DNA of 64,000 nt from a candidate division WWE3 bacterium (GCA_026396615.1 JAPLWK010000010.1:133916-197915); one strand, 5' to 3'. Shown: positions 1 to 64,000, counted from the first letter of the stretch. Notes: a model not told the origin generated them from the letters alone. Numbers and translations: made by a program.

Positions 1-10
1 TAGGCTGAAG

Positions 11-445
11 ATGGATCATATTGCCATCATGAAAAAGGAGTGGGGGCTGCTTCCGAAGATACTATCCGGCGTTAAAACTGTGGAAGCGCGTTGGTACAAG
101 TCTAAAATAGCACCGTGGGGCAAGATCAAAGCCGGTGATACTATATATTTTAAAGATTCTGGCGGCCCGGTTTCCGTTAAAGCTGCAGTTACAAATGTCA
201 CCCAATACGAAATTACAAGTAATCAACAAGCTCTAGAAATAATGAGTCAATATGCCATAGATGACCTAGGGACATCTGAAATTCCAGAATCAGTTAAAAA
301 CTATATAACCGAAAAAAAGTACGCCATTTTCGTCCGTTTTGACCGAGTTGAAAAGATCACTCCCTTTGAGGTTGATAAGACTGGGTTTGGTTTGCAGTGC
401 GTTTGGATGCGTGTTGAGAACATAAAAAACCGCACTAATCTGTAA
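11..445 (+). CDS. ASCH (PUA-like) domain protein
   Basis: 144 aa ORF. The N-terminal pattern (…KKEWGLLPKILSGVKTVEARWYKSK…) resembles ASCH-domain proteins. Call made from memory of the family. Confidence 0.45.
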   Translation: MDHIAIMKKEWGLLPKILSGVKTVEARWYKSKIAPWGKIKAGDTIYFKDSGGPVSVKAAVTNVTQYEITSNQQALEIMSQYAIDDLGTSEIPESVKNYITEKKYAIFVRFDRVEKITPFEVDKTGFGLQCVWMRVENIKNRTNL

Positions 446-470
446 AGATTTCGTGCGGCTTTCTGTTTAG

Positions 471-1112
471 TTACTTAGCTTTTATAGCCTCCTCGTATTT
501 TTGTAATGTCAATTTAGCTTTCTCAACTCCCTCGCGATACACATCCGGCAATCCTTCAGGGTACAGCACGTTTATCCAATTTGGATTGAGCCAACTCAGT
601 TCCAATCGGTCCGCAAAAGCCCCATCGACACGCACCGTTCGTAAATGTCGACCAGTTACCATGTAACCGACCCTCTCGAGAGCTTTTCGTGACGGTATAT
701 TTGGCTCCTTAACTTCTGTTGCAATAGTAGCTCGGTTAAGGGTATAGGCAGCAAAGCCGGTCCTCAGGATATGCGCACCCGAGGCAATACCCTGGTGCCA
801 CAAATCAGTTCTGAAAATAATTATTCCCGATTTACAGCTTTGATAATGATTCACTTCGCCTAAGCTAGTAATACCAACTAACTCATCATTGTCATCTATA
901 GTTATTGCCCAAATGTAGCTTGTTCTATCTATTCGGTTTCGCTCGAACCAATCCATTTCATCCGACTCGGTGAACCCGCCAATTTGCAAGGTAAAACGCT
1001 GTACGATTGGATTACTCATATAATCTGCCACGACACCCATTTCTGTTTTGCGACACGGTCGTAGTTGAATTAAGTGACTAGCGCCATGAATACTCAATTT
1101 TGGACCGAACAT
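471..1112 (-). CDS. GNAT family N-acetyltransferase (RimJ/RimL-like)
   Basis: 213 aa. Size and motifs fit a GNAT fold (…IIFRTDLWHQGIASGA…RKALERVGY…). Confidence 0.55.
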   Translation of the reverse strand: MFGPKLSIHGASHLIQLRPCRKTEMGVVADYMSNPIVQRFTLQIGGFTESDEMDWFERNRIDRTSYIWAITIDDNDELVGITSLGEVNHYQSCKSGIIIFRTDLWHQGIASGAHILRTGFAAYTLNRATIATEVKEPNIPSRKALERVGYMVTGRHLRTVRVDGAFADRLELSWLNPNWINVLYPEGLPDVYREGVEKAKLTLQKYEEAIKAK

Positions 1113-1201
1113 TTTCTTTCTCCCATCTTAATTTGATTTAATCGACCATCAAAGCGACTGAGGTTATATTCGACCCCAAAACGAAGTCCTTAAAAACACT
1201 A

Positions 1202-1222
1202 AAGCCTCCGTTTTGGAGGCTT
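1202..1222 (-). terminator. Putative terminator hairpin for the minus-strand tRNA-Lys/tRNA-Leu transcript
   Basis: AAGCCTCC-gtttt-GGAGGCTT hairpin. On the minus strand it is followed by a U-rich run (tagtgttttt). It lies downstream of tRNA-Leu in the direction of transcription. Confidence 0.35.
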
Positions 1223-1408
1223 ATCTACTGCGGTTTAAATTGTAAATTGTTAAATTAGTAGATAAGCCATAAAGTAGGTAGAACCCATATCACCGCTCGT
1301 ATGAGCGGCGACACAAGGATTAATATTAGTTTGTAATTCGAAACAATAACGGTTCATATAGTCCTGTAGTATACTTTAATAATCTATTTTGTCAACTTTA
1401 AGTTTATA

Positions 1409-1493
1409 TGGTGCGCGGGAGAGGAATCGAACCTCCACACCTTGCGGCATACGCACCTCAAGCGTACGTGTATACCATTTCACCACCCGCGCG
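1409..1493 (-). tRNA. tRNA-Leu (anticodon GAG)
   Basis: The reverse complement folds as a type-II tRNA with a long variable arm. Acceptor GCGCGGG/CCCGCGC, anticodon loop TTGAGGT, T-arm GGTTCGATTCC, 3' CCA encoded. Confidence 0.85.
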
Positions 1494-1602
1494 TGTTCTC
1501 TTATATAAATTTATACATCAAAGTATGACTACTTCGTAGTCATGTATTTACCGTGGCGATAAATATAGCGCGTCTGCCATTTCGCCACCTCGGCTTGCTG
1601 TT

Positions 1603-1677
1603 TGGTGACCTCGGTGAGATTCGAACTCACGACGACTTCCTTAAAAGGGAAGTGCTCTACCACTGAGCTACGAGGCC
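1603..1677 (-). tRNA. tRNA-Lys (anticodon UUU)
   Basis: Reverse complement is GGCCTCGTAGCTCAGTGGTAGAGCACTTCCCTTTTAAGGAAG…GTTCGAATC…CCA. Anticodon stem CTTCC/GGAAG, loop CTTTTAA. Confidence 0.85.
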
Positions 1678-1802
1678 AAGTATGGCCATTCTATCGCCTT
1701 AACCTGATTTTAACAACTAGTATTAGGCCTGTTTTTGCGATAAAATGCCAATCGCGACCGATTAAATGATAAATGTTTAATGGTCAATGATCAATTCCAC
1801 TT

Positions 1803-1879
1803 GACCCCATCGTCTAGTGGCCTAGGATATCTGGTTTTCATCCAGGAGATCGCGGGTTCGAATCCCGCTGGGGTCACCA
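1803..1879 (+). tRNA. tRNA-Glu (anticodon UUC)
   Basis: GACCCCATCGTCTAGTGGCCTAGGATATCTGGTTTTCATCCAGGAG…GCGGGTTCGAATCCCGC…CCA. Cloverleaf with anticodon loop TTTTCAT. Confidence 0.85.
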
Positions 1880-1925
1880 CGTAAAGATCCTGACGAGTGG
1901 CCATCACAAGTCTAGAGATTTACAT

Positions 1926-1957
1926 TGTCACGTTTACCTTCTAGGCATTACGTGACA
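1926..1957. promoter_or_regulatory. Inverted repeat TGTCACGT-N16-ACGTGACA upstream of the response-regulator gene; putative operator
   Basis: Perfect 8-bp arms read directly. A possible TTGCAT-17-CATAAT promoter (about 2003-2031) ends only ~5 nt before the ATG, which would make the mRNA leaderless. Confidence 0.3.
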
Positions 1958-2035
1958 GTAAAGAAAGATCTAACGTGGCACAGCCATTAAGACTAAGCTG
2001 TTGCATTTTGGAAAATACGTGGCCATAATACTCGC

Positions 2036-2416
2036 ATGGCTAAAGTCTTAATCGTTGAAGACGATTTAAATTTATATACCCTTTACCAAACTGAATTTGA
2101 GTTTTCCGGGCACGCTACCATTAATAATAACACTGGTGACGGTGTAAACGAGCTTATAAAGAAGGAACATCCCGACATTGTCCTCTTAGACATTATGCTT
2201 CCCAAAAAAGATGGTTTAACTATCTTATCTGAAATTAAAGCCGATCAAGAAATTAAGGACACTCCGGCGATAATGCTCACTAATTTTGGTAACGAAGAAA
2301 ATGTTAAAAAAGCCATTGATACCGGAGCGGAAGATTTTATTTTAAAATTTAAATCAGTGCCGTCAGAAGTAGTTGCTAAAGTAGAAGAGATCATAAAGCG
2401 AAAGGCGGCTAAATAA
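2036..2416 (+). CDS. Standalone response-regulator receiver domain (CheY-like)
   Basis: 126 aa. Acidic pocket (VEDD…), phospho-acceptor (LLDIMLP) and conserved K (LTNFG…K) are present. No output domain. Confidence 0.7.
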   Translation: MAKVLIVEDDLNLYTLYQTEFEFSGHATINNNTGDGVNELIKKEHPDIVLLDIMLPKKDGLTILSEIKADQEIKDTPAIMLTNFGNEENVKKAIDTGAEDFILKFKSVPSEVVAKVEEIIKRKAAK

Positions 2417-2419
2417 GTT

Positions 2420-2704
2420 ATGGGTGGACTTGACGATTATAAAAAAGTAATGAGTGAGATTATTCAGCGCCAAATGGTCATTTTGGGGCCGGATATTTCT
2501 TTACTTAAGGCGCGAAATGTTGAAGGATTAGCGGTAGGCAGTGATGGTTTTGTGACTAACGTTGGCGGCGATCCCTCGGAAACGCTACAAAAATTAATTG
2601 ATGAGTACGTAGCCTTATCCGGTTTAATTGTTAAAAAAGCCATGGAGCCGTTACTTAAAAAATACCCTAATTTAGCGGTCGCGTCAGGTGTTTTAGCAAA
2701 GTAA
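2420..2704 (+). CDS. Hypothetical protein
   Basis: 94 aa ORF packed tightly between the receiver gene and the membrane-protein gene. No recognisable domain. Confidence 0.4.
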   Translation: MGGLDDYKKVMSEIIQRQMVILGPDISLLKARNVEGLAVGSDGFVTNVGGDPSETLQKLIDEYVALSGLIVKKAMEPLLKKYPNLAVASGVLAK

Positions 2705-2707
2705 TTT

Positions 2708-3022
2708 ATGCTAGGTAGATTAATTTTAACTTACAGCGGGCCGATGATAGGCAGTAGCATGCTTTACGTGGCTATTAATTTAGTTGTTTTTTTATTAACC
2801 TTGCTTTTGGTCCTGCGGATTGGGACTGGAAAAATTGCTCAGCCACTTTTAATCATTAGCTTTGGTTTTTTAGTTTCAGCGATTTTGCCTCTTATTTGGG
2901 GGAGTCAAGTTTTATGGGTGGTTCCAATTGTCCAAAGTATTTTTGGCCTTCTTGGTATGCTCATGTTCATGCAAATTTTAGGGGTTTTTGTGCTCCTCTC
3001 CGTAAAGCCAGAACAGAAGTGA
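2708..3022 (+). CDS. Hypothetical small membrane protein
   Basis: 104 aa with three hydrophobic segments. Lies in the same operon as the kinase. Confidence 0.4.
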   Translation: MLGRLILTYSGPMIGSSMLYVAINLVVFLLTLLLVLRIGTGKIAQPLLIISFGFLVSAILPLIWGSQVLWVVPIVQSIFGLLGMLMFMQILGVFVLLSVKPEQK

Positions 3023-3038
3023 TGTTTTTCATTAATAC

Positions 3039-4718
3039 ATGCTGCCCGTTTTCGTAATCGCCTTTTTAATACTGCTCGTTATTATATTATTCGTAGTTTT
3101 CTTAATTTCTCAAAGAAAATATTATAATTTAGATCAAGCTGTAAAAATTCACAGTGTACAATTAAATCGTAAACTTTATGAAAATGCGATTCTCGCAGAG
3201 ATCGGCGATCGGATTGGCTACTCTTTAAATGTTACTAAAATCGCGGAAATTATTACCGGTTCCCTTTCCAACCTAGTTCCATTTTCGACCACTTCTTACC
3301 TAATTATCGAAAGTGACCGATTGCTACTGCGCACTAACCTGCGGGAATCAGTTTCGGAAGCCTTTATTAAGGAGGTAAAGAAACGTATGTTGGCGTCCCT
3401 TATCGCTCTATCGGTTGTTGACTACACCAAATTTAAAGTTGACGAGGGGACTTTTGGTTCTTTAACCTCCGAAACCAATAAAAACAAGATTGGCTCTTTT
3501 TTTAACATTCCGTTAGTAATAAATGACAAGTTAACCGGAATTATAAATATTGCTTCTACCAATGTTGGTTTGTACCAAGAAGCGGATATTAATGTTTTAT
3601 ATAAAATTGCCGCTAAAGCCTCGGATGCCGTTTCTCGCTTACAAACAGTCATTGAAACGGAGAAAGGGAAGTTGGAAATGATGGTGGAAAGTTTGGCTGA
3701 TGGTGTAATGATGCTTAATAATTTCACACGTTTAATGATTATTAACCCTGCCGCCAAAACATTTTTAGGGATTACTGCCGATACCGTCGATTTAATAGAT
3801 GTAGTAACGATTATAGAAAGGTCCACCCCCTTGATGGCCCAAATTAAGGAGGTTACCGCGACTTTAAAAACAATTAAGGTTTCACAATTTCTTCTGAATG
3901 AGCGTTTTTTAGAATTAATTATTTCTCCGGTTTTAGACCAATCCGGTCTTTTAGGGATTGCCATTATAATCCGTGATCGGACTTCGGAACGGACTTTAGA
4001 GCGACTGCGTGATGATTTTACGGCGATGATGGTTCATGAGTTGCGAACCCCTTTGAGTGTTATGTATGGCACCAGCGACTTACTTTTAAAAAGAATTACG
4101 CAACTGAATCCTGCTAAAACTACAGAATTACTTGGTAATATTAAAGATTCCAGCCATTATCTTTTAGACATGGTTAATGATATTTTAGATGCGGCTAAAA
4201 TTGAAGCCGGTAAATTTAAAGTCGTCCCAATATCCGGGGATTTAAGAACGATATTAGTTGATGAGACTCAATATTTTGAAAATGTAGCTTCTCAAAAAGG
4301 CTTAACGATCAAAATCGACGTTACCGATAATTTACCACCGGTACTTTTTGATAAATCTAGGATTATTCAGGTCCTAAATAATCTAATAAGTAACGCCGTT
4401 AAGTTTACAATAAAAGGATCAGTTACTTTGGGGGCTACTATTATCGTTGGCGAAAATATGGCTAAAATATCGGTGAGCGATACCGGGGTGGGGATAGATA
4501 AAGAGGCACAACTAAGGCTTTTTAATAAATTCGAGCAATTACGAAACACGGTCGACCCTAATTCTAAAGGAACCGGTCTCGGGCTTGTTATAGCCAAAGG
4601 AATTGTGGAAGCTCACGGCGGTAAGATTTGGTTGGAAAGTTTGGAGGGTCACGGCACAACGTTCTTTTTTACTCTGCCTTTGGCAGTAGATCAAGTATCG
4701 GCGTTAAAAAACAACTAA
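3039..4718 (+). CDS. Sensor histidine kinase (N-terminal TM, PAS-like region, HisKA, HATPase_c)
   Basis: H-box MMVHELRTPLS; N-box LNNLISNAVKF; G-boxes DTGVGI and GTGLGL…GGKIWLES. Confidence 0.75.
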   Translation: MLPVFVIAFLILLVIILFVVFLISQRKYYNLDQAVKIHSVQLNRKLYENAILAEIGDRIGYSLNVTKIAEIITGSLSNLVPFSTTSYLIIESDRLLLRTNLRESVSEAFIKEVKKRMLASLIALSVVDYTKFKVDEGTFGSLTSETNKNKIGSFFNIPLVINDKLTGIINIASTNVGLYQEADINVLYKIAAKASDAVSRLQTVIETEKGKLEMMVESLADGVMMLNNFTRLMIINPAAKTFLGITADTVDLIDVVTIIERSTPLMAQIKEVTATLKTIKVSQFLLNERFLELIISPVLDQSGLLGIAIIIRDRTSERTLERLRDDFTAMMVHELRTPLSVMYGTSDLLLKRITQLNPAKTTELLGNIKDSSHYLLDMVNDILDAAKIEAGKFKVVPISGDLRTILVDETQYFENVASQKGLTIKIDVTDNLPPVLFDKSRIIQVLNNLISNAVKFTIKGSVTLGATIIVGENMAKISVSDTGVGIDKEAQLRLFNKFEQLRNTVDPNSKGTGLGLVIAKGIVEAHGGKIWLESLEGHGTTFFFTLPLAVDQVSALKNN

Positions 4719-4821
4719 ATTAAGACTATTGAGACCATTACGACCATTAAGATTATTTATCGCTCTTCGAAACCGCTAAATGATCTTAATAGCATTAATA
4801 GACTTAATCGGTCAATAGCGT

Positions 4822-6201
4822 ATGAACCCTTTTATTTTTAGAAAAGATGATATTCGCGGAATTGTTGGTAGTGATTGGTCCTACAATGACGCCTTAGAGA
4901 TTGGCAAAGCTTGGGGAACCTGGCTGCGGAAACACAATGTTAAGCAGTGTCTTTTAGGTCGAGATAATCGATTAACCAGTGAAAAAATTGCTCAAAATAT
5001 AGCTTCCGGTATGGTCGAAACGGGAATTGACGTTGTCGATTTTGGTTTAGCCACTACCCCAATGATTTACTGGTCGCGTTACCGATTTGGTTTTGGAAAA
5101 GTAGGAAGTGTGGAAATAACCGGCTCTCATAATCCGCCGGAGTATAACGGTTTGAAGCCTTGTTTTAACGATGCTACGACTATTACTGGTGATGATATTC
5201 AAGAATTACGTCGCACGCTTGATAAGCGTTCTTATATTGTTGGCGAGGGCAGTCTTAAAAAAGCGGATATCTCCTTGGAATATCTGGCAGACATAAAAGC
5301 CAGTTTGCTTAAAGTTGATTTAAAGCCGATTAGAAAGCTAAAGGTTGTCATGGACAGCGGGAACGCTCTTGGTGGTTACTTCGCGGCGCCGCTGTATCGA
5401 GATTTGGGACACGAAGTCATTGAAATTCACAGTCGACTGGACGGCACTTTTCCGAATCACATTCCCGATCCTTCAGTTGGTTTTAATCTTATGGAACTGC
5501 TAGAGAAAGTACGGACTAATAAGGCCGATATTGGAATTTCTTATGATGGCGATGTGGATCGCCTTAATGTAATCGATGAAACCGGTTACGTGGTGTGGGC
5601 TGACGGAATATTGGCTTTGTTGTCACGTTACTTTTTAAAATTATCTAAAAACGAGCCCATACTCTATAACACTCAATGTTCGCCGGGACTGGAAGAAGAT
5701 ATTATCGCGAACGGTGGTAAACCGGTCTGTGTACCAACGGGTCACGCCATTGTGTCGGACTATTTAAAGCGCTATCAAGGGAAGTTGGCCGGTGAATATA
5801 AAGGTCATATCTACATTGCTGATCATTATTACGGTTTTGATGATGCCATTTATGCCGGAGCCCGGGTACTTCAGCTTCTCGCGGCTTCAGATCTCCCTTT
5901 GTCGAAGTTGCTTGGCGGTGTTCCCTTTTACAAAGCCACCGGTGAAATCGCGATTCCCACCTCCGATGAGCAGAAATTTGTAACTATGAAAAAATTGGCC
6001 GAGTTTTTTAAAGATAAATATTTCGTGGCTGATTACGAAGGTGATTTACGGATAAAATTTGGAGCGGATTTGACCGATACCTGGGGGATGATTCGCAAAA
6101 GCGATACCATGCCAAAACTTGAGGTTTACGTATGGAGTAAAACCGATGAGAATTTAACCGCGGCTCGCGATATTATGGTAGAACAGGTTAATAAGTATTA
6201 A
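4822..6201 (+). CDS. Phosphomannomutase/phosphoglucomutase (alpha-D-phosphohexomutase family)
   Basis: Active-site TGSHNPPEYNG and the metal-binding loop DGDVDR are present. 459 aa. Confidence 0.75.
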   Translation: MNPFIFRKDDIRGIVGSDWSYNDALEIGKAWGTWLRKHNVKQCLLGRDNRLTSEKIAQNIASGMVETGIDVVDFGLATTPMIYWSRYRFGFGKVGSVEITGSHNPPEYNGLKPCFNDATTITGDDIQELRRTLDKRSYIVGEGSLKKADISLEYLADIKASLLKVDLKPIRKLKVVMDSGNALGGYFAAPLYRDLGHEVIEIHSRLDGTFPNHIPDPSVGFNLMELLEKVRTNKADIGISYDGDVDRLNVIDETGYVVWADGILALLSRYFLKLSKNEPILYNTQCSPGLEEDIIANGGKPVCVPTGHAIVSDYLKRYQGKLAGEYKGHIYIADHYYGFDDAIYAGARVLQLLAASDLPLSKLLGGVPFYKATGEIAIPTSDEQKFVTMKKLAEFFKDKYFVADYEGDLRIKFGADLTDTWGMIRKSDTMPKLEVYVWSKTDENLTAARDIMVEQVNKY

Positions 6202-6938
6202 TGATTACTTCAACTAAACATCTATTAACTAAACGCATGGCAGTGGCCGCTTTTAATTTTGGCACTTTAGATATTGCTCAGTCTATTTTGGCCGGAGCAA
6301 CGAGTCTTGCGGAGCCTTTCATCTTTGAGCTAAACGCTAAAGAAGCCGATTTTATAGGGATTGGAACGGCCTTTGTCATTGCGGAATCATTCTCTAAAAA
6401 CAGTTTAGTCGATTTCTCGTTGCATCTTGATCATTGTTCCGACGTCGATACGGTCTTAAAAGCGGCGGCGGCCGGTTTTACCTCCGGGCTAATCGATATC
6501 TCAGAAATGCAGGTCGAAACAGGTTTTAGGTTGGTAGCAAAACTTAAAGAAAAATTACCTAAAGATTTTTTGCTGGAGGTAACCGTAAGTAGTCCCAGTC
6601 AGGCCTTACATCTAGATGAACTGGGGGCGAATCTTTTGGCGGTTGAGAAAGATAATTTTTGCGATTTGTCACTTCTTAAGTCAGTTCGAAGGATCACCAA
6701 TTTACCTTTAGTAATGCATGGCGGATCCAGTCGGTCTATGAATGAAATTCAAGAGGCTATTCGTTTAGGGGTAGTTAAAATAAACATGAATACCTGCCTT
6801 CGTAAAGCTTGGCGAGAGGGTTTGGAAAGTACTTTTAAAGAGAATTCAGACATGTTACAGTCTTATGAGTTATTGAAGAAGTCTAAAGAACTAGTTAAGC
6901 AGGTAGTTATAGAAAAGATACGATATGTCTGCCCATAA
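6201..6938 (+). CDS. fba: Class II (ketose-bisphosphate) aldolase family protein
   Basis: LHLDHC and LVMHGGSS motifs match the class II FBA/tagatose-bisphosphate aldolase family. 245 aa. Confidence 0.55.
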   Translation: MITSTKHLLTKRMAVAAFNFGTLDIAQSILAGATSLAEPFIFELNAKEADFIGIGTAFVIAESFSKNSLVDFSLHLDHCSDVDTVLKAAAAGFTSGLIDISEMQVETGFRLVAKLKEKLPKDFLLEVTVSSPSQALHLDELGANLLAVEKDNFCDLSLLKSVRRITNLPLVMHGGSSRSMNEIQEAIRLGVVKINMNTCLRKAWREGLESTFKENSDMLQSYELLKKSKELVKQVVIEKIRYVCP

Positions 6939-9204
6939 GTATAAATACATAAAATGGTTTTCGGAGCTCCATCGCACCGACACCGATATTGCCGGTGGTA
7001 AGGGAGCCAATCTGGGGGAATTGGTGAACGCCGGCATTCCGGTACTACCTGGTTTTGTAGTGACAGTTAACGCCTACTTTGACTTTTTAGATAAAACTTC
7101 GCTTAAACAAAAAATAAAAACTGAACTCAAAGATTTAGACTACGAAGATTCTAAGGCTTTACAGAGCGCTTCAGCCCGGATTCGGAAAGCCTTTTTAGCC
7201 TCAGAGCTGCCGGAAGATATTAAGACGGATGTTACAGCAGCTTATCGGGAACTCTGTGGCAATCATGATCAGCAAGTGGCCGTTCGGTCCTCGGCGACGG
7301 CTGAAGATCTGCCGGATGCTTCATTTGCCGGGCAGCAGGAAACTTTTTTAAATACTCAAGGAGAAAAGCAAGTTCTAGAAAATTTACTACGTTGTTACGC
7401 CTCACTTTTTGAAGCCCGGGCTATTTATTATCGTAACACCGAAAAATACGATCATTTTAAAGTTGGTCTCGCCTCGCCGATTCAAATCATGGGCAAGTTT
7501 GAAGTGGCGGGAATCATGTTTACTGCCAATCCACTTACTTCCGATGAATCCCAAATTGACATTGAAGCGGCTTATGGGCTGGCGGAGCCGGTTGTACTAG
7601 GGGAACTAACTCCCGATCAATATTTGATTAAAAAAGCCCCTTTAAAAATAATTGATAAAAAAATAATTCGTCAGGAGTGGCAACGGGCCTACTCAGGGCG
7701 TCTTAAAGTTTCTAAAGATTACCAAAAACGTCAGAAATTACCGGATGCCAAGATTTTAGAGCTGGCGGCAATAGGTCTGCTGATTAACGAGCATTACGGG
7801 CATCCGCAGGACACAGAATGGGGCATGCAGTCTGGAAAGTTATTTTTAGTGCAGTCTCGTCCCATCACCACTTTACTAAAAACCAAAGATGCCCTTGATA
7901 ATCCCGAAAAGATTGACGATAGCGCAGTGGTTATTTTAACCGGGTCAGCTGCCAGTCCGGGAGTGGGTTCCGGGAAAGTGCGAATTCTTAAAAATGCCAG
8001 CGAAATTAATAAGCTAAAAGATGGCGAGGTACTGGTAACAAAAATGACTGATCCGGATTACGTTCCGGCCATGAAACGAGCTTCAGCGATTGTTACCGAC
8101 GAAGGTGGCCGCACTTCACATGCGGCGATTGTCTCTCGAGAACTCGGAGTTCCTTGTGTTGTTGGAACTAATGAAGCCACTAAAATGCTACGGACGGGCG
8201 AGGAAATTACCGTTGATGGCGCTTCCGGAAAAATTTATCAGGGAATTTATCAAATCAAAGAGAGTATTAATTTAAGTCGCTATGATGATCCGACTAATAT
8301 TAAGACGGCTACTAAGGTCTATGTCGACCTGTCAGTTCCGGAACTGGCTGCCGAAGTCTCTCAGCGTTACGTCGACGGAGTGGGTTTAATGAGGGCTGAA
8401 TTTATTATTGCTCAAGTAATTGGAGAGCATCCCAAAGCGATGTTGTCGGCCGGTCGCGGTCGCGAGTTCACTGATAAGCTGGCCACAGGGATTGAAACTT
8501 TTGCCAAAGCCTTTAATCCCCGTCAGATCGTTTATCGCGCGACAGACTTCAAAACAAACGAGTACAGGAGTCTCAAAGGCGGCGCCAAATACGAACAAGA
8601 AGAACAAAATCCGTTGATGGGCTATCGTGGGGTGAGTCGCTACATCGCCGATTCTGCTGTCTTCGAGCTGGAACTTAAGGCTCTCGATAAAGTCCGTAAC
8701 AAAATGGGTTATAAAAACGTCCATTTAATGTTGCCGTTTGTGCGAACGGTAAAAGAGTTGCAAGAGGTTAAAAAGATCGTTTCGGCCTTTGGTTTGCATC
8801 GCAGTGCTAATTTTAAATTGTGGATTATGGTGGAAGTGCCGTCAGCCGTAGTGATGCTAGATGAAATGCTGGATTGCGGAGTGGATGGCGTGTCGGTCGG
8901 GACCAATGATTTAACAATGCTAATGCTGGGTTGTGATCGAGATAATGACAAAGTGGCTAATATTTACGACGAGCGACATCCGGCGGTAATGTGGGCCTTG
9001 GAAAAAATCGTTAAAACCTGTGCTAAGCACGGGGTGACCAGTAGCATTTGCGGTCAAGCACCCTCTGACTATCCCGAAATCACTCGGAAGTTAGTGGAAT
9101 GGGGAATCACTTCAGTTTCTATTAACGTCGACGTCATCGAGAAGACTAGGCAGATTGTGCATGACGCCGAGTTAGATTTGGCCCATAAGCGTTCGCGTAA
9201 ATGA
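6925..9204 (+). CDS. ppsA: Phosphoenolpyruvate synthase (pyruvate, water dikinase)
   Basis: 759 aa. N-terminal PEP/pyruvate-binding domain, phospho-histidine motif GGRTSHAAIVSRELGVPCVVG, C-terminal PEP-utilising TIM-barrel domain. Confidence 0.75.
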   Translation: MSAHKYKYIKWFSELHRTDTDIAGGKGANLGELVNAGIPVLPGFVVTVNAYFDFLDKTSLKQKIKTELKDLDYEDSKALQSASARIRKAFLASELPEDIKTDVTAAYRELCGNHDQQVAVRSSATAEDLPDASFAGQQETFLNTQGEKQVLENLLRCYASLFEARAIYYRNTEKYDHFKVGLASPIQIMGKFEVAGIMFTANPLTSDESQIDIEAAYGLAEPVVLGELTPDQYLIKKAPLKIIDKKIIRQEWQRAYSGRLKVSKDYQKRQKLPDAKILELAAIGLLINEHYGHPQDTEWGMQSGKLFLVQSRPITTLLKTKDALDNPEKIDDSAVVILTGSAASPGVGSGKVRILKNASEINKLKDGEVLVTKMTDPDYVPAMKRASAIVTDEGGRTSHAAIVSRELGVPCVVGTNEATKMLRTGEEITVDGASGKIYQGIYQIKESINLSRYDDPTNIKTATKVYVDLSVPELAAEVSQRYVDGVGLMRAEFIIAQVIGEHPKAMLSAGRGREFTDKLATGIETFAKAFNPRQIVYRATDFKTNEYRSLKGGAKYEQEEQNPLMGYRGVSRYIADSAVFELELKALDKVRNKMGYKNVHLMLPFVRTVKELQEVKKIVSAFGLHRSANFKLWIMVEVPSAVVMLDEMLDCGVDGVSVGTNDLTMLMLGCDRDNDKVANIYDERHPAVMWALEKIVKTCAKHGVTSSICGQAPSDYPEITRKLVEWGITSVSINVDVIEKTRQIVHDAELDLAHKRSRK

Positions 9205-10325
9205 ATATGAAAATTACAGATATTTCGGCCAGAAAAATACTCGCTTCTAAAGGCGACTGGACAATTGAGACGACTCTCGTCCTTGAGGATGGGTCATACG
9301 GGATTGCTTCGGTGCCGGCGGGAATTTCTACCGGTAAAGCGGAGGCGAAGACGTTAGAAGTGGGCGATTCGGTCATTCTCACCAATGATTCCTTGTCGAA
9401 GGAGTTAATAGACAAGGATTTTGCGACACTTAAAGATTTCGATTCAGCTTTAATTGCGCTTGACGGGACGCCGGATAAATCAAAACTCGGTGGTAACACA
9501 ACACTGTCATTGTCCCTAGCTTTTGCCAAGGCGTCGGCGATGTTTAAAGATGAGTCACCTCTTTATATTTATTTAAGTGATATTATTGGGTCAAAATATT
9601 TGAAAATTCCAGAATTGCTAGTCTTGATGTTTGAAGGTGGGATGCACGCTCGTAGTTTGTTGTCGATTCAAGAGTTTATGGTCCATTGTAAAACAGTTGA
9701 GGATGGTCTTAAGTCGTATCAAAGGGTCAACGACGCCATGAATACTCGTAATTTGCCAACGACCGTTGGGTTTGAAGGGGCTTTTTCACCGCCAAATTTT
9801 ACCAATGAAAATGCTTTAGATTTATTGTCGAGCTTATTCGGTCCCGGATCAATCAGTCTTGATGTGGCCGATTCTTACACCAATGGCGCGCCGCTTGATT
9901 TTGAAGATATTATTTCTAAATACGCGCCACTATCGATTGAGGATCCGTTTGATGAAGAGGCTTGGGATTCCTGGGAAGTTTTTAATAAAAATAATTCTTC
10001 AAAAACACTCGTTGTTGCTGATGACCTGGTCGTCACTAATAAAATTAGACTTCAGAAGGTAATCGAAAAGCATGCGGCCGGGGCAGTGGTCGTGAAAGCT
10101 AATCAAATCGGGACACTGAGCGAGACTCTAGAATTTGTTCAACTGGCTCGTCAAGCGAAACTTAAAATTATCGTCTCCCATCGCGGCGAAGAAACGACTG
10201 ATGATTGGCTGGCGGATTTAGCGGTCGCGGTCGGCGCTGATTATGTTAAGTTTGGTGGGTTTGCCAGAGGAGAACGAATATCTAAATATAACCGACTCCT
10301 CCAAATTATTGATGACTTACGGTAG
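9201..10325 (+). CDS. eno: Enolase (short form)
   Basis: N-terminal …ARKILASKGDWTIETTLVLEDGSYGIASVPAGISTG… and C-terminal SHRGEETTDDWLADLAVAVGADYVKFGG… resemble enolase signatures. At 374 aa it is shorter than typical. Confidence 0.65.
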   Translation: MNMKITDISARKILASKGDWTIETTLVLEDGSYGIASVPAGISTGKAEAKTLEVGDSVILTNDSLSKELIDKDFATLKDFDSALIALDGTPDKSKLGGNTTLSLSLAFAKASAMFKDESPLYIYLSDIIGSKYLKIPELLVLMFEGGMHARSLLSIQEFMVHCKTVEDGLKSYQRVNDAMNTRNLPTTVGFEGAFSPPNFTNENALDLLSSLFGPGSISLDVADSYTNGAPLDFEDIISKYAPLSIEDPFDEEAWDSWEVFNKNNSSKTLVVADDLVVTNKIRLQKVIEKHAAGAVVVKANQIGTLSETLEFVQLARQAKLKIIVSHRGEETTDDWLADLAVAVGADYVKFGGFARGERISKYNRLLQIIDDLR

Positions 10326-10884
10326 CGTTTATTTATTCCGTCATTCTGAATCAGAGGATAATCGCCAGCATTTGTTTAGCGGTTGGCGGGATCCTGATTT
10401 ATCACAAAAAGGCGTCATTGATGCTGAAGAACTAGCAGAATTGCTTAAAGATAAGGTATTCATGAGTGTCTATACTTCCGATTTGAAGCGTAATTTAAGG
10501 ACTGTAACGGAAGTTTTAAAATATCATCCCAACGTAGCCATAACTCAAGACAAACGACTTCGGGAGCGCAGTTACGGCGACCTTCAGGGAACGCCTCATT
10601 TAGATTTAATGCGTCAAGATTTAGCTTTATATTTAACTTATCATCGCTCCTACAACACACCGCCGCCGAATGGGGAAAGTATTGCTATGGTGGAAGAGCG
10701 GGTGTTGCCGTTTTGTAACGAATTAGCTGACCACGTCAAAAAATCCAGTCAAAACGTCGCTGTTTGCGCCGGGAACAATTCAATGCGTGTGATTCGGCGT
10801 TTTTTTGAAGGTTTTACAATTGAGGAGATGTTAAAAATTGATAATCCTTACGATAATTATTTTACCTACGAAGTAAAGGATTAA
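10312..10884 (+). CDS. gpmA: Phosphoglycerate mutase (histidine-phosphatase family)
   Basis: RHSESEDN motif (RHGE-like) close to the N-terminus. The track ORF opens at 10243, but the ATG at about 10312 fits better and still overlaps the eno stop. Confidence 0.55.
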   Translation: MTYGSVYLFRHSESEDNRQHLFSGWRDPDLSQKGVIDAEELAELLKDKVFMSVYTSDLKRNLRTVTEVLKYHPNVAITQDKRLRERSYGDLQGTPHLDLMRQDLALYLTYHRSYNTPPPNGESIAMVEERVLPFCNELADHVKKSSQNVAVCAGNNSMRVIRRFFEGFTIEEMLKIDNPYDNYFTYEVKD

Positions 10885-10886
10885 TT

Positions 10887-11849
10887 ATGTATGAAGTAAT
10901 TACAATTGGCGGCGCCACTCAAGACATCTTTTTTATCGACGAAGACTTTCCGGTCAAAAATGACGCTTTAAGTATTGAGTGGGGCGAAAAATTCCTCGTT
11001 CGCAAATGCTTGATTACTTTTGGTGGGGGAGCAGCTAACTGCGCAGTAGGTCTTTCACGTTTAGGAATCAAGACCGCCTTTTGGGGGCAAATCGGTGACG
11101 ATTTACCGGGGGCGGAAATTGCTAAAAACTTTAAGCAGGAAAAAGTGAGCTTGCAATTTTTAGAGATTACGGGGAAGGTGCATTCATCTGTATCGTCAAT
11201 ACTGGTGGGGCAGGGTGGGGAACACGCGATAATTATGTACCGTGGGACTAACGATGACTTGGAAATTGAGGCCGAAGCGTTATCAATTGAACTCACAAAT
11301 ACTAAATTCTTTTATTTGGCTGATGCGGGCAGTACTAGTGAAGCTTTAACTACTGAGGTTCTCAAACTTGTTAAATTTCATAATGTGCGTTTGGCTTTTG
11401 TGCCCGGTCAAAACCAATTAAAACTGGGAATTAATAAATTGGCGCCAATTTTGCAAGAAACTGACCTCTTCGTTCTCAATGTTTACGAGGCCTACGAACT
11501 TCTCGATCTTAAATATCAAAAAACAGAACTTAATACCTGCGCTACCATTGAAGAAGACGTTAAAAAAGCCTTGAAAAAGTTTTACGATTTAGGAGCTAAG
11601 AAAGTTATTATCACTCGCGATGTTTGCGGTTCTCAGGCTTATGACGGTAAAACTTTTTATAGCGAACCAAGTCCTGCGATCCTAGAATACATCGACACTA
11701 CCGGTGCCGGCGATGCCTTTGCGACAGGCGCTTTGGCAGCTTTACTTCGCGGTCATGGCCTAGCTACCGCTCTGAAGTGGGGGAATTTGGAGTCGGCTTC
11801 TGTCATCGGCGTCTACGGCGCGCAGCCCGGTTTGCTGTCGAATATTTAA
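10887..11849 (+). CDS. PfkB-family carbohydrate kinase (ribokinase-like)
   Basis: C-terminal DTTGAGDAF anion-hole motif; N-terminal GG motif (FGGGAANCAVG). Confidence 0.65.
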   Translation: MYEVITIGGATQDIFFIDEDFPVKNDALSIEWGEKFLVRKCLITFGGGAANCAVGLSRLGIKTAFWGQIGDDLPGAEIAKNFKQEKVSLQFLEITGKVHSSVSSILVGQGGEHAIIMYRGTNDDLEIEAEALSIELTNTKFFYLADAGSTSEALTTEVLKLVKFHNVRLAFVPGQNQLKLGINKLAPILQETDLFVLNVYEAYELLDLKYQKTELNTCATIEEDVKKALKKFYDLGAKKVIITRDVCGSQAYDGKTFYSEPSPAILEYIDTTGAGDAFATGALAALLRGHGLATALKWGNLESASVIGVYGAQPGLLSNI

Positions 11850-11853
11850 CCCC

Positions 11854-11888
11854 TTGACAACTTCGTATAATATTCGTATATTATACCA
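11854..11888 (+). promoter_or_regulatory. lexA promoter with overlapping direct-repeat/palindromic operator
   Basis: TTGACA at about 11854, then TTCGTATA-ata-TTCGTATA (11-bp period), which also forms the palindrome GTATAATAT-N4-ATATTATAC. The -10-like TATATT lies ~6 nt before the ATG. Confidence 0.4.
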
Positions 11889-12503
11889 ATGCCACCAACT
11901 ACTTACCGCCGCCAAAAAGAAGTTCTCGATTTTGTCTCTCAGTATATTCAGAAATACGGCAGCTCCCCAACTTTACAGGAAATTGCTTCCGCATTAGGCT
12001 TAAGTTCTCTAGCCACCGTTCATCAGCATTTAGAAGCTCTGGAGAAAAAAGGTCTAATTAAAAAATTTGATGGTAATATTAGAGGATTTGAAGTGATTAA
12101 CGAAGTGATTACGCCAGCTTTAGAGGGTGTGGAAGTTCCAATCATTGGCTATATCGCCGCCGGGAAGCCGATTGAGGCTATTGAAAGTCCCCTAGACACG
12201 ATTCGAATTTCGGCCAGCATGCTGTCCGGTAAAAAGCGGGCCTTTGTTCTTCAAGTTCGCGGCGAAAGTATGATTAACGATGGCATTCTCGATGGCGACT
12301 TCGTAGTTTGCGAACAACAACAAACGGCTAATAATGGCGACATAGTGGTGGCTCTTATTAACGGCGCTACGGCCACTTTAAAGCGCTATTACAAGGAAAA
12401 AGATCGAATTAGACTTCAACCGGCTAATGATACGATGAAACCGATTTATGTTAAGAATGTTAAGATTCAGGGTAAGGTGGTGGGTGTAATTAGGCGTTAC
12501 TAA
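11889..12503 (+). CDS. lexA: LexA repressor
   Basis: N-terminal winged-HTH; C-terminal S24 peptidase with the Ser motif (VRGESM) and Lys (…LKRYYK…). 204 aa. Confidence 0.85.
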   Translation: MPPTTYRRQKEVLDFVSQYIQKYGSSPTLQEIASALGLSSLATVHQHLEALEKKGLIKKFDGNIRGFEVINEVITPALEGVEVPIIGYIAAGKPIEAIESPLDTIRISASMLSGKKRAFVLQVRGESMINDGILDGDFVVCEQQQTANNGDIVVALINGATATLKRYYKEKDRIRLQPANDTMKPIYVKNVKIQGKVVGVIRRY

Positions 12504-12511
12504 CCAATCTG

Positions 12512-12539
12512 TCATTCCGGGCTTGACCCGGAATCCAGA
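12512..12539 (-). repeat. GC-rich hairpin element, copy 1 (reverse orientation), upstream of uvrB
   Basis: Its reverse complement, CTGGATTCCGGGTCAAGCCCGGAATGAC, is identical to the copy at 30288-30315. 8-bp stem ATTCCGGG/CCCGGAAT. Confidence 0.5.
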
Positions 12540-12580
12540 AAATCTAACATAAATTTTTAATTAACAATTTAATCTGTTAC

Positions 12581-12609
12581 TGGATTCCGGCTCCGGGGCC
12601 GGAATGACG
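12581..12609 (+). repeat. GC-rich hairpin element, copy 2, ending ~11 nt before the uvrB ATG
   Basis: CTGGATTCCGGCTCCGGGGCCGGAATGAC. Stem ATTCCGGC/GCCGGAAT differs from copy 1 by a compensatory G:C to C:G swap. Confidence 0.5.
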
Positions 12610-12619
12610 TGTTTTATTT

Positions 12620-14701
12620 ATGGAATTCAAGCTTACCTCATCTTACAAGCCTGCCGGAGATCAGCCTCAGGCTATTAAGTCGCTATTAAGTAACTACAAA
12701 GCCGGACTTTCGGATCAGGTCTTACTTGGTGTTACCGGTAGTGGCAAGACTTTCACGGTGGCTAACGTTATCCAAGAAATTAAAAAGCCCACTTTAATTA
12801 TTTCGCACAACAAAACTTTAGCGGCCCAGCTGTATCAAGAATTTAAGGAGTTTTTTCCTAAAAATGCCGTGGAGTACTTTGTTAGTTACTACGATTACTA
12901 TCAACCGGAATCTTACCTCCCGGCTACTGACACTTACATCGAAAAAGATGCCGATATTAATGATGAAATTGATCGACTTCGTTTGCGAGCCACGGCGGCC
13001 TTAATGACGCGTTCGGACGTGATCATAGTGGCTTCCGTGTCAGCGATATATTCACTAGGTGATCCCGAAGAATATAGCCAGGCAATTTTAGAATTGAAAG
13101 TCGGATCAGCCACAACTTTACGTGCCCATGTTCTAAGTCGATTAATAGAAATGCATTATAATCGCAACGATTTTGAATCTAAAAGAGCGACTTTTCGCGT
13201 TAAAGGTGAAAACATTGAAGTTTGGCCGGCTTACGAAGATTACATTTTACGTTTGGAATATTTAGGGGAATCTTTATCTCGCATTTCCAAGCTTAATCCC
13301 ATTACTTTTGGGCAAATAGAACCTTTAAGTGAATTTGTACTTTATCCGGCCCGTCACTATGTAGCCGATCCGGAGACTTTTGATGAGGCTCTGGCGGCAA
13401 TTCAAGTGGATTTGGAGAAGCAACTTAAGTCGCTGGAAGGTCAAGGCAAGAAGCTTGAGGCTTATCGTTTAAAGCAACGCACTAAGTATGACTTGGAAAT
13501 GCTTAAAGAAGTCGGGTTTGTAAATGGTATTGAAAATTATTCGCGTTATTTTGACGGTCGGGCGCCCGGTTCGCCACCTTATACTTTACTTGATTTTTTT
13601 GCCCATCGTTTTGGTAAGGCTAGCTCTAAGGATTGGCTCCTAGTCGTCGACGAGTCCCACATTTCGATTCCCCAAATTCGGGGGATGTATAAAGGGGACC
13701 GCAGTCGCAAACAAACTTTGATCGACTTTGGTTTTCGGCTGCCATCGGCTTTGGATAATCGTCCTTTAGACTTTCCAGAGTTTGAAACTCGCATGCCACA
13801 AACTATTTATATGAGCGCAACGCCTAGTCCTTGGGAATTAACCAGGGCGACAGTGGCAGCCAGTGATTTGTCATCGCTGAGCGGTCAGAAAGCAACTTTG
13901 ACTCCAATTGTAGAGCAATTAATTCGTCCAACTGGCTTAATTGACCCCCAAATTACAGTTTTACCATCGAAAGACCAGATTAATGATTTACGATGTCGCA
14001 TTGAGGAAAGAATAAAAAATGGCCAGCGGGTCCTGGTTACAACTTTAACTAAAAGAATGGCCGAAGAATTATCTGATTATTTAAAGAATTTAAATATTAA
14101 AGTCACTTACCTGCATTCTGATATTCAAACTCTAGAGCGCAGCACCATTTTAGATGATTTACGACGTGGTAATTATGATGTCCTAGTTGGTATCAATTTG
14201 CTACGGGAAGGCTTAGATCTTCCAGAAGTGTCACTGGTCGCCATTCTTGACGCCGATAAGGAAGGTTTTTTGCGGAGTGAATCGGCTTTAATTCAAGTGA
14301 TGGGTCGGGCGGCTCGGCATTTACAAGGCGAAGTGGTCATGTACGCCGATAAAATTACTGATTCCATGCGACGAGCTATAGATGAGGTTGATAGACGACG
14401 GTCGATACAACTGTCCTATAATCAAGAACATAATATTACACCGGTGGGCATTACCAAGTCGATTCGCGATAAAATGGTGGAGTTTACGGCGGCCGAAATT
14501 GCCGAAAAATCTCACCCCACTGTATACAGTAAAAAAGGCGGCAAAGCTTCTTTAATCGACCTGGCTGATGTTCCGCCGTCTGAACGGAAGAAGTTTATTA
14601 AAGAGCTGGAACTAAAAATGCAAACGGCTGCCGAAGAGCTCAACTTTGAACTTGCCGCCCAAATTAGGGACGAGCTACTTGACATAAAGAAGAACCTCTA
14701 G
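12620..14701 (+). CDS. uvrB: Excinuclease ABC subunit B
   Basis: 693 aa. Walker A GVTGSGKTF, helicase motifs, and a C-terminal UVR domain (…ELNFELAAQIRDELLDIKK). Confidence 0.9.
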   Translation: MEFKLTSSYKPAGDQPQAIKSLLSNYKAGLSDQVLLGVTGSGKTFTVANVIQEIKKPTLIISHNKTLAAQLYQEFKEFFPKNAVEYFVSYYDYYQPESYLPATDTYIEKDADINDEIDRLRLRATAALMTRSDVIIVASVSAIYSLGDPEEYSQAILELKVGSATTLRAHVLSRLIEMHYNRNDFESKRATFRVKGENIEVWPAYEDYILRLEYLGESLSRISKLNPITFGQIEPLSEFVLYPARHYVADPETFDEALAAIQVDLEKQLKSLEGQGKKLEAYRLKQRTKYDLEMLKEVGFVNGIENYSRYFDGRAPGSPPYTLLDFFAHRFGKASSKDWLLVVDESHISIPQIRGMYKGDRSRKQTLIDFGFRLPSALDNRPLDFPEFETRMPQTIYMSATPSPWELTRATVAASDLSSLSGQKATLTPIVEQLIRPTGLIDPQITVLPSKDQINDLRCRIEERIKNGQRVLVTTLTKRMAEELSDYLKNLNIKVTYLHSDIQTLERSTILDDLRRGNYDVLVGINLLREGLDLPEVSLVAILDADKEGFLRSESALIQVMGRAARHLQGEVVMYADKITDSMRRAIDEVDRRRSIQLSYNQEHNITPVGITKSIRDKMVEFTAAEIAEKSHPTVYSKKGGKASLIDLADVPPSERKKFIKELELKMQTAAEELNFELAAQIRDELLDIKKNL

Positions 14702-14782
14702 TTATAATGCCCACAATATTCTAATCACAGGCAAGCGTTAATTAGACTTGCCGTTGTTATTATTACTACATCGGAGGCTCTC

Positions 14783-15040
14783 GTGGGTGGTCAAGCTCGT
14801 CATCCAGTGATCGCACAGAGAAGTTCTGGTTTCGTTCATAGTTCAGCGCAGGCATTTACAACCGCCTGGAACTACGTTCAAGATAAGCATCCTTGGGTTC
14901 CAACGGGGATGCTGCATCAAGGTGTTCCGTCGAAAGACCTGAATGCAAAAGCACTTAAAGCTTGGAACAGCCTTCCTAAAGACCAACAATGTGGTCAAGG
15001 GTTGGCGAAAAAGCTTAAGGGCAACTATCATATCAGTTAG
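14783..15040 (+). CDS. Hypothetical small protein (GTG start, strong SD) in the GC-rich uvrB-uvrA spacer
   Basis: 85 aa ORF. GGAGG sits 7 nt upstream of the GTG. Local G+C is visibly above the flanks. No recognisable domain. Confidence 0.3.
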   Translation: MGGQARHPVIAQRSSGFVHSSAQAFTTAWNYVQDKHPWVPTGMLHQGVPSKDLNAKALKAWNSLPKDQQCGQGLAKKLKGNYHIS

Positions 15041-15125
15041 TTGGTTAAACAGCCTGTTGGCAAGGGAAGGCTGTAATCTCAAATGTTCGCGAAAGATTCG
15101 ACAAAGTTTTCAGGAGAGATACATC

Positions 15126-15356
15126 ATGGGTTCCGCAAATAATTCAGGCAAAGTAGTAGCAAGTGTCAGATCGAGTTCTGTGGCGACCAAAGTAAATCCA
15201 ATGGCTTCGCCAAACTCTCAGAATGAATGTCCGCCCGAGGGCAGCATTTGTCCGAGTTGTGGAAAGGGTACTGTGCATTACGGTCGTTTTTCTCGTCGGC
15301 GTGTTTGCACACACTCCCAATGCGTCGTGAACTCGTACAGTATCTATCATTGCTAG
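15126..15356 (+). CDS. Hypothetical small zinc-ribbon protein
   Basis: An internal ATG of the 14943-15356 track ORF is preceded by AGGAGAG. It encodes 76 aa ending in CPSCGKGTVHYGRFSRRRVCTHSQC (C-x2-C…C-x4-C). Confidence 0.35.
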   Translation: MGSANNSGKVVASVRSSSVATKVNPMASPNSQNECPPEGSICPSCGKGTVHYGRFSRRRVCTHSQCVVNSYSIYHC

Positions 15357-15374
15357 TTAGCTTTGCGTAGGTTT

Positions 15375-15430
15375 GGCGGTGGAATTTTTCTCTACAGAGA
15401 GTTAAGTTTCACCGCCCTTTCATTTTTTTA
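15375..15430 (+). terminator. Terminator-like hairpin followed by a T-run
   Basis: GGCGGTG…CACCGCC stem (7 bp, large loop) followed by CTTTCATTTTTTT. Confidence 0.3.
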
Positions 15431-15473
15431 ATTTGAAATTTACAATTTAAAATTGAAAATTATACCTTTGTTA

Positions 15474-15502
15474 CTTGATTCCAGGTCTTGTCCCGGAATG
15501 AC
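15474..15502 (+). repeat. GC-rich hairpin element, copy 3 (degenerate), upstream of uvrA
   Basis: CTTGATTCCAGGTCTTGTCCCGGAATGAC. Same flanks (…GATTCC… / …CCGGAATGAC) as the other copies. One stem mismatch. Confidence 0.45.
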
Positions 15503-15564
15503 GTATCTGAGTGTGACCCTTTATAAATGCTTCAAAATATAGTAGAATACCAGATCGTCATCTT

Positions 15565-18450
15565 ATGGAAGAACTCATTATTCGCGGCGCCAGAGAGCAT
15601 AATTTAAAAAACGTCGATTTAACTATTCCCAAAAATAAATTAATAGTCTTTACCGGCGTTTCCGGCAGTGGTAAGTCCTCTTTGGCCATGGATACTATCT
15701 ATGCTGAGGGGCAGCGCCGTTACGTAGAATCTTTGTCTTCCTACGCCCGCCAATTCTTAGGCGTCATGGATAAGCCCGATGTCGACCTTATCGAAGGACT
15801 TAGCCCCGCAATTGCGATTGATCAAAAGTCGGCTTCTCATAACCCTCGTTCCACCGTTGGCACTATCACCGAAGTCTACGATTATCTTCGTCTTTTATAC
15901 GCTCGCGTAGGCCATCCCCATTGCCCCAATTGCGGTCGAGAAATTTCTCGGCAAACCATCGATCAAATTAGCGATGGTATCCTCGCTTTAGGGCCGGGGC
16001 GCTACATGATCATCTCCCCAATCGTAAAAGACCGCAAAGGCGAATATACGCATCTTTTTGAGAATCTGCGAAAGCAGGGGTTTGGCCGGGCCAGGGTTGA
16101 TGGGCAAGTGATAAGTTTGGATAGCGATTTTGATCTTATCAAAACAAACAAACACACTATTGAAGCCGTAATTGATCGTTTAGTGCTGGAAAAGAAAGTC
16201 TCTAAAGATACTATTACTCGAATTCGCCAGTCGGTAGAAACGGCTTTAAAGTTGGCTGATGGCGTGGCCATTGTTTCTCAAGTAACCGATAAAGCCTTTG
16301 AATTTCCGGAATCCCCGAAAAAGATGGAGGATCATCTATTTTCGGAGCGTTTTGCTTGTCCATTTTGCAATATTTCGCTGCCGGAACTGGAGCCCCGCAG
16401 TTTCTCTTTTAACTCACCGCATGGTGCCTGTCCTAAATGTCAGGGCCTAGGAACAGAACTTAAAATTAATCCGGCCATTATTTACAACCCCGATTTAAGC
16501 GTTCGTGAAGGCGGCATTTTTCCGTGGGCTAATGTAATGGAACATGAAACTTGGAGCGGCAGACTCCTCGAAACAGTGGCCAAAACTAATAATATTGACT
16601 TAAGTGTTCCGATTAGCCAGCTTTCGGATAGCCAACTACACTTAATCCTCTACGGCACCGGAAAAACAGCTTATGCCGTGAACGGTAAAAATCGATTTGG
16701 TAAAGAACGCACTTACGACACTACTTTTGAAGGCATTATTCCCAATTTAGAGCGCCGTTATAAAGAAACCGATTCCGATTATATTCGTCGGGAAATCGAG
16801 CGCTACATGGTTAAAGAGCTTTGTCCTTTATGTAAAGGGGTGCGGCTTAAAAAAGAAGTGCTGGGAGTGACTATTTTAGATTTAAATATTGCCGAGGCTA
16901 GCAATTTAACCATTAAAAAGTTTTTAGATTGGTCGGCTGATTTTAAAACTTTAAATAGTCGCGAACAAGAGATCGGGAAGGCGATTATTAAAGAAATAGA
17001 TGCCCGCTTAAATTTTCTTCTCGATGTTGGACTTGATTATTTAACCATTGACCGGGCCGCCAATACCCTCGCCGGAGGGGAAGCCCAGCGAATTAGGTTG
17101 GCTTCGCAAATTGGCTCCGGACTTTCCGGGGTTCTTTACGTCCTTGATGAGCCGTCAATTGGCCTTCATCAGCGTGATCAGGATCGACTTATTCAAACTC
17201 TCAAGCGCCTGCGGGACCTTGGAAACACGGTCATTGTCGTCGAACATGACGAGCAGACGATGCTTGAGTCCGATTACATTGTTGATTTTGGGCCAGGGGC
17301 TGGGGAGCACGGTGGCGAAATTTTGGCTCAAGGTACCCCAGACGAAATTAAGGCCAACAAAAAATCGATTACCGGGGCTTATCTTTCCGGCCGTCGTCAA
17401 ATTACCGTTCCCAATTTCAATCAAGAAGAAATTGACGTAAAAGTTAAGCCGTCATCTCGCGAGTTAGTCCTCATGAATGCCAGTCATAACAACCTAAAAA
17501 ACGTGACTATTAAAATTCCCTTGGCCAAATTGGTCTGCGTCACTGGTGTCTCAGGATCGGGAAAATCATCCTTGATTAATGAAACGCTATTGCGCCAACT
17601 GCGCCAAGAATTTAATCTTAAAAATGAGGAAAAACCTGGCGCTAACGATGGCATTACAGGCCTGGAGTACATTGATAAGGTGGTTGACATTGACCAGTCC
17701 CCAATCGGTCGAACGCCCCGCAGCAACCCTGCCACTTATACTAAAGCTTTTGATGAAATTAGAGAATTATTCGCGTCAACCCGAGAATCTCAATTACGCG
17801 GTTACAAATCAGGCCGTTTTAGTTTTAATGTTAAAGGTGGTCGTTGCGAAGCCTGCAAGGGTGACGGCCAAATTAAAATTGAAATGCAATTTATGCCGGA
17901 TATTTATATTGATTGTGAAGTATGTGATGGTAGGCGTTACAATCACGAAGCCTTGGAAATTGAGTATAAAGGCAAAAATATCTCCCAAGTTTTAGATATG
18001 ACGATTGATGAAGCGGCGATATTTTTTACCAACCATCCCGGTATAAAAAATAAACTGGATACTTTGCAGGACGTGGGTTTGGGCTACGTGCATTTAGGTC
18101 AGCCCGCACCAACTTTATCTGGCGGAGAGGCCCAAAGGATTAAACTGGCATCTGAGCTTTCGCGTCGCCAAACCGGCAAAACCCTGTATATTTTGGATGA
18201 GCCCACCACCGGCCTCCATTTTGCTGATTTAGAGCGTTTAATCGCCATTTTTAAGCGACTGGTTTCTTACGGCAATTCTGTCATTGTTATTGAACATAAT
18301 TTAGACGTAATTCGTTTTGCCGATCACATTATCGATTTGGGTCCGGAGGGTGGAGTGGGTGGTGGTCGGGTCATTGTCACTGGTACAGTTGCCGAAGTGG
18401 TGGCTTGCCAGGAAAGTTGGACTGGAAAATATCTAAAAGCGAAGTTATAA
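15565..18450 (+). CDS. uvrA: Excinuclease ABC subunit A
   Basis: 961 aa. Two ABC ATPase modules (GVSGSGKSSL twice; LSGGEAQR twice) and zinc-finger cysteines (CPNCG, CPFC…CPKCQG, CEACKGDG). Confidence 0.9.
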   Translation: MEELIIRGAREHNLKNVDLTIPKNKLIVFTGVSGSGKSSLAMDTIYAEGQRRYVESLSSYARQFLGVMDKPDVDLIEGLSPAIAIDQKSASHNPRSTVGTITEVYDYLRLLYARVGHPHCPNCGREISRQTIDQISDGILALGPGRYMIISPIVKDRKGEYTHLFENLRKQGFGRARVDGQVISLDSDFDLIKTNKHTIEAVIDRLVLEKKVSKDTITRIRQSVETALKLADGVAIVSQVTDKAFEFPESPKKMEDHLFSERFACPFCNISLPELEPRSFSFNSPHGACPKCQGLGTELKINPAIIYNPDLSVREGGIFPWANVMEHETWSGRLLETVAKTNNIDLSVPISQLSDSQLHLILYGTGKTAYAVNGKNRFGKERTYDTTFEGIIPNLERRYKETDSDYIRREIERYMVKELCPLCKGVRLKKEVLGVTILDLNIAEASNLTIKKFLDWSADFKTLNSREQEIGKAIIKEIDARLNFLLDVGLDYLTIDRAANTLAGGEAQRIRLASQIGSGLSGVLYVLDEPSIGLHQRDQDRLIQTLKRLRDLGNTVIVVEHDEQTMLESDYIVDFGPGAGEHGGEILAQGTPDEIKANKKSITGAYLSGRRQITVPNFNQEEIDVKVKPSSRELVLMNASHNNLKNVTIKIPLAKLVCVTGVSGSGKSSLINETLLRQLRQEFNLKNEEKPGANDGITGLEYIDKVVDIDQSPIGRTPRSNPATYTKAFDEIRELFASTRESQLRGYKSGRFSFNVKGGRCEACKGDGQIKIEMQFMPDIYIDCEVCDGRRYNHEALEIEYKGKNISQVLDMTIDEAAIFFTNHPGIKNKLDTLQDVGLGYVHLGQPAPTLSGGEAQRIKLASELSRRQTGKTLYILDEPTTGLHFADLERLIAIFKRLVSYGNSVIVIEHNLDVIRFADHIIDLGPEGGVGGGRVIVTGTVAEVVACQESWTGKYLKAKL

Positions 18451-18456
18451 AGTTGT

Positions 18457-19977
18457 ATGCTCAAAGGATTAGCGATTATAACCCTGTCAACCCTTTTGCT
18501 ATTAGTTGGGTCAACTGACGTAAAAGCAGCCGACTCTAAATTTTCTACTTCTTACAAAACTACCTATGACGTTGATATTAGCGGTTTAACGACAGTCACT
18601 TCCGAGATTAGTTTAACCAATAAATCCGCCAATTTTTACGCTTCCAATTACGTTTTAACGTTAAGTTTTCCGCATATTTTAGAAGTTACTGCCTATGATC
18701 GCCTGGGTAATTGTCCGGTGACTCTTAATGGCTCAGAAATTAAGGTCCTGTTCAATGATAAAGTTGTTGGTTTAAATAGCATACTTCATTGGACTCTAAT
18801 TTATAAAACTCCCGATCTGGCAATAAAAAAAGGCCGGATTTGGGAAGTTGATCTTCCTAAAGTTGAAGGGAGTATAGATCTAGCCGATTACGTTACGGTT
18901 CTTAAGGTGCCCCAAAGCTTTGGTGACGATGCCCAAATGGCCAATACCGCAATTAGTAGCGGGGTAGCTGGTAGTAAAAACTTCTATGTTTTCTCTAAAA
19001 ACTTATTACTTAATCAAGGTGTCGCCGCTGTTTTTGGCGATTATCAAGTTTTTAAATATACTCTTAAGTATCATTTAAAAAACCTAAACCTACTACCGCA
19101 TTTTGAAGAAATTACTCTACCTCCAGGTGTTGCTAATTATCAAGAAACTTTTATTACTAGTTTATCACCCCGTCCCATTTCGTCACGAGTTGATAGTGAC
19201 GGTAATTTGCTGGCCAAGTATTTTTTGTGGTGGGGTCAAGATTTAGAAATCACTTTAGACGGAGAGGCCAAAGTTTATAATCGTCAAATTAATCCTTTTG
19301 TTGGAGGTAATGTTACGGCCATAACCTCTAACCTAAAATATTTGACTAATGCGGCAAGTTTTTGGGAGGTAACTGATCCGATTATTAAAAAGATTGCTTC
19401 TGATTTATATAATCCTACTAAAACCGTTTCTCAAAATGCTCAAAATATTTACACTTATGTCGTGGCCACTCTAAAATATAATAATGCCAAGGGTTTTGAT
19501 AATCGTTTAGGAGCCGTAGCAACTTTAAAAACTCCCGATAACGCCGTATGCACTGAATTTTCAGATCTCTTTGTGGCACTGGCTCGGTCAAATGGTATTC
19601 CGGCTCGGGAACTCGAGGGCTACGCTGCGACTAATCAAGATAATCGACCAATTTTAAATGACGTGCTACACGCCTGGGCTGAGTATTATGATCCGGTCTT
19701 TGGTTGGGTGGCCGTTGATCCAACGTGGGGCAATACCGCTAAAACTGATTTCTTCACGCATCTTGACGCTAACCATTTGGTCTTTGTCATACATGGTGTG
19801 TCGCCGGTATCACCCGCTCCGGCCGGAGCTTTTAAACTGGATATTACAGAAAAGGATCAAGTAGCGGTAGTTTTCGCGGATGCGGTCACTACAGATGCGA
19901 CTAAAGTAGTCCCACTTTCCGTCGACAATTCTTTGGGGACTAAAATTATTAGGTTTTTGGCTGGCATTAGTAATTAA
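18457..19977 (+). CDS. Secreted transglutaminase-like (Cys-protease fold) domain protein
   Basis: Signal peptide. C-terminal Cys…His…Asp triad context (…NAVCTEFSDLF…HAWAEYYD…WVAVDPTW). 6-bp and 3-bp gaps to uvrA and uvrC. Confidence 0.55.
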   Translation: MLKGLAIITLSTLLLLVGSTDVKAADSKFSTSYKTTYDVDISGLTTVTSEISLTNKSANFYASNYVLTLSFPHILEVTAYDRLGNCPVTLNGSEIKVLFNDKVVGLNSILHWTLIYKTPDLAIKKGRIWEVDLPKVEGSIDLADYVTVLKVPQSFGDDAQMANTAISSGVAGSKNFYVFSKNLLLNQGVAAVFGDYQVFKYTLKYHLKNLNLLPHFEEITLPPGVANYQETFITSLSPRPISSRVDSDGNLLAKYFLWWGQDLEITLDGEAKVYNRQINPFVGGNVTAITSNLKYLTNAASFWEVTDPIIKKIASDLYNPTKTVSQNAQNIYTYVVATLKYNNAKGFDNRLGAVATLKTPDNAVCTEFSDLFVALARSNGIPARELEGYAATNQDNRPILNDVLHAWAEYYDPVFGWVAVDPTWGNTAKTDFFTHLDANHLVFVIHGVSPVSPAPAGAFKLDITEKDQVAVVFADAVTTDATKVVPLSVDNSLGTKIIRFLAGISN

Positions 19978-19980
19978 TTT

Positions 19981-21264
19981 ATGGTTCCTGCAGAATTCGC
20001 CACTTTACCAAAAACTCCCGGCGTCTATATTTTTAAAGATAAAGCCGGTCATATTTTGTACGTTGGGAAAGCGATTTCTCTAAAAGACCGGGTCTCCTCG
20101 TATTTTCAAGGTAGCCTTGATTTGGGTCCGAAAACCAGAGCTTTAGTAGCTAAGATTATTTTTATTGAACATGTCGACGTCGGTTCGGAACTGGAAGCGT
20201 TGCTCCTTGAAGCCGAGCTTATTAAGAGGCATCGGCCGCCTTATAACATTAGCCTCAAAGATGATAAGAGTTATCAGTATATTGTGATAGAAAAGTCAGA
20301 AAAGTTTCCTCGAATAAGTACCACCCATAATAAAGGTAATTTAAACACAAACTGGTTATATTTCGGGCCGTATCCTGAAGGGCGAACGGTGCGTCAGGTG
20401 GTCAAGGAACTCCGTCGGATCTTCATGTTTCGAGATTGTGGGGCTTCCAAGTATAATCGCTACCAAAATTTGAAGCGACCGTGTTTGTTTGGTGACATTA
20501 ATTTATGTGCGGCCCCTTGCGTCGGCCGCATTTCCGATGTCGACTACAACAAAAATATCAATCGGGTTGTAAAGTTTTTATCTAGTGGTCAAAAAGATCC
20601 TCTCATTCAGGAGATGAAAGGTGAGATGTCAAAATTGTCTGAAAATCAGGAGTTTGAAGCGGCCTCACAGCTTCGTGATCAAATCAGCCGTTTTGAATAC
20701 ATCACCCAGACTTTTAGGCCGGCCTCAGAGTTCCTTATTAACCCTAATCTCCAAAGTGATCAAAATAACGCGTCCGTGACAGATCTTTTAACTGTTCTCG
20801 GTCTTTCTGAAACGTCAAATCAACGCTTAGAGTGCGTCGATATTTCCCATCTTGGAGGAAGCCAAACGGTAGGGAGTTTAGTCGTTTTTAACGGTGGTCG
20901 ACCGGACAAAACTCAGTATCGACGCTTTCGAATCAAGTCTGTTCGCGGCATTTCCGATGTTGATTCTATATCAGAAGTTTTGACGAGACGTTTTAAGCAT
21001 GAAGAATGGCCTCTCCCGAGAGTTTTGATCATCGACGGCGGGAAGCCGCAAGTGGCGGCCGCAAAAAAAGTCCTTAAAGATTTAAACTTGACTTCAAAAC
21101 TAGAACTAATAGGGCTTGCCAAGCAATTTGAGACTATCGTACGCTCAGACGGAACGTCCCTTCGAATTCCAAGAAACCGACCGGCCATTCGACTGCTGCA
21201 AAGCTTACGTGACGAAGCCCACCGATTTGCCAATTCTTACCGTAAAAAGATAACTAATCTATAA
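19981..21264 (+). CDS. uvrC: Excinuclease ABC subunit C (short form without C-terminal HhH region)
   Basis: GIY-YIG N-terminus (PGVYIFKDKAGHILYVGKA), UVR domain (…EFEAASQLRDQISRFEYI), endonuclease domain (…LIIDGGKPQ…). Only 427 aa. Confidence 0.8.
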   Translation: MVPAEFATLPKTPGVYIFKDKAGHILYVGKAISLKDRVSSYFQGSLDLGPKTRALVAKIIFIEHVDVGSELEALLLEAELIKRHRPPYNISLKDDKSYQYIVIEKSEKFPRISTTHNKGNLNTNWLYFGPYPEGRTVRQVVKELRRIFMFRDCGASKYNRYQNLKRPCLFGDINLCAAPCVGRISDVDYNKNINRVVKFLSSGQKDPLIQEMKGEMSKLSENQEFEAASQLRDQISRFEYITQTFRPASEFLINPNLQSDQNNASVTDLLTVLGLSETSNQRLECVDISHLGGSQTVGSLVVFNGGRPDKTQYRRFRIKSVRGISDVDSISEVLTRRFKHEEWPLPRVLIIDGGKPQVAAAKKVLKDLNLTSKLELIGLAKQFETIVRSDGTSLRIPRNRPAIRLLQSLRDEAHRFANSYRKKITNL

Positions 21265-21357
21265 TATAGATCGCTATCTATACTACAGGTTTGTTGGCGA
21301 GTCGATAAAGTGCTAATATATCGTTAATAATCGGTTAATTCAAGTAAGGAGGAAGAA

Positions 21358-21525
21358 ATGTTCCAGCAATTGGATGCAACCGCACAGGTCTTGTTTGAAG
21401 TTGTCGTTAGCGTCGTTCGCGTTTTTGTCATTGGCGGCTTTGTGCTTGTCTTCGCGTTGATCAGCGGTCTAATTGTGACCGAATTAATCAATCCGCAGAC
21501 ATTCTCCGATTATCGCCATTGATGA
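21358..21525 (+). CDS. Hypothetical 55-aa membrane peptide (not in the ORF track)
   Basis: ATG preceded by TAAGGAGGAAG. Translation MFQQLDATAQVLFEVVVSVVRVFVIGGFVLVFALISGLIVTELINPQTFSDYRH contains one TM helix. Confidence 0.3.
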
Positions 21526-21570
21526 CAACCTTTTTATAAATCCCGTCAGCGAAGGCATAATTTAAATGCT

Positions 21571-22008
21571 TTGCACTGGCGGGACTTTTTGCGTTATAAT
21601 AGAGCAGTGAAATCGATATTGCGTCACATCTTTATTAATTTAGTGGCTATTTACGTAGTGGGCTTTGTGGTCACCGGTATTGATTGGCGAGGCGATCTAA
21701 AAGTGCTGCTACTGGCGGCTTTAGCTTTGGGGATTATTAACGTAACGGTTCGGCCGATTGTTAAAATCATCACTTTACCAATTAACGCAATTACCCTTGG
21801 CTTGTTCTCGATTGTCGTTAACGCTTTAATGCTTTACGCGGTCACCCTGATCATTCCGGGATTTTTTATTAACGCCTTTAATTTTTCCGGCTTAAATTTG
21901 TTGGGAGTTATAATTCCAGCGGCCCATTTAAGTAAAATTACGGCAACTGTGGCGGCGGCGGTTGGTATTAGCGTAATAACCGGTATATTTAATTGGTTTG
22001 TGGAGTAG
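21571..22008 (+). CDS. Phage-holin-4/DUF360 family membrane protein
   Basis: …INVTVRPIVKIITLPINAITLGLFSIVVNALMLY… matches the LTLGLF core of that family. The track start is a TTG, so the true start is uncertain. Confidence 0.45.
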   Translation: MHWRDFLRYNRAVKSILRHIFINLVAIYVVGFVVTGIDWRGDLKVLLLAALALGIINVTVRPIVKIITLPINAITLGLFSIVVNALMLYAVTLIIPGFFINAFNFSGLNLLGVIIPAAHLSKITATVAAAVGISVITGIFNWFVE

Positions 22009-22009
22009 C

Positions 22010-22234
22010 ATGAATTTAAATTTAGCCTTTAGCATCACCGAAATCGTTTTATCCGTAATTATAACCGGCTTGATTCTAATTCAAGCCAAAGGGACGGGCT
22101 TAGCTCGGTCTTTTAGCGGGGTCGGTGGTTTTTACAGTAGTAAGCGGGGGCTGGAAAAGATAGTTTTTGTTGCCACTATAGTGTTCTCGGTCGTTTTTGT
22201 AATAGTTATAATTGCACATCTGCGTTTTAAGTAA
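22010..22234 (+). CDS. secG: Preprotein translocase subunit SecG
   Basis: 74 aa from the internal ATG. Two TM helices with a Gly/Ser-rich loop (QAKGTGLARSFSGVGGFYSSKRG). The track ORF starts at a TTG at 21998. Confidence 0.55.
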   Translation: MNLNLAFSITEIVLSVIITGLILIQAKGTGLARSFSGVGGFYSSKRGLEKIVFVATIVFSVVFVIVIIAHLRFK

Positions 22235-22249
22235 TATTTCGGTACGCCC

Positions 22250-23683
22250 ATGATCCTGCAAATCCTAAGTCTAATTCGTTCTTTACTTTTTTTCGCGGCT
22301 TTTTTCGCGGCTTCAATTCTACCTCAACCAACTTACGTTGAGGGCGTTACGGAGCAGCCAACCGGTTTTGTTCCCGTGGCCACGTCAAATGATATTGATC
22401 GCACCGTTCAAAAAATAATTTATCGCAGTTTATTTAAATACGATGTAACCGGAACTATTATTCCCGATTTGGCTGACTACTGGGAGGTTTCCGCTGATGG
22501 CCTTACTTATACCGTGAGAATTAAGGCGAGTCAGCGTTGGCAAGATGGGAAATCGCTTTCGGCTAATGATATTATTTATACCGCCAGTAATTCTCGTGAA
22601 CTAACCGGGGTGGCTACCGACAGGCTTGATTCTCGAACCGTTCGTTTTACTTTACCCAATAAATTTTCGCCTTTTTATGATCTTTTGACTATTCCGGTTT
22701 TACCGGCTCATTTGGAAGGCCATAATGATAAATGGTTACCGGTTGGTAGTAGTAATTATCGGGTTATTCGGGTTGACCGCGATCGTGGGCTTATTAAAGA
22801 CGTTATTTTACAAGGAAATTCTCCCAGTTTGGCAATTACGAGAGTGGAGTTTAAGTTTTACGATTCCGAAAAAGATTTGGAAACCGCGGCTAAACTGGGA
22901 GAGGTTAACGCTTTTTCCGAAAAGGAGGATCAATTTTCTTATAACAACTATACTAAGATTTCAATTCCGGAAAAGAATCGTTATTACGCCCTGTTTTTTA
23001 ATACCCGTGATAAAAAATTAGCAGACGTTTCTGTTCGCGCCAAATTAGCTTCCGGTCTTTCGGTATCGGGTATTTTAAAAAACGTTTTCGGCGATAATTT
23101 TGTAGCCACTACCGGTCCGCTAAGTTTAAACAAATTTGCCCGCGGTGATTTGGATTACGCTGCTCCCGATTCTAAAAAATTGGAATTACCAAAAGAACTG
23201 CGTTTAGCAATTGTTGGTAATTCGGTCAATATAAAAATTGCTAATGAAGTTAGCGCTGCTTGGAAACTATTGTCTGTAAAAGTAAAAATTAATGTTTACA
23301 CGATTGAACAATTTAATAGCGAGGTTATTGGTAAACGTGATTTTGATGTTTTATTATTCGGTCAGGAGGTAAGTAGCGATCCCGATCGTTACGTTTTATG
23401 GCATTCCAGCCAGGCGAATTTTCCGGGCCTTAATTTAAGCGGGATCGCCAACTCCCGAATTGATAAAGCGCTTGAGGAAGGTCGAAAAGAAAAAGCTGCC
23501 GATATTCGTCAAAAACATTACAGTATTTTTCAAAAGGCTGTTATGGATGAAGTTCCGGCGATATTTTTATATCATCCGATTTTTAACTATTATGTACGGG
23601 ATAATTTAAATGGTTTAGATTTAAAAAACTTTTCTCTGCCGTCTGATCGATTTTTATCTCTTTCAAATTGGGGCTTTAAATAG
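22250..23683 (+). CDS. ABC transporter substrate-binding protein, family 5 (peptide/nickel type)
   Basis: Signal peptide. …YTVRIKASQRWQDGKSLSANDIIYT… is typical of SBP_bac_5. 477 aa. Confidence 0.55.
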   Translation: MILQILSLIRSLLFFAAFFAASILPQPTYVEGVTEQPTGFVPVATSNDIDRTVQKIIYRSLFKYDVTGTIIPDLADYWEVSADGLTYTVRIKASQRWQDGKSLSANDIIYTASNSRELTGVATDRLDSRTVRFTLPNKFSPFYDLLTIPVLPAHLEGHNDKWLPVGSSNYRVIRVDRDRGLIKDVILQGNSPSLAITRVEFKFYDSEKDLETAAKLGEVNAFSEKEDQFSYNNYTKISIPEKNRYYALFFNTRDKKLADVSVRAKLASGLSVSGILKNVFGDNFVATTGPLSLNKFARGDLDYAAPDSKKLELPKELRLAIVGNSVNIKIANEVSAAWKLLSVKVKINVYTIEQFNSEVIGKRDFDVLLFGQEVSSDPDRYVLWHSSQANFPGLNLSGIANSRIDKALEEGRKEKAADIRQKHYSIFQKAVMDEVPAIFLYHPIFNYYVRDNLNGLDLKNFSLPSDRFLSLSNWGFK

Positions 23684-24419
23684 TCTTAACTAATTTAATA
23701 AAAATACTGGGGCCGAAATATAATTTTCCTAAAGGTTTGTGAACAAGATTATCAAGAGAACTTAAAACCCTACCGGGAATAATCTTTTTAATAACCGGGC
23801 TTCTAAAATTAGAAACGCTTAAAGTTGCCACCACCTTCCAATTTAGATCATTTAGAATTTTTAAAATATGCTCAGGGTGAAAGTTTAGAAATACGCCGGA
23901 ATCAGCAGTCAATTGATTATAAGGGGTTTTATCGGCGGCGAAGTGTCGACCGTGTTTTAGCAGCGCTTTAAAATGATTTTTATTGGCAAACTCTAGAATA
24001 AAAGTGCTGCCGGGGGCCATTACGCGGTATATTTCTTTTAAAGCCAGTTCCGGTTCTTCCAAATGGTGCATCACTCGAATCATCATACCGCTATCAAAAC
24101 TATTATCCGGGAACGGTAATTTATAAACGTCACCGCGGACGTAAGTAACCTGGTCATCTTTTAGAAATTCGCGAGCTTTGGTTAAATTTTCGGTTGAGTA
24201 ATCAAGTAACACAGCGCTTTGACAGCGATTAAGCAGGTCTTTAAGATTACGGCCAAAGCCACCGCCAACATCAATAAATTTTTGGCACTTTTTAGGCACT
24301 AATTTTTTAATAGCCTGCTGCTCGGCTAAATTTTCGTAATCACGGCCCGTCCAGTATTTTTGATAATTAAAGTGGGTAGAATCGTAATCAGCCAAGTCCA
24401 TGTTAGAGTTTAGTAACAC
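23676..24419 (-). CDS. Class I SAM-dependent methyltransferase
   Basis: Motif I FIDVGGGFGRN and an acidic loop LLDYS. 247 aa. Confidence 0.65.
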   Translation of the reverse strand: MLLNSNMDLADYDSTHFNYQKYWTGRDYENLAEQQAIKKLVPKKCQKFIDVGGGFGRNLKDLLNRCQSAVLLDYSTENLTKAREFLKDDQVTYVRGDVYKLPFPDNSFDSGMMIRVMHHLEEPELALKEIYRVMAPGSTFILEFANKNHFKALLKHGRHFAADKTPYNQLTADSGVFLNFHPEHILKILNDLNWKVVATLSVSNFRSPVIKKIIPGRVLSSLDNLVHKPLGKLYFGPSIFIKLVKTI

Positions 24420-25374
24420 CGGTAACCGCGGTCATTGTTTTATTTCTTTCATCATATAATCCTTGTAAACGCACTTTATCATTTACCTTCAGGTTCTGGA
24501 TTAAGGTGCTACTGGTTGTATCCACAATGATGGTAAGGTTATTTATCAACGTGAAACTGAGTGCCTTGCCGGTAATAGCCGAAACACTGCCGGAAAGATA
24601 GGTGTTACGAGTGGTATTGGTCAAATCGCGGATGGCATAGGCGTCACCACCAATGGCGGCCACCTCGACTTCGTGTCCGGTGGTGAGGTCAACAATATTA
24701 ATATCAGACCCATACTTTCTAATTAACTTGGTGAAGGTGTTAATGTTGAAGACTTTTGACTCACCTTTAGTTGTTGTCACAGTAATAGTTTTGGCTTGAA
24801 TTTCTGAAACAATGCCTTGAAAAGTGTCAATGGTAATATTTCCCAGATCTGCAGGGGCGGCCAGCACATATGCCGATTCGATTTTTTCATTGTTGCTATT
24901 ATCTAGAGCCGTCACTACTAATTCATTGGGACCTATTTTAAGTGGTGCGATCATATTAAAAGACCCATCGTCAGCAATCGTTACTTCCTTTTCATTAAGG
25001 AGGACTTTGGCGCCGCTCGTTGTCTGACCGCGCAGTGGTTCCTGCATATTGGTAGTAATCAATTTATCGGTCGGATTAATTAAAACTAAAAATAACGGTT
25101 GGGCCGAGGTGGTAGCTTCCGGGGTTTGCCAAGGTTGATCCGCTTTTGTTGCGGCGGGCCCTGAAGCCTGTTTGGCCTGCGGTAAATTTAAACTTTTAGA
25201 TTGAATATTTATTTTAATCGGATTAAGAGTATTAATAACGAATAGCGACAACGCAATAGCAGCAACAATTGCTAAAATAGTGGCTATTATCATGGCGTGT
25301 TTAGACATCATATCCGTCTTCATGATACCAGATTTTGACTCTTGCGGGAGCCATAATTTTTTGCGATCATACAA
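24403..25374 (-). CDS. Secreted/membrane-anchored protein with a beta-rich (Ig-like) region
   Basis: N-terminal TM/signal segment (the true start is probably the internal MKTDMMSKH…). No catalytic motif. Confidence 0.4.
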   Translation of the reverse strand: MYDRKKLWLPQESKSGIMKTDMMSKHAMIIATILAIVAAIALSLFVINTLNPIKINIQSKSLNLPQAKQASGPAATKADQPWQTPEATTSAQPLFLVLINPTDKLITTNMQEPLRGQTTSGAKVLLNEKEVTIADDGSFNMIAPLKIGPNELVVTALDNSNNEKIESAYVLAAPADLGNITIDTFQGIVSEIQAKTITVTTTKGESKVFNINTFTKLIRKYGSDINIVDLTTGHEVEVAAIGGDAYAIRDLTNTTRNTYLSGSVSAITGKALSFTLINNLTIIVDTTSSTLIQNLKVNDKVRLQGLYDERNKTMTAVTGVTKL

Positions 25375-25748
25375 CTGTGCCAGAAAACGCCGAAATAACC
25401 GCCATGATAAACAAGGCCTTTGAGCTGATTGAGAAGTCCAAAGAGGATATAAAAGTGATAAAGAATCAATTAGATGAAGTTTTAGCTTCGGATCCGGTCT
25501 ACACGGACGCTCAAAAAGAAGTGGAAGTGGCTCGTGAAGCTAAAGCGATGGCTTCTCAAAAGGCGGAAGCCAACACCACCGTTACCGGCTTAATGAACGC
25601 CTTAAAAGAGCGAAAAATAGAATTACGTGATTACAAAGATTCCTTGTCAGCTTCGTTGGTCGAATACTACAAAGCTACCGGGTCCACCGAAATTACTACT
25701 AGTGACGGTAAAACCTACACTTTCTCTTTCTCGGCTCGCCTTTCCTAA
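25335..25748 (+). CDS. Hypothetical coiled-coil protein
   Basis: 137 aa. The likely true start is the internal Met (MINKAFEL…). No domain recognised. Confidence 0.3.
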   Translation: MTLAGAIIFCDHTTVPENAEITAMINKAFELIEKSKEDIKVIKNQLDEVLASDPVYTDAQKEVEVAREAKAMASQKAEANTTVTGLMNALKERKIELRDYKDSLSASLVEYYKATGSTEITTSDGKTYTFSFSARLS

Positions 25749-25776
25749 GTCGTCTGGTTGCTGTTAAAATGGCCTC

Positions 25777-26874
25777 ATGAGTTCAGTTTGGGGGTTGGTT
25801 TTTTCGACTTTACTTGGTCTGTTTGGGGGCCATAATCAGGTTCTAAGTGCTTCGGTTGGTTCTTGGGCACTTCCAAACAATAAGTTCGGTTTATATATCT
25901 ACTCAGTCAACGATTATGCTTCGGCAGCGGCCACACTCGTTAATAGTAACGGAGGAGACTGGGGGTACGTCCTCGTCCCTTACGCGGTTTACGATACGGA
26001 CATAGAAAAGTGGCGCGGCTTCTTTTTAGAACTTCACAAAGACAATTTAATTCCCATAATTCAACTGTGGGATCTTCGGAACTCTGAGGATACGCAGCAC
26101 GCGGCCGAGTTTTTGGATTCACTACCTTGGCCGACGACTATCCACTATGTTAGCGTTTACAATGAGCCCAACGACAGTCGTTTCTGGTACAACAAAGTCG
26201 ATCCTGCGGGCTACGCTGCGGTTCTAGATCAAACAATTACCACTTTTAAAAAACAAAATTCAGCTTTCTTTATGTTAAACGGGGCCTTTAATGCTTCGGC
26301 CAGAAACGGCAATGGTTACATGGACGAAGTTGATTACGTCACAGCGATGAATAAAGCAGTTCCTGGAATTTTTAAGCGGCTTGATGGTTGGGCGTCGCAT
26401 CCTTATCCACAGCCAAACTTTTCGGGATCGCTGGCAGACACTGGTCGCGACAGTATTAAAGCTTACGATTGGGAATTGTCACTTTTGAAAGATAAGTTCG
26501 GGGTCAATAATTTACCGGTCTTCATTACCGAAACCGGTTGGGCCCACCAAGAAGGCGTCACTCCGGACTATTCATTTTACACCGCTGACCAAACGGCCGC
26601 TTTAATCAAAGAAGCTTACGAACAGGTTTGGTTGCCGGACCCTCGCATTATTGCCGTCACTCCGTTTACTATTAAATACAGTCATCCCGAAGATCACTTT
26701 AATTGGCTGGACCCTGAAAATAAGCCATATCCACAATTTTACGCTATTCAACAAATGCCGAAAGTTGCCGGGAAGCCTACGGAGTCGCCCTGGTATCTTT
26801 TTTATCCTGATATTCGGCAGATAATAATTGATTTATTTGACAGAGCTACTCTTAGGGTCAATACTAATATGTAG
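25777..26874 (+). CDS. Putative clan GH-A glycoside hydrolase (GH5-like)
   Basis: Acid/base motif …VYNEPND… and nucleophile motif …VFITETGWA…, in the order expected for a (beta/alpha)8 retaining glycosidase. Confidence 0.5.
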   Translation: MSSVWGLVFSTLLGLFGGHNQVLSASVGSWALPNNKFGLYIYSVNDYASAAATLVNSNGGDWGYVLVPYAVYDTDIEKWRGFFLELHKDNLIPIIQLWDLRNSEDTQHAAEFLDSLPWPTTIHYVSVYNEPNDSRFWYNKVDPAGYAAVLDQTITTFKKQNSAFFMLNGAFNASARNGNGYMDEVDYVTAMNKAVPGIFKRLDGWASHPYPQPNFSGSLADTGRDSIKAYDWELSLLKDKFGVNNLPVFITETGWAHQEGVTPDYSFYTADQTAALIKEAYEQVWLPDPRIIAVTPFTIKYSHPEDHFNWLDPENKPYPQFYAIQQMPKVAGKPTESPWYLFYPDIRQIIIDLFDRATLRVNTNM

Positions 26875-27360
26875 ATGCGTAAACTTCTGCCTGTTGTTAT
26901 TTTATTTGCTATCGTTTCCTTGGGATTGGTCGTCAAAGCCCAAGCTTCCGTTCTGACTCTAACCGACATTGGTACTGTTTCCACCGCTGGTCATATTTAT
27001 AATCACTGGTGGTATACGGTCGCTAACCCGACGCTTAAGGGAATGGCCGATCCTTCAGCCTCAGTATCCGTCACTATCGACAGTGTTGCTAATACCGCGA
27101 CCGCAGATGCTTCAGGGTTGTGGACACTCTCGACGTCAACTTTGACGATAGGTGATCATGCTGTTGTGATTAGTTCCGGTACATCGACAGCACTTAGCTT
27201 CACTTTAACCATTGGTAGTAGTAGTCCTTCAGGAAATGGCGCGACTCCTTCCGGTACTCCTAACACCGCTAGTCCTTTATATACCGCTGGAGTTGTTTTG
27301 GCTTCCGGTTTAGCCTTATTGATTGGATTTAAAACGCTCAAAAGCTCTAAGGTAATTTAA
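26875..27360 (+). CDS. Cell-surface protein with C-terminal TM anchor
   Basis: Signal peptide, Thr/Ser-rich beta region, C-terminal hydrophobic segment plus KSSKVI. Confidence 0.4.
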   Translation: MRKLLPVVILFAIVSLGLVVKAQASVLTLTDIGTVSTAGHIYNHWWYTVANPTLKGMADPSASVSVTIDSVANTATADASGLWTLSTSTLTIGDHAVVISSGTSTALSFTLTIGSSSPSGNGATPSGTPNTASPLYTAGVVLASGLALLIGFKTLKSSKVI

Positions 27361-27361
27361 T

Positions 27362-29068
27362 TTACCAACTCCCACCACCGCCGCCTCCGCCTCCGCCTCC
27401 ACCACTAAAACCACCACCGCCAGAGAATCCGCCGCCTCCGAAACCACTGCTAAAGCCGGAACTGCTGCGAGTGCTGGTGTAAGGGGCGGCTGAAAATCCG
27501 GTCGTGGCCCTATCAAACGAATTTAAAGTATTCGCAAGTATTAGTGCATTGAACAATTGACCACTGCTGTCGCCGTACCAAGTCACGTCAGTTGGAATTG
27601 ACAGGTCTTTAAAGCGACTGGCCCACTCGCGGGTCACACCAAAAGCCACAGCGTAAGGTAGTAGTTTTTCAAAAAAGTACCAATTCTTCTCTTGAAAATT
27701 GAGCTCTTTTTCTTGAGAAACTAGAAATCTCTTTAAAGCTTCGGCCTCCTCTTTCTTCTGGGCTCCCAGAGCCGTCTTTTTTGGCATTACTCTCGAGAAA
27801 ATTAGAAGCACAATTCCCAGCGGAATGTTTATACCGGTAAATAAAATTGCACTTCCAAAACCGGCGTAAAGTTTACGTACAGTGTCGGGGTTACCAGCGA
27901 ATAGGCCTTCCGCAGTTAAGTCGCTGTATAGGCTTTTCTTGGCTTGATTAACAGTTGTGTAGAAACTGCTTTTTAAATCACTAGTTGAGACTTCCGTGTC
28001 TGTGGCAAATATTCCGTCATAGATTATAGTTTCATACGGCCGAAAAGATCCAAACCCGTTTTTAGGCTCAGTTTTTGTAAATGTAAAATCACTACCATCT
28101 TTTTTAATCGTTAAAAAACCACGAATGGCCAGCGACACTATGGTGGCCGAAATATCACGGCTATCGACTTGCTCCGAAGTTAGTAGTCCCGTTTCCGCCG
28201 GCCTCAAAGGCTCACCGTCAATATGCTTTGGAGGATCGAACAGGACCCGAGGAGCGCCAAGAACTTTAGGATCCCTTCCAAATAAAAACCAGGCGATGCC
28301 GACCAGAATCGGCACTAAAATGTACCAGAGGGCAAAGAGAATTGGTAGTATTGGTGACGATGTGACATTGTTATTGTTTGTTTGACTGGTGGTTCCGAGT
28401 GGCGTTGGGGCGAGCGGTGTCACTAAACCAGTTGGAAAGCCGAAAACAACAGTTAAACCTTCATAAGTGTTAAGCGATTGGGTTGTTGTAAAATTGGCGC
28501 CGTCAGAGGTAGTTAAAGTCGTGCAGTTTTTAGCGGTTGACTTAGTGGTTCCGGTATAACATGTGGCATTAAGATTACTGGAAGTGGTGGGCAGTGTCAC
28601 CGTGACTGAAGCGTTTTGGATTGGGACTTGCCAGGCGTTACCAACGGGACTCCAGTAAAGCTCGTCGTGGTCACTAAAGTTTTGAATAGCTCCCGATAAA
28701 GTGTAATTAATTTGATATTGCTGGATTCCAGTCAGCGTTATATTGGGGTCGCCGATCTTCAAGTAAATCTGATCACTGCTGCTTTGATCGCTGTACGACG
28801 CTCCCGAAACTGAAATGTTTGACGCTGTCACTAAGTAATTACTTCCATCTTGATTAGTGATTTTTAACGGGATATTCCTAAAAATACCATGCTTGGGAGT
28901 TGTACCTAGGTCATAAATGATATCTTCGGTTACATTAATTGTCCCGTTACTTTGAATGGCCCAGTCAGCATGGAATGAATTAATGTTTTCAGCGGCCCTG
29001 GCTTTAGTGACTACTAAGATTGGAAGAATAAGACTTGCGACGATGATTGAAAGTATTAGACGTTTCAT
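27362..29068 (-). CDS. DUF2207-family membrane protein with Gly-rich C-terminal tail
   Basis: Signal peptide, large extracytoplasmic domain, TM helices, and a terminal …GFGGGGFSGGGGFSGGGGGGGGGGGSW tail characteristic of DUF2207. Confidence 0.6.
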   Translation of the reverse strand: MKRLILSIIVASLILPILVVTKARAAENINSFHADWAIQSNGTINVTEDIIYDLGTTPKHGIFRNIPLKITNQDGSNYLVTASNISVSGASYSDQSSSDQIYLKIGDPNITLTGIQQYQINYTLSGAIQNFSDHDELYWSPVGNAWQVPIQNASVTVTLPTTSSNLNATCYTGTTKSTAKNCTTLTTSDGANFTTTQSLNTYEGLTVVFGFPTGLVTPLAPTPLGTTSQTNNNNVTSSPILPILFALWYILVPILVGIAWFLFGRDPKVLGAPRVLFDPPKHIDGEPLRPAETGLLTSEQVDSRDISATIVSLAIRGFLTIKKDGSDFTFTKTEPKNGFGSFRPYETIIYDGIFATDTEVSTSDLKSSFYTTVNQAKKSLYSDLTAEGLFAGNPDTVRKLYAGFGSAILFTGINIPLGIVLLIFSRVMPKKTALGAQKKEEAEALKRFLVSQEKELNFQEKNWYFFEKLLPYAVAFGVTREWASRFKDLSIPTDVTWYGDSSGQLFNALILANTLNSFDRATTGFSAAPYTSTRSSSGFSSGFGGGGFSGGGGFSGGGGGGGGGGGSW

Positions 29069-30192
29069 CCTTTAATTTTATGCTTTGTGAGAGCATCTGT
29101 CACGGCGGATATCTTTGGGACTATAAAGTCAACGAGACGACGAAAGAGACTACTGACTCCCAGTAGAAATGGAATGTAGATAAAAGTGGCTAGGCCGGTG
29201 GGGAGAGTTTTATAAAGAAAATCAAAACGCAGCATGATTGGCCAGTGCAGCAAAAATGTTTCGTAAGAATATTCGCCAAAGATTTTTAAGAATCGACTTT
29301 CAAAATTAATTACAAAAAATAATCCCAAAATACCAATGACTGTTCCCAAACTGCTAAATTGTTCAAGATAAGTAGCGGGGTTTCCGACGTTTGAATGCAC
29401 CGCAAAATAGACAAATATACTTGCGGAAGCTATAGCCAGTAGGACCTTTAAATAGATACTGCTAAATATTTTAGCTGTCCAGTTTTTAAGGGATGTTTGG
29501 GCAAGAGTTGCCAGCAGCATGCCAAGAGGAAAAGCGATAAAATGAATTTTATAAAGTCCCAGAACTTCAAAAGAACTAGGCCAATTAATTATAAGTAGTA
29601 GGAAAATAATCAATAAAGTTATAAATGGGGCCAAAACCTTAACTTTAATTTTCATTACCCATGGGAAAATTAAATAAAAAATTAACAGAAAAGTGAAGTA
29701 CCAAAAGGGCGAATCTAGATTAGCGTATAAATTGGCTTTGGGAAAAAATCCAGAGAAACTACTCACAATTTCATTAGTACTGTAACTTAAATTCAAGAAA
29801 AGCCGTTCCGCAATTATAATAATACCAAGGGCAAACCAGGCCGGAATATATATTTTTAATAGACGCTTTTTATAAAACTCGATTGGCGATAATGGATTTT
29901 TAAGTTGAGAAATTGTGAGGCCGAGTCCCGACAAAACTAAAAATAAATTAACGGCGACACCACCAAAGCCAGAGAGGGGTACTAAAAATCGGTTGTCTGG
30001 TACCAAAAAATAACCAACGTGGGAAAAAATAACCATTAGAATAGCGAGCCCTTTTAACTCTGACACTTTGTTTAAAGAGAGATTTAAGGAGTCAGCTGAT
30101 TTTTTGAATCCCAAGGCCAGGATTAACAAAATGAACAAGCCGCCAAAAATTATCGTCTGGGTTTCGGGGTTACTTGATGTTAAAAAAGGCAC
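29065..30192 (-). CDS. Acyltransferase family 3 membrane protein
   Basis: Ten predicted TM helices. …LKGLAILMVIFSHVGYF… fits the acyl_transf_3 N-terminal signature. Confidence 0.6.
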   Translation of the reverse strand: MPFLTSSNPETQTIIFGGLFILLILALGFKKSADSLNLSLNKVSELKGLAILMVIFSHVGYFLVPDNRFLVPLSGFGGVAVNLFLVLSGLGLTISQLKNPLSPIEFYKKRLLKIYIPAWFALGIIIIAERLFLNLSYSTNEIVSSFSGFFPKANLYANLDSPFWYFTFLLIFYLIFPWVMKIKVKVLAPFITLLIIFLLLIINWPSSFEVLGLYKIHFIAFPLGMLLATLAQTSLKNWTAKIFSSIYLKVLLAIASASIFVYFAVHSNVGNPATYLEQFSSLGTVIGILGLFFVINFESRFLKIFGEYSYETFLLHWPIMLRFDFLYKTLPTGLATFIYIPFLLGVSSLFRRLVDFIVPKISAVTDALTKHKIKG

Positions 30193-30239
30193 GTGACTAT
30201 TTTAACATCAGATAGGCCTAAAAAAGCAATACCGAAGAT

Positions 30240-30268
30240 TTGACGAAATAGTAAAGAGCGATCATAAT
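30240..30268 (+). promoter_or_regulatory. Putative rarA promoter (TTGACG-17-CATAAT)
   Basis: Read directly. It places hairpin copy 4 inside the 5'UTR. Confidence 0.35.
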
Positions 30269-30287
30269 AATAGTATCTAGTCTTTTA

Positions 30288-30315
30288 CTGGATTCCGGGT
30301 CAAGCCCGGAATGAC
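30288..30315 (+). repeat. GC-rich hairpin element, copy 4, ending 12 nt before the rarA ATG
   Basis: CTGGATTCCGGGTCAAGCCCGGAATGAC, identical to the reverse complement of copy 1. Confidence 0.5.
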
Positions 30316-30327
30316 ATACTTAAACAT

Positions 30328-31476
30328 ATGGAACCGCTGGCTTTTAAAATTCGTCCTAAAAATTTAAGTGAGTTTGTAGGTCAATCGCATCTGGTTGGCG
30401 AGGGCAAACCGTTACGCGTTGCCATCGCTAATAAACATTTATTTTCTTTTGTACTTTGGGGTCCTCCGGGGGTGGGGAAGACGACTCTGGCTAAGATTTA
30501 CGCCGGAGAAATGGGGGCCAGTCTTTCGGAGTTGTCGGCCGTCTCGGCCGGTAAAGATGATATTCGTAAAATTATCAAAAGTGACGGTCAGAACAAGCCA
30601 AAAGTGCTTTTTTTGGATGAGATTCACCGTTTTAATAAAGCCCAACAGGACTTTCTGCTTCCCTATGTTGAAAGAGGTGAGTTAACACTCATTGGGGCGA
30701 CTACGGAAAATCCCAGTTTTGAAATTATTCCGGCTTTGCTTTCTCGCTGTCGTGTCTTTGTTCTAAACGAACTTAGTAACGATGAAGTGTCACAGATCAT
30801 TGATCGCACGGAGGTAAAACTTCCGACGGACGCCCGGGACTGGTTAATTGGAATGGCTAATGGTGACGCCAGACAGGCGATTACCATGATTGAAAATACT
30901 CTTAAACTTTACGGATCGATCACAGTCGACAACTTGAAGAACACGCTGCAGTCAAAGTTTTTGCGTTTCGATAAGCAAGGCGAAGAACATTACAACACAA
31001 TCAGCTCATATATTAAGAGTATGAGAGCCTCTAATGTTGATGCAGCCTTATACTACCTGGCTAGAATGGTAGATGCAGGGGAAGATCCTTTGTTTATTGC
31101 CAGACGAATGGTGGTGTTTGCTTCGGAAGACATTGGAATGGCCAATGCCTCTGCACTAGGAGTGGCTAATGCAGTCTTTAGAGCTTGTGAGACCATTGGC
31201 TACCCTGAATGCCAAGAAAACCTCGCCCACGGAACTGTGTATCTAGCCAGGGCTCCCAAGGACAGGTCAGCCTACGAAGCCTATATGAAGGCTCTAGGCG
31301 ATGTTAAGCAGTATGGAAATTTGCCAATACCCCTTAATCTAAGGAATGCACCCACAAAGCTTATGAAAGAGATAGGTTATGGGCAAGGTTATAAACCATA
31401 CACAGATGAAAGTTTGTTGCCTGACACATTAAAGGGCAGAAAGTATTATGAAGATATTAAACCAAGAGATAAATAG
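30328..31476 (+). CDS. rarA: Recombination factor RarA/MgsA (AAA+); 3' end supplied by the integrated element
   Basis: Walker A GPPGVGKTT, Walker B LFLDEIHRF, MgsA C-terminal domain. The nucleotide composition changes at about 31012, where the element-borne 3' end begins. Confidence 0.8.
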   Translation: MEPLAFKIRPKNLSEFVGQSHLVGEGKPLRVAIANKHLFSFVLWGPPGVGKTTLAKIYAGEMGASLSELSAVSAGKDDIRKIIKSDGQNKPKVLFLDEIHRFNKAQQDFLLPYVERGELTLIGATTENPSFEIIPALLSRCRVFVLNELSNDEVSQIIDRTEVKLPTDARDWLIGMANGDARQAITMIENTLKLYGSITVDNLKNTLQSKFLRFDKQGEEHYNTISSYIKSMRASNVDAALYYLARMVDAGEDPLFIARRMVVFASEDIGMANASALGVANAVFRACETIGYPECQENLAHGTVYLARAPKDRSAYEAYMKALGDVKQYGNLPIPLNLRNAPTKLMKEIGYGQGYKPYTDESLLPDTLKGRKYYEDIKPRDK

Positions 31477-32719
31477 CATTAGTTTTGATGATGTAGTAGC
31501 CAGTTGTCAGGAAAAACAGCCTGAGGGGATAGAACTGGACTACAAGAAAGATTTTCCAGATAAAGACTTATCAAGGCTTATTGCAGCCTTTTCTAACACC
31601 CGTGGTGGTTTAATTATCATTGGTGTTACTGAAGATAAGCAAACTGGTTTTCCATCATCTTGGGATGGTATATCCGATGACGCTGGGCTTATTGAGAAAA
31701 CTAACCAACTTGCCTTAGCTGTATCACCACTTCCAGATTTTAAGGTTAGGAAAACAGACGAAAAGAATGGTAAAGTTTTCATCCTTATTAAGGTTTACGA
31801 GGGGGATGCCACGCCGTACTTTGTTAAGAATGACTCGAATGTGTGGACGAGAACAGGAAATATCAGAAATCTTGTGGATATAGCGTCTCCTGAATGGCTT
31901 GATTTGCTTTATAGAAAGAGAGATAGGTCTGAGAAAGCCAGAAGGAATTACATTACTATTGCAGATGAGGTTTTTAAGCACGGACTAGCACTAGAGGAAA
32001 AGCTAAGAATTCGCCTGGTCGAAGAGGCTAAACTAAAAGGCGATGGTAGCGAAAATAACTATTATCTGAAGAAGCTAGGCACAGATACGGAGATTTTTAC
32101 AATTACAATACTTCCTAATTATCCTAGAAGTGCCAAAGTGACACCCAGGGACATATTAGAGAATGCAAACATATTTCGTTGTACTACTGATTTCACTGAG
32201 TTTCCTAAACAAAACCTAAGACCAATCCCTGATGGTGTTATGGCAACCAGCCACTCATTTCGTGGAGATATCGGATGTAATCAGATATATGCCACCGGAC
32301 TTTTGTACAACTGCTTTGATGTGTTGGCACAAAATAGAGAAACAGGAAAGTCAGTGATTTATATTTCGCACATTATTGGAGGGTTATTTACTACTCTAAA
32401 ATCTGCCAAGCTTTTTTACAACTACATTGGGTACCAAGGCGTATTAAAGATAAATTTAACTCTTAATCTAAATTCGAAGGACGTCAATTTCTATCGTCTT
32501 ACAGGGAACGATCCATTCCATTGGAATGCGGAGGAGCAAGCTTTGCTACCAAACTATACTTGGGAATTTACCTTAAATACAGCTGAATTAAATGATATTA
32601 ACGAGGCTTTTGGTAAGTTTTTCGAGATGGTGGATGAAATTCACTGGAACCTAGGATTTAAGACTGTTTCTGTTGAATTAGTTAAAGACTTTATGAAGAA
32701 AAATAGGTTAGTATTTTAA
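31448..32719 (+). CDS. AlbA_2/Schlafen-like putative DNA-binding domain protein
   Basis: The N-terminal …ELDYKKDFPD…LSRLIAAFSNTRGGLIIIGVTED…YEGDATPYFV…RTGN… pattern fits AlbA_2. The C-terminal ~250 aa are unknown. Confidence 0.5.
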   Translation: MKILNQEINSISFDDVVASCQEKQPEGIELDYKKDFPDKDLSRLIAAFSNTRGGLIIIGVTEDKQTGFPSSWDGISDDAGLIEKTNQLALAVSPLPDFKVRKTDEKNGKVFILIKVYEGDATPYFVKNDSNVWTRTGNIRNLVDIASPEWLDLLYRKRDRSEKARRNYITIADEVFKHGLALEEKLRIRLVEEAKLKGDGSENNYYLKKLGTDTEIFTITILPNYPRSAKVTPRDILENANIFRCTTDFTEFPKQNLRPIPDGVMATSHSFRGDIGCNQIYATGLLYNCFDVLAQNRETGKSVIYISHIIGGLFTTLKSAKLFYNYIGYQGVLKINLTLNLNSKDVNFYRLTGNDPFHWNAEEQALLPNYTWEFTLNTAELNDINEAFGKFFEMVDEIHWNLGFKTVSVELVKDFMKKNRLVF

Positions 32720-32802
32720 TCTTCCTTGCATAAATCCCTAGCCTTTAGGTTATAAATAAAACGACAAGGAGAAGCTACAAGCTTTTTATCTGTTAGTAGG
32801 AC

Positions 32803-33258
32803 TTAGGTCTTAGGAGAGTTTCGCCAATCAGCGATTAATTTCAACAGGAAGTTGCCTATTATAGGTGCTAATTCTTTTGTCTCGTCATAAGTTGGCTCTT
32901 CTTGCTTTAGGTTCCAAAGTACCCATAAACCTATTGTAGTGGCTACCATTTCCTCTTTCCCTTTATTCTTGTTCGTAAAAGAAATGAAGTCGTCAATTGC
33001 TCTAGGAATGTCTTTGTTAATTTCTGATGCTCTGCCTAGTACTTTTTCGTGCTCTCCTTTGTAGGTTTCGTCAGAAGTTAAAACAAGTCCTGAACCAGCT
33101 GCTGTCATAAAGAAATCCCAGTCATCAGCAGGACGTTTGCTTTTACTTTTATTTAGAATGTCCTTCAATATTGGGTATTTATCTATTAAAGGAACCAACA
33201 ACGTAATTGAGGAGACATGGATTGCGTCAACAATAGATACTATTTCTTCACCTGACAT
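32803..33258 (-). CDS. Hypothetical protein (element cargo)
   Basis: 151 aa, no recognisable domain. Confidence 0.35.
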   Translation of the reverse strand: MSGEEIVSIVDAIHVSSITLLVPLIDKYPILKDILNKSKSKRPADDWDFFMTAAGSGLVLTSDETYKGEHEKVLGRASEINKDIPRAIDDFISFTNKNKGKEEMVATTIGLWVLWNLKQEEPTYDETKELAPIIGNFLLKLIADWRNSPKT

Positions 33259-33412
33259 ACTAAAATGATACTTTTCTTAGTTAAACTTGTAAACCCTTAA
33301 CTTTAGAAGGTTATCAGTTGGGGGGGAGCTTTACTGTTATGTTTGGGACCCGAGTCCCAAACTTACCACCTGCTAGTGTTAAATCTGGCAAATAGACATG
33401 CTGGTTTACCCT

Positions 33413-33631
33413 TTACAGGGTGGAGAAGAACTCAGATAAAGTCACACCCAAACCTTTGGACACTTTTTCTATATTTTTCAAGGAAATGTTTTTCTCACCA
33501 CGTTCTACTGCTCCTATGTAGGTGTAGTGCAAGTGTGATCTATCCGCTAAACCCTCTTGTGTTAAGCCTTTTAGCTTCCTAAGTTGCTTAATTCTATTTC
33601 CAAATCTGTCTAGTATTTTACTTACAGGCAT
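33413..33631 (-). CDS. XRE-family HTH transcriptional regulator (Cro/CI-like)
   Basis: 72 aa. HTH …LKGLTQEGLADRSHLHYTYIGAVERGEKNISLKNIEKVSKGL… Divergent from the next gene across an AT-rich switch region. Confidence 0.7.
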   Translation of the reverse strand: MPVSKILDRFGNRIKQLRKLKGLTQEGLADRSHLHYTYIGAVERGEKNISLKNIEKVSKGLGVTLSEFFSTL

Positions 33632-33751
33632 ATAAAAATGATTGCTATTACAATTAAAGGTTATTTGGATAATGCCAATGTATCCAGAGTCGAAGAATAG
33701 TAATTATGTTATAATGTGGTTATAGGTAAGCATTTCGTAGTTTAGATACAT

Positions 33752-34837
33752 ATGAAACTTGTTGAGAGGTTAAAAACTGATAGAAAGTTTTTACTGGCTG
33801 TTATCTGTGTCTTTTTAGCAATCTTACTTATCCCCTATTTAACGCTACCCTGTTTAGTTATCTGGTGGTTTTATAAGAAATCAAAAATATCAAAAAGAAC
33901 AAAGATCATTACTACAGCTGGTTTTGGCTGTATTTTCGCACTACTGGGGGCCTGGATGTCTATATCCTACTCAAAGGATGCAGAACCTCACCTACAATTA
34001 TTAAGCCCTGCCTTAATTTCTACTGTTCAAGCAGACAAAGTTGTTATTAAGGGTACTTACGAGCCAGCTGATAGGAAGATTTGGATAAACGACACTGAAG
34101 TAACAGCATCTAATGGGAGCTTTGAATATACCTATCCCCTAAAAATGGGAGAAAACAAGGTTGAAGTTAAAGCTGGTGATTGGAAAAGAGCCTCAGTTAG
34201 TCTAGTAATTACCAGAGAGATTTCAGCCGAGGAAAAAACACGACAGGAGGCAACTAATAGAAAAGTGACAGAAGAAGCTACAAAGTCCACTGTTGCACCA
34301 ACACCAAAACCTACGCCATCAGCGAGTCCCACTGTTGCCACACCCAAAGCAAGTCCAGAGCCTACAAAAACACTCACCCCAGTAGTAACTCATTCTTCCA
34401 TTATGGATCAGCTTTGGACTGCACTTGATGATTCTATTAAAACCAGAAAAGGCTACGATATTCAGTATGAAGATATAGATAAAAGGGTCACAGTTACTCA
34501 AACAGGCAGTACTTTTTGGGATGAAACAGGTACTGTGCGGGGTGGTTACTCAACCTTAGTTGCATATGGATCTAAAGCCTTCAAAATATCTGGGGTTGAT
34601 GTCGTAAAGGTAGTTATTAGGGGTGAATTCACTGATACTTATGGGAAAGATAGTACAGAGGATGCTATGCGTATATCTATGGCAAAAACAGAGTTTGATA
34701 AATATGATTGGGGCAATCTAATATACCAGCCTATTTATACGCAAATGGAGAACTCCACAATTGAGTATTACATTCATCCTGCAATTTTGAAAAATGTTAA
34801 GTTAAAAGACCTTTATCTTTCGCCTTTAGTCTCCTAA
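33752..34837 (+). CDS. Membrane-anchored protein with Pro/Thr-rich linker
   Basis: Two N-terminal TM helices, a Big-like segment, and a PTPKPTPSASPTVATPKASPEPT linker. Confidence 0.4.
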   Translation: MKLVERLKTDRKFLLAVICVFLAILLIPYLTLPCLVIWWFYKKSKISKRTKIITTAGFGCIFALLGAWMSISYSKDAEPHLQLLSPALISTVQADKVVIKGTYEPADRKIWINDTEVTASNGSFEYTYPLKMGENKVEVKAGDWKRASVSLVITREISAEEKTRQEATNRKVTEEATKSTVAPTPKPTPSASPTVATPKASPEPTKTLTPVVTHSSIMDQLWTALDDSIKTRKGYDIQYEDIDKRVTVTQTGSTFWDETGTVRGGYSTLVAYGSKAFKISGVDVVKVVIRGEFTDTYGKDSTEDAMRISMAKTEFDKYDWGNLIYQPIYTQMENSTIEYYIHPAILKNVKLKDLYLSPLVS

Positions 34838-34978
34838 ACAGCACTTTTCGTGGGAAGCATTAGCATTAGCCTAGAGGTAATAGGCCCATTGTTGGGAACA
34901 AAGAGTTAAGAAAGCACAACGTAGAAATAAAAACTTTAAATGATGAAATAACAAAGAAAAAAAAGAGGTGATAATTAA

Positions 34979-35602
34979 ATGAAAAAATTACTAAAATGGG
35001 GTGTAATTGCAATAGGGGGATTTTTTGTACTGTGCTTAATTGTTGGTTTAACTACAGGAGACAAGAAGGGTGCCAGTACTAATAACGCCCTTCAAAAGGG
35101 AATGGAACAAGCCAAACAAACCCTTGAGAGCAGTGAAACTCCAGTGCAAGAAACTAGTCAAGCAAAGCAAGTCGCTAATACTAGTGGTACTGTGGCACAA
35201 CAAATAGAAGCAAAAGTGCGAGCATCCATATCAGGTAGTAATAAATTCAAGGACGTTCAAGTAACAGATTTCACTAAACTTGGTGAGGGTTACAACGTGT
35301 TTGTAACAATCAACGTTGACGATAACTTAACAACTGGCTTCATTTCCAAAGGGATTTGGCAAGATATGTCTAATATTTATACAGCTTTGTATAAAGTGCC
35401 AATGAACATAGATACAGTCATAATTTTTGCTGATATGAACACTGTTGATAAATATGGGAAAACGAATAACGAAACTGTGATGAAAACTAGATTGACTAAA
35501 GCTGAGGCGCAAAAAGTGAATTGGAATTATGCTCCCAAATCAACACTTGATTTGCAAATATTACCCAATGTTTGGGAAACTGTTCTTGACATGTTTAAGT
35601 AA
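34979..35602 (+). CDS. Secreted protein
   Basis: Signal/TM segment MKKLLKWGVIAIGGFFVLCLIVGL. Preceded by AAGAGGTG. Confidence 0.4.
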   Translation: MKKLLKWGVIAIGGFFVLCLIVGLTTGDKKGASTNNALQKGMEQAKQTLESSETPVQETSQAKQVANTSGTVAQQIEAKVRASISGSNKFKDVQVTDFTKLGEGYNVFVTINVDDNLTTGFISKGIWQDMSNIYTALYKVPMNIDTVIIFADMNTVDKYGKTNNETVMKTRLTKAEAQKVNWNYAPKSTLDLQILPNVWETVLDMFK

Positions 35603-35914
35603 GCTAATCCACTAACAAAAGCCTCCTGAATAAGGGGGCTTTTCTGTTGTCTAAGTAGTTCAGTAGGCGCTGGTTAGGTATAAGAAACTGTAGTTAGTTA
35701 TAAATTCATCACTTAATAACAAAAACGAATCTCTACGAGTGCTACAGAGGCTTCTAGGCATAGTCTAGTAGTTCAAATTTCTAAAAATAGCAGGGGTATA
35801 TCGCCTAGAGGATCCTTAGGGCAAAGTGTAGAGAAATGCTGTAACGACAACTAATTGTGTACATAGGGAATGATACAAATTATAATCAAATAATTATAAA
35901 TATTGTAAATTAGT

Positions 35915-36295
35915 ATGAATTCGATAAGCACGATAGGACACTCTAACTATAGTCTTACGTTTTTCGTTGAAGCGCTTGTAAAATACGATATTGAGGTGCT
36001 TATAGACGTACGTTCTATTCCTTACTCCAAAAGAAACCCTCAGTTTAATCGAGAGAGTTTGGCTGCAGTGCTTCCCAATCATAAAATTACATATCTCTTT
36101 AGAGGCCACAATTTAGGTGGACTATATGAGAACGTTAATTTTATTGAAACAATTGATGAATTGCTTAAACTTTCCGAAGACAGAAAGGTTGTTCTGATGT
36201 GCAGTGAAGGCGACTACCACAAGTGCCACAGGTACCTGATTTTAACTCCAGCACTAGAAGCCAAAGGAGTAAAAGTCAAACACATTACACCGTAA
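35915..36295 (+). CDS. DUF488-family protein
   Basis: …ISTIGHSNYS…LIDVRSIPYSKRNPQFNRESL…GHNLGG… matches the DUF488 signature. Confidence 0.5.
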   Translation: MNSISTIGHSNYSLTFFVEALVKYDIEVLIDVRSIPYSKRNPQFNRESLAAVLPNHKITYLFRGHNLGGLYENVNFIETIDELLKLSEDRKVVLMCSEGDYHKCHRYLILTPALEAKGVKVKHITP

Positions 36296-36332
36296 GAATA
36301 AGTAAGTATAATTAAGACATTAAAAATGCATT

Positions 36333-37226
36333 ATGAAAAAGATAATTCCAGTTCTTGAGGATTCGAAGCCAAAGAGTTTTGGCAATAACAATGACCCTTA
36401 CACTTTCTTGGCAGAGTTTTGCGAATTAAATACAGAAAGTTGGCAGAAGATTGAGAATTTCTCAAAAAGATGGGATGTTTATATTGACGTAGTTGCTAAA
36501 TATACCCCAAAACAACGTGATATTAAAGAAAGATTCTCACAGGCTAAGGAAAAATATGAGTCGTTAATCAATAAGGTTAGAGGTTTAGACTATACGTATG
36601 CCAACTATTCAGAGTTGGAAGAACTAAATAAAGATTTATCAGAAATTAAAGTTGCTGTTATATCAGAAAATCCTGGATTTGGTAAATTGTTTAACTACCT
36701 GCCAGTCTTTTGTAACTCGGACACTCTCGAAACCCGTTTTACCAGTATAGAAATTCTAGGACACCCTGAAATATCTCCTAAGGCTGCCAAAATAAAAATT
36801 CTAATTGAACCTACAAATCAAAGGAATTGGGTGCCCATACGAAAAAAACTAGACAGCAAACTCGTTAAGGATATATTGACACAAATAAATTATCCACTAG
36901 ACGAAAAGTTTTTGCATCAGTGGGTAGTTGCGTCTACGAAATTGATTGGCCCTCGCATTCGCTACGAAGCTACTCTTAAACTAGGAGAGCCGAGTGAACT
37001 TCTTGTATACGCACCAAATACTCTTAGAGGAATGCATACATCAGGATGTGGCATCGAAAGTATAGTTGCTCAAAATATATGGCGTGTTTTATTTGGTAAA
37101 AACGACAAAATAAGATTATGCCGAGTTTGTGGTAGACCTGCGTCCCGACCTAACAGTAAAACCTGCAAACAAGCTATCTGTAGGAATAGGTTCAGGAGTT
37201 TAAGAAATAGGAAAATTTACGTGTAG
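36333..37226 (+). CDS. Hypothetical protein with basic Cys-rich C-terminus
   Basis: Ends in …LCRVCGRPASRPNSKTCKQAICRNRFRSLRNRK (zinc-ribbon-like). Confidence 0.4.
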   Translation: MKKIIPVLEDSKPKSFGNNNDPYTFLAEFCELNTESWQKIENFSKRWDVYIDVVAKYTPKQRDIKERFSQAKEKYESLINKVRGLDYTYANYSELEELNKDLSEIKVAVISENPGFGKLFNYLPVFCNSDTLETRFTSIEILGHPEISPKAAKIKILIEPTNQRNWVPIRKKLDSKLVKDILTQINYPLDEKFLHQWVVASTKLIGPRIRYEATLKLGEPSELLVYAPNTLRGMHTSGCGIESIVAQNIWRVLFGKNDKIRLCRVCGRPASRPNSKTCKQAICRNRFRSLRNRKIYV

Positions 37227-37280
37227 GGTTTCGTGACAGATTTTCGTATTCAAAAATTGATTTCGTAAGATGTTTGCATA

Positions 37281-37604
37281 ATGAAAGATGCAAACAGATT
37301 TACAACAAAAGACCTCCATCTCTCCGCATTTTTAGTCGTATCCTTTTTAAAAGTTATAGAGATTGTCCCCGATAATTTATCGGGTGAGTCTTGGTTTATA
37401 TTTGAAGATTGCGATAAATGCAACGCTTTGGAGAAGAACTACTGGAGTCAGATAGCACAAGTTGAGCCAATCGCATACATAAATGCAATTAAGACATTAA
37501 AGCAACGGATACTGCGTTACAACGCTAGTCCGAGCATTCGGGGGGGTCTGAGGAAACGAACGACGACGGGGCAACGGCGAAGCAAACTGGGAATTAATTT
37601 ATAA
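37281..37604 (+). CDS. Hypothetical protein
   Basis: 107 aa with an Arg-rich tail. Weak coding call. Confidence 0.3.
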   Translation: MKDANRFTTKDLHLSAFLVVSFLKVIEIVPDNLSGESWFIFEDCDKCNALEKNYWSQIAQVEPIAYINAIKTLKQRILRYNASPSIRGGLRKRTTTGQRRSKLGINL

Positions 37605-38203
37605 CAAAAATAAGTGGAACGAGGGGTGTAGGTTAAAAGCTCTTAACCCTCGAAACCCTGCGGAGGCTAAGGCATCCTCAGGAGAGATAGAGCGAAGGGT
37701 ACGCAGAGGTAAAAACTGATAAACGTATCCACTGAAAATCCCTTGGGGGGTTTGGGGGGCCAATGAGAAAATACGATCGCCTCAGGAGGCTCAGCTCGCT
37801 CTGGGAATAAATATATGACTTCATTTAATAAATTTTTAACTATGGAGGTTACGAAAATATCAATTGGTAAAGATAAGCTTATTTATTTTACAGTTAAGCA
37901 CCCCGTGTCAACAAACTGGCCAAGCTTTACTTTCAAATGGCAGGATATCGAGAAGAATGAGCAACTTAAAAACATTTTTGACTCACTAATAAAATATGAA
38001 ATCTAAAATGAAAAAGAATATCAAAATTGTAGTTTCATCGAATCTAAACAATCTGACGCCAAGGCAGAAAAGTAATGCGCGTAAAGCAGTTGGTATTTTT
38101 ATGTCAAAAGTGTTAAATAACGTTGCTGTGACAACATAAACCCTTGCATTAGGGGGTAAAAAAGTTAGAATAAAAGTATACAAAACAAAAACCAGAGACA
38201 CCC

Positions 38204-39949
38204 TTGCGAGATGAAGCTCTGGTTTTGAACACGGTAAGTGTTATGAATTATTGTACTACACCAAACCCTATTTCTAAAGATTTTGTAGAAGTGATTTCGG
38301 AGTTAGAGTCTTCACGCTTAAATGACCCCCTATTTCTAGAAAGCCTTAGCCAACCCTACTCATTGAGAGTTGCTATTTACTTAAGGGTATCCACAAAAGA
38401 CCAGGCTACAGAAGATAAAGTATCCCTAGATATTCAGGAGTCTGAATGTAATTCATATCTTAAACAATTTAGTAGTTACGTAATTGCGGGAACGTACTGC
38501 GATGGTGGAAAAAGTGGTGGGACTATGGTGGGCAGGGATGAGTTTAACAAAATGATAGCTGACGCTAAAGCGGGAAATATAGATGTTCTGCTCGCTTGGA
38601 GTACCGACAGGTTAGCAAGAAATGTAGATGAAATGACGCAACTTAGGGCAGAACTAAGAAAAATAAACGTTCAGGTTACGACTACCAAAGAGCCTGCCGA
38701 AATTATTGACCCCCGCAAACTTACGTTGGAAGGCAATGAAACAATGCAAAAAATACTAGCTTACGTTCAAGATTGGAGTGCTGAGTGTGATAAACGAAAA
38801 ATATCGGAGAGGTTTAGGATTGGGAAAATCGGAAAGGCCGAAAAAGGATTGATACCAGTCAAAACACCTTACGGGTTTAGAAAGTCAGTCAAATACATAA
38901 ATAACGACCCGAAGCAGAAAATTGAGGAAGATGTAACGGTACCAGATGAGATTTGTGTGGTGAAAGATATTTTTAACTATTACGACACCAACTCGTGGGG
39001 AATACGAAAAATTGTTGATGAACTTAATCTTAAAGGCATTAAATCACCAAAAGGAGGAATCTGGTGTTATTCTAGCGTTAAATACACTCTGCAAAATCCT
39101 ACTTACTGTGGGTTGGTTAGGTACGGCTGGCGACTAAGTAAGAGCAAAATTAGTAGAGCAAGGTTACAACAGGGCCATAAAGGAATTATTGTTAAAGGAA
39201 AGCACCAAGCTGTCATTAACCCCGAGCAGTTTAAGCGAGTGCAAGATAAACTTAAACGCAGAGCAGAACTAGGAGGTAAAGCCGTACACTCCAAAGGTTT
39301 ATTAACTGGGATCCTTAAATGTGGCAGGTGTGGTGGAAGTGCCTATTTATGCAGTTATCACCATTGGCTAGCGTACGAAAAAAATAAGAAGGACAGAACC
39401 AAGTACACGAAAGGTTCTGCCTATATGTGTGGCAATTATTCCCAGCACGGAAAGACAGTCTGCAGCCAAAGGTATATATTATCTCAAGGTAAAATTGAAG
39501 AAGCAGTAGTTAAGCAAATACGCGAGTTAGCCAACAGTAAGGAAACGCAAGAGGAGTTTATTAAGCAAATGAAGAAAAATAGGGTTAAAGATATTAAGCA
39601 GGAACTGGTAATGCTAAACAAAACGAAGGAGGATTTACTAATACGTAAGGATAGACTAAAGGCTGCGTATTTGGCTGGCACAATTCAACTAGAAGAGTAC
39701 GAACAAGATAGGAGGAAGCTGGAAGAAAGAATTAAAAATCTGGAAAACAAGTGTGCAGAAACTCAGGAGGAGCTTTTAAGGGAGGCGGACGCCGAAAGAC
39801 ACTCTAGGGACGCCATTTTAGCTCTTGCCAATTTTGACGAGATCTGGGAAAAGTCCGAATTTATGCACAAAAAAGAGCTCCTGCAGACTCTCCTCGAAAA
39901 GGTAACTATCGTAGGTGGTGTGGTGAACATCAGTTTCAGAAATTGTTAA
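38204..39949 (+). CDS. Large serine recombinase (integrase)
   Basis: Resolvase catalytic domain (…AIYLRVSTKDQ…LLAWSTDRLARN…), recombinase domain, zinc ribbon (CGRCGG…C…C) and C-terminal coiled-coil. 581 aa. Confidence 0.8.
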   Translation: MRDEALVLNTVSVMNYCTTPNPISKDFVEVISELESSRLNDPLFLESLSQPYSLRVAIYLRVSTKDQATEDKVSLDIQESECNSYLKQFSSYVIAGTYCDGGKSGGTMVGRDEFNKMIADAKAGNIDVLLAWSTDRLARNVDEMTQLRAELRKINVQVTTTKEPAEIIDPRKLTLEGNETMQKILAYVQDWSAECDKRKISERFRIGKIGKAEKGLIPVKTPYGFRKSVKYINNDPKQKIEEDVTVPDEICVVKDIFNYYDTNSWGIRKIVDELNLKGIKSPKGGIWCYSSVKYTLQNPTYCGLVRYGWRLSKSKISRARLQQGHKGIIVKGKHQAVINPEQFKRVQDKLKRRAELGGKAVHSKGLLTGILKCGRCGGSAYLCSYHHWLAYEKNKKDRTKYTKGSAYMCGNYSQHGKTVCSQRYILSQGKIEEAVVKQIRELANSKETQEEFIKQMKKNRVKDIKQELVMLNKTKEDLLIRKDRLKAAYLAGTIQLEEYEQDRRKLEERIKNLENKCAETQEELLREADAERHSRDAILALANFDEIWEKSEFMHKKELLQTLLEKVTIVGGVVNISFRNC

Positions 39950-40095
39950 AAAATATAGCAGACTAGAGGCTTATTAATTTATCTTCTTAAATCCCAATAT
40001 AAGCATATAAATAACCTTCAAACAGTAGTCAATTTAGCTAGTAGAAAGTCTAATATGAGCAGATACTCAACACCATTAGTGCTTTCATTAAAAGT

Positions 40096-40539
40096 ATGCG
40101 GGCCAGTCAACCGGACGCGGCTCTTTACTATCTCGCTCGCATGATTGATGCCGGGGAGGACCCGCTCTTCATTGCGCGGCGCATGGTCGTTTTTGCTTCG
40201 GAAGATATCGGAATGGCTAATTCGGCCGCTTTAAGTGTCGCCAACGCTGTCTTTAGGGCTTGCGAAGTTATTGGCTACCCGGAATGTCGCGAAAATCTAG
40301 CGCACGGTGTGGTTTATTTGTCATGCGCCACTAAAGATCGAGGTGCCTATGATGCTTATATGAAAGCTCTTGTGGACGTTAAAGAATTTGGTAATTTGCC
40401 AATTCCGCTGTCCGTTCGCAACGCCCCCACGCAGCTAATGAAAGATCTGGATTACGGCAAAGGCTACCAAGCTTATACTAATAAGTCGTATTTGCCGGAA
40501 AAAATAAACGATCGTCACTACTACCAAAAACCTGTTTAA
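40096..40539 (+). pseudogene. rarA: Displaced original 3' end of rarA (remnant, attR side)
   Basis: The 147 aa align residue-for-residue with the rarA C-terminus (MRAS…DAALYYLARM…DAGEDPLFIARRMVVFASEDIGMAN…). There is no 5' part. Confidence 0.7.
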
Positions 40540-41267
40540 GCGCCACGAGTGAGGTAAATAATTCCAATTCCAAGTAGAAATAATAAAAATGAAGAGACAA
40601 TATTAAGACGTGAATTATCGGTTCTAACTTCCGGGATTAAGTCTGCCGCGGCAATGTAAATAAAACCACCGGCAGCAATTGGTAAAAGATACGCAATGAT
40701 TAATGGTGACGACTGACCTAAAAAGTAGCCGCAAATTCCCCCTAAAATTGCGATCATAGAAATCCCAAAATTAGCAAGAACGGCTTTTTTACGGCCGAAG
40801 CCGGCGTGTAAAAATACTCCCACATCACCAATTTCTTTGGGAATTTCGTGAAAAATGACGGCGGTACTAATAGTGACGCCAAGGGCCGGACTTGTTATAA
40901 AAGCGGCGGCCACAATTAAGCCATCTATAAAATTGTGAACCGCTTCGCCAATTAGATTTAGAGTGCCAAAATGCTTATGGGCATCTTCCGCTTCGTTGCA
41001 GTGATGCCAGTGCAGGACTTTCTCCAGGAGTAAAAAACAGACGAATGACGCTAGAGTAACTTCAAACAAGGTCGTCACGGGAAGTCTGGCCGCCCCCTCT
41101 GGTAGCAGATCCAAAAAAGCTCCACCCATTAAAGTTCCGGCGGCTAAAGAAACTAACGAGAGTAATATTTTTGAGAGGATTTTTTGATTTATAACTAGCG
41201 TCAGCGCTCCCAGTAAGGACCCAAAACCAACGATTGATAAAGCGATAATAATATAGAAGAGTGTCAC
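40536..41267 (-). CDS. ZIP-family metal transporter (ZupT-like)
   Basis: HNFIDGLIVAAAF and HEIPKEIGDVGVFLHAGF motifs. 8 TM helices. Confidence 0.7.
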   Translation of the reverse strand: MTLFYIIIALSIVGFGSLLGALTLVINQKILSKILLSLVSLAAGTLMGGAFLDLLPEGAARLPVTTLFEVTLASFVCFLLLEKVLHWHHCNEAEDAHKHFGTLNLIGEAVHNFIDGLIVAAAFITSPALGVTISTAVIFHEIPKEIGDVGVFLHAGFGRKKAVLANFGISMIAILGGICGYFLGQSSPLIIAYLLPIAAGGFIYIAAADLIPEVRTDNSRLNIVSSFLLFLLGIGIIYLTRGA

Positions 41268-41283
41268 GAGGCCATTTTACACT

Positions 41284-41715
41284 TTAAACGATGTTTCGAC
41301 CATCGTATTCTTTAAACCAGCTATCAATTGGGTTTTGATCTTCAGGGAAACCGTTGTAGTTTACCAATATCTCTGATTCTTTTGCGATATCTGTAACCGC
41401 GACATAAACCAAAAGTTCGTTAGTGTAATCAAAAACATATTCTGCGTTAGGTTGATAGGAGTGGTTGTATAGCATGGCGTAACCAAGAGGCAGGCACCAG
41501 TTGTTATCGTCCCAATCGTAATAATAATTGTCGATGATGTTTCCAGACGGTCGAGATTCAAGCTTCTTTCTTTCATCTTCGTATTTAATAAGTATCAAAG
41601 GACATTTTTCTATAACTTCACCCTTTTTAATATCACTGGACGCAAACATTCCTCGGCACTTTAAAGTTTCCGACCAACCAACATAAACCGGCCATTTGGG
41701 GTAAATACTATTCAT
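41284..41715 (-). CDS. SET-domain protein (putative protein-lysine methyltransferase)
   Basis: GRGMFASSDIKKGEVI…, NHSYQPNAEY (NHSCxPN-like) and …ELLVYVAVTDIAKESEILVNY post-SET-like tail. 143 aa. Confidence 0.6.
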   Translation of the reverse strand: MNSIYPKWPVYVGWSETLKCRGMFASSDIKKGEVIEKCPLILIKYEDERKKLESRPSGNIIDNYYYDWDDNNWCLPLGYAMLYNHSYQPNAEYVFDYTNELLVYVAVTDIAKESEILVNYNGFPEDQNPIDSWFKEYDGRNIV

Positions 41716-41908
41716 AAATCATGTGCTCAAACCACCGCTCTTGAAATTTCACCGCTTTTTCAATCTCCTCATTTTGCATTGTAGTTCCTTCTACAGTCTT
41801 CCCAAGAAATGTTTTTGCAAGCTTTAAGGATTCAGATTCATTCATATTAAAATAAAACTCCTCTTTCGTAATGTAAAAATTTACTAAACTAGTGGAATTA
41901 TATAACAA
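41708..41908 (-). CDS. Hypothetical small protein overlapping the SET gene start
   Basis: 66 aa with an 8-nt overlap. Weak coding call. Confidence 0.3.
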   Translation of the reverse strand: MLYNSTSLVNFYITKEEFYFNMNESESLKLAKTFLGKTVEGTTMQNEEIEKAVKFQERWFEHMIYE

Positions 41909-41970
41909 ATGATTGGTATTTAAAGGGTTTTATAACTATGTTTCAAACTAGCTTTCGAAAGTAATTTATC

Positions 41971-42045
41971 TGGCTGGGGAGCTTGGAGTCGAACCAAGAA
42001 TACCCACCTCCAAAGGGTGGTGTCCTACCATTAGACGACTCCCCA
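41971..42045 (-). tRNA. tRNA-Gln (anticodon UUG)
   Basis: Reverse complement is TGGGGAGTCGTCTAATGGTAGGACACCACCCTTTGGAGGTGG…CTTGGTTCGACTCCAAGCTCCCCAGCCA. Anticodon loop CTTTGGA. Confidence 0.8.
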
Positions 42046-42091
42046 AAACGTCGCCGCATGTGCATTATACCCATTTAAATCTAATTCCGCT

Positions 42092-42120
42092 TTGACATTC
42101 GTACTTTATTCGGTAATATT
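42092..42120 (+). promoter_or_regulatory. Promoter/operator of the dinB operon: TTGACA directly followed by TTCGTActtta-TTCGGTAatat
   Basis: Same 11-bp-period TTCGTA direct repeat as at lexA, in the same position relative to the -35 box. Confidence 0.4.
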
Positions 42121-42125
42121 AAAAC

Positions 42126-42386
42126 ATGAATCAACGTCTTAGTTTACCGGTTTCGGTAATTTCTATTTTCGATCATAAGACGCGTTTAGTAAAGCCGTTG
42201 CGGGTTTTATTTGAGGGTAGGGCTTATGAAATCGTAAAAATTGGTTATCACCACACCTACCGAACAGGCCGCGTCCTTTACCATATCTTCTCTGTCGCCA
42301 GCGATAATTTATTCTTTAGATTAAATTTAGATACCGAAAGTCTTTTTTGGACTTTGGAGGAAGTGAGCGATGGAGAATCCAATTAA
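42126..42386 (+). CDS. Hypothetical protein co-transcribed with dinB
   Basis: 86 aa. Overlaps the dinB start by 17 nt. Unknown family. Confidence 0.4.
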   Translation: MNQRLSLPVSVISIFDHKTRLVKPLRVLFEGRAYEIVKIGYHHTYRTGRVLYHIFSVASDNLFFRLNLDTESLFWTLEEVSDGESN

Positions 42387-43616
42387 TTTGCCTTTTAATC
42401 CAAATGATCCCACGATATTACATCTGGATTTAAATTCCTGTTTTGCTTCTATTGAGCAGCAGGCCAACCCTTTATTACGCGGTCGTCCGGTGGCTGTAGC
42501 CGCCTATGTGTCGCCGCGTGGCTGTATCCTCGCCGCTTCTTATGAAGCAAAAAAACTGGGGGTAAAAACCGGAATGCGCGTTCAGGACGGCAAAATGCTC
42601 TGCAAAGATTTAGTGGTACTGCCGCCGGACGCCAATAAATATCGGGCTGTCCATTTAAAGATGCGGCAGCTTTTAAACTCTTACACTAATTTAGTGACCC
42701 CAAAGTCAATCGATGAGTTTGTATTAGATTTGGCCGGATCACCATCTTTAAAGCTGGGAATGGCGGAGACGGCTTTGAATATTAAACGTCGTATTAAAGA
42801 GGAAGTAGGGGATTACTTGCGGGTTTCTGTTGGAATTGCTCCCAATCGGTATTTGGCTAAAGTGGCTTCTTCCTACCAAAAGCCCGACGGTTTAACGGTT
42901 ATAAACAACTCTAACTATGCCGCCATTTACGATTCCCTTAAGCTTACTGATTTATGCGGTATTAAAGAGGCGAATGCGGCCAGACTTAACGAAGGTGGTG
43001 TGTATACCGTCACCCAAATGTATGCAGCTTCCGCGGCGACTCTAAAGTTAGCCTTTCATTCTGTTTGCGGCTACCAGTGGTATTTGCGTCTGCATGGCTA
43101 CGAAATTGATGACGTTCTTTTTGCCCGTAGTAGTTACGGCAACTCTTATGCGCTTCCCGATAAGCGGGACTGTCGCGGGTGCTCCTCAAGTTAGTTGAAA
43201 AGACGGGCTCTCGGATGCGATCTGCCGGTTATAAAGCGCGAGGTGTTCACGTTGGTCTTTTATATAGAGATGGCAGTTATTGGCACCACGGTCAAGTAAC
43301 GCACTCTTTGCTTTTTGATTCTCGCGATATTTACAAGGAAGCTCTTCATATTTTACGGCATTCGCCTTGCGTAAAAGCGGTCCATAATTTAGCGGTATCC
43401 TGTTTTAATCTAGAAAAAGAAACCAATCAGCAATTATCACTAGTTGAAAATTTGGATCGTAAAGAACGGCTGGTCTCAGCGATGGATGCGATTAATAAAC
43501 GCTACGGTAGCTTTGTGATTACTCCGGCTTTGATGCTGGGAACCGAAAAAAACGTTCCCGACCGGGTGGCGTTTGGTGGGATCAAAGAGTTAGAGGAGGT
43601 ATTAATTGATCGTTGA
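42370..43616 (+). pseudogene. dinB: DNA polymerase IV (Y-family) split by a -1 frameshift near 43165-43180
   Basis: ORF 42370-43194 carries palm/fingers/thumb (…ILHLDLNSCFASIEQQ…). ORF 43179-43616 (GTG start) carries the little-finger domain. Together they reach ~415 aa. Confidence 0.65.
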
Positions 43617-43641
43617 GGACGGGGCATGCCCCGTCCTCAAC
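43612..43641. repeat. Perfect 30-bp palindrome GTTGAGGACGGGGCATGCCCCGTCCTCAAC starting at the dinB stop codon
   Basis: Read directly. Followed by a TATAAT -10-like box and the dus start. A near-copy lies at 51806-51838. Confidence 0.6.
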
Positions 43642-43666
43642 CGATATAATGTACAATACAACTTTA

Positions 43667-44617
43667 ATGACTAATTTCTGGCAAAGACTTCCCAAACCTT
43701 TCACAGTTCTCGCCCCTATGGATGGGGTGACTGACGTGGCCTTTCGGGAAGTCTTATTCCGGGCAGCAAGGCCGGACGTTTTCTTTACTGAATTTACCAG
43801 CTCCGAAGGTCTGCTTTCTCGCGGTCGTGAGCGACTGCTGCGTAACTTCGTTTTTAACAAGGCGGAACATCCGATCGTGGCTCAGATCTGGGGCAGTACA
43901 CCGGCCGCCTTTACTGAAGCCGCGCGAACGGTCAAAGATCTAGGCTTTGATGGGGTTGACATCAACATGGGATGTCCAGTGCGGGGCGTAATTGCGCATC
44001 ATAGCTGTTCCTACCTCATCACTGACGAAAAATTAACAGCCGATATCGTTGCGGCGACCAAAGAAGGAGCTGGCGATATGCCAGTTAGCGTTAAAACTAG
44101 AATCGGTTTTAATAAAATTGACACTGAACGCTGGTTTAGCTTTCTGCTTGGTCAGAATTTAGCCGCTATTACGGTGCATGGCCGGGTCGCTTCGCAGCTT
44201 TCTAAATATCCGGCTAATTGGGAAGAAATAGGTAAAGTGGCTAAACTTCGTGACGAGTTAAGTCTCAGCACTATTATAGTGGGTAATGGTGACGTTAAAA
44301 GTTACGCTGATGTGGTCAAGCGGTCAGAAGAGACAGGGGTTGACGGCGTTATGATTGGTAGGGGAGTGTTTGAGAATTTGTGGTGTTTTGAGAAGCCTCT
44401 TGATTCGGTCGAACACACTGAAGGCGAGAAGATCGAAATGTTTAGATATCACATTGCAAATTATCAAGAATATTTTGGAGAGACCCGTGATTTTAATATG
44501 CTCAAGAAATTCACCAAAGTCTATATAAACGGCTTCCCGGGTGCTTCAGAATTAAGGCAAAAACTGATGGAAACTCAATCATTAGCAGAATTAACAGAGA
44601 TTTTAAGGAAAGCTTAA
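43667..44617 (+). CDS. dus: tRNA-dihydrouridine synthase
   Basis: …VLAPMDGVTDVAFRE…, the Dus active-site Cys region (…INMGCPV…) and FMN-binding TIM barrel. Internal ATG of the 43613 track ORF. Confidence 0.7.
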   Translation: MTNFWQRLPKPFTVLAPMDGVTDVAFREVLFRAARPDVFFTEFTSSEGLLSRGRERLLRNFVFNKAEHPIVAQIWGSTPAAFTEAARTVKDLGFDGVDINMGCPVRGVIAHHSCSYLITDEKLTADIVAATKEGAGDMPVSVKTRIGFNKIDTERWFSFLLGQNLAAITVHGRVASQLSKYPANWEEIGKVAKLRDELSLSTIIVGNGDVKSYADVVKRSEETGVDGVMIGRGVFENLWCFEKPLDSVEHTEGEKIEMFRYHIANYQEYFGETRDFNMLKKFTKVYINGFPGASELRQKLMETQSLAELTEILRKA

Positions 44618-44778
44618 TCTTTTATATATACATGAATATAACGTGCGTTTAGTGGTAATGGTCCGTGGTTTGTACAATTTAACAATTTTTGCATAGTTTT
44701 AGCTGTTTATTGCGTAGATTTGGACAATATAGTATAAATATTAAAATATGAAGCTAGAACTTTGGAAATTTGGAAATA

Positions 44779-44934
44779 GTGCTTGATTTCCAGGGGGTAA
44801 TAACTCTTACACCGTCATGGGCGGACGAGTTTTTGACTAAATTAGGAGAACGTTACGGAGACAGAGTCCATCTTATAAACACTAAGAATCCGTCTATTGA
44901 AGCGACTTTAAGCCTATTAAAAAGGCTGGGCTAG
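44779..44934 (+). CDS. Small ORF resembling the C-terminal half of STAS-like/DUF4325 proteins (possible fragment)
   Basis: VLDFQGVITLTPSWADEFLTKLGERYGDRVHLINTKNPSIEATLSLLKRLG. Not in the ORF track. Alternative TTG start at 44770. The family assignment is from memory and tentative. Confidence 0.2.
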   Translation: MLDFQGVITLTPSWADEFLTKLGERYGDRVHLINTKNPSIEATLSLLKRLG

Positions 44935-44970
44935 AATCTTGGTAGTGAGTAGTATATAATATAGACACAT

Positions 44971-45732
44971 ATGAATATAATTGAAGTAACTGATTTAGTT
45001 AAAACTTATAAAAAATCGACTACAAATGCCGTTGATCACATTTCTTTTAACGTCGCGGAAGGGGAGTTCTTTTCTTTTTTGGGCCCTAATGGCGCTGGTA
45101 AAACGACTACAATTTCCATTCTAACCACAATCTTGGCTATGACCTCAGGTTCCGTTAAAATATCCGGTCACGACATCGATAAAGACGCTTCGTTTGTACG
45201 GTCGCAAATCGGAGTGATCTTCCAAAAACCCAGTCTTGACTTGAATTTAACCGGTGAAGAAAACATTCGCTTTCATACGATTCTTTATAAAATGTACTCT
45301 TTTCGTCCTTCGTTTAAGCTAATGCCAAAAGAATATCAGGATAAAGTTTTAGAATTGTCGGAACTGATGGGCTTAAAATCGGAAATATTTAAACCGGTAA
45401 AAACCTTTTCTGGAGGCATGAAGCGAAAACTGGAAATTATGCGGACTTTGATGCATAAGCCAAAAGTATTATTTTTAGACGAGCCTACAAGCGGTCTTGA
45501 CCCTTTGAGTCGTCGCAATCTTTGGGAATATTTAAAGGATGTTCGTAAAAAAGAAAACATGACGATCTTTTTAACTACTCACTATTTAGAAGAAGCGGAG
45601 GACTCTGATCGAGTGGCGATAATTAATCATGGAAAAATTGTTATGAACGACAGTACCAAAAACATTTTGCTCGATAACACACAATCTTTGGAAGATGTGT
45701 ATTTGGATATAATAAAGGAGAATGATGCATGA
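44971..45732 (+). CDS. ABC transporter ATP-binding protein (ABC-2 type)
   Basis: Walker A GPNGAGKTT, signature SGGMKRKL, Walker B LFLDEPT. Confidence 0.8.
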   Translation: MNIIEVTDLVKTYKKSTTNAVDHISFNVAEGEFFSFLGPNGAGKTTTISILTTILAMTSGSVKISGHDIDKDASFVRSQIGVIFQKPSLDLNLTGEENIRFHTILYKMYSFRPSFKLMPKEYQDKVLELSELMGLKSEIFKPVKTFSGGMKRKLEIMRTLMHKPKVLFLDEPTSGLDPLSRRNLWEYLKDVRKKENMTIFLTTHYLEEAEDSDRVAIINHGKIVMNDSTKNILLDNTQSLEDVYLDIIKENDA

Positions 45733-46504
45733 ATTAAGCCCAATTTTAGTAATCGCTTATCGTGATTTAATGAAGTTTCTACGCGATCGGCAACGAATCG
45801 TGTTTTCTTTAGTTTTTCCTTTGGTCTTTATTGCGGTTCTTGGTGGCAGTATTAACTCAAATCTTGCTCAAAACGTTGGTTATAATTATTTAACCTTTAT
45901 TTTCATTGGAGTGATCGCTCAAACTTTGTTCCAGACCACCGCTTCCGGTGTCATCTCACTAATAGAAGATCGGGAAAATGATTTTAGTCAGGAAATTTTC
46001 GTCTCCCCAATTTCTCGCTACTCTATTATCATCGGCAAAATCTTAGGAGAATCACTCGTCGCCATGGTTCAACTCATCGGAATTTTCGCAATCGGTTTTA
46101 TAATTCGAGTACCACTACAGATGTCGCATTTAATACTGCTGATACCGTTTAGCTTATTAGTATGCCTCTTTGGCGGGGCCTTTGGGATTTTAATTTTATC
46201 TAATTTAGGTAGTCAGCGCTCAGCTAATCAGATTTTTCCTTTTATAATGTTCCCGCAATTTTTCCTGGCCGGTGTTTTTACGCCTATTAAAACTTTACCA
46301 ATCTACCTGTTAATTTTGTCACGCATTGCCCCAATGACTTACGCCGTTGACCTCCTGCGCAGCATTTACTATTCAGGGCTCCCGGAAATTAATAAAGTGG
46401 TGTTGCACCCTTTTATTCTTAATTTGGGGGTTATCCTGGCTTTTACAGTTATCTTCATTTCGATCGGTACTTTCTTGTTTGTAAAAAACGAAAAGAATAG
46501 ATAA
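45722..46504 (+). CDS. ABC-2 family permease
   Basis: Six TM helices. Overlaps the ATPase gene by 11 nt. Confidence 0.6.
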   Translation: MMHELSPILVIAYRDLMKFLRDRQRIVFSLVFPLVFIAVLGGSINSNLAQNVGYNYLTFIFIGVIAQTLFQTTASGVISLIEDRENDFSQEIFVSPISRYSIIIGKILGESLVAMVQLIGIFAIGFIIRVPLQMSHLILLIPFSLLVCLFGGAFGILILSNLGSQRSANQIFPFIMFPQFFLAGVFTPIKTLPIYLLILSRIAPMTYAVDLLRSIYYSGLPEINKVVLHPFILNLGVILAFTVIFISIGTFLFVKNEKNR

Positions 46505-46549
46505 TAATCTATCAGCTAAATTTCAGCGTAGTCTCATATATTAAATTAT

Positions 46550-47023
46550 ATGAAAAAAATACTCCTATCTGTCGTCGTCGTCTCCGCCTTTATTTTTTAT
46601 AGCTTAACTCAACAGGGAAACTCCGCGACTGTTCCTGTCATCGCTACTGTTCCTACTACAACACCGCAAGCACCAGTGATGGCCCCGCCAACTACGCCTG
46701 CAGTGATTGCACCACCAGCCAGGCCGCCAATGATGTCTAAATATAAAGATGGCACTTTTATCGGTTCCGTGGCCGATGCTTACTACGGTAATATTCAGGT
46801 GGCAGCAGTAATTAAAAACGGTAAGTTAACCGCGGTCAATTTTTTGCAGTATCCCAGTGATCGTTCCCGCTCGATCGAAATTAATAAACACGCGATGCCG
46901 CTACTATCGCAAGAAGCAATTAGCGCTCAAAGTAATCAGGTTGATGGCGTTTCCGGAGCCTCTGATTCCAGTGCCGCCTTTGTGCAATCCCTTGGCGATG
47001 CATTAGCATCCGCCTTAAATTAA
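46550..47023 (+). CDS. FMN-binding domain protein with flavinylation-type motif
   Basis: Signal peptide, Pro-rich linker, FMN_bind-like core. A D-x-x-SGAS motif (DGVSGASDSS) resembles the ApbE target sequence [S/T]GA[S/T]. Confidence 0.55.
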   Translation: MKKILLSVVVVSAFIFYSLTQQGNSATVPVIATVPTTTPQAPVMAPPTTPAVIAPPARPPMMSKYKDGTFIGSVADAYYGNIQVAAVIKNGKLTAVNFLQYPSDRSRSIEINKHAMPLLSQEAISAQSNQVDGVSGASDSSAAFVQSLGDALASALN

Positions 47024-47026
47024 TTT

Positions 47027-47767
47027 ATGCAGGAAAAACGTGTCATGTGGGACATGCCAATCACTGTTGAAGTCTTGGACACTAGGGTTGGCCTTCACGA
47101 TCTAAATAAAGTTTACGACTATTTTAAATATGTTGACGACACCTTTAGCACATTTAATAAAAATAGTGAGATTGAGCGGATTAATCGCGGAGAATTAAGT
47201 CTGGCCGACGCGTCACGCGATGTCAAAGAAGTTTTAAAACTATGCGACCAAACAAAAGAGGATTCACACGGATATTATGATATCAATCGCAGCGGTCGCC
47301 TAGAACCTTTAGGACTAGTTAAAGGCTGGGCTATATTTAAGGCGTCACAGATTCTTGACGGGCTGGGCTTTACTAATTATTACGTCGAAGCCGGCGGCGA
47401 CATTCAAGTCAAAGGGCCGGGGCATCAATGCGACGGTTGGCATATTGGAATTCGCAATCCGTTTAAGCATCAAGAAATAGTAAAAACTGTTAAATTAATA
47501 GAAGGTGGTGTGGCTACCTCTGGCACGTCGGCTCGCGGTCAACACATCTATAATCCATTTAAACCCGGTCAGCCAATTCTGGAAATCGCTAGCCTAACGG
47601 TCATTGGACCAAATATTTACGAGGCGGATCGAATGGCGACGCCAGCTTTTGCGATGGGCACAGAGGGCATTAATTTTATTGAGGCTCTGCCAGGTCTGGA
47701 AGGCTATTTGATAGATAAAGACGGCCTTGCTACATATACCAGTGGTTTTACTAATTATGTGGTCTAA
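47027..47767 (+). CDS. apbE: FAD:protein FMN transferase (ApbE family)
   Basis: …PLGLVKGWAIFKA… (DLGGIAKGYA-like) and metal/FAD-binding residues. 246 aa. No signal peptide was seen. Confidence 0.65.
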   Translation: MQEKRVMWDMPITVEVLDTRVGLHDLNKVYDYFKYVDDTFSTFNKNSEIERINRGELSLADASRDVKEVLKLCDQTKEDSHGYYDINRSGRLEPLGLVKGWAIFKASQILDGLGFTNYYVEAGGDIQVKGPGHQCDGWHIGIRNPFKHQEIVKTVKLIEGGVATSGTSARGQHIYNPFKPGQPILEIASLTVIGPNIYEADRMATPAFAMGTEGINFIEALPGLEGYLIDKDGLATYTSGFTNYVV

Positions 47768-49244
47768 GTTTTTAAACTTAATCGACAACTTTTTAAACCG
47801 AATTACGATGTACCGTTTGGTACTGTATGTTCTGATCGGACTACTAGCCTCAGCGGTCATATTAGGGGCTCTCGGCGTCGTTCCCTACAACCCAGCAGCT
47901 CTAATTTTATCGACTAGTTTTATTCTCCTCATATCTCTTATTACCAACGACGTTTTTGCCAAAGTTTTTAAAGCAGTCAAAAATCAGGAATCGGTTTATA
48001 TTACCGCTTTAATACTGGCTTTAATCGTGTCTCCTATCACGTCATTTCATGATTTAATCTTTTTATTTTGGGTTTCGGTACTAGCCACGGCCGGAAAATA
48101 TATCCTGGCAATCGGAAAGAAGCATTTATTTAATCCGGCTGCCATCGCCGTCGTCATAACAGCCTTTGGTATTAATCAAAGTGCCAGCTGGTGGGTAGGG
48201 AATACCTTCACGACGCCTTTAGTTATCATCGGCGGCCTGCTACTCACTCGCAAAATTCGACGCGAGAAGATAGTTTATACATTCATTGCCATTGTTGTTG
48301 GGGTGAGTTTACTCTTCGGTTTAGTTAAAGGATCGAATATGCTTACTATGCTAAATACGATTTTATGGCACTCTCCACTATTCTTTTTCGCTTTTGTGAT
48401 GCTCACCGAACCGATTACCAGCCCTGTCAATAACACATTTCAAATGATATTCGCGTTTATAGTTGGCATTTTATTCGTGCCCCAGATTCACGTTGGCAGT
48501 TTTTACTTTACGCCGGAATTAGCTTTGGTCATTGGTAATGTTTTTGCTTACTTCGTGACCCCAAAATATAAATTAGTCTTTAATATCAAAGAAAGAGTAA
48601 AAACGGCCGCCGATACTTTCGATTTCGTCTTTCCACTAACTAAAAAAGTATCTTATCTCCCCGGGCAATATATGGAATGGACTTTGGGATCGAGTCGCAA
48701 CGACAACCGCGGCAATCGTCGCTACTTTACTTTAGCTTCTTCGCCAACCGAAAATAATTTACGATTGGGCGTTAAGTTTTATCAACCAGCCAGTAGTTAT
48801 AAAGAAGCCTTGTTGACGGGATCTAACGCCACTATTGTGGCTTCGCAATTAGCCGGTGACTTCGTATTACCGTCATATAAAAATGAAAAATGCGTTTTTA
48901 TTGCCGGTGGCATTGGCGTCACGCCGTTTCGGAGCATGCTTAAATATTTGATAGACACGAACGATAAACGCGACATTAAAGTAATTTATGCTAATAAAAA
49001 AGCCGAGGACATCGTTTATAAAGATGTGTTTGACGCGGCGAAGGAGACACTTGGCATTGAGACAACTTATACTTTTGGCCATGTCACTACTGAGCTAATT
49101 AAAGAGACAATAAAAGATTACCAGGACAGAGTTTTTTATATTTCCGGGCCGCAATTGATGGTTAAGGCAACTAAAGAGGCTCTTCTCGGACAAGGCGTAA
49201 GTAATCACCATATTAAAACCGACTTCTTTCCCGGCTTTGCATAA
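47757..49244 (+). CDS. Membrane oxidoreductase: NqrB/RnfD-like multi-TM domain fused to ferredoxin-NADP-reductase-like FAD/NAD(P) domain
   Basis: …GKKHLFNPAA… in the TM domain. C-terminal RRYFTLASSP (FAD-binding R-x-Y-S/T) and …GGIGVTPFRSML… (NAD-binding). Start taken as the internal ATG. Confidence 0.5.
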   Translation: MWSKFLNLIDNFLNRITMYRLVLYVLIGLLASAVILGALGVVPYNPAALILSTSFILLISLITNDVFAKVFKAVKNQESVYITALILALIVSPITSFHDLIFLFWVSVLATAGKYILAIGKKHLFNPAAIAVVITAFGINQSASWWVGNTFTTPLVIIGGLLLTRKIRREKIVYTFIAIVVGVSLLFGLVKGSNMLTMLNTILWHSPLFFFAFVMLTEPITSPVNNTFQMIFAFIVGILFVPQIHVGSFYFTPELALVIGNVFAYFVTPKYKLVFNIKERVKTAADTFDFVFPLTKKVSYLPGQYMEWTLGSSRNDNRGNRRYFTLASSPTENNLRLGVKFYQPASSYKEALLTGSNATIVASQLAGDFVLPSYKNEKCVFIAGGIGVTPFRSMLKYLIDTNDKRDIKVIYANKKAEDIVYKDVFDAAKETLGIETTYTFGHVTTELIKETIKDYQDRVFYISGPQLMVKATKEALLGQGVSNHHIKTDFFPGFA

Positions 49245-49270
49245 TTTAAAAAATAAGGCATTATTAAAAG

Positions 49271-50998
49271 GTGCTGGAAAAATTAGGTTCAGAACAGTAT
49301 TTATCGGAAGCCGCGGTGGATGCCTACTATCGTGTCGCTTCCCAGTTCCCTGTAAACATTACGATTGATAGATTATCGTCCGAAAATAAAACAGACTTAG
49401 GGATTATTTTTAGTGCCTGGAAGGAGTCCAAAGATCAAACAGACGAGCTGAGGCTAGGGATTAGCGACAGGGGCAACTATAACGATGAGATTCTCGACGA
49501 ACGTTTTATTCGCCAGGACGAATATTTAGACCGGTTTTTTGGAGGACTCACAAATAAACCTAACCCCAAATTAATTTTAGAAACTTTGCGGGATCCAGAA
49601 ATAACTGCTCGAGAAGTGCTGATTCCGTATTTACTAAATCAAGTTTACGGAGCCTGGGTAACGTCCCCGGAAACTTATTATTACGCGAGTCTTGAGGATC
49701 AGATTTCGCCTATACTAACAGCGGCAGTGCCGTTACTGTTAGAAAATGGTGACCTAGCAACACCACGACTAATTTTAGAGCATTATAAGTCAATTCATGA
49801 CGAGGTTACTCCTCGCGAATTGCTGTTATTGGAGGATCTTCCAGAAACAGATAGGCGGACGCTTTTAGTACACTATATTAATACTTTTGGCTTTATTAAA
49901 GCTGTTGATACTTTGTCTACCGCTCTCAAAAACGAAGATTTACCAGTTGAGTTACGTCAGAATTTAAAAACTCTTTATGACGAGATTGAGGGAGAGCAAG
50001 TGCAGGCGGTCATGGCCAGTCTTGACGAAGTCTATTCGCACGTGGAGTTTAGTAAGTATGCTCTTAATAATAAAGAGTTAACTGACTTTGAGGTCGGTTT
50101 AATCGAGCGGGTTAGTCATCAGAATGATCGGATCGCCGACCTAGGGGCCGGAGCGGGGCGCCATACTTTAGCGCTTTTGCGGGCTGGTTATACTGACGTT
50201 ACCGCTTGCGACACTTTTCCAGATCACTTAAAGCTTATCAAAGAAGAGGCGGCTACCGAGGGTCTTGATGAGGTTAAAGTGGCGGCCATGAGCTGGCACC
50301 AATTAGGCTTTGAGGCGGATAGTTTAGATATGGTTTACTGTTTAGGCCGTTCAGCGCTGCACAATCGCACTGGCTCTGATTGGGCCAGTTTTATGAATGA
50401 AAGTTGGCGGGTTCTTAAAGACGATGGTTATCTTCTTTTAGACGTGCCGGATATGGCCGATGGCGTTTATAACGACAATGAGGCTCATCTACGGGAGCAC
50501 GCTCGTAACTTAGGTCTGGATAGTTCCGAGTCGATGCGGCTTTTTGATGGGCCAGATCAACTTCATAAGTTTAACCGGATGGCTTTAACCGATACTCAAA
50601 TACATGAATACGCCGAACTTTTTGGTTTTACGGTTGAAGCGATGGAGAAGCATCGACTAGGTGATCATGGCGAAATAACTAACGTTTACTACACTTTACA
50701 AAAAGATCCGAATTTTGACCCCGGTAAAATGAATCGCTGGGAGCTACAAGATGCGCTTGCACATATGGGGTTACTTGATAGCGGGGTAGATTACAATCAA
50801 AATATTAAGTCGTGGCGGGGCACTTTGGGGCAAGCGTTAGCCCTTGGTCCCTATACGCTGGATCACGCTAAACCGGAAATGCTCGGGCCGTGTTTGGCGC
50901 ACGTCACTGCTTACGGCACAGAGTTAACTACGGAGTACGCGGGGGCGTATTATACGACCCTGCTTGATCCCATGCCAGGGCAAAGAGGGCACGCATAG
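49271..50998 (+). CDS. Protein with central class I SAM-methyltransferase domain and large unknown N-terminal domain
   Basis: Motif I …IADLGAGAGRHTLALLRAGYTDVTACD… 575 aa. Ends and start are plausible. Confidence 0.5.
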   Translation: MLEKLGSEQYLSEAAVDAYYRVASQFPVNITIDRLSSENKTDLGIIFSAWKESKDQTDELRLGISDRGNYNDEILDERFIRQDEYLDRFFGGLTNKPNPKLILETLRDPEITAREVLIPYLLNQVYGAWVTSPETYYYASLEDQISPILTAAVPLLLENGDLATPRLILEHYKSIHDEVTPRELLLLEDLPETDRRTLLVHYINTFGFIKAVDTLSTALKNEDLPVELRQNLKTLYDEIEGEQVQAVMASLDEVYSHVEFSKYALNNKELTDFEVGLIERVSHQNDRIADLGAGAGRHTLALLRAGYTDVTACDTFPDHLKLIKEEAATEGLDEVKVAAMSWHQLGFEADSLDMVYCLGRSALHNRTGSDWASFMNESWRVLKDDGYLLLDVPDMADGVYNDNEAHLREHARNLGLDSSESMRLFDGPDQLHKFNRMALTDTQIHEYAELFGFTVEAMEKHRLGDHGEITNVYYTLQKDPNFDPGKMNRWELQDALAHMGLLDSGVDYNQNIKSWRGTLGQALALGPYTLDHAKPEMLGPCLAHVTAYGTELTTEYAGAYYTTLLDPMPGQRGHA

Positions 50999-51710
50999 TC
51001 TGGGCGATGAGAGCATTCTGAACTATTATCGCCATTAAATCTTTTTCGGCGTGGAAGTTAATAAAAGCCACTTTATCGCCATAAATATCCACTTCAATTC
51101 CTACTGGAAACTTATCTTTGGGGACGACTCGCGTCTCCCGCTGTTCCGCTTCGTCACGACTGGTATAGGTCTTGGTTTTGGCGTCTTCGGCGACGATGAC
51201 TTTGGCCCAGACCTTGGCTTTTGATCGCTTCACAGCATAAACCTTGGTCAACCAAGCATAAACTTTAGGGTCAACGTCTTCGGTCTGCAGAATAGCCCAA
51301 ATTTCGGCCTGCTCTTTAATAGTATCCTCGTACACCGCTTTAATGCCTTCCAGTCCTTCGTAAATCTTCACCCCAGGCTTATTTTCGGTGGTCTTAAAGG
51401 CGGAGATTAGTTCTGGCAGGTAGGTTTGCAGTGACACCTCACTGTTTTTAGCTTCTTTCAACCGGTTCTCAATGATATCGGCTAGCTTAAAGGGATGCTC
51501 CGGGCGAAAGTGGAGCCGTTTCTTAATCGTTACTTGCGATACCAGGCCCTTTTCTTCAAGGTCATACAGAGTCTTATAAACAATCCCGCGCTTCAGGCCC
51601 GATTTCTTAATCACGTCACCGACGGGGGAGACACCTGATTGTAGGAGAACGGAGTAGAGGAGCGCCTCTTTGTCCCTTAATCCAGATTCTTTAAGTGCTT
51701 TCTCGTACAT
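50928..51710 (-). CDS. TrmB-family transcriptional regulator
   Basis: N-terminal winged HTH (…EALLYSVLLQSGVSPVGDVIKKSGLKRGIVYKTLYDLEEKGLV…) and a C-terminal effector domain. Convergent 70-nt overlap with the upstream gene's end. Confidence 0.55.
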   Translation of the reverse strand: MYEKALKESGLRDKEALLYSVLLQSGVSPVGDVIKKSGLKRGIVYKTLYDLEEKGLVSQVTIKKRLHFRPEHPFKLADIIENRLKEAKNSEVSLQTYLPELISAFKTTENKPGVKIYEGLEGIKAVYEDTIKEQAEIWAILQTEDVDPKVYAWLTKVYAVKRSKAKVWAKVIVAEDAKTKTYTSRDEAEQRETRVVPKDKFPVGIEVDIYGDKVAFINFHAEKDLMAIIVQNALIAQTMRALFALAWDQAGSYNTPPRTP

Positions 51711-51753
51711 ACCAATAATATATTCGATTCCATGTAGAGACGCAATCGGGTTG

Positions 51754-51832
51754 AGGACGACCCATGGGTCGTCCCTACAGATCTATAGGAGGCCTCCTGA
51801 AACACGGTTGTAGGGACGGGGCATGCCCCGTC
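51754..51832. repeat. Cluster of three perfect GC-rich palindromes (20, 12 and 20 bp)
   Basis: GGACGACCCATGGGTCGTCC (51754-51773), AGGAGGCCTCCT (51786-51797) and GGACGGGGCATGCCCCGTCC (51813-51832). The first and third have GTTGAGG-type flanks. Confidence 0.55.
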
Positions 51833-51859
51833 CTCAACCAACATAATTGTCAATACCAC

Positions 51860-51976
51860 TTGACAATACTATAGGGGTATGCTACAATATGATTGTCACA
51901 GTGAGGAACACGGCAAGGGCCCTACCTGCCAGCGCCGTCAAACCCCCTTGACAAATAAGACTATAGGTGCTATGAT
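51860..51976 (+). promoter_or_regulatory. Two tandem consensus sigma70-type promoters (P1 TTGACA-17-TACAAT; P2 TTGACA-17-TATGAT)
   Basis: P1 is 51860-51888, P2 is 51948-51976. Both spacers contain ACTATAGG. A TGTCACAGTGA palindrome sits 5 nt after the P1 -10 box. Confidence 0.5.
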
Positions 51977-51979
51977 GAT

Positions 51980-52985
51980 AGCATGCTGAGAAAGGGTCAA
52001 ATAAGCCCCCCGCTCAGAGCCCTATAAATAGAGAACAAATAGAAACAACAAAAAACAAATAACACAGAACAGTAGCCGAAGCGGTTTTGCCTACAAGCCT
52101 ACCGGCCACGACTGGGTATATCCCAACCGCGGTACTCAAAACTCGCACGTTGTCACCTGATAACACGGCCCCAAGAGAATCTGCTGGAGATTGGCAAATG
52201 ACTTGTCAAAATAACTTGTCCTGAGCTTGTCGAAGGAGTAAGGCTCAAATAAAGAGACAAACTAAGAACCGTATAAATAGAAGTAGTAAACATCAATTTG
52301 TTTACCTAAACCTACCTTAGGTACTTACCAAATAGATTCGTGGGTACTAGAGGAGAGACCGAGAAGGCAATGAGAGAGAAAAGATTACCTACCAATTAAG
52401 TACTCTCTCATTTTCTTCCCCAAACCAATTCGATTAATGATTAATGATTAATGTTTAATGGCAAATGATTAATGCCGATCAGCTTGTTAGCTGACCCCAA
52501 AAAACATACCGTGCAGTTTTTTGGAGTTAGGGAATAACTAGACTTTCAGTCTAGATAAATGTCACAAGTGACATTTAGAAGCAGCACTTTGAGAACTTAA
52601 CGACTAACAAACTTCTTTAAGAAGCGCAACGTGGTTATCAAACTTGGTAGCTAGGTTGCCTTCTTAAAGAACAAGTACTTTGAATCTGCTTAACAGCAGG
52701 CCTATCCATAGGTTTATTAATTGCTGCGAGCCGCCCTAAAGGCGCATAAGCTTCGCGTATGGCAACTGGTAAAGTTTGGAAAAGATACTTTCGGAGAGAA
52801 GACTAGGAGATCGTCCTAAAAACGAGGCTGGTCCAGAAGCGGGGTAACCCAAGGGACTTAGGAGCACAGCTGAATCTGTGACTAGAACTGGAAACTTGAA
52901 CTCGCAAGAGCAAGTAACAGAAGGTTCTTGAAAAATCGAATCCGACAATCTTCCCGACGAGGCTTCGATGTGAAGTATAGGAAGA
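51980..52985 (+). other. ~1 kb ORF-free leader/candidate ncRNA downstream of P1/P2
   Basis: No ORF of 60 aa or more on the plus strand. Dense inverted repeats. Only tiny SD-led peptides (8-9 aa) are possible. Confidence 0.3.
52433..52474. repeat. Six tandem heptads (ATTAATG)n, iteron-like
   Basis: ATTAATG ATTAATG ATTAATG TTTAATG GCAAATG ATTAATG, read directly. Confidence 0.6.
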
Positions 52986-52988
52986 AAA

Positions 52989-53750
52989 ATGAAGCAGTAT
53001 TTTTTCGTTCGTGAGGGTACGGTCGATAAGTTCGGTAAGTTGATTTCCGGTGCTGTCGTCGTTACATACGACGATGGGAATGAGGTCACAGCGGTTACCT
53101 GTGAGGGAAAGTCGGTCTCTCTTAAAAAGACCGATTTAATTCCAGAAGTTGGCTCCGAAAAAGCTTGGAAGTTGGCGGCTGCAGCTCACGTGCAGAAGGT
53201 TGCGGATAACCTCGTTCAAGCCGGATTCCAAGTTGCGAATCTTCGTTGGGTATATGAGCCCAGCGGCAATTCTACCGAAACGAACGCTGACGTTGCGGAA
53301 AACGTGGATTGGATCGGCAACAAGATTGCTACGATTGCTGGGCAAGTCCGCAAACAAGCTCGGGCTGTTTTTGCCTTGCCAATATGGTACCGAACATTTC
53401 AGATGGACATACAACAGTGGCCAGTATTTGACTGCCACGAGACGTGTTTTAATCTGATACCGCCAGACGGTGACGGTAAAGATTGGAAAGTTCTAGCTGA
53501 AGGCGAATCAGTTGATTTGCCTTGTGATCAAGTGTCCGAAGGTCGTTTTTTGAGTGGCACCAGACATATCGAAAATGTGGATGGTTGGTGTGATCGTGCA
53601 CAGAGCAATCACTTTCGGATCATGAAGAACGGCTTGAGTCCCGAGGTTTACGATGCGTGCAATGCGGCGTATGAAGCGTTGAGTAAAAAGGCGCCAATAT
53701 CGGCAGCCCGTAAAGCTCTTCGCGAAATCATGGACGCCCTCGGAAAGTAA
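52989..53750 (+). CDS. Hypothetical protein P1 of the GC-rich module
   Basis: 253 aa. SD GGAAGAAAAA before the ATG. High G+C. No recognisable domain. Confidence 0.5.
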   Translation: MKQYFFVREGTVDKFGKLISGAVVVTYDDGNEVTAVTCEGKSVSLKKTDLIPEVGSEKAWKLAAAAHVQKVADNLVQAGFQVANLRWVYEPSGNSTETNADVAENVDWIGNKIATIAGQVRKQARAVFALPIWYRTFQMDIQQWPVFDCHETCFNLIPPDGDGKDWKVLAEGESVDLPCDQVSEGRFLSGTRHIENVDGWCDRAQSNHFRIMKNGLSPEVYDACNAAYEALSKKAPISAARKALREIMDALGK

Positions 53751-54004
53751 GTCGTTAGTTAATGGTGCTAAATAAGTTTACAAGCAAATTAGTTGTAAAC
53801 GGCACTGAGCCACTCCACTAAGCTCTAAGATTTGTGGAAAGAAACGTTTGTCTCGATCGGGAGGTGATGTGTTTTTGACTTTATTGTCTTTAACATCACT
53901 TCCCGAGTTCGTAAGACTTCATCAAGTAATTGGTGAGGTGCTACGAATTAAATAGATCTGCACTTTCACAAATATTACAAATATCTTTTTCTTCTAGAAA
54001 TTGG

Positions 54005-54050
54005 TTTCGGCCTTTATGGATCTAATAATTTGGGTCTGCAAAGGTCGAAA
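54005..54050 (+). promoter_or_regulatory. Conserved 5'UTR hairpin element upstream of P2
   Basis: TTTCGGCCTT…(26 nt)…AAGGTCGAAA. Ends 26 nt before the ATG. SD AGGAGAG between. Paralogous to 55050-55096. Confidence 0.4.
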
Positions 54051-54075
54051 TCACAGAAAAGTTTAGGAGAGAAAA

Positions 54076-54774
54076 ATGATTACAGTAGAACAAATAAAGT
54101 CCGCTCGTTCAGAACGCGCAGCAAAGGCTGCAGAACTTCGAGCCATGTACGAGTCACGCATTCCGAAGCTCCAGGCTGCCGATTGGCCGGAGAAGGGTTG
54201 GGAATGGAAGCAAGCCAACACATGGGTGTGGCTGCGTAAGGAGTGGGCGCACGGGGATAAGTCTGCCACTTTGCGGGCCTATTTGGCGCCGACCGAGGAC
54301 AAAGATCCGCAGCCGCATTTCTCGCCCCGCGAGGCCGGTTTCGTGGCAAAGTGCTTCACAGTCGAACCGCGGTGGCCTGATTCACCGTTCGGTGGTGAGG
54401 AATGCCGTCAGAAATGGATCGGTGAGCTGGTCGAACGCGATCTGCCAGCCCGGCCGCCTGAGATTTTCGAAAATGACCCGTTCGACGCCGGCGAGGAAGT
54501 TTGGATCGAGGTCTGGGATTCCACGAAAGCGGGTCCGTTCGCTGCTTTCAACGCAGTATGGGGGCCGGAGGCGAAGCAGGCGATCCACGACGCTCAGGAC
54601 AGCCTGTTCGCTCGTGAGCGCGGCAACGTCAACGTATCTGAGCATATCTATGCACACGGTGTTTGCCAGCATCGCCCCGCTTTCGGACCAAACTTCAACG
54701 GTTTGGAGGAGAATTGCCCCAAGGCAGCTCCGATCGTCGAAGAGGAAGTGGTCGAGGAGAACGACGAGGAGTAG
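54076..54774 (+). CDS. Hypothetical protein P2 (acidic C-terminal tail)
   Basis: 232 aa. SD TAGGAGAG. Ends …EEEVVEENDEE. No known domain. Confidence 0.5.
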   Translation: MITVEQIKSARSERAAKAAELRAMYESRIPKLQAADWPEKGWEWKQANTWVWLRKEWAHGDKSATLRAYLAPTEDKDPQPHFSPREAGFVAKCFTVEPRWPDSPFGGEECRQKWIGELVERDLPARPPEIFENDPFDAGEEVWIEVWDSTKAGPFAAFNAVWGPEAKQAIHDAQDSLFARERGNVNVSEHIYAHGVCQHRPAFGPNFNGLEENCPKAAPIVEEEVVEENDEE

Positions 54775-55049
54775 ATATTTAGTTCTAAGAATTGACACGG
54801 CTTGGTGAAATAAAACTTCAATGGCAAATAAGCATTGAGGAAGTGTCAAATTGTGTTAGATCCGTTCCGTTTGTCTCTTTGGTTCAGTAGCAGAAGAAAT
54901 TAGCCACCTGGTGAAATCGCTGCTACTGGACCTAAAGTTTTTGGACTAAATCGGAGTTACTGGATCCGCCAGCCGGCGGATGACAAGTGATTAATGGTTT
55001 AGATCAAAAACTTTAGGAAAGAGAGGCACGTTGAAAATATAAATACTGG

Positions 55050-55096
55050 TTTCGACCTTGATGAGTCTAAATGACTTGGATTTATTAAGGTCGAAA
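55050..55096 (+). promoter_or_regulatory. Conserved 5'UTR hairpin element upstream of P3
   Basis: TTTCGACCTT…(27 nt)…AAGGTCGAAA, a perfect 10-bp inverted repeat. SD AGAGGAG. ATG 24 nt downstream. Confidence 0.4.
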
Positions 55097-55119
55097 TCAG
55101 AAGAATTAAAGAGGAGAAA

Positions 55120-55596
55120 ATGAATACAATCGCCGGTGCTTTCGCTCGGGCCTTTAAAAACCCAGAGCCATACATGTTCGGTACGGAAGAATTCTTTCCG
55201 GTAGGGGATTGGGATGAACCACTCCCGATCGGGAAGATTATGCCGGACATCAAGCGCTTGATTTCATTGTGGCAATTGCCACTGGATCGGGCGTTGTATG
55301 AGACTGGCGAAGGTTTGGCTTTACTAGCAAACCTGGCGAATTTGAGCGCGAAAGAGATCGACCCGTCGTTTTACGACATCAAGTCGACTTTGATCGCGCA
55401 CGCACAGAGACTTAGCGATCATTGCTGGGCGAACGACGGCATCGTCTATTTCGAGACGGTCGTTGGTCAGGTCTCGTTCCATGTTTTCGATGAGGACATG
55501 GAGGTTCTTAACCCCATGCGCCACACCGAAGAGTGGATTGGGTGGTCAACTCAGGAGATCGCTCCCGAGTTGTGTTACGAGTTTTTGGATATTTAG
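55120..55596 (+). CDS. Hypothetical protein P3
   Basis: 158 aa. No known domain. Confidence 0.5.
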   Translation: MNTIAGAFARAFKNPEPYMFGTEEFFPVGDWDEPLPIGKIMPDIKRLISLWQLPLDRALYETGEGLALLANLANLSAKEIDPSFYDIKSTLIAHAQRLSDHCWANDGIVYFETVVGQVSFHVFDEDMEVLNPMRHTEEWIGWSTQEIAPELCYEFLDI

Positions 55597-55612
55597 AAGG
55601 AGGTCCAAGAAC

Positions 55613-56092
55613 ATGAAAGACGCCATGAAGTTGAATATTTGGATCCGCAAGCAGCTTGAGGAGCGTTGCGGAAAGTTCGACGATCGGACGGGGGTGGGTT
55701 TTTCACAATTTGTGTGGCATCCGCTTTCGAATCGGGGGCTCCACGAGCAGTATTTAAAGCCTCGTGGGCTATCCATACAGGCGCCAGCCATGAGCGTTTT
55801 ATGGACAGTGGAGTTCACAGAGCGCAGCGTTCGGTTTACGCCGAAGGTCTATTTAATAGACCGGGACGATTTTTCTCAGCGTTACGCAAAGGCGAATGTT
55901 GAGATTCGGGTGGCTTTGCGGGAGCAATTTAACATTGTCTCCTTCGAACTCGCCACACCCGAACCGATTGTTTTCTTGCCGGGCTCGAGTTTGACCGGTG
56001 GTTCAACCGCTGTGTTAAGATCCGACGCCGTAGCAGAGATTGATCGACAAATTGCTGACCTGGAGGCCTTTAAGAAGGCTACGTTAGGTTAG
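55613..56092 (+). CDS. Hypothetical protein P4
   Basis: Internal ATG of the 55463 track ORF, preceded by GAAGGAGG. 159 aa. Confidence 0.5.
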   Translation: MKDAMKLNIWIRKQLEERCGKFDDRTGVGFSQFVWHPLSNRGLHEQYLKPRGLSIQAPAMSVLWTVEFTERSVRFTPKVYLIDRDDFSQRYAKANVEIRVALREQFNIVSFELATPEPIVFLPGSSLTGGSTAVLRSDAVAEIDRQIADLEAFKKATLG

Positions 56093-56149
56093 CGATCAGC
56101 AGACGGAGCGAGGGCGGGGCGCCAGCTCTGTTTCCTAGGAGGTAATCAA

Positions 56150-56527
56150 ATGAACGTTTACGTTGTATCTCGCGAGACGAATGACCCGATCTTCGGGGAG
56201 GGCCAGTCGTACTACGGAAATAGCTTCGCAGTCGAAGGCAAGGTTTACACCATGCCGGGGACACTCGCGAGGGATTTCCTAAAGCTAGTTAGCGACTTTT
56301 CGCAGCTAGCAAATCCGTTATTAGGGAGGGAACTGGTTACAAAAGAAACCGGCATCTCTCTCGACGAAGAGCCCGAAGACGAATATTGCTGGGAGTTCCT
56401 ACTCTCCAGCATAAGCAACAATAATCCGATCGAAGGCCGCATACGCTACAGCGTATACGATCGGAAGACCAAGGAAACTCACCGCTACCAGACGACGTAT
56501 ACAATTACTCGTCTTAAGCTCGTGTAG
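56150..56527 (+). CDS. Hypothetical protein P5
   Basis: 125 aa. SD TAGGAGG. Confidence 0.5.
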   Translation: MNVYVVSRETNDPIFGEGQSYYGNSFAVEGKVYTMPGTLARDFLKLVSDFSQLANPLLGRELVTKETGISLDEEPEDEYCWEFLLSSISNNNPIEGRIRYSVYDRKTKETHRYQTTYTITRLKLV

Positions 56528-56733
56528 TTTCGTGAAGGGTGCTGTATAAGTTTTAGATCAAATTTAATCTAAAACCGCACCGGAGCCAAGACCACCAATG
56601 CTCTTGAAAAAATTAGGTGGAAAGTTCCCTCCTTCGCTAAACCAGACTTCGCTAAAGCTACGTCTGGCAAAGCTTCGGAGGGTTAAGAGACTCTAATTCG
56701 TTTACTCATAAGAGTCTCTAAATGTCTCTTTAC

Positions 56734-56783
56734 GGGAGGTAGTTTATTTGCAGCAATGCTTATAAATTTTACCTCCCGTTTTT
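56734..56783 (+). terminator. Stem-loop plus T-run terminator; left copy of a 45-bp direct repeat
   Basis: GGGAGGT…(30 nt)…ACCTCCC GTTTTT. The core GTTTATTTGCAGCAATGCTTATAAATTTTACCTCCCGTTTTT recurs at 58237-58280. Confidence 0.5.
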
Positions 56784-56804
56784 CGTTTTCTATAGATTGG
56801 TTGA

Positions 56805-56824
56805 GGGCCGCATATATGCGGCCC
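56805..56824. repeat. Perfect palindrome GGGCCGCATATATGCGGCCC with GTTGAGG / CCTAAGG flanks
   Basis: Same flank architecture as the palindromes at 43612 and 51754. Confidence 0.55.
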
Positions 56825-56908
56825 CTAAGGTTTCTTCGGGATCTACTCGAAGTGGCGGCGTAGGGGATTGATATATCAAGCCTTTAAGGCACATGGCTAT
56901 CTTCAGCC

Positions 56909-56950
56909 TTGACTCCACGACACGTTGTGATATACTGTACATATATGTAC
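56909..56950 (+). promoter_or_regulatory. AbiE promoter (TTGACT-16-TATACT) with the palindrome GTACATATATGTAC overlapping the start codon
   Basis: Read directly. AbiEi antitoxins are known to autoregulate through inverted repeats in their promoter. Confidence 0.4.
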
Positions 56951-57478
56951 AGAATACAAGAACTGATGCTCCAAAATAGACCGTACTATCATACTCAGGA
57001 CTTAGCCGTTATTTGGGGCATTTCCAATAAAAACACTTTATATAAGACTATTAGCCGCTACTTAAAAAATGGCGTTTTGCGGTCGGTTTACAAAGGTTTT
57101 TACAACACGGTTCCTCTAGAGCAACTTGACCCTGTCGAGCTAGGACTGGCCTCTCTGCACACTTTCGCTTACTTAAGCACCGAGAGCGTTCTTGCCGCAG
57201 CTGGCGTCATCAATCAAAACCCCACTGCCATTACCCTGATTTCCTCAGTCTCTAAAAATTTCAAAATTGGTGATAATATTTATAAAGCGCGTCAGCTGAA
57301 GGGTCAAAATCTGTTTATCGACCTTGGTTTGGTAGATAAGAGTGGCTATTTTGTTGCTACTCCAGAGAGAGCAGCGGCGGATTTGCTATATTTTGATCCA
57401 AAATATTTTATCGACAATAAAGAACTGCTTAACTGGTCACAAGTGATCCAGATTAGAAAAGAGGTCTACGGATTATGA
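56945..57478 (+). CDS. AbiEi-family antitoxin/transcriptional regulator (type IV TA)
   Basis: Internal ATG (MYRIQELM…) of the track ORF, which starts at a TTG at 56909. N-terminal wHTH-like AbiEi_4 pattern. Confidence 0.6.
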   Translation: MYRIQELMLQNRPYYHTQDLAVIWGISNKNTLYKTISRYLKNGVLRSVYKGFYNTVPLEQLDPVELGLASLHTFAYLSTESVLAAAGVINQNPTAITLISSVSKNFKIGDNIYKARQLKGQNLFIDLGLVDKSGYFVATPERAAADLLYFDPKYFIDNKELLNWSQVIQIRKEVYGL

Positions 57479-58215
57479 TGCCAATTTCTAAACCAGCTGA
57501 TGCTATCCACAAAGTCTGGCTGTATCGGGTCCTAACCGAGATCCTAGATAACACACTTCTCTCTCAACATCTCTATTTTAAAGGGGGTACATGCGCCTCA
57601 ATGATTGGATATCTCGATCGATTTTCGGTGGATTTGGACTTTGACTTGAAAGATGGAACTGCGAAAGCCGAGCTGCGTACCCAGATTTATAAAGTTGTCA
57701 AAACCTTGGGCTTGTCGATCAAGGATGAGAGTAAGAATGCTTTGCAATTTTTTCTAAAATACGAGGCCCCCACCGACTCTCGAAACACCCTTAAACTCGA
57801 TATAAACGATCTGGTTCCTCAAACCAATGATTATATAGCGAAGTCACTTATGGAGATTAATCGGACAGCTAATTGCCAGACAATCGAAACCATGTTTGCT
57901 AATAAACTGGTCGCTTCTTTGGAGCGTTTCGAGAAAACTCGGAGTGTTGCCGGTAGAGATATTTATGACATACATCATTTCTTTATGTCTGGTTATAAAT
58001 ACAAGCCAGAAATTATAAAGGAGCGGCGCGGCACGTCAGTCATTGATTTTATTAAAAATCTTCTAAGCTTTATTGAGATAGAAATCACGGAGACTGTGAT
58101 CGACCAGGATTTAAATTTATTACTGCCCCCGCTTAAATATAGGCAGTTAAGAAAGACTCTAAAGTCGGAAGTACTCGTCTTCCTGAAAGACGAGCTGACG
58201 CGACTCCAGCCTTAA
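57475..58215 (+). CDS. AbiEii/AbiGii-family nucleotidyltransferase toxin
   Basis: …YFKGGTCASMIGYLDRFSVDLDFDL… (GG…R.S.DlDf NTase motif). 4-nt overlap with the antitoxin gene. Confidence 0.7.
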   Translation: MMPISKPADAIHKVWLYRVLTEILDNTLLSQHLYFKGGTCASMIGYLDRFSVDLDFDLKDGTAKAELRTQIYKVVKTLGLSIKDESKNALQFFLKYEAPTDSRNTLKLDINDLVPQTNDYIAKSLMEINRTANCQTIETMFANKLVASLERFEKTRSVAGRDIYDIHHFFMSGYKYKPEIIKERRGTSVIDFIKNLLSFIEIEITETVIDQDLNLLLPPLKYRQLRKTLKSEVLVFLKDELTRLQP

Positions 58216-58236
58216 CATAATTCGGGGGGAGGGGTG

Positions 58237-58280
58237 GTTTATTTGCAGCAATGCTTATAAATTTTACCTCCCGTTTTTTT
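58237..58280 (+). terminator. Right copy of the 45-bp direct repeat/terminator
   Basis: Differs from the left copy at 1 position in 42. Confidence 0.5.
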
Positions 58281-58641
58281 GATTAGTTGCTTAGTGAACT
58301 CGGTGAATTTAGCAACTATCAATCCCGCCGTAGCTTCAACGAAGGCGGATGTTGGTTAACGTGCGAAAGATGATGTTTTCGTCTCAAATGATATATAATC
58401 AACATTGTTATGACTAAAAATATGACACTGCGAAAAAATTACCAGAAATATCGAAAAAATAAGAAGTCTCATGCTTCAGCTTTAAGTTTTTTTAAGGCTT
58501 TCATGCCAGAAATGACTTTTAGGACCACTAAACTTGAGGGAGAACCTATAACCAGATCACTAATCAAACGAGTGTTTTAAATTAAGACTACTTGTAGATA
58601 CTCTACCGGAATGAGTTTGGATTTAGTGCTAGAATTTATAC

Positions 58642-59106
58642 GTGCCTCAGGACTCTGATTACGAAACTTCGAAAGGTCTTGCTTACAAGAACTACAAAGA
58701 GACCCAGCAAATCTATTGTCCATATCTTAAAACTAAGATCTCTTTCAGCAGTGATGGATTTAGACATTTAGTTTATAAGGGTGGTGGAAAGAAACGTGAC
58801 GAAGAGTCTCAGCTAATGCGTTTTACACTTCTTGAAAAGGCTCGTGAAGTTTTAAGCATCACTACAACTCTTCAGGAGTATCAGTCAGAAAGTCGGGAAA
58901 TGCTAGTAGAGGAACACGAGCAGAAAGTCTCCAAAATTGTGACGGTTGTATACTTTGGTTTCATAGCAATTATTGAAAACTGGAAATTTAAAGTTATTGT
59001 TAAGCAAATCGGAAAGGGCAGACCATTCTTTTGGAGTGTGATTCCCAATTGGCGGACTAGAAATAAAGAACGAATAATGTTTAAAGGGAATTTGGAGGAA
59101 GGCTAA
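58642..59106 (+). CDS. Hypothetical protein
   Basis: 154 aa. No recognisable domain. The start is uncertain. Confidence 0.35.
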   Translation: MPQDSDYETSKGLAYKNYKETQQIYCPYLKTKISFSSDGFRHLVYKGGGKKRDEESQLMRFTLLEKAREVLSITTTLQEYQSESREMLVEEHEQKVSKIVTVVYFGFIAIIENWKFKVIVKQIGKGRPFFWSVIPNWRTRNKERIMFKGNLEEG

Positions 59107-59244
59107 AAGGTGCCTGCTGCAGGTACTCCCTAAAAGGGGACCGACTGGAGCCGAAGCTCACAGGCAATGCTATTATAGCATTTTCTTAGAACAAATCAAC
59201 TACACTAAAAGCCTTTTTAAAAGCGTATTTTTGAGCTCACAGTT

Positions 59245-59309
59245 AAATATACGTTGGGTTATACCTTACACATATGTACAGAATAAATGAACTGAATAGA
59301 GTAAAATAG
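59245..59309 (+). pseudogene. Remnant of a second AbiEi promoter/start (MYRINELNRVK*)
   Basis: ACGTTGGGTTATACCTTACACATATGTACAGAATAAATGAACTGAATAG parallels 56921-56975 (…GTTGTGATATACTGTACATATATGTACAGAATACAAGAACTGATG…). Confidence 0.4.
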
Positions 59310-59350
59310 TGATTGACGTACTAATTTATTTGGTTTAATCTCTAATCACT

Positions 59351-59752
59351 ATGAAACATGGTTATTCTTCAAATCTAGAATCCCTAACTCTTCAAAACTC
59401 CAGTTTTAGACATGTTATTTATACTGCTAAGTACTGTCAACTGGTTTTGATGTCTCTGTTACCTGGTGAAGAAATTGGTTCCGAAGTTCATGAAGATGGC
59501 GATCAATTTTTCCGCTTTGAAAAAGGGGATGGTAAAGTCGTTATCAACGAAACAGAGTACATAGTTTCTGACGGATCAACGGCGATCGTTCCCGCCGGAG
59601 CTCAGCACAACGTCATCAACACATCATCTACGGAGCCTCTTAAACTCTACACTTTATATTGCCCACCTCATCACCAAGACGGCATTGAGCGCGTCACTAA
59701 AGCCGAAGCTGTGGCAGATGGTCCCGAGTTCGATGGCGTAACCTCCGAATAA
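59351..59752 (+). CDS. Cupin-domain protein
   Basis: …GEEIGSEVHEDGDQFFRFEKGDGKVVIN…AIVPAGAQHNVINT… has the cupin_2 two-motif arrangement. Confidence 0.6.
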   Translation: MKHGYSSNLESLTLQNSSFRHVIYTAKYCQLVLMSLLPGEEIGSEVHEDGDQFFRFEKGDGKVVINETEYIVSDGSTAIVPAGAQHNVINTSSTEPLKLYTLYCPPHHQDGIERVTKAEAVADGPEFDGVTSE

Positions 59753-60985
59753 TTAGTCGACGAAAGTTAAAGCGGTACCTTTTTTTCCAGCTCTCCCGGT
59801 TCTTCCAATGCGGTGAATGTAATCCTCGTAAGTGGCGGGCAGGTCATAATTAATAACATGACTAATATTGTCAACATCAATGCCTCTTGATGCTAAATCA
59901 GTAGCCAGTAGAATATTAATGTCATTGCGTTTAAAACTATTTAAAATTTGTTGCCGCACCCCTTGCGATTTGTTGCCATGAAGCGCCCCCACCCGTAACC
60001 CTTTGAGCATTAAATGTTTGTGAATCTTATCAATCCCATTTTTAGTCCGACCAAAAACCAAGACTTTACTAAATTCCGAGGTTTGCAGTAAAGCACTTAA
60101 TTGCTCAATTTTAGTTTCTCGGTTAACTATTTTAATAATATTTTGCTCAATGTTGCTAAGGTTGTCACTCTTTTTAAGAGAGATAGTTAGCGGATTGCTT
60201 ACAAAACTATTAATAATCTCAGTCACTTTAGGCGGAAAAGTCGCTGAGAAGAATAAGGATTGCCTTACTTTAGGCAGCAGATTAATAAAATATTTAATAT
60301 CGTTAATAAAACCGATATCAACCATTAAATCCACCTCGTCTAAAATAAAGGTCGAAAAAGTGCTTAATTTAATGAAGCCGCGGTCTATTAAATCCTTAAG
60401 TCGGCCCGGAGTGGCAATAACTACTTGCGGATTTTGACGAAGTTCCGAAATTTGACGAAAAGAACTGGTGCCGCCCATAACGACAGTCGCATAAATCCGA
60501 GTATTCCAGCAAAAACTACGGAGCTCATCGCGAATTTGACAGGCTAATTCTCGAGTGGGAGCAACGATTAAGGCTCGGTCATTGGGATTTTTATAAAGTC
60601 TGTCGACAATTGGAATTAAAAAAGCGGCCGTTTTGCCCATACCGGTGTTAGTAACGCCGATTACGTCGCGACCGGCGATAATAGGTTCAATTGACTGATC
60701 TTGAATGGGGGTAGGAATTAAGTAGCCTTTACGTTTAATATTTTGCTTAACTACGTCAGAAATTGGAAAGTCGTTAAAACTGTGTGTAACCGGTACGTCA
60801 ACTGTTATTTTTTCGTCACTGGCTTTTTTAATAAAGATGTTAATATCAGCTGTTGCCAGCCGGCTCATTCCGGGGCGACCTTTGATTAGCCTACCATATC
60901 GAGGTTGTGATCCAAAATTATTACGACTGGAACCCGCAGAAGAACGGAACCGACCCGGTCCGTAGCTGCGAAACGCTTGCGCCAT
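59753..60985 (-). CDS. DEAD-box ATP-dependent RNA helicase with N-terminal RG-rich extension
   Basis: Q-motif, GTGKTAAF, PTRELA, DEVD (DEAD variant), SAT, HRIGRTGRAG. The first ~45 aa are rich in R/G/S. Confidence 0.8.
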   Translation of the reverse strand: MAQAFRSYGPGRFRSSAGSSRNNFGSQPRYGRLIKGRPGMSRLATADINIFIKKASDEKITVDVPVTHSFNDFPISDVVKQNIKRKGYLIPTPIQDQSIEPIIAGRDVIGVTNTGMGKTAAFLIPIVDRLYKNPNDRALIVAPTRELACQIRDELRSFCWNTRIYATVVMGGTSSFRQISELRQNPQVVIATPGRLKDLIDRGFIKLSTFSTFILDEVDLMVDIGFINDIKYFINLLPKVRQSLFFSATFPPKVTEIINSFVSNPLTISLKKSDNLSNIEQNIIKIVNRETKIEQLSALLQTSEFSKVLVFGRTKNGIDKIHKHLMLKGLRVGALHGNKSQGVRQQILNSFKRNDINILLATDLASRGIDVDNISHVINYDLPATYEDYIHRIGRTGRAGKKGTALTFVD

Positions 60986-61153
60986 AAATTGTTTAATTGA
61001 AGAAGAAGGCTAAGAGTAGGACGGGATAGTATCTTAGAGGCTTTTAACAACGTTTAAGAGAGGTAAAAACCGATTATCTAAATCAACTTTATTATTATAG
61101 CACATTTAAGGCAACTCAGCCACTTCTCAGGTAGTATAATTATTCTACCAACT

Positions 61154-62569
61154 ATGAGCATTTCATTAAAAGCTAGAATTGCTAAAACGCCACTGTTTAT
61201 AAAGATCGGTGTTGCTGTATTTTTACTGGGACTGGGTTATTTTATTTATACTCGGGTTAAAGCTACCAAATCAAACGTACCGCAATACGTGACCGGCACT
61301 GTTACTAAAGGCACTTTGGTGGTGGCGGTAACCGGCTCCGGCAATATCTCTTCCGTAAACAGTGCGCAAATCAACACCTTAGTTTCGGGAACGGTGACTA
61401 AGGTTTACGTTAAAAACGGTGACACTGTTACTAAAGGCCAGGTTTTAGCCGACGTGGCTTTAGATACCGATAGCACTTTAAATTCAAGCAAAAACTGGAC
61501 TTCCTATCTATCCGCCAAAAACTCTTTGGTAAACGCTCAAATTAATAAAGTAAGTTTAGAGCAAGGCCAAGTGGCTGCTTCTAATAGTTTAGACACTGCA
61601 ACACAGTCCATCACGACTCTGGGGCAAGCGGTTTCCAATGCCGAAACGGCCTATACAACGGCGCAACAGAACTGGCAAGCGGTTGTTAATGATTCTCACG
61701 ATGATCCAAACCGTCAAAAGGCAGCGACAGCTCTTAGTGCCGCCGCGGCAGCTAAAGATGCCGCTATAGCCTCACGGGATAATTATAATCAGAATGTTGC
61801 CGCGTCTTCGCTTAGTAGTGACGTTGCCACTCAAAAATACGGCACGGCTGATGACGCTATTAGCTTGTCACAAGCCTCTTTATCGACCGCCTGGCTTACT
61901 TACCAACAATCATTACCGCAAATTACCGCCCCCACCGACGGCATTTTAAGCAACTTTAATTTATTACCTAACACCGCCATTTCCACTAGCACCAGTACTT
62001 CCGGCACTAAAAATTCCACTGTCGTTGGCTTTATTAACTTGCCGGCCAGCAGTTTACAGGCCAAAGTAAGTTTATCGGAAATTGACGTAGTGAAAGTAAT
62101 TCCGGGCCAAAAAGTCACTCTTACAATGGACGCATTTCCCGGGAAAACCTACACCGGTAGGGTTTTGGCTATTGATACGTCAGGTACTACCAGTTCCAAT
62201 GTCACCAGTTATCCAACCACGATTATTTTAGATTCAGGAGAGGCCAACATGTACCCCAATATGGCCGTGAATGCCAGTATCATCACCAGTATTGTTGACA
62301 ACGCTTTACTTATTCCCAACGGCGCTTTGCAAACAGCCAATGGCGCGACGACTGCCCGAATTTTGACAAACGGGCAACTTAATTCCGTCGCGGTCACCGT
62401 AGGCCTTAGTGATGGTACGGATACGGTCGTAACTACCGGTCTTAATGAAGGCGACAGCGTCGTGACCGGCATTGTTTCAGCAACGACCACGTCGGCTGCG
62501 TCCTCTAAATCTTCGATCTTTAGCACGCTTGGCGGGTCTCGCAGTGGCGCAGCTAGCTTTGGACGTTAA
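61154..62569 (+). CDS. HlyD/MacA-type periplasmic adaptor subunit
   Basis: N-terminal TM anchor, lipoyl-like/beta-barrel motifs (…VTGTVTKGTLVVAV…VKNGDTVTKGQVLADV…), long alpha-helical hairpin. Confidence 0.6.
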   Translation: MSISLKARIAKTPLFIKIGVAVFLLGLGYFIYTRVKATKSNVPQYVTGTVTKGTLVVAVTGSGNISSVNSAQINTLVSGTVTKVYVKNGDTVTKGQVLADVALDTDSTLNSSKNWTSYLSAKNSLVNAQINKVSLEQGQVAASNSLDTATQSITTLGQAVSNAETAYTTAQQNWQAVVNDSHDDPNRQKAATALSAAAAAKDAAIASRDNYNQNVAASSLSSDVATQKYGTADDAISLSQASLSTAWLTYQQSLPQITAPTDGILSNFNLLPNTAISTSTSTSGTKNSTVVGFINLPASSLQAKVSLSEIDVVKVIPGQKVTLTMDAFPGKTYTGRVLAIDTSGTTSSNVTSYPTTIILDSGEANMYPNMAVNASIITSIVDNALLIPNGALQTANGATTARILTNGQLNSVAVTVGLSDGTDTVVTTGLNEGDSVVTGIVSATTTSAASSKSSIFSTLGGSRSGAASFGR

Positions 62570-62580
62570 GTTTATGAACT

Positions 62581-63297
62581 ATGAAAAATCATCCTATCAT
62601 CAAAATTTCCAATTTATCTAAAATTTATAAAACTGATTTTTTAGAAACAGTTGCTCTCGATAAAGTGTCTCTCCAGGTTGATGCTGGAGAATTTGTGGCA
62701 ATTATGGGGCCTTCCGGTTCCGGTAAATCAACCTTAATGCACATAATTGGAGCGTTAGATAAACCAACTTCCGGTGAGTATATTTTGGATGGCGATAATG
62801 TTGAAAAGCTAAATGATGACGAATTGGCGGATATTAGGAACCGCAAAATAGGCTTTATTTTTCAGGCTTTTAATCTTTTACCACGAACGACCGCTCTCAA
62901 GAACGTCATGCTGCCAATGAAATACGCTGGAGTGCCAAAAGAAGAGCAGGAAATCAGGGCCAAGAAGTTTCTTGACCTAGTTGGTCTTTCCGATCGGCTA
63001 ACGCATACTACTAACCAACTTTCCGGTGGTCAGCAGCAGCGAGTGGCCATTGCCCGTTCTCTTGTTATGAATCCGGCCATACTCCTTGCAGATGAACCAA
63101 CCGGTAATATTGCCACAGCGCAAGCTGACGAGATCATGGCCATTTTTCAAGAGTTAAACGACGCCGGCCATACTATTGTAATGATTACGCACGAGCCGGA
63201 TATTGCCGAGCACGCTAAGCGTATCGTCCATATTAGGGACGGTCATATTGCCCTAGACTCTTCACAGCACCAACAACGGCAGGTAAAAAGGAGCTGA
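62581..63297 (+). CDS. MacB/LolD-type ABC ATP-binding protein
   Basis: Walker A GPSGSGKST, signature LSGGQQQRVAIAR, Walker B LLADEPT. Confidence 0.8.
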   Translation: MKNHPIIKISNLSKIYKTDFLETVALDKVSLQVDAGEFVAIMGPSGSGKSTLMHIIGALDKPTSGEYILDGDNVEKLNDDELADIRNRKIGFIFQAFNLLPRTTALKNVMLPMKYAGVPKEEQEIRAKKFLDLVGLSDRLTHTTNQLSGGQQQRVAIARSLVMNPAILLADEPTGNIATAQADEIMAIFQELNDAGHTIVMITHEPDIAEHAKRIVHIRDGHIALDSSQHQQRQVKRS

Positions 63298-63301
63298 TAC
63301 T

Positions 63302-64000
63302 ATGAATTTTTGGGATATTTTTATCGAAAGTTTATCCACGTTAACTTTAAATAAAACGAGGACAGCTTTGGCGATTTTGGGAATTGTCATAGGCATTGCC
63401 AGCGTTATCGCCTTAATCTCTTTGGGAGAGGGTACGTCTTCCGCTATTCAATCGCAAATCGAAGCTTTGGGCTCAAATCTTCTCTCGATATCACCTTCGT
63501 CTTCAGGTCAGGGGGCAGTGCGAGGGGGATTCGGTGGTGGCACTACACTTACTGTGGCCGATGCTACGGCCATCGCCAACTCATCTCAAGTAACCACAAT
63601 TTCAATGGTGTCACCGGAAGTTTCCAAGCGCGCCCAGGTAGTGACCGGTGGTAATAATACAAATACATCTGTTACCGGAGTGACTTCGTCCTACATCACG
63701 GTTCATAAGATATCAATTGCTTCCGGTCGTTTCATTAGTGATTATGACGAAGCTTCGATGGCTAAAGTGGCTGTGATTGGTCCTCAAGTGGTCTCTGATT
63801 TATTTGGAACGAACGACCCACTCGGGCAGTCAATTAGAATTAATAATCAGTCGTTAATTATTATTGGCGTGACGGTTAGTAAAGGCGGCACCGGCTTTTT
63901 GAATCAAGATGATAGTATTTACGTGCCTTTATCGACCGCTCAGAAACAGCTTTTCGGTCAAAGTTATTTAAATACGATATCAGTTGAAGCCAAAAGCGTT
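63302..64000 (+). CDS. FtsX/MacB-type permease (5' partial; runs off the window end)
   Basis: N-terminal TM (…TRTALAILGIVIGIASVIALISLG…) followed by a periplasmic domain. No stop codon before position 64000. Confidence 0.55.
   Translation, partial: MNFWDIFIESLSTLTLNKTRTALAILGIVIGIASVIALISLGEGTSSAIQSQIEALGSNLLSISPSSSGQGAVRGGFGGGTTLTVADATAIANSSQVTTISMVSPEVSKRAQVVTGGNNTNTSVTGVTSSYITVHKISIASGRFISDYDEASMAKVAVIGPQVVSDLFGTNDPLGQSIRINNQSLIIIGVTVSKGGTGFLNQDDSIYVPLSTAQKQLFGQSYLNTISVEAKSV

Follow-up and report, generated by a model that had tools for sequence, protein, structure and literature searches.

In the present study, four palindromic hairpins, referred to here as copies 1 to 4, were analysed in a 64-kb stretch of DNA (the window) from a candidate division WWE3 bacterium. 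Copy 1 lies between dinB and dus. Copies 2 and 3 stand together as a doublet between the start codon of trmB (51710, minus strand) and the divergent promoters (51860, plus strand) of an island of about 5 kb, and copy 4 lies between this island and the promoter of abiEi/abiEii. The features of this region, in order of position, are as follows.

43612-43641, no strand assigned: copy 1, a 30-nt perfect palindrome, GTTGAGGACGGGGCATGCCCCGTCCTCAAC; covariance-model match of 40 bits.
43642-43665, plus strand: 3' extension of copy 1, matching copy 3 at 17/24 bases, with TATAAT and TACAAT -10-like boxes shortly before the probable start of dus (43667).
51749-51779, minus strand: copy 2, the left arm of the doublet, GGTTGAGG-ACGACCCATGGGTCGT-CCCTACA; covariance-model match of 45.3 bits on the minus strand.
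51780-51808, no strand assigned: doublet spacer of 29 nt, holding a 12-nt palindrome of its own, AGGAGGCCTCCT (51787-51798).
51809-51839, plus strand: copy 3, the right arm of the doublet, TGTAG-GGACGGGGCATGCCCCGTCC-TCAACC; covariance-model match of 47.4 bits.
51840-51888, plus strand: 3' extension of copy 3, common with copy 1 and continuing into island promoter 1.
Within 51840-51888, plus strand: island promoter 1, the first strong one, sigma-70-type, TTGACA-17-TACAAT (11/12), TG-extended.
51860-56795, plus strand: the island, about 5 kb, of higher GC, bracketed by the doublet and copy 4.
51948-51976, plus strand: island promoter 2, near-identical and strong, TTGACA-17-TATGAT (11/12).
52989-53750, 54076-54774, 55120-55596, 55613-56092 and 56150-56527, plus strand: the ORFan genes of the island.
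56732-56789, plus strand: intrinsic terminator of the island, a stem-loop (RNA dG -25.1 kcal/mol, z -7.4) followed by UUUUUCGUUUU.
56799-56830, minus strand: copy 4, GGTTGAGG-GCCGCATATATGCGGC-CCCTAAGG; covariance-model match of 34.8 bits on the minus strand.
56856-56891, plus strand: possible degenerate partner of copy 4, CGTAGGGGATTGATATATCAAGCC; 8.5 bits with E about 3, not significant alone.
56909-56936, plus strand: abiEi/abiEii promoter, TTGACT-16-TATACT, 3' of the possible copy-4 partner.

The island comprises a structured non-coding leader of about 1.1 kb and five ORFan genes, at least 4/5 of which are preceded by AGGAG Shine-Dalgarno sites. The GC3 of the first gene is 0.49 and that of three genes on their own coordinates is 0.63-0.65, compared with about 0.31-0.46 in host genes; the gene at 55613-56092 was measured only within the ORF at 55463-56092, which has a GC3 of 0.58. 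An 8-bp inverted repeat, ATTGTCAA-N6-TTGACAAT, overlaps the -35 element of island promoter 1. An earlier note on this DNA had described the palindromes as marking module boundaries. This description suits the island, which is bracketed by the doublet and copy 4, but not copy 1, which merely lies between dinB and dus and is separated from the island by a host-like ABC transporter and other genes; moreover, only three loci are involved.

All four palindromes reported previously were found to be real, with three of their coordinates corrected by one position, so that GTTGAGG starts at 43612, 51750, 51807 (GTTGTAGG) and 56800. The heptamer proposed as their common flank was not enriched by itself in the window (8 observed versus 6.2 expected). 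A conserved flank does exist, but it is more aptly described as a GTAG head and a TCAAC tail enclosing a 20-mer of the form GG(A/G)C...G(T/C)CC. On the minus strand, copy 2 reads TGTAG-GGACGACCCATGGGTCGTCC-TCAACC, i.e. a GTAG head, a 20-nt palindrome and a TCAAC tail; copy 3 carries its GTAG head on the plus strand; and copy 4, read on the minus strand as TTAG-GGGCCGCATATATGCGGCCC-TCAACC, has TTAG in place of GTAG, a different core and an ATAT centre. Copy 1 lacks a GTAG head; each of its sides carries a TCAAC-type tail and TTGA. Strictly, the head is present in two of the four copies (2 and 3). The cores of copies 2, 3 and 4 are all 20-nt perfect palindromes with arms of 10. The combination of GTAG head, palindrome and TCAAC tail is the anatomy of GTAG-tagged REPs; however, the fully self-complementary CATG or ATAT centre leaves no fixed loop sequence, unlike the GTAG-tagged REPs with which the copies were compared.

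Among palindromes with arms of at least 8, the four copies are the longest GC-rich ones in the 64-kb window, and 30 block shuffles yielded maximum arms of 8-12. The folding z-scores as DNA were -7.2, -2.1, -4.5 and -4.7 for copies 1 to 4, respectively, and shuffled sequences folded at least as well in 0/200 cases for three copies and in 7/200 for copy 2. The DNA dG of single units ranged from -8.6 to -17.2 kcal/mol, with -17.2 kcal/mol for copy 1 and -10.9 kcal/mol for copy 4. All four copies are extragenic, and copy 1 overlaps coding sequence only where the TGA within its GTTGAGG (43614-43616) serves as stop codon for the second dinB ORF. Thus, a short (20-50 nt) palindrome with a stable stem-loop and an extragenic location, both characteristic of REPs, are observed in the window. 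The covariance model revealed no sure copies in the other 50 kb of the window, and all four lie within 13 kb.

The earlier impression that structure rather than sequence is kept was borne out. Across 18 units, 6/8 stem pairs were changed on both sides and 0 cells were unpaired (100% paired), but this set had been chosen for pairing, so the covariation count is partly circular. A fairer control, because it avoids this selection, is a flank-only test using the tag, any 20 nt and TCAA. The result was bimodal: family members all showed 0/8 mismatched pairs, and chance matches showed 5-8/8. The stem-preserving compensating change between copies that is expected of REPs is thus observed.

Copies 2 and 3 form an inverted pair, missed by the earlier note, with 31-nt arms that are 81% complementary and separated by a 29-nt spacer. 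The whole unit (51749-51839) has a DNA dG of -24.6 kcal/mol (z -4.3), and its minimum-free-energy fold is one long hairpin as both DNA and RNA; it can also fold as two hairpins. It is therefore similar to REPINs and BIMEs in its two inverted REP units, its short linker and its ability to fold as a single long hairpin. In REPINs and BIMEs the doublet itself is the unit that recurs; here, only one clear doublet of the family is present in the window, a second candidate (56797-56891) is doubtful, and no evidence of replication as a unit was found. The REPINs of Bertels and Rainey are reportedly HH, whereas the GTAG heads of the present doublet face inward. In the terms of Di Nocera, this arrangement is a TT-type dimer; most dimers described in that work are HH, and its TT dimers have spacers of 20-100 bp, some with small stem-loops (PMC3733652). 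The second candidate consists of copy 4 and its possible partner, also missed previously, which is placed like copy 3 in the first doublet but is weak evidence. A gapless alignment of the first doublet with the copy-4 region is collinear at 43% identity, and this region is the best plus-strand match to the doublet in the window, with other places scoring close. As a 91-bp element with 31-bp inverted ends directly upstream of a strong promoter, the doublet also recalls promoter-active MITEs (e.g. Correia/NEMIS), but it shows no target-site duplication by eye, its ends are self-complementary REP units, and it is composite and single-copy.

The "~55-bp repeat" previously ascribed to copies 1 and 3 holds at about 50 nt: an identical 26-mer is followed further 3' by 17 matches in 24 bases, a level reached by 20 of 200,000 random AT-rich pairs. 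This identical core and its flank of about 24 nt imply a duplication inside the genome or a common recent source. The peptide EDGACPV, said to occur in two minus-strand ORFs, was found in both.

Several findings connect these hairpins with Chloroflexota. A scan of species-representative genomes with GTTGAGGACGNNNCATGNNNCGTCC returned 8 places, 7 of them in Chloroflexota MAGs and none in a CPR genome, so that the scanned unit, GTTGAGGACG-NNN-CATG-NNN-CGTCCCTACA, was almost exclusive to Chloroflexota MAGs among the genomes scanned. The eight loci (64 kb, of which the seven Chloroflexota loci make up 56 kb) contained 37 covariance-model matches at about 20 distinct sites. The Chloroflexota unit GTAG-GGACGAGGCATGCCTCGTCC-TCAAC (Anaerolineae, Ca. 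Flexifilum breve) matches the window unit exactly in its head, tail and CATG centre and in the outermost 5 stem bases on each side; the differences are confined to three stem pairs and are compensating. Similarly, both 10-nt flanks of copy 2 are identical to those of Chloroflexota units, and the three differing core bases are compensated by their partners. The symmetric TTGAGG...CCTCAA variant of copy 1 also occurs in one Chloroflexota locus (L005). The window hairpins are thus shown to belong to the same sequence family as hairpins found at high density in MAG loci of Chloroflexota (Anaerolineae-type). The GC content of these loci is about 60%, with many copies per 8 kb, as against 42% and four copies per 64 kb for the WWE3 window. 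No copy was detected in 34 kb from two WWE3 relatives (70% TrmB identity), and our literature search found no paper describing REPs in CPR. GTAG repeats have already been reported in Chloroflexi (PMC3733652).

Herein, we propose that the hairpins are probably GTAG-tagged REP-type elements, two of them standing alone and two paired as an inverted doublet (REPIN/BIME-like). The REP/BIME-like nature suggested earlier is supported by the GTAG head, the perfect palindrome, the covarying stem, the inverted doublet, the intergenic position and the near-identical Chloroflexota hairpins. The window copies are consistent with the GTAG-tagged REPs of Di Nocera, De Gregorio & Rocco (2013, PMC3733652) in the GTAG head on a short GC-rich perfect palindrome, the compensating stem changes, the occurrence of singletons and inverted dimers, and the intergenic sites near gene ends, including one copy that supplies a stop codon, as reported for copies in those families. 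The group-3 type (Corneloup et al. 2021, PMC8266576) likewise has short perfect palindromes. The window differs from the GTAG-tagged REPs in its very low, clustered copy number over the part of the genome covered, its CPR (WWE3) host, one headless copy and one TTAG copy, and the lack of a RAYT in 64 kb. Classical REP families are high-copy and genome-wide, and the presence of only four sure copies, clustered in 13 kb, argues against the REP reading. Furthermore, with GTAG missing from copy 1 and replaced by TTAG in copy 4, E. coli rules would allow the cleavage of no more than two copies. GTAG-REP families of 20-100 units or fewer have been reported (PMC3733652). With E. coli RayT as the tblastn query, no match was obtained in the window or in the Chloroflexota loci of 8 kb each, and no Y1_Tnp was revealed when about 60 window ORFs were scanned against Pfam. 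The cognate RAYT/TnpA-REP (Y1 HUH transposase) gene is usually flanked by REPs, an arrangement known as a REPtron.

Other explanations for the hairpins might be considered. They could be REPs of a Chloroflexota-like organism that arrived with transferred DNA, e.g. the 5-kb island, and persist as inert scars with no acting transposase. The foreign composition of the bracketed island, with three genes well above the host range of GC3, the ORFan nature of its genes, the absence of the unit from the WWE3 relatives and CPR representatives covered, the window without a RAYT and the clustering within 13 kb are all consistent with such a passive import, which we nonetheless regard as rather unlikely: copy 1 lies 8 kb away between the host-like dinB and dus, the hairpins stand outside the promoter-to-terminator unit of the island, no Chloroflexota homologue was found for any island gene, and the 26 bases and similar flank common to copies 1 and 3 point to duplication after arrival. 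It is far less probable that the palindromes mark mis-joins in a chimeric MAG contig, the least credible of the explanations considered here. Palindromes and short repeats can mislead assemblers, the composition jumps at the island and no independent junction-spanning contig was found; however, host-like sequence lies on both sides of the island, the common repeat is just 26 nt, copy 1 sits in uninterrupted host context, and the island interior and the host gene uvrB were independently assembled with identical proteins (SRR20698641 and SRR20698644, adjacent accessions).

A role for the hairpins in RNA, selected as terminators without a U-tract, 3'-end stabilisers or insulators between transcription units, seems improbable. 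In its favour, the RNA hairpins are very stable (-28.1 kcal/mol for copy 1), copy 1 begins at the stop codon of dinB and is followed by the dus -10 box, copy 4 separates the island from the abiE promoter, and REPs elsewhere stabilise upstream mRNA (PMC8266576). Copies 1 and 4 resemble Rho-independent terminators as stable GC-rich stem-loops downstream of a gene. However, a U-tract follows none of the copies, as already noticed, the terminator scan called none of them, and hairpins of this type are missing from the other convergent or tandem gene ends in the window. The factor-independent terminator reading considered previously fails because the doublet lies between the divergent trmB and island promoters, where there is nothing to terminate, and because a canonical U-tract terminator (56732-56789) already closes the island 10 nt upstream of copy 4. 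Intrinsic terminator identity was accordingly rejected. We consider it very improbable that a site-specific recombinase inserted the island and perhaps other cassettes at these hairpins, using them as att-like, attC-like or dif-like sites. By eye, GTTGAGG matches the integron core GTTRRRY at 6/7 positions, and, as in integron attC sites, a palindrome with a GTT...-type heptamer at one end and the complementary heptamer at the other lies beside gene cassettes of unknown function. The doublet and copy-4 regions flank the island in direct orientation with the collinear pattern GGTTGAGG...CCCTA...GTAGGG...TTGAC, and a large serine recombinase is encoded at 38204-39949. An attC site has the order 5'-RYYYAAC...GTTRRRY-3' and is an imperfect palindrome with extrahelical bases, whereas the order here (5'-GTTGAGG...CCTCAAC-3') is reversed and the palindrome is perfect, with no extrahelical bases. 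Also, neither an IntI integrase in the island nor any tyrosine-type integrase was found among the scanned window ORFs, and attC identity was rejected. Instead of a promoterless cassette array, the island is a unit with promoters and a terminator of its own. Identity between its two flanks is just 43%, hardly more than the best background alignments reach, and the serine recombinase is part of another element, which has inserted into mgsA. In Chloroflexota, the same hairpins are dense at loci that lack any island context.

If the hairpins are GTAG-tagged REPs, the near base-for-base match with the Chloroflexota copies makes the repeat itself ordinary and the host unusual; its chief point of interest is the occurrence of a Chloroflexota-type REP in a CPR (WWE3) host. 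An HUH/Y1 transposase (TnpA-REP, RAYT) recognises such units in the form of folded single-stranded DNA. Such an enzyme would read the GTAG head and stem, cut and rejoin nearby, and the repeats would thereby spread and be maintained. The family is probably low-copy in the WWE3 genome and was most likely acquired from, or is shared with, Chloroflexota-like organisms, and the repeats might persist in a variable region upstream of trmB where insertions would be tolerated. Any effects on expression would be secondary, with a putative role in mRNA 3'-end protection after dinB and a putative topological or insulating role upstream of three strong promoters.

In addition, a second hairpin family, tagged with CGTC or TGTC and including a doublet, was observed in the same window, and GTAG-type and CGTC/TGTC-tagged hairpins were found side by side in a Bacteroidota-like metagenome contig.

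The REP-like reading of the four GC-rich hairpins (REP, repetitive extragenic palindrome), one of several offered in the earlier note, is supported by their GTAG/TCAAC anatomy, by an inverted doublet, by relatives in Chloroflexota and by the bimodal outcome of a flank-only search, and the four copies are probably REP-type elements of a family shared with Chloroflexota. The features considered are as follows.

43612-43641, copy 1: tail sequence on either side, head absent
51749-51779, copy 2: (T)GTAG - GGAC...GTCC - TCAAC(C)
51809-51839, copy 3: same layout as copy 2, inverted relative to it (doublet 1, 51749-51839)
51860-56795, island of ORFan genes
56799-56830, copy 4: head TTAG, stem GGGC...GCCC
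12510-12539, 12582-12610 and 30290-30315: second family, CGTC/TGTC-tagged, GTCATTCCGG-loop-CCGGAATCC

When the sequence was re-read, the four palindromic elements were present exactly as the earlier note had given them, with three coordinates one base early; the GTTGAGG starts are 43612, 51750, 51807 (as GTTGTAGG) and 56800. All four are perfect palindromes, copy 1 extending over 30 nt and the cores of copies 2-4 over 20 nt. GTTGAGG had been given as the flank of the family; the heptamer alone is not enriched (8 observed vs 6.2 expected), and what departs from chance is the flank together with the palindrome. The long repeat ascribed to copies 1 and 3 consists of an identical 26-mer followed by 17/24 matches, a flank match reached by 20 of 200,000 random AT-rich pairs. 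In a window scan for perfect stems of >=8 bp with loops of <=6 nt, the four copies top the GC-rich class, and the maximum arms in block shuffles of the window were 8-12. The copies fold as single-stranded DNA at -8.6 to -17.2 kcal/mol, which none of 200 shuffles matched for three of the four; copy 2 (z -2.1) was matched by seven. No further significant copies were recovered in the window by blastn-short, nhmmer or a covariance model with filters off, and Rfam returned only tRNAs at gathering scores and nothing at E <= 1 in 51600-57000.

Turned to one orientation, the units all have the layout head-palindrome-tail, and GTTGAGG is thus the complement of the tail and first stem bases. The strict GTAG head is found in only two of the four copies. 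Copies 2 and 3 are mutually inverted, with 31-nt arms of 81% complementarity and a 29-nt spacer containing its own 12-nt palindrome, an arrangement missed at the first reading, and the minimum-energy fold of 51749-51839 is one long hairpin in DNA and RNA alike. GTAG-tagged REPs have been reported in Chloroflexi, and in REP dimers the GTAG termini lie either inside (TT) or outside (HH), with small stem-loops possible in the spacers of 20-100 bp (PMC3733652); one group of REPs consists of short, perfect palindromes (PMC8266576). The sequence 3' of copy 4 has its parts in the same order as doublet 1: GGTTGAGG-pal-CCCTA, a small-hairpin spacer, GTAGGG, a weak palindrome and a TTGAC -35 box. A second doublet at 56797-56891 had been considered, and the claim was downgraded by an identity control (43% identity to doublet 1, barely above the best background alignments) and by the covariance model score of the second unit (8.5 bits, E about 3); this unit is only a possible decayed partner of copy 4.

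Relatives were sought in one genome per species with the pattern GTTGAGGACGNNNCATGNNNCGTCC, which fits three of the four copies. Eight places were matched, seven in Chloroflexota MAGs: three in Ca. Flexifilum breve and the others in Anaerolineae or unclassified Chloroflexota. The eighth, on a contig of Nocardioides, appears to be a chance match, its stem being mismatched. Six of the eight matches are GTTGAGGACGAGGCATGCCTCGTCCCTAC, i.e. copy 2 with three compensating stem-pair swaps. The 8-kb Chloroflexota loci (60% GC, with long open frames common) are rich in further GTAG-GG(A/G)C-palindrome units, including one head-outward doublet. The covariance model gave 37 hits at about 20 distinct sites in the eight scan loci (64 kb, of which 56 kb Chloroflexota), a density biased upward because the loci were picked for holding one copy. 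Among 18 units from the window and these loci, both partners of the pair vary at six of the eight stem positions, and every cell is paired. This set was selected for pairing, and therefore the flank-only search (tag, any 20 nt, TCAA) is the fairer evidence: it yields two classes, family members with 0 of 8 mismatched pairs and chance hits with 5-8. The 22-mer common to copies 1 and 3 has one exact match in the JGI metagenome collection, beside a CGTC-tagged hairpin on a 2-kb low-GC contig that, judging from its genes, looks Bacteroidota-like. No viral contig in the viral scan carried the pattern, and no copy of the GTAG family was present in 34 kb of WWE3 relatives.

The region belongs to a MAG of candidate division WWE3, a CPR lineage (locus tags NT141_03945 to NT141_03970), and to a contig of 200,826 bp. 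Copy 1 starts, as noted earlier, at the dinB stop codon, which closes the second half of an apparently frameshifted gene, and ends 25 nt before the probable start of a dihydrouridine synthase gene; REP termini have been reported to supply stop codons (PMC3733652). dinB consists of two overlapping ORFs (42370-43194 and 43179-43616), a split due to a frameshift, to pseudogene formation or to a sequencing error. A foreign origin of dinB on Shine-Dalgarno grounds was dropped, dinB being an internal operon gene after a leaderless 86-aa ORF (42126-42386; promoter TTGACA-17-TAATAT). Across the window, a Shine-Dalgarno sequence is missing from most host genes, and in many of them a -10-like box stands 6-13 nt ahead of the start codon, an arrangement suggesting that mRNAs with no leader or a very short one are widespread in this WWE3 genome. 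Convergent genes frequently overlap, with terminators absent. On one side of the doublet is the start codon of a TrmB-family regulator gene (51710, minus strand), and on the other are two strong promoters of sigma-70 type, nearly identical to each other, at 51860 and 51948 (11/12 with TG), the best matches in 15 kb. Copy 4 lies 10 nt past the island terminator and is followed directly by an AbiEi/AbiEii pair (56909-58215), a type IV toxin-antitoxin (abortive infection) pair whose promoter is the third-best match of the region. Two WWE3 relatives (TrmB 70% identical) retain the methyltransferase-like gene convergent with trmB and differ from case to case on the upstream side of trmB, which is a variable region, and of defence type because the AbiE pair adjoins copy 4. 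Since the upstream side is unlike in each relative, no empty site is definable.

By analogy with the family, an HUH/Y1 transposase would recognise the folded single strand together with its GTAG head, and would then cut and rejoin nearby. REP families may comprise 20-100 units or fewer (PMC3733652), and the few, clustered copies of the window count against full REP membership. Because of this, and because no RAYT (the Y1/HUH transposase of REPs) was found in the 64-kb window and the strict GTAG head is limited to two copies, the main rival is that the hairpins are foreign REPs imported with transferred DNA and now inert; a tblastn search with E. coli RayT likewise gave no match in the window or the scan loci. 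We regard passive import as a real possibility, albeit an unlikely one: copy 1 lies in a host-like context 8 kb from the island, and copies 1 and 3, from their shared sequence, look like a duplication made within the WWE3 genome.

Factor-independent termination, also proposed earlier, has little probability and is rejected as a general explanation, given that the doublet is located between divergent promoters, that a genuine terminator precedes copy 4 and that, as already remarked at the first reading, a U-tract follows none of the copies. It is still less probable that the hairpins are attC-like or att-like recombination sites. The core sites have the wrong polarity for attC and no integrase was found, so that this proposal fails; the serine recombinase at 38204-39949 is part of a separate element within mgsA. 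An assembly chimera is the least probable of these explanations, even though no independent contig spanning the junctions was found.

If the REP reading is true, a CPR lineage joins the hosts of GTAG-type REPs, with one type, almost base for base, in CPR, Chloroflexota and a Bacteroidota-like contig; we found no description of REPs in CPR/Patescibacteria in the paper library searched. REP families are usually lineage-specific, and the usual view is that they co-evolve, inside a genus, with a transposase resident there. A near-identical type across three groups is therefore mildly unexpected, and a phylum-spanning type would bear on how REPs spread and could mark the passage of genes between ultra-small CPR cells and their neighbours or host. 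A broader proposal, joining cross-phylum REP spread through a WWE3-Chloroflexota association with inverted REPs as island ends, seems decidedly unlikely. Were it true, WWE3 would carry a REP family otherwise characteristic of Anaerolineae-type Chloroflexota; the family, and perhaps its transposase, would have crossed phyla, which could reflect episymbiont-host contact or a mobilome shared by WWE3 and filamentous Chloroflexota; and copies 3 and 4 would be the ends of a composite unit movable by a RAYT-like enzyme. In practical terms, the hairpins flag a variable region with an ORFan island and an AbiE defence pair, and they generate spurious ORFs, the EDGACPV peptides being genuine read-through products of the repeat, as had been claimed.

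The island itself extends over about 5 kb and is led into by the promoters at 51860 and 51948. A leader of about 1.1 kb (51890-52988) has no ORF of more than 50 codons, no Rfam match and significant RNA structure (z -3.5 and -4.8), and could, from these predictions, be a long structured leader or a non-coding RNA; it contains internal repeats at a distance of about 249 nt and, at 52433-52479, a tandem run of GATTAAT. Five genes follow (52989-56527), with no match in Pfam, PHROGs, PADLOC or NCBIfam and almost no homologues among billions of proteins; for two of the proteins, homology searches recover the query alone. No phage or plasmid DNA match and no viral relatives of the island were found. 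One 78%-identical relative was found on a 1.8-kb contig without flanks; the 1.8-kb Logan contig (SRR22388067) carries a relative 74% identical at the nucleotide level, in identical gene order, and a contig from SRR20698641 encodes an identical 158-aa island protein. GC3 is 0.49 in the first gene and 0.63-0.65 in three others, host genes having about 0.31-0.46. At least four of the five have an AGGAG ribosome-binding site in front, unlike most host genes, which have none. A canonical terminator (-25.1 kcal/mol, then UUUUUCGUUUU) closes the island. In addition, a hairpin of about 60 nt, TGGTTTCGRCCTT...AAGGTCGAAATCA, occurs in two copies (53995-54053 and 55040-55099, 77% identical), each directly 5' of a ribosome-binding site, that of the second gene and that of the third; the one preceding the second gene also occurs in a contig with island-gene relatives (L013), and the hairpin is possibly a 5'-UTR regulatory or processing element.

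The first two copies of the CGTC/TGTC-tagged family stand in inverted orientation between lexA (11889-12503) and uvrB (12620), as a doublet whose fold is a single long hairpin (DNA dG -28.3 kcal/mol, z -7.6), and the third lies just 5' of mgsA (30328). In the metagenome contig with both hairpin types (L010), a similar CGTC-type unit with a compensating G/C swap adjoins the GTAG-type hairpin. The DNA-repair cluster at 11889-21264 comprises lexA, uvrB, a small ORF, uvrA, a transglutaminase-like gene and uvrC. Both hairpin families abut SOS-type genes, dinB included, which is probably a coincidence. In addition to a full-length mgsA (30328-31476), the C-terminal 144 residues are encoded a second time, at 40096-40539 (75% amino acid identity); the DNA between them is low-GC and AT-skewed and ends in the large serine recombinase. 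To judge from this arrangement, 30328-40539 bears the signature of an integrated element of about 8-9 kb now standing in place of the original 3' end of mgsA.
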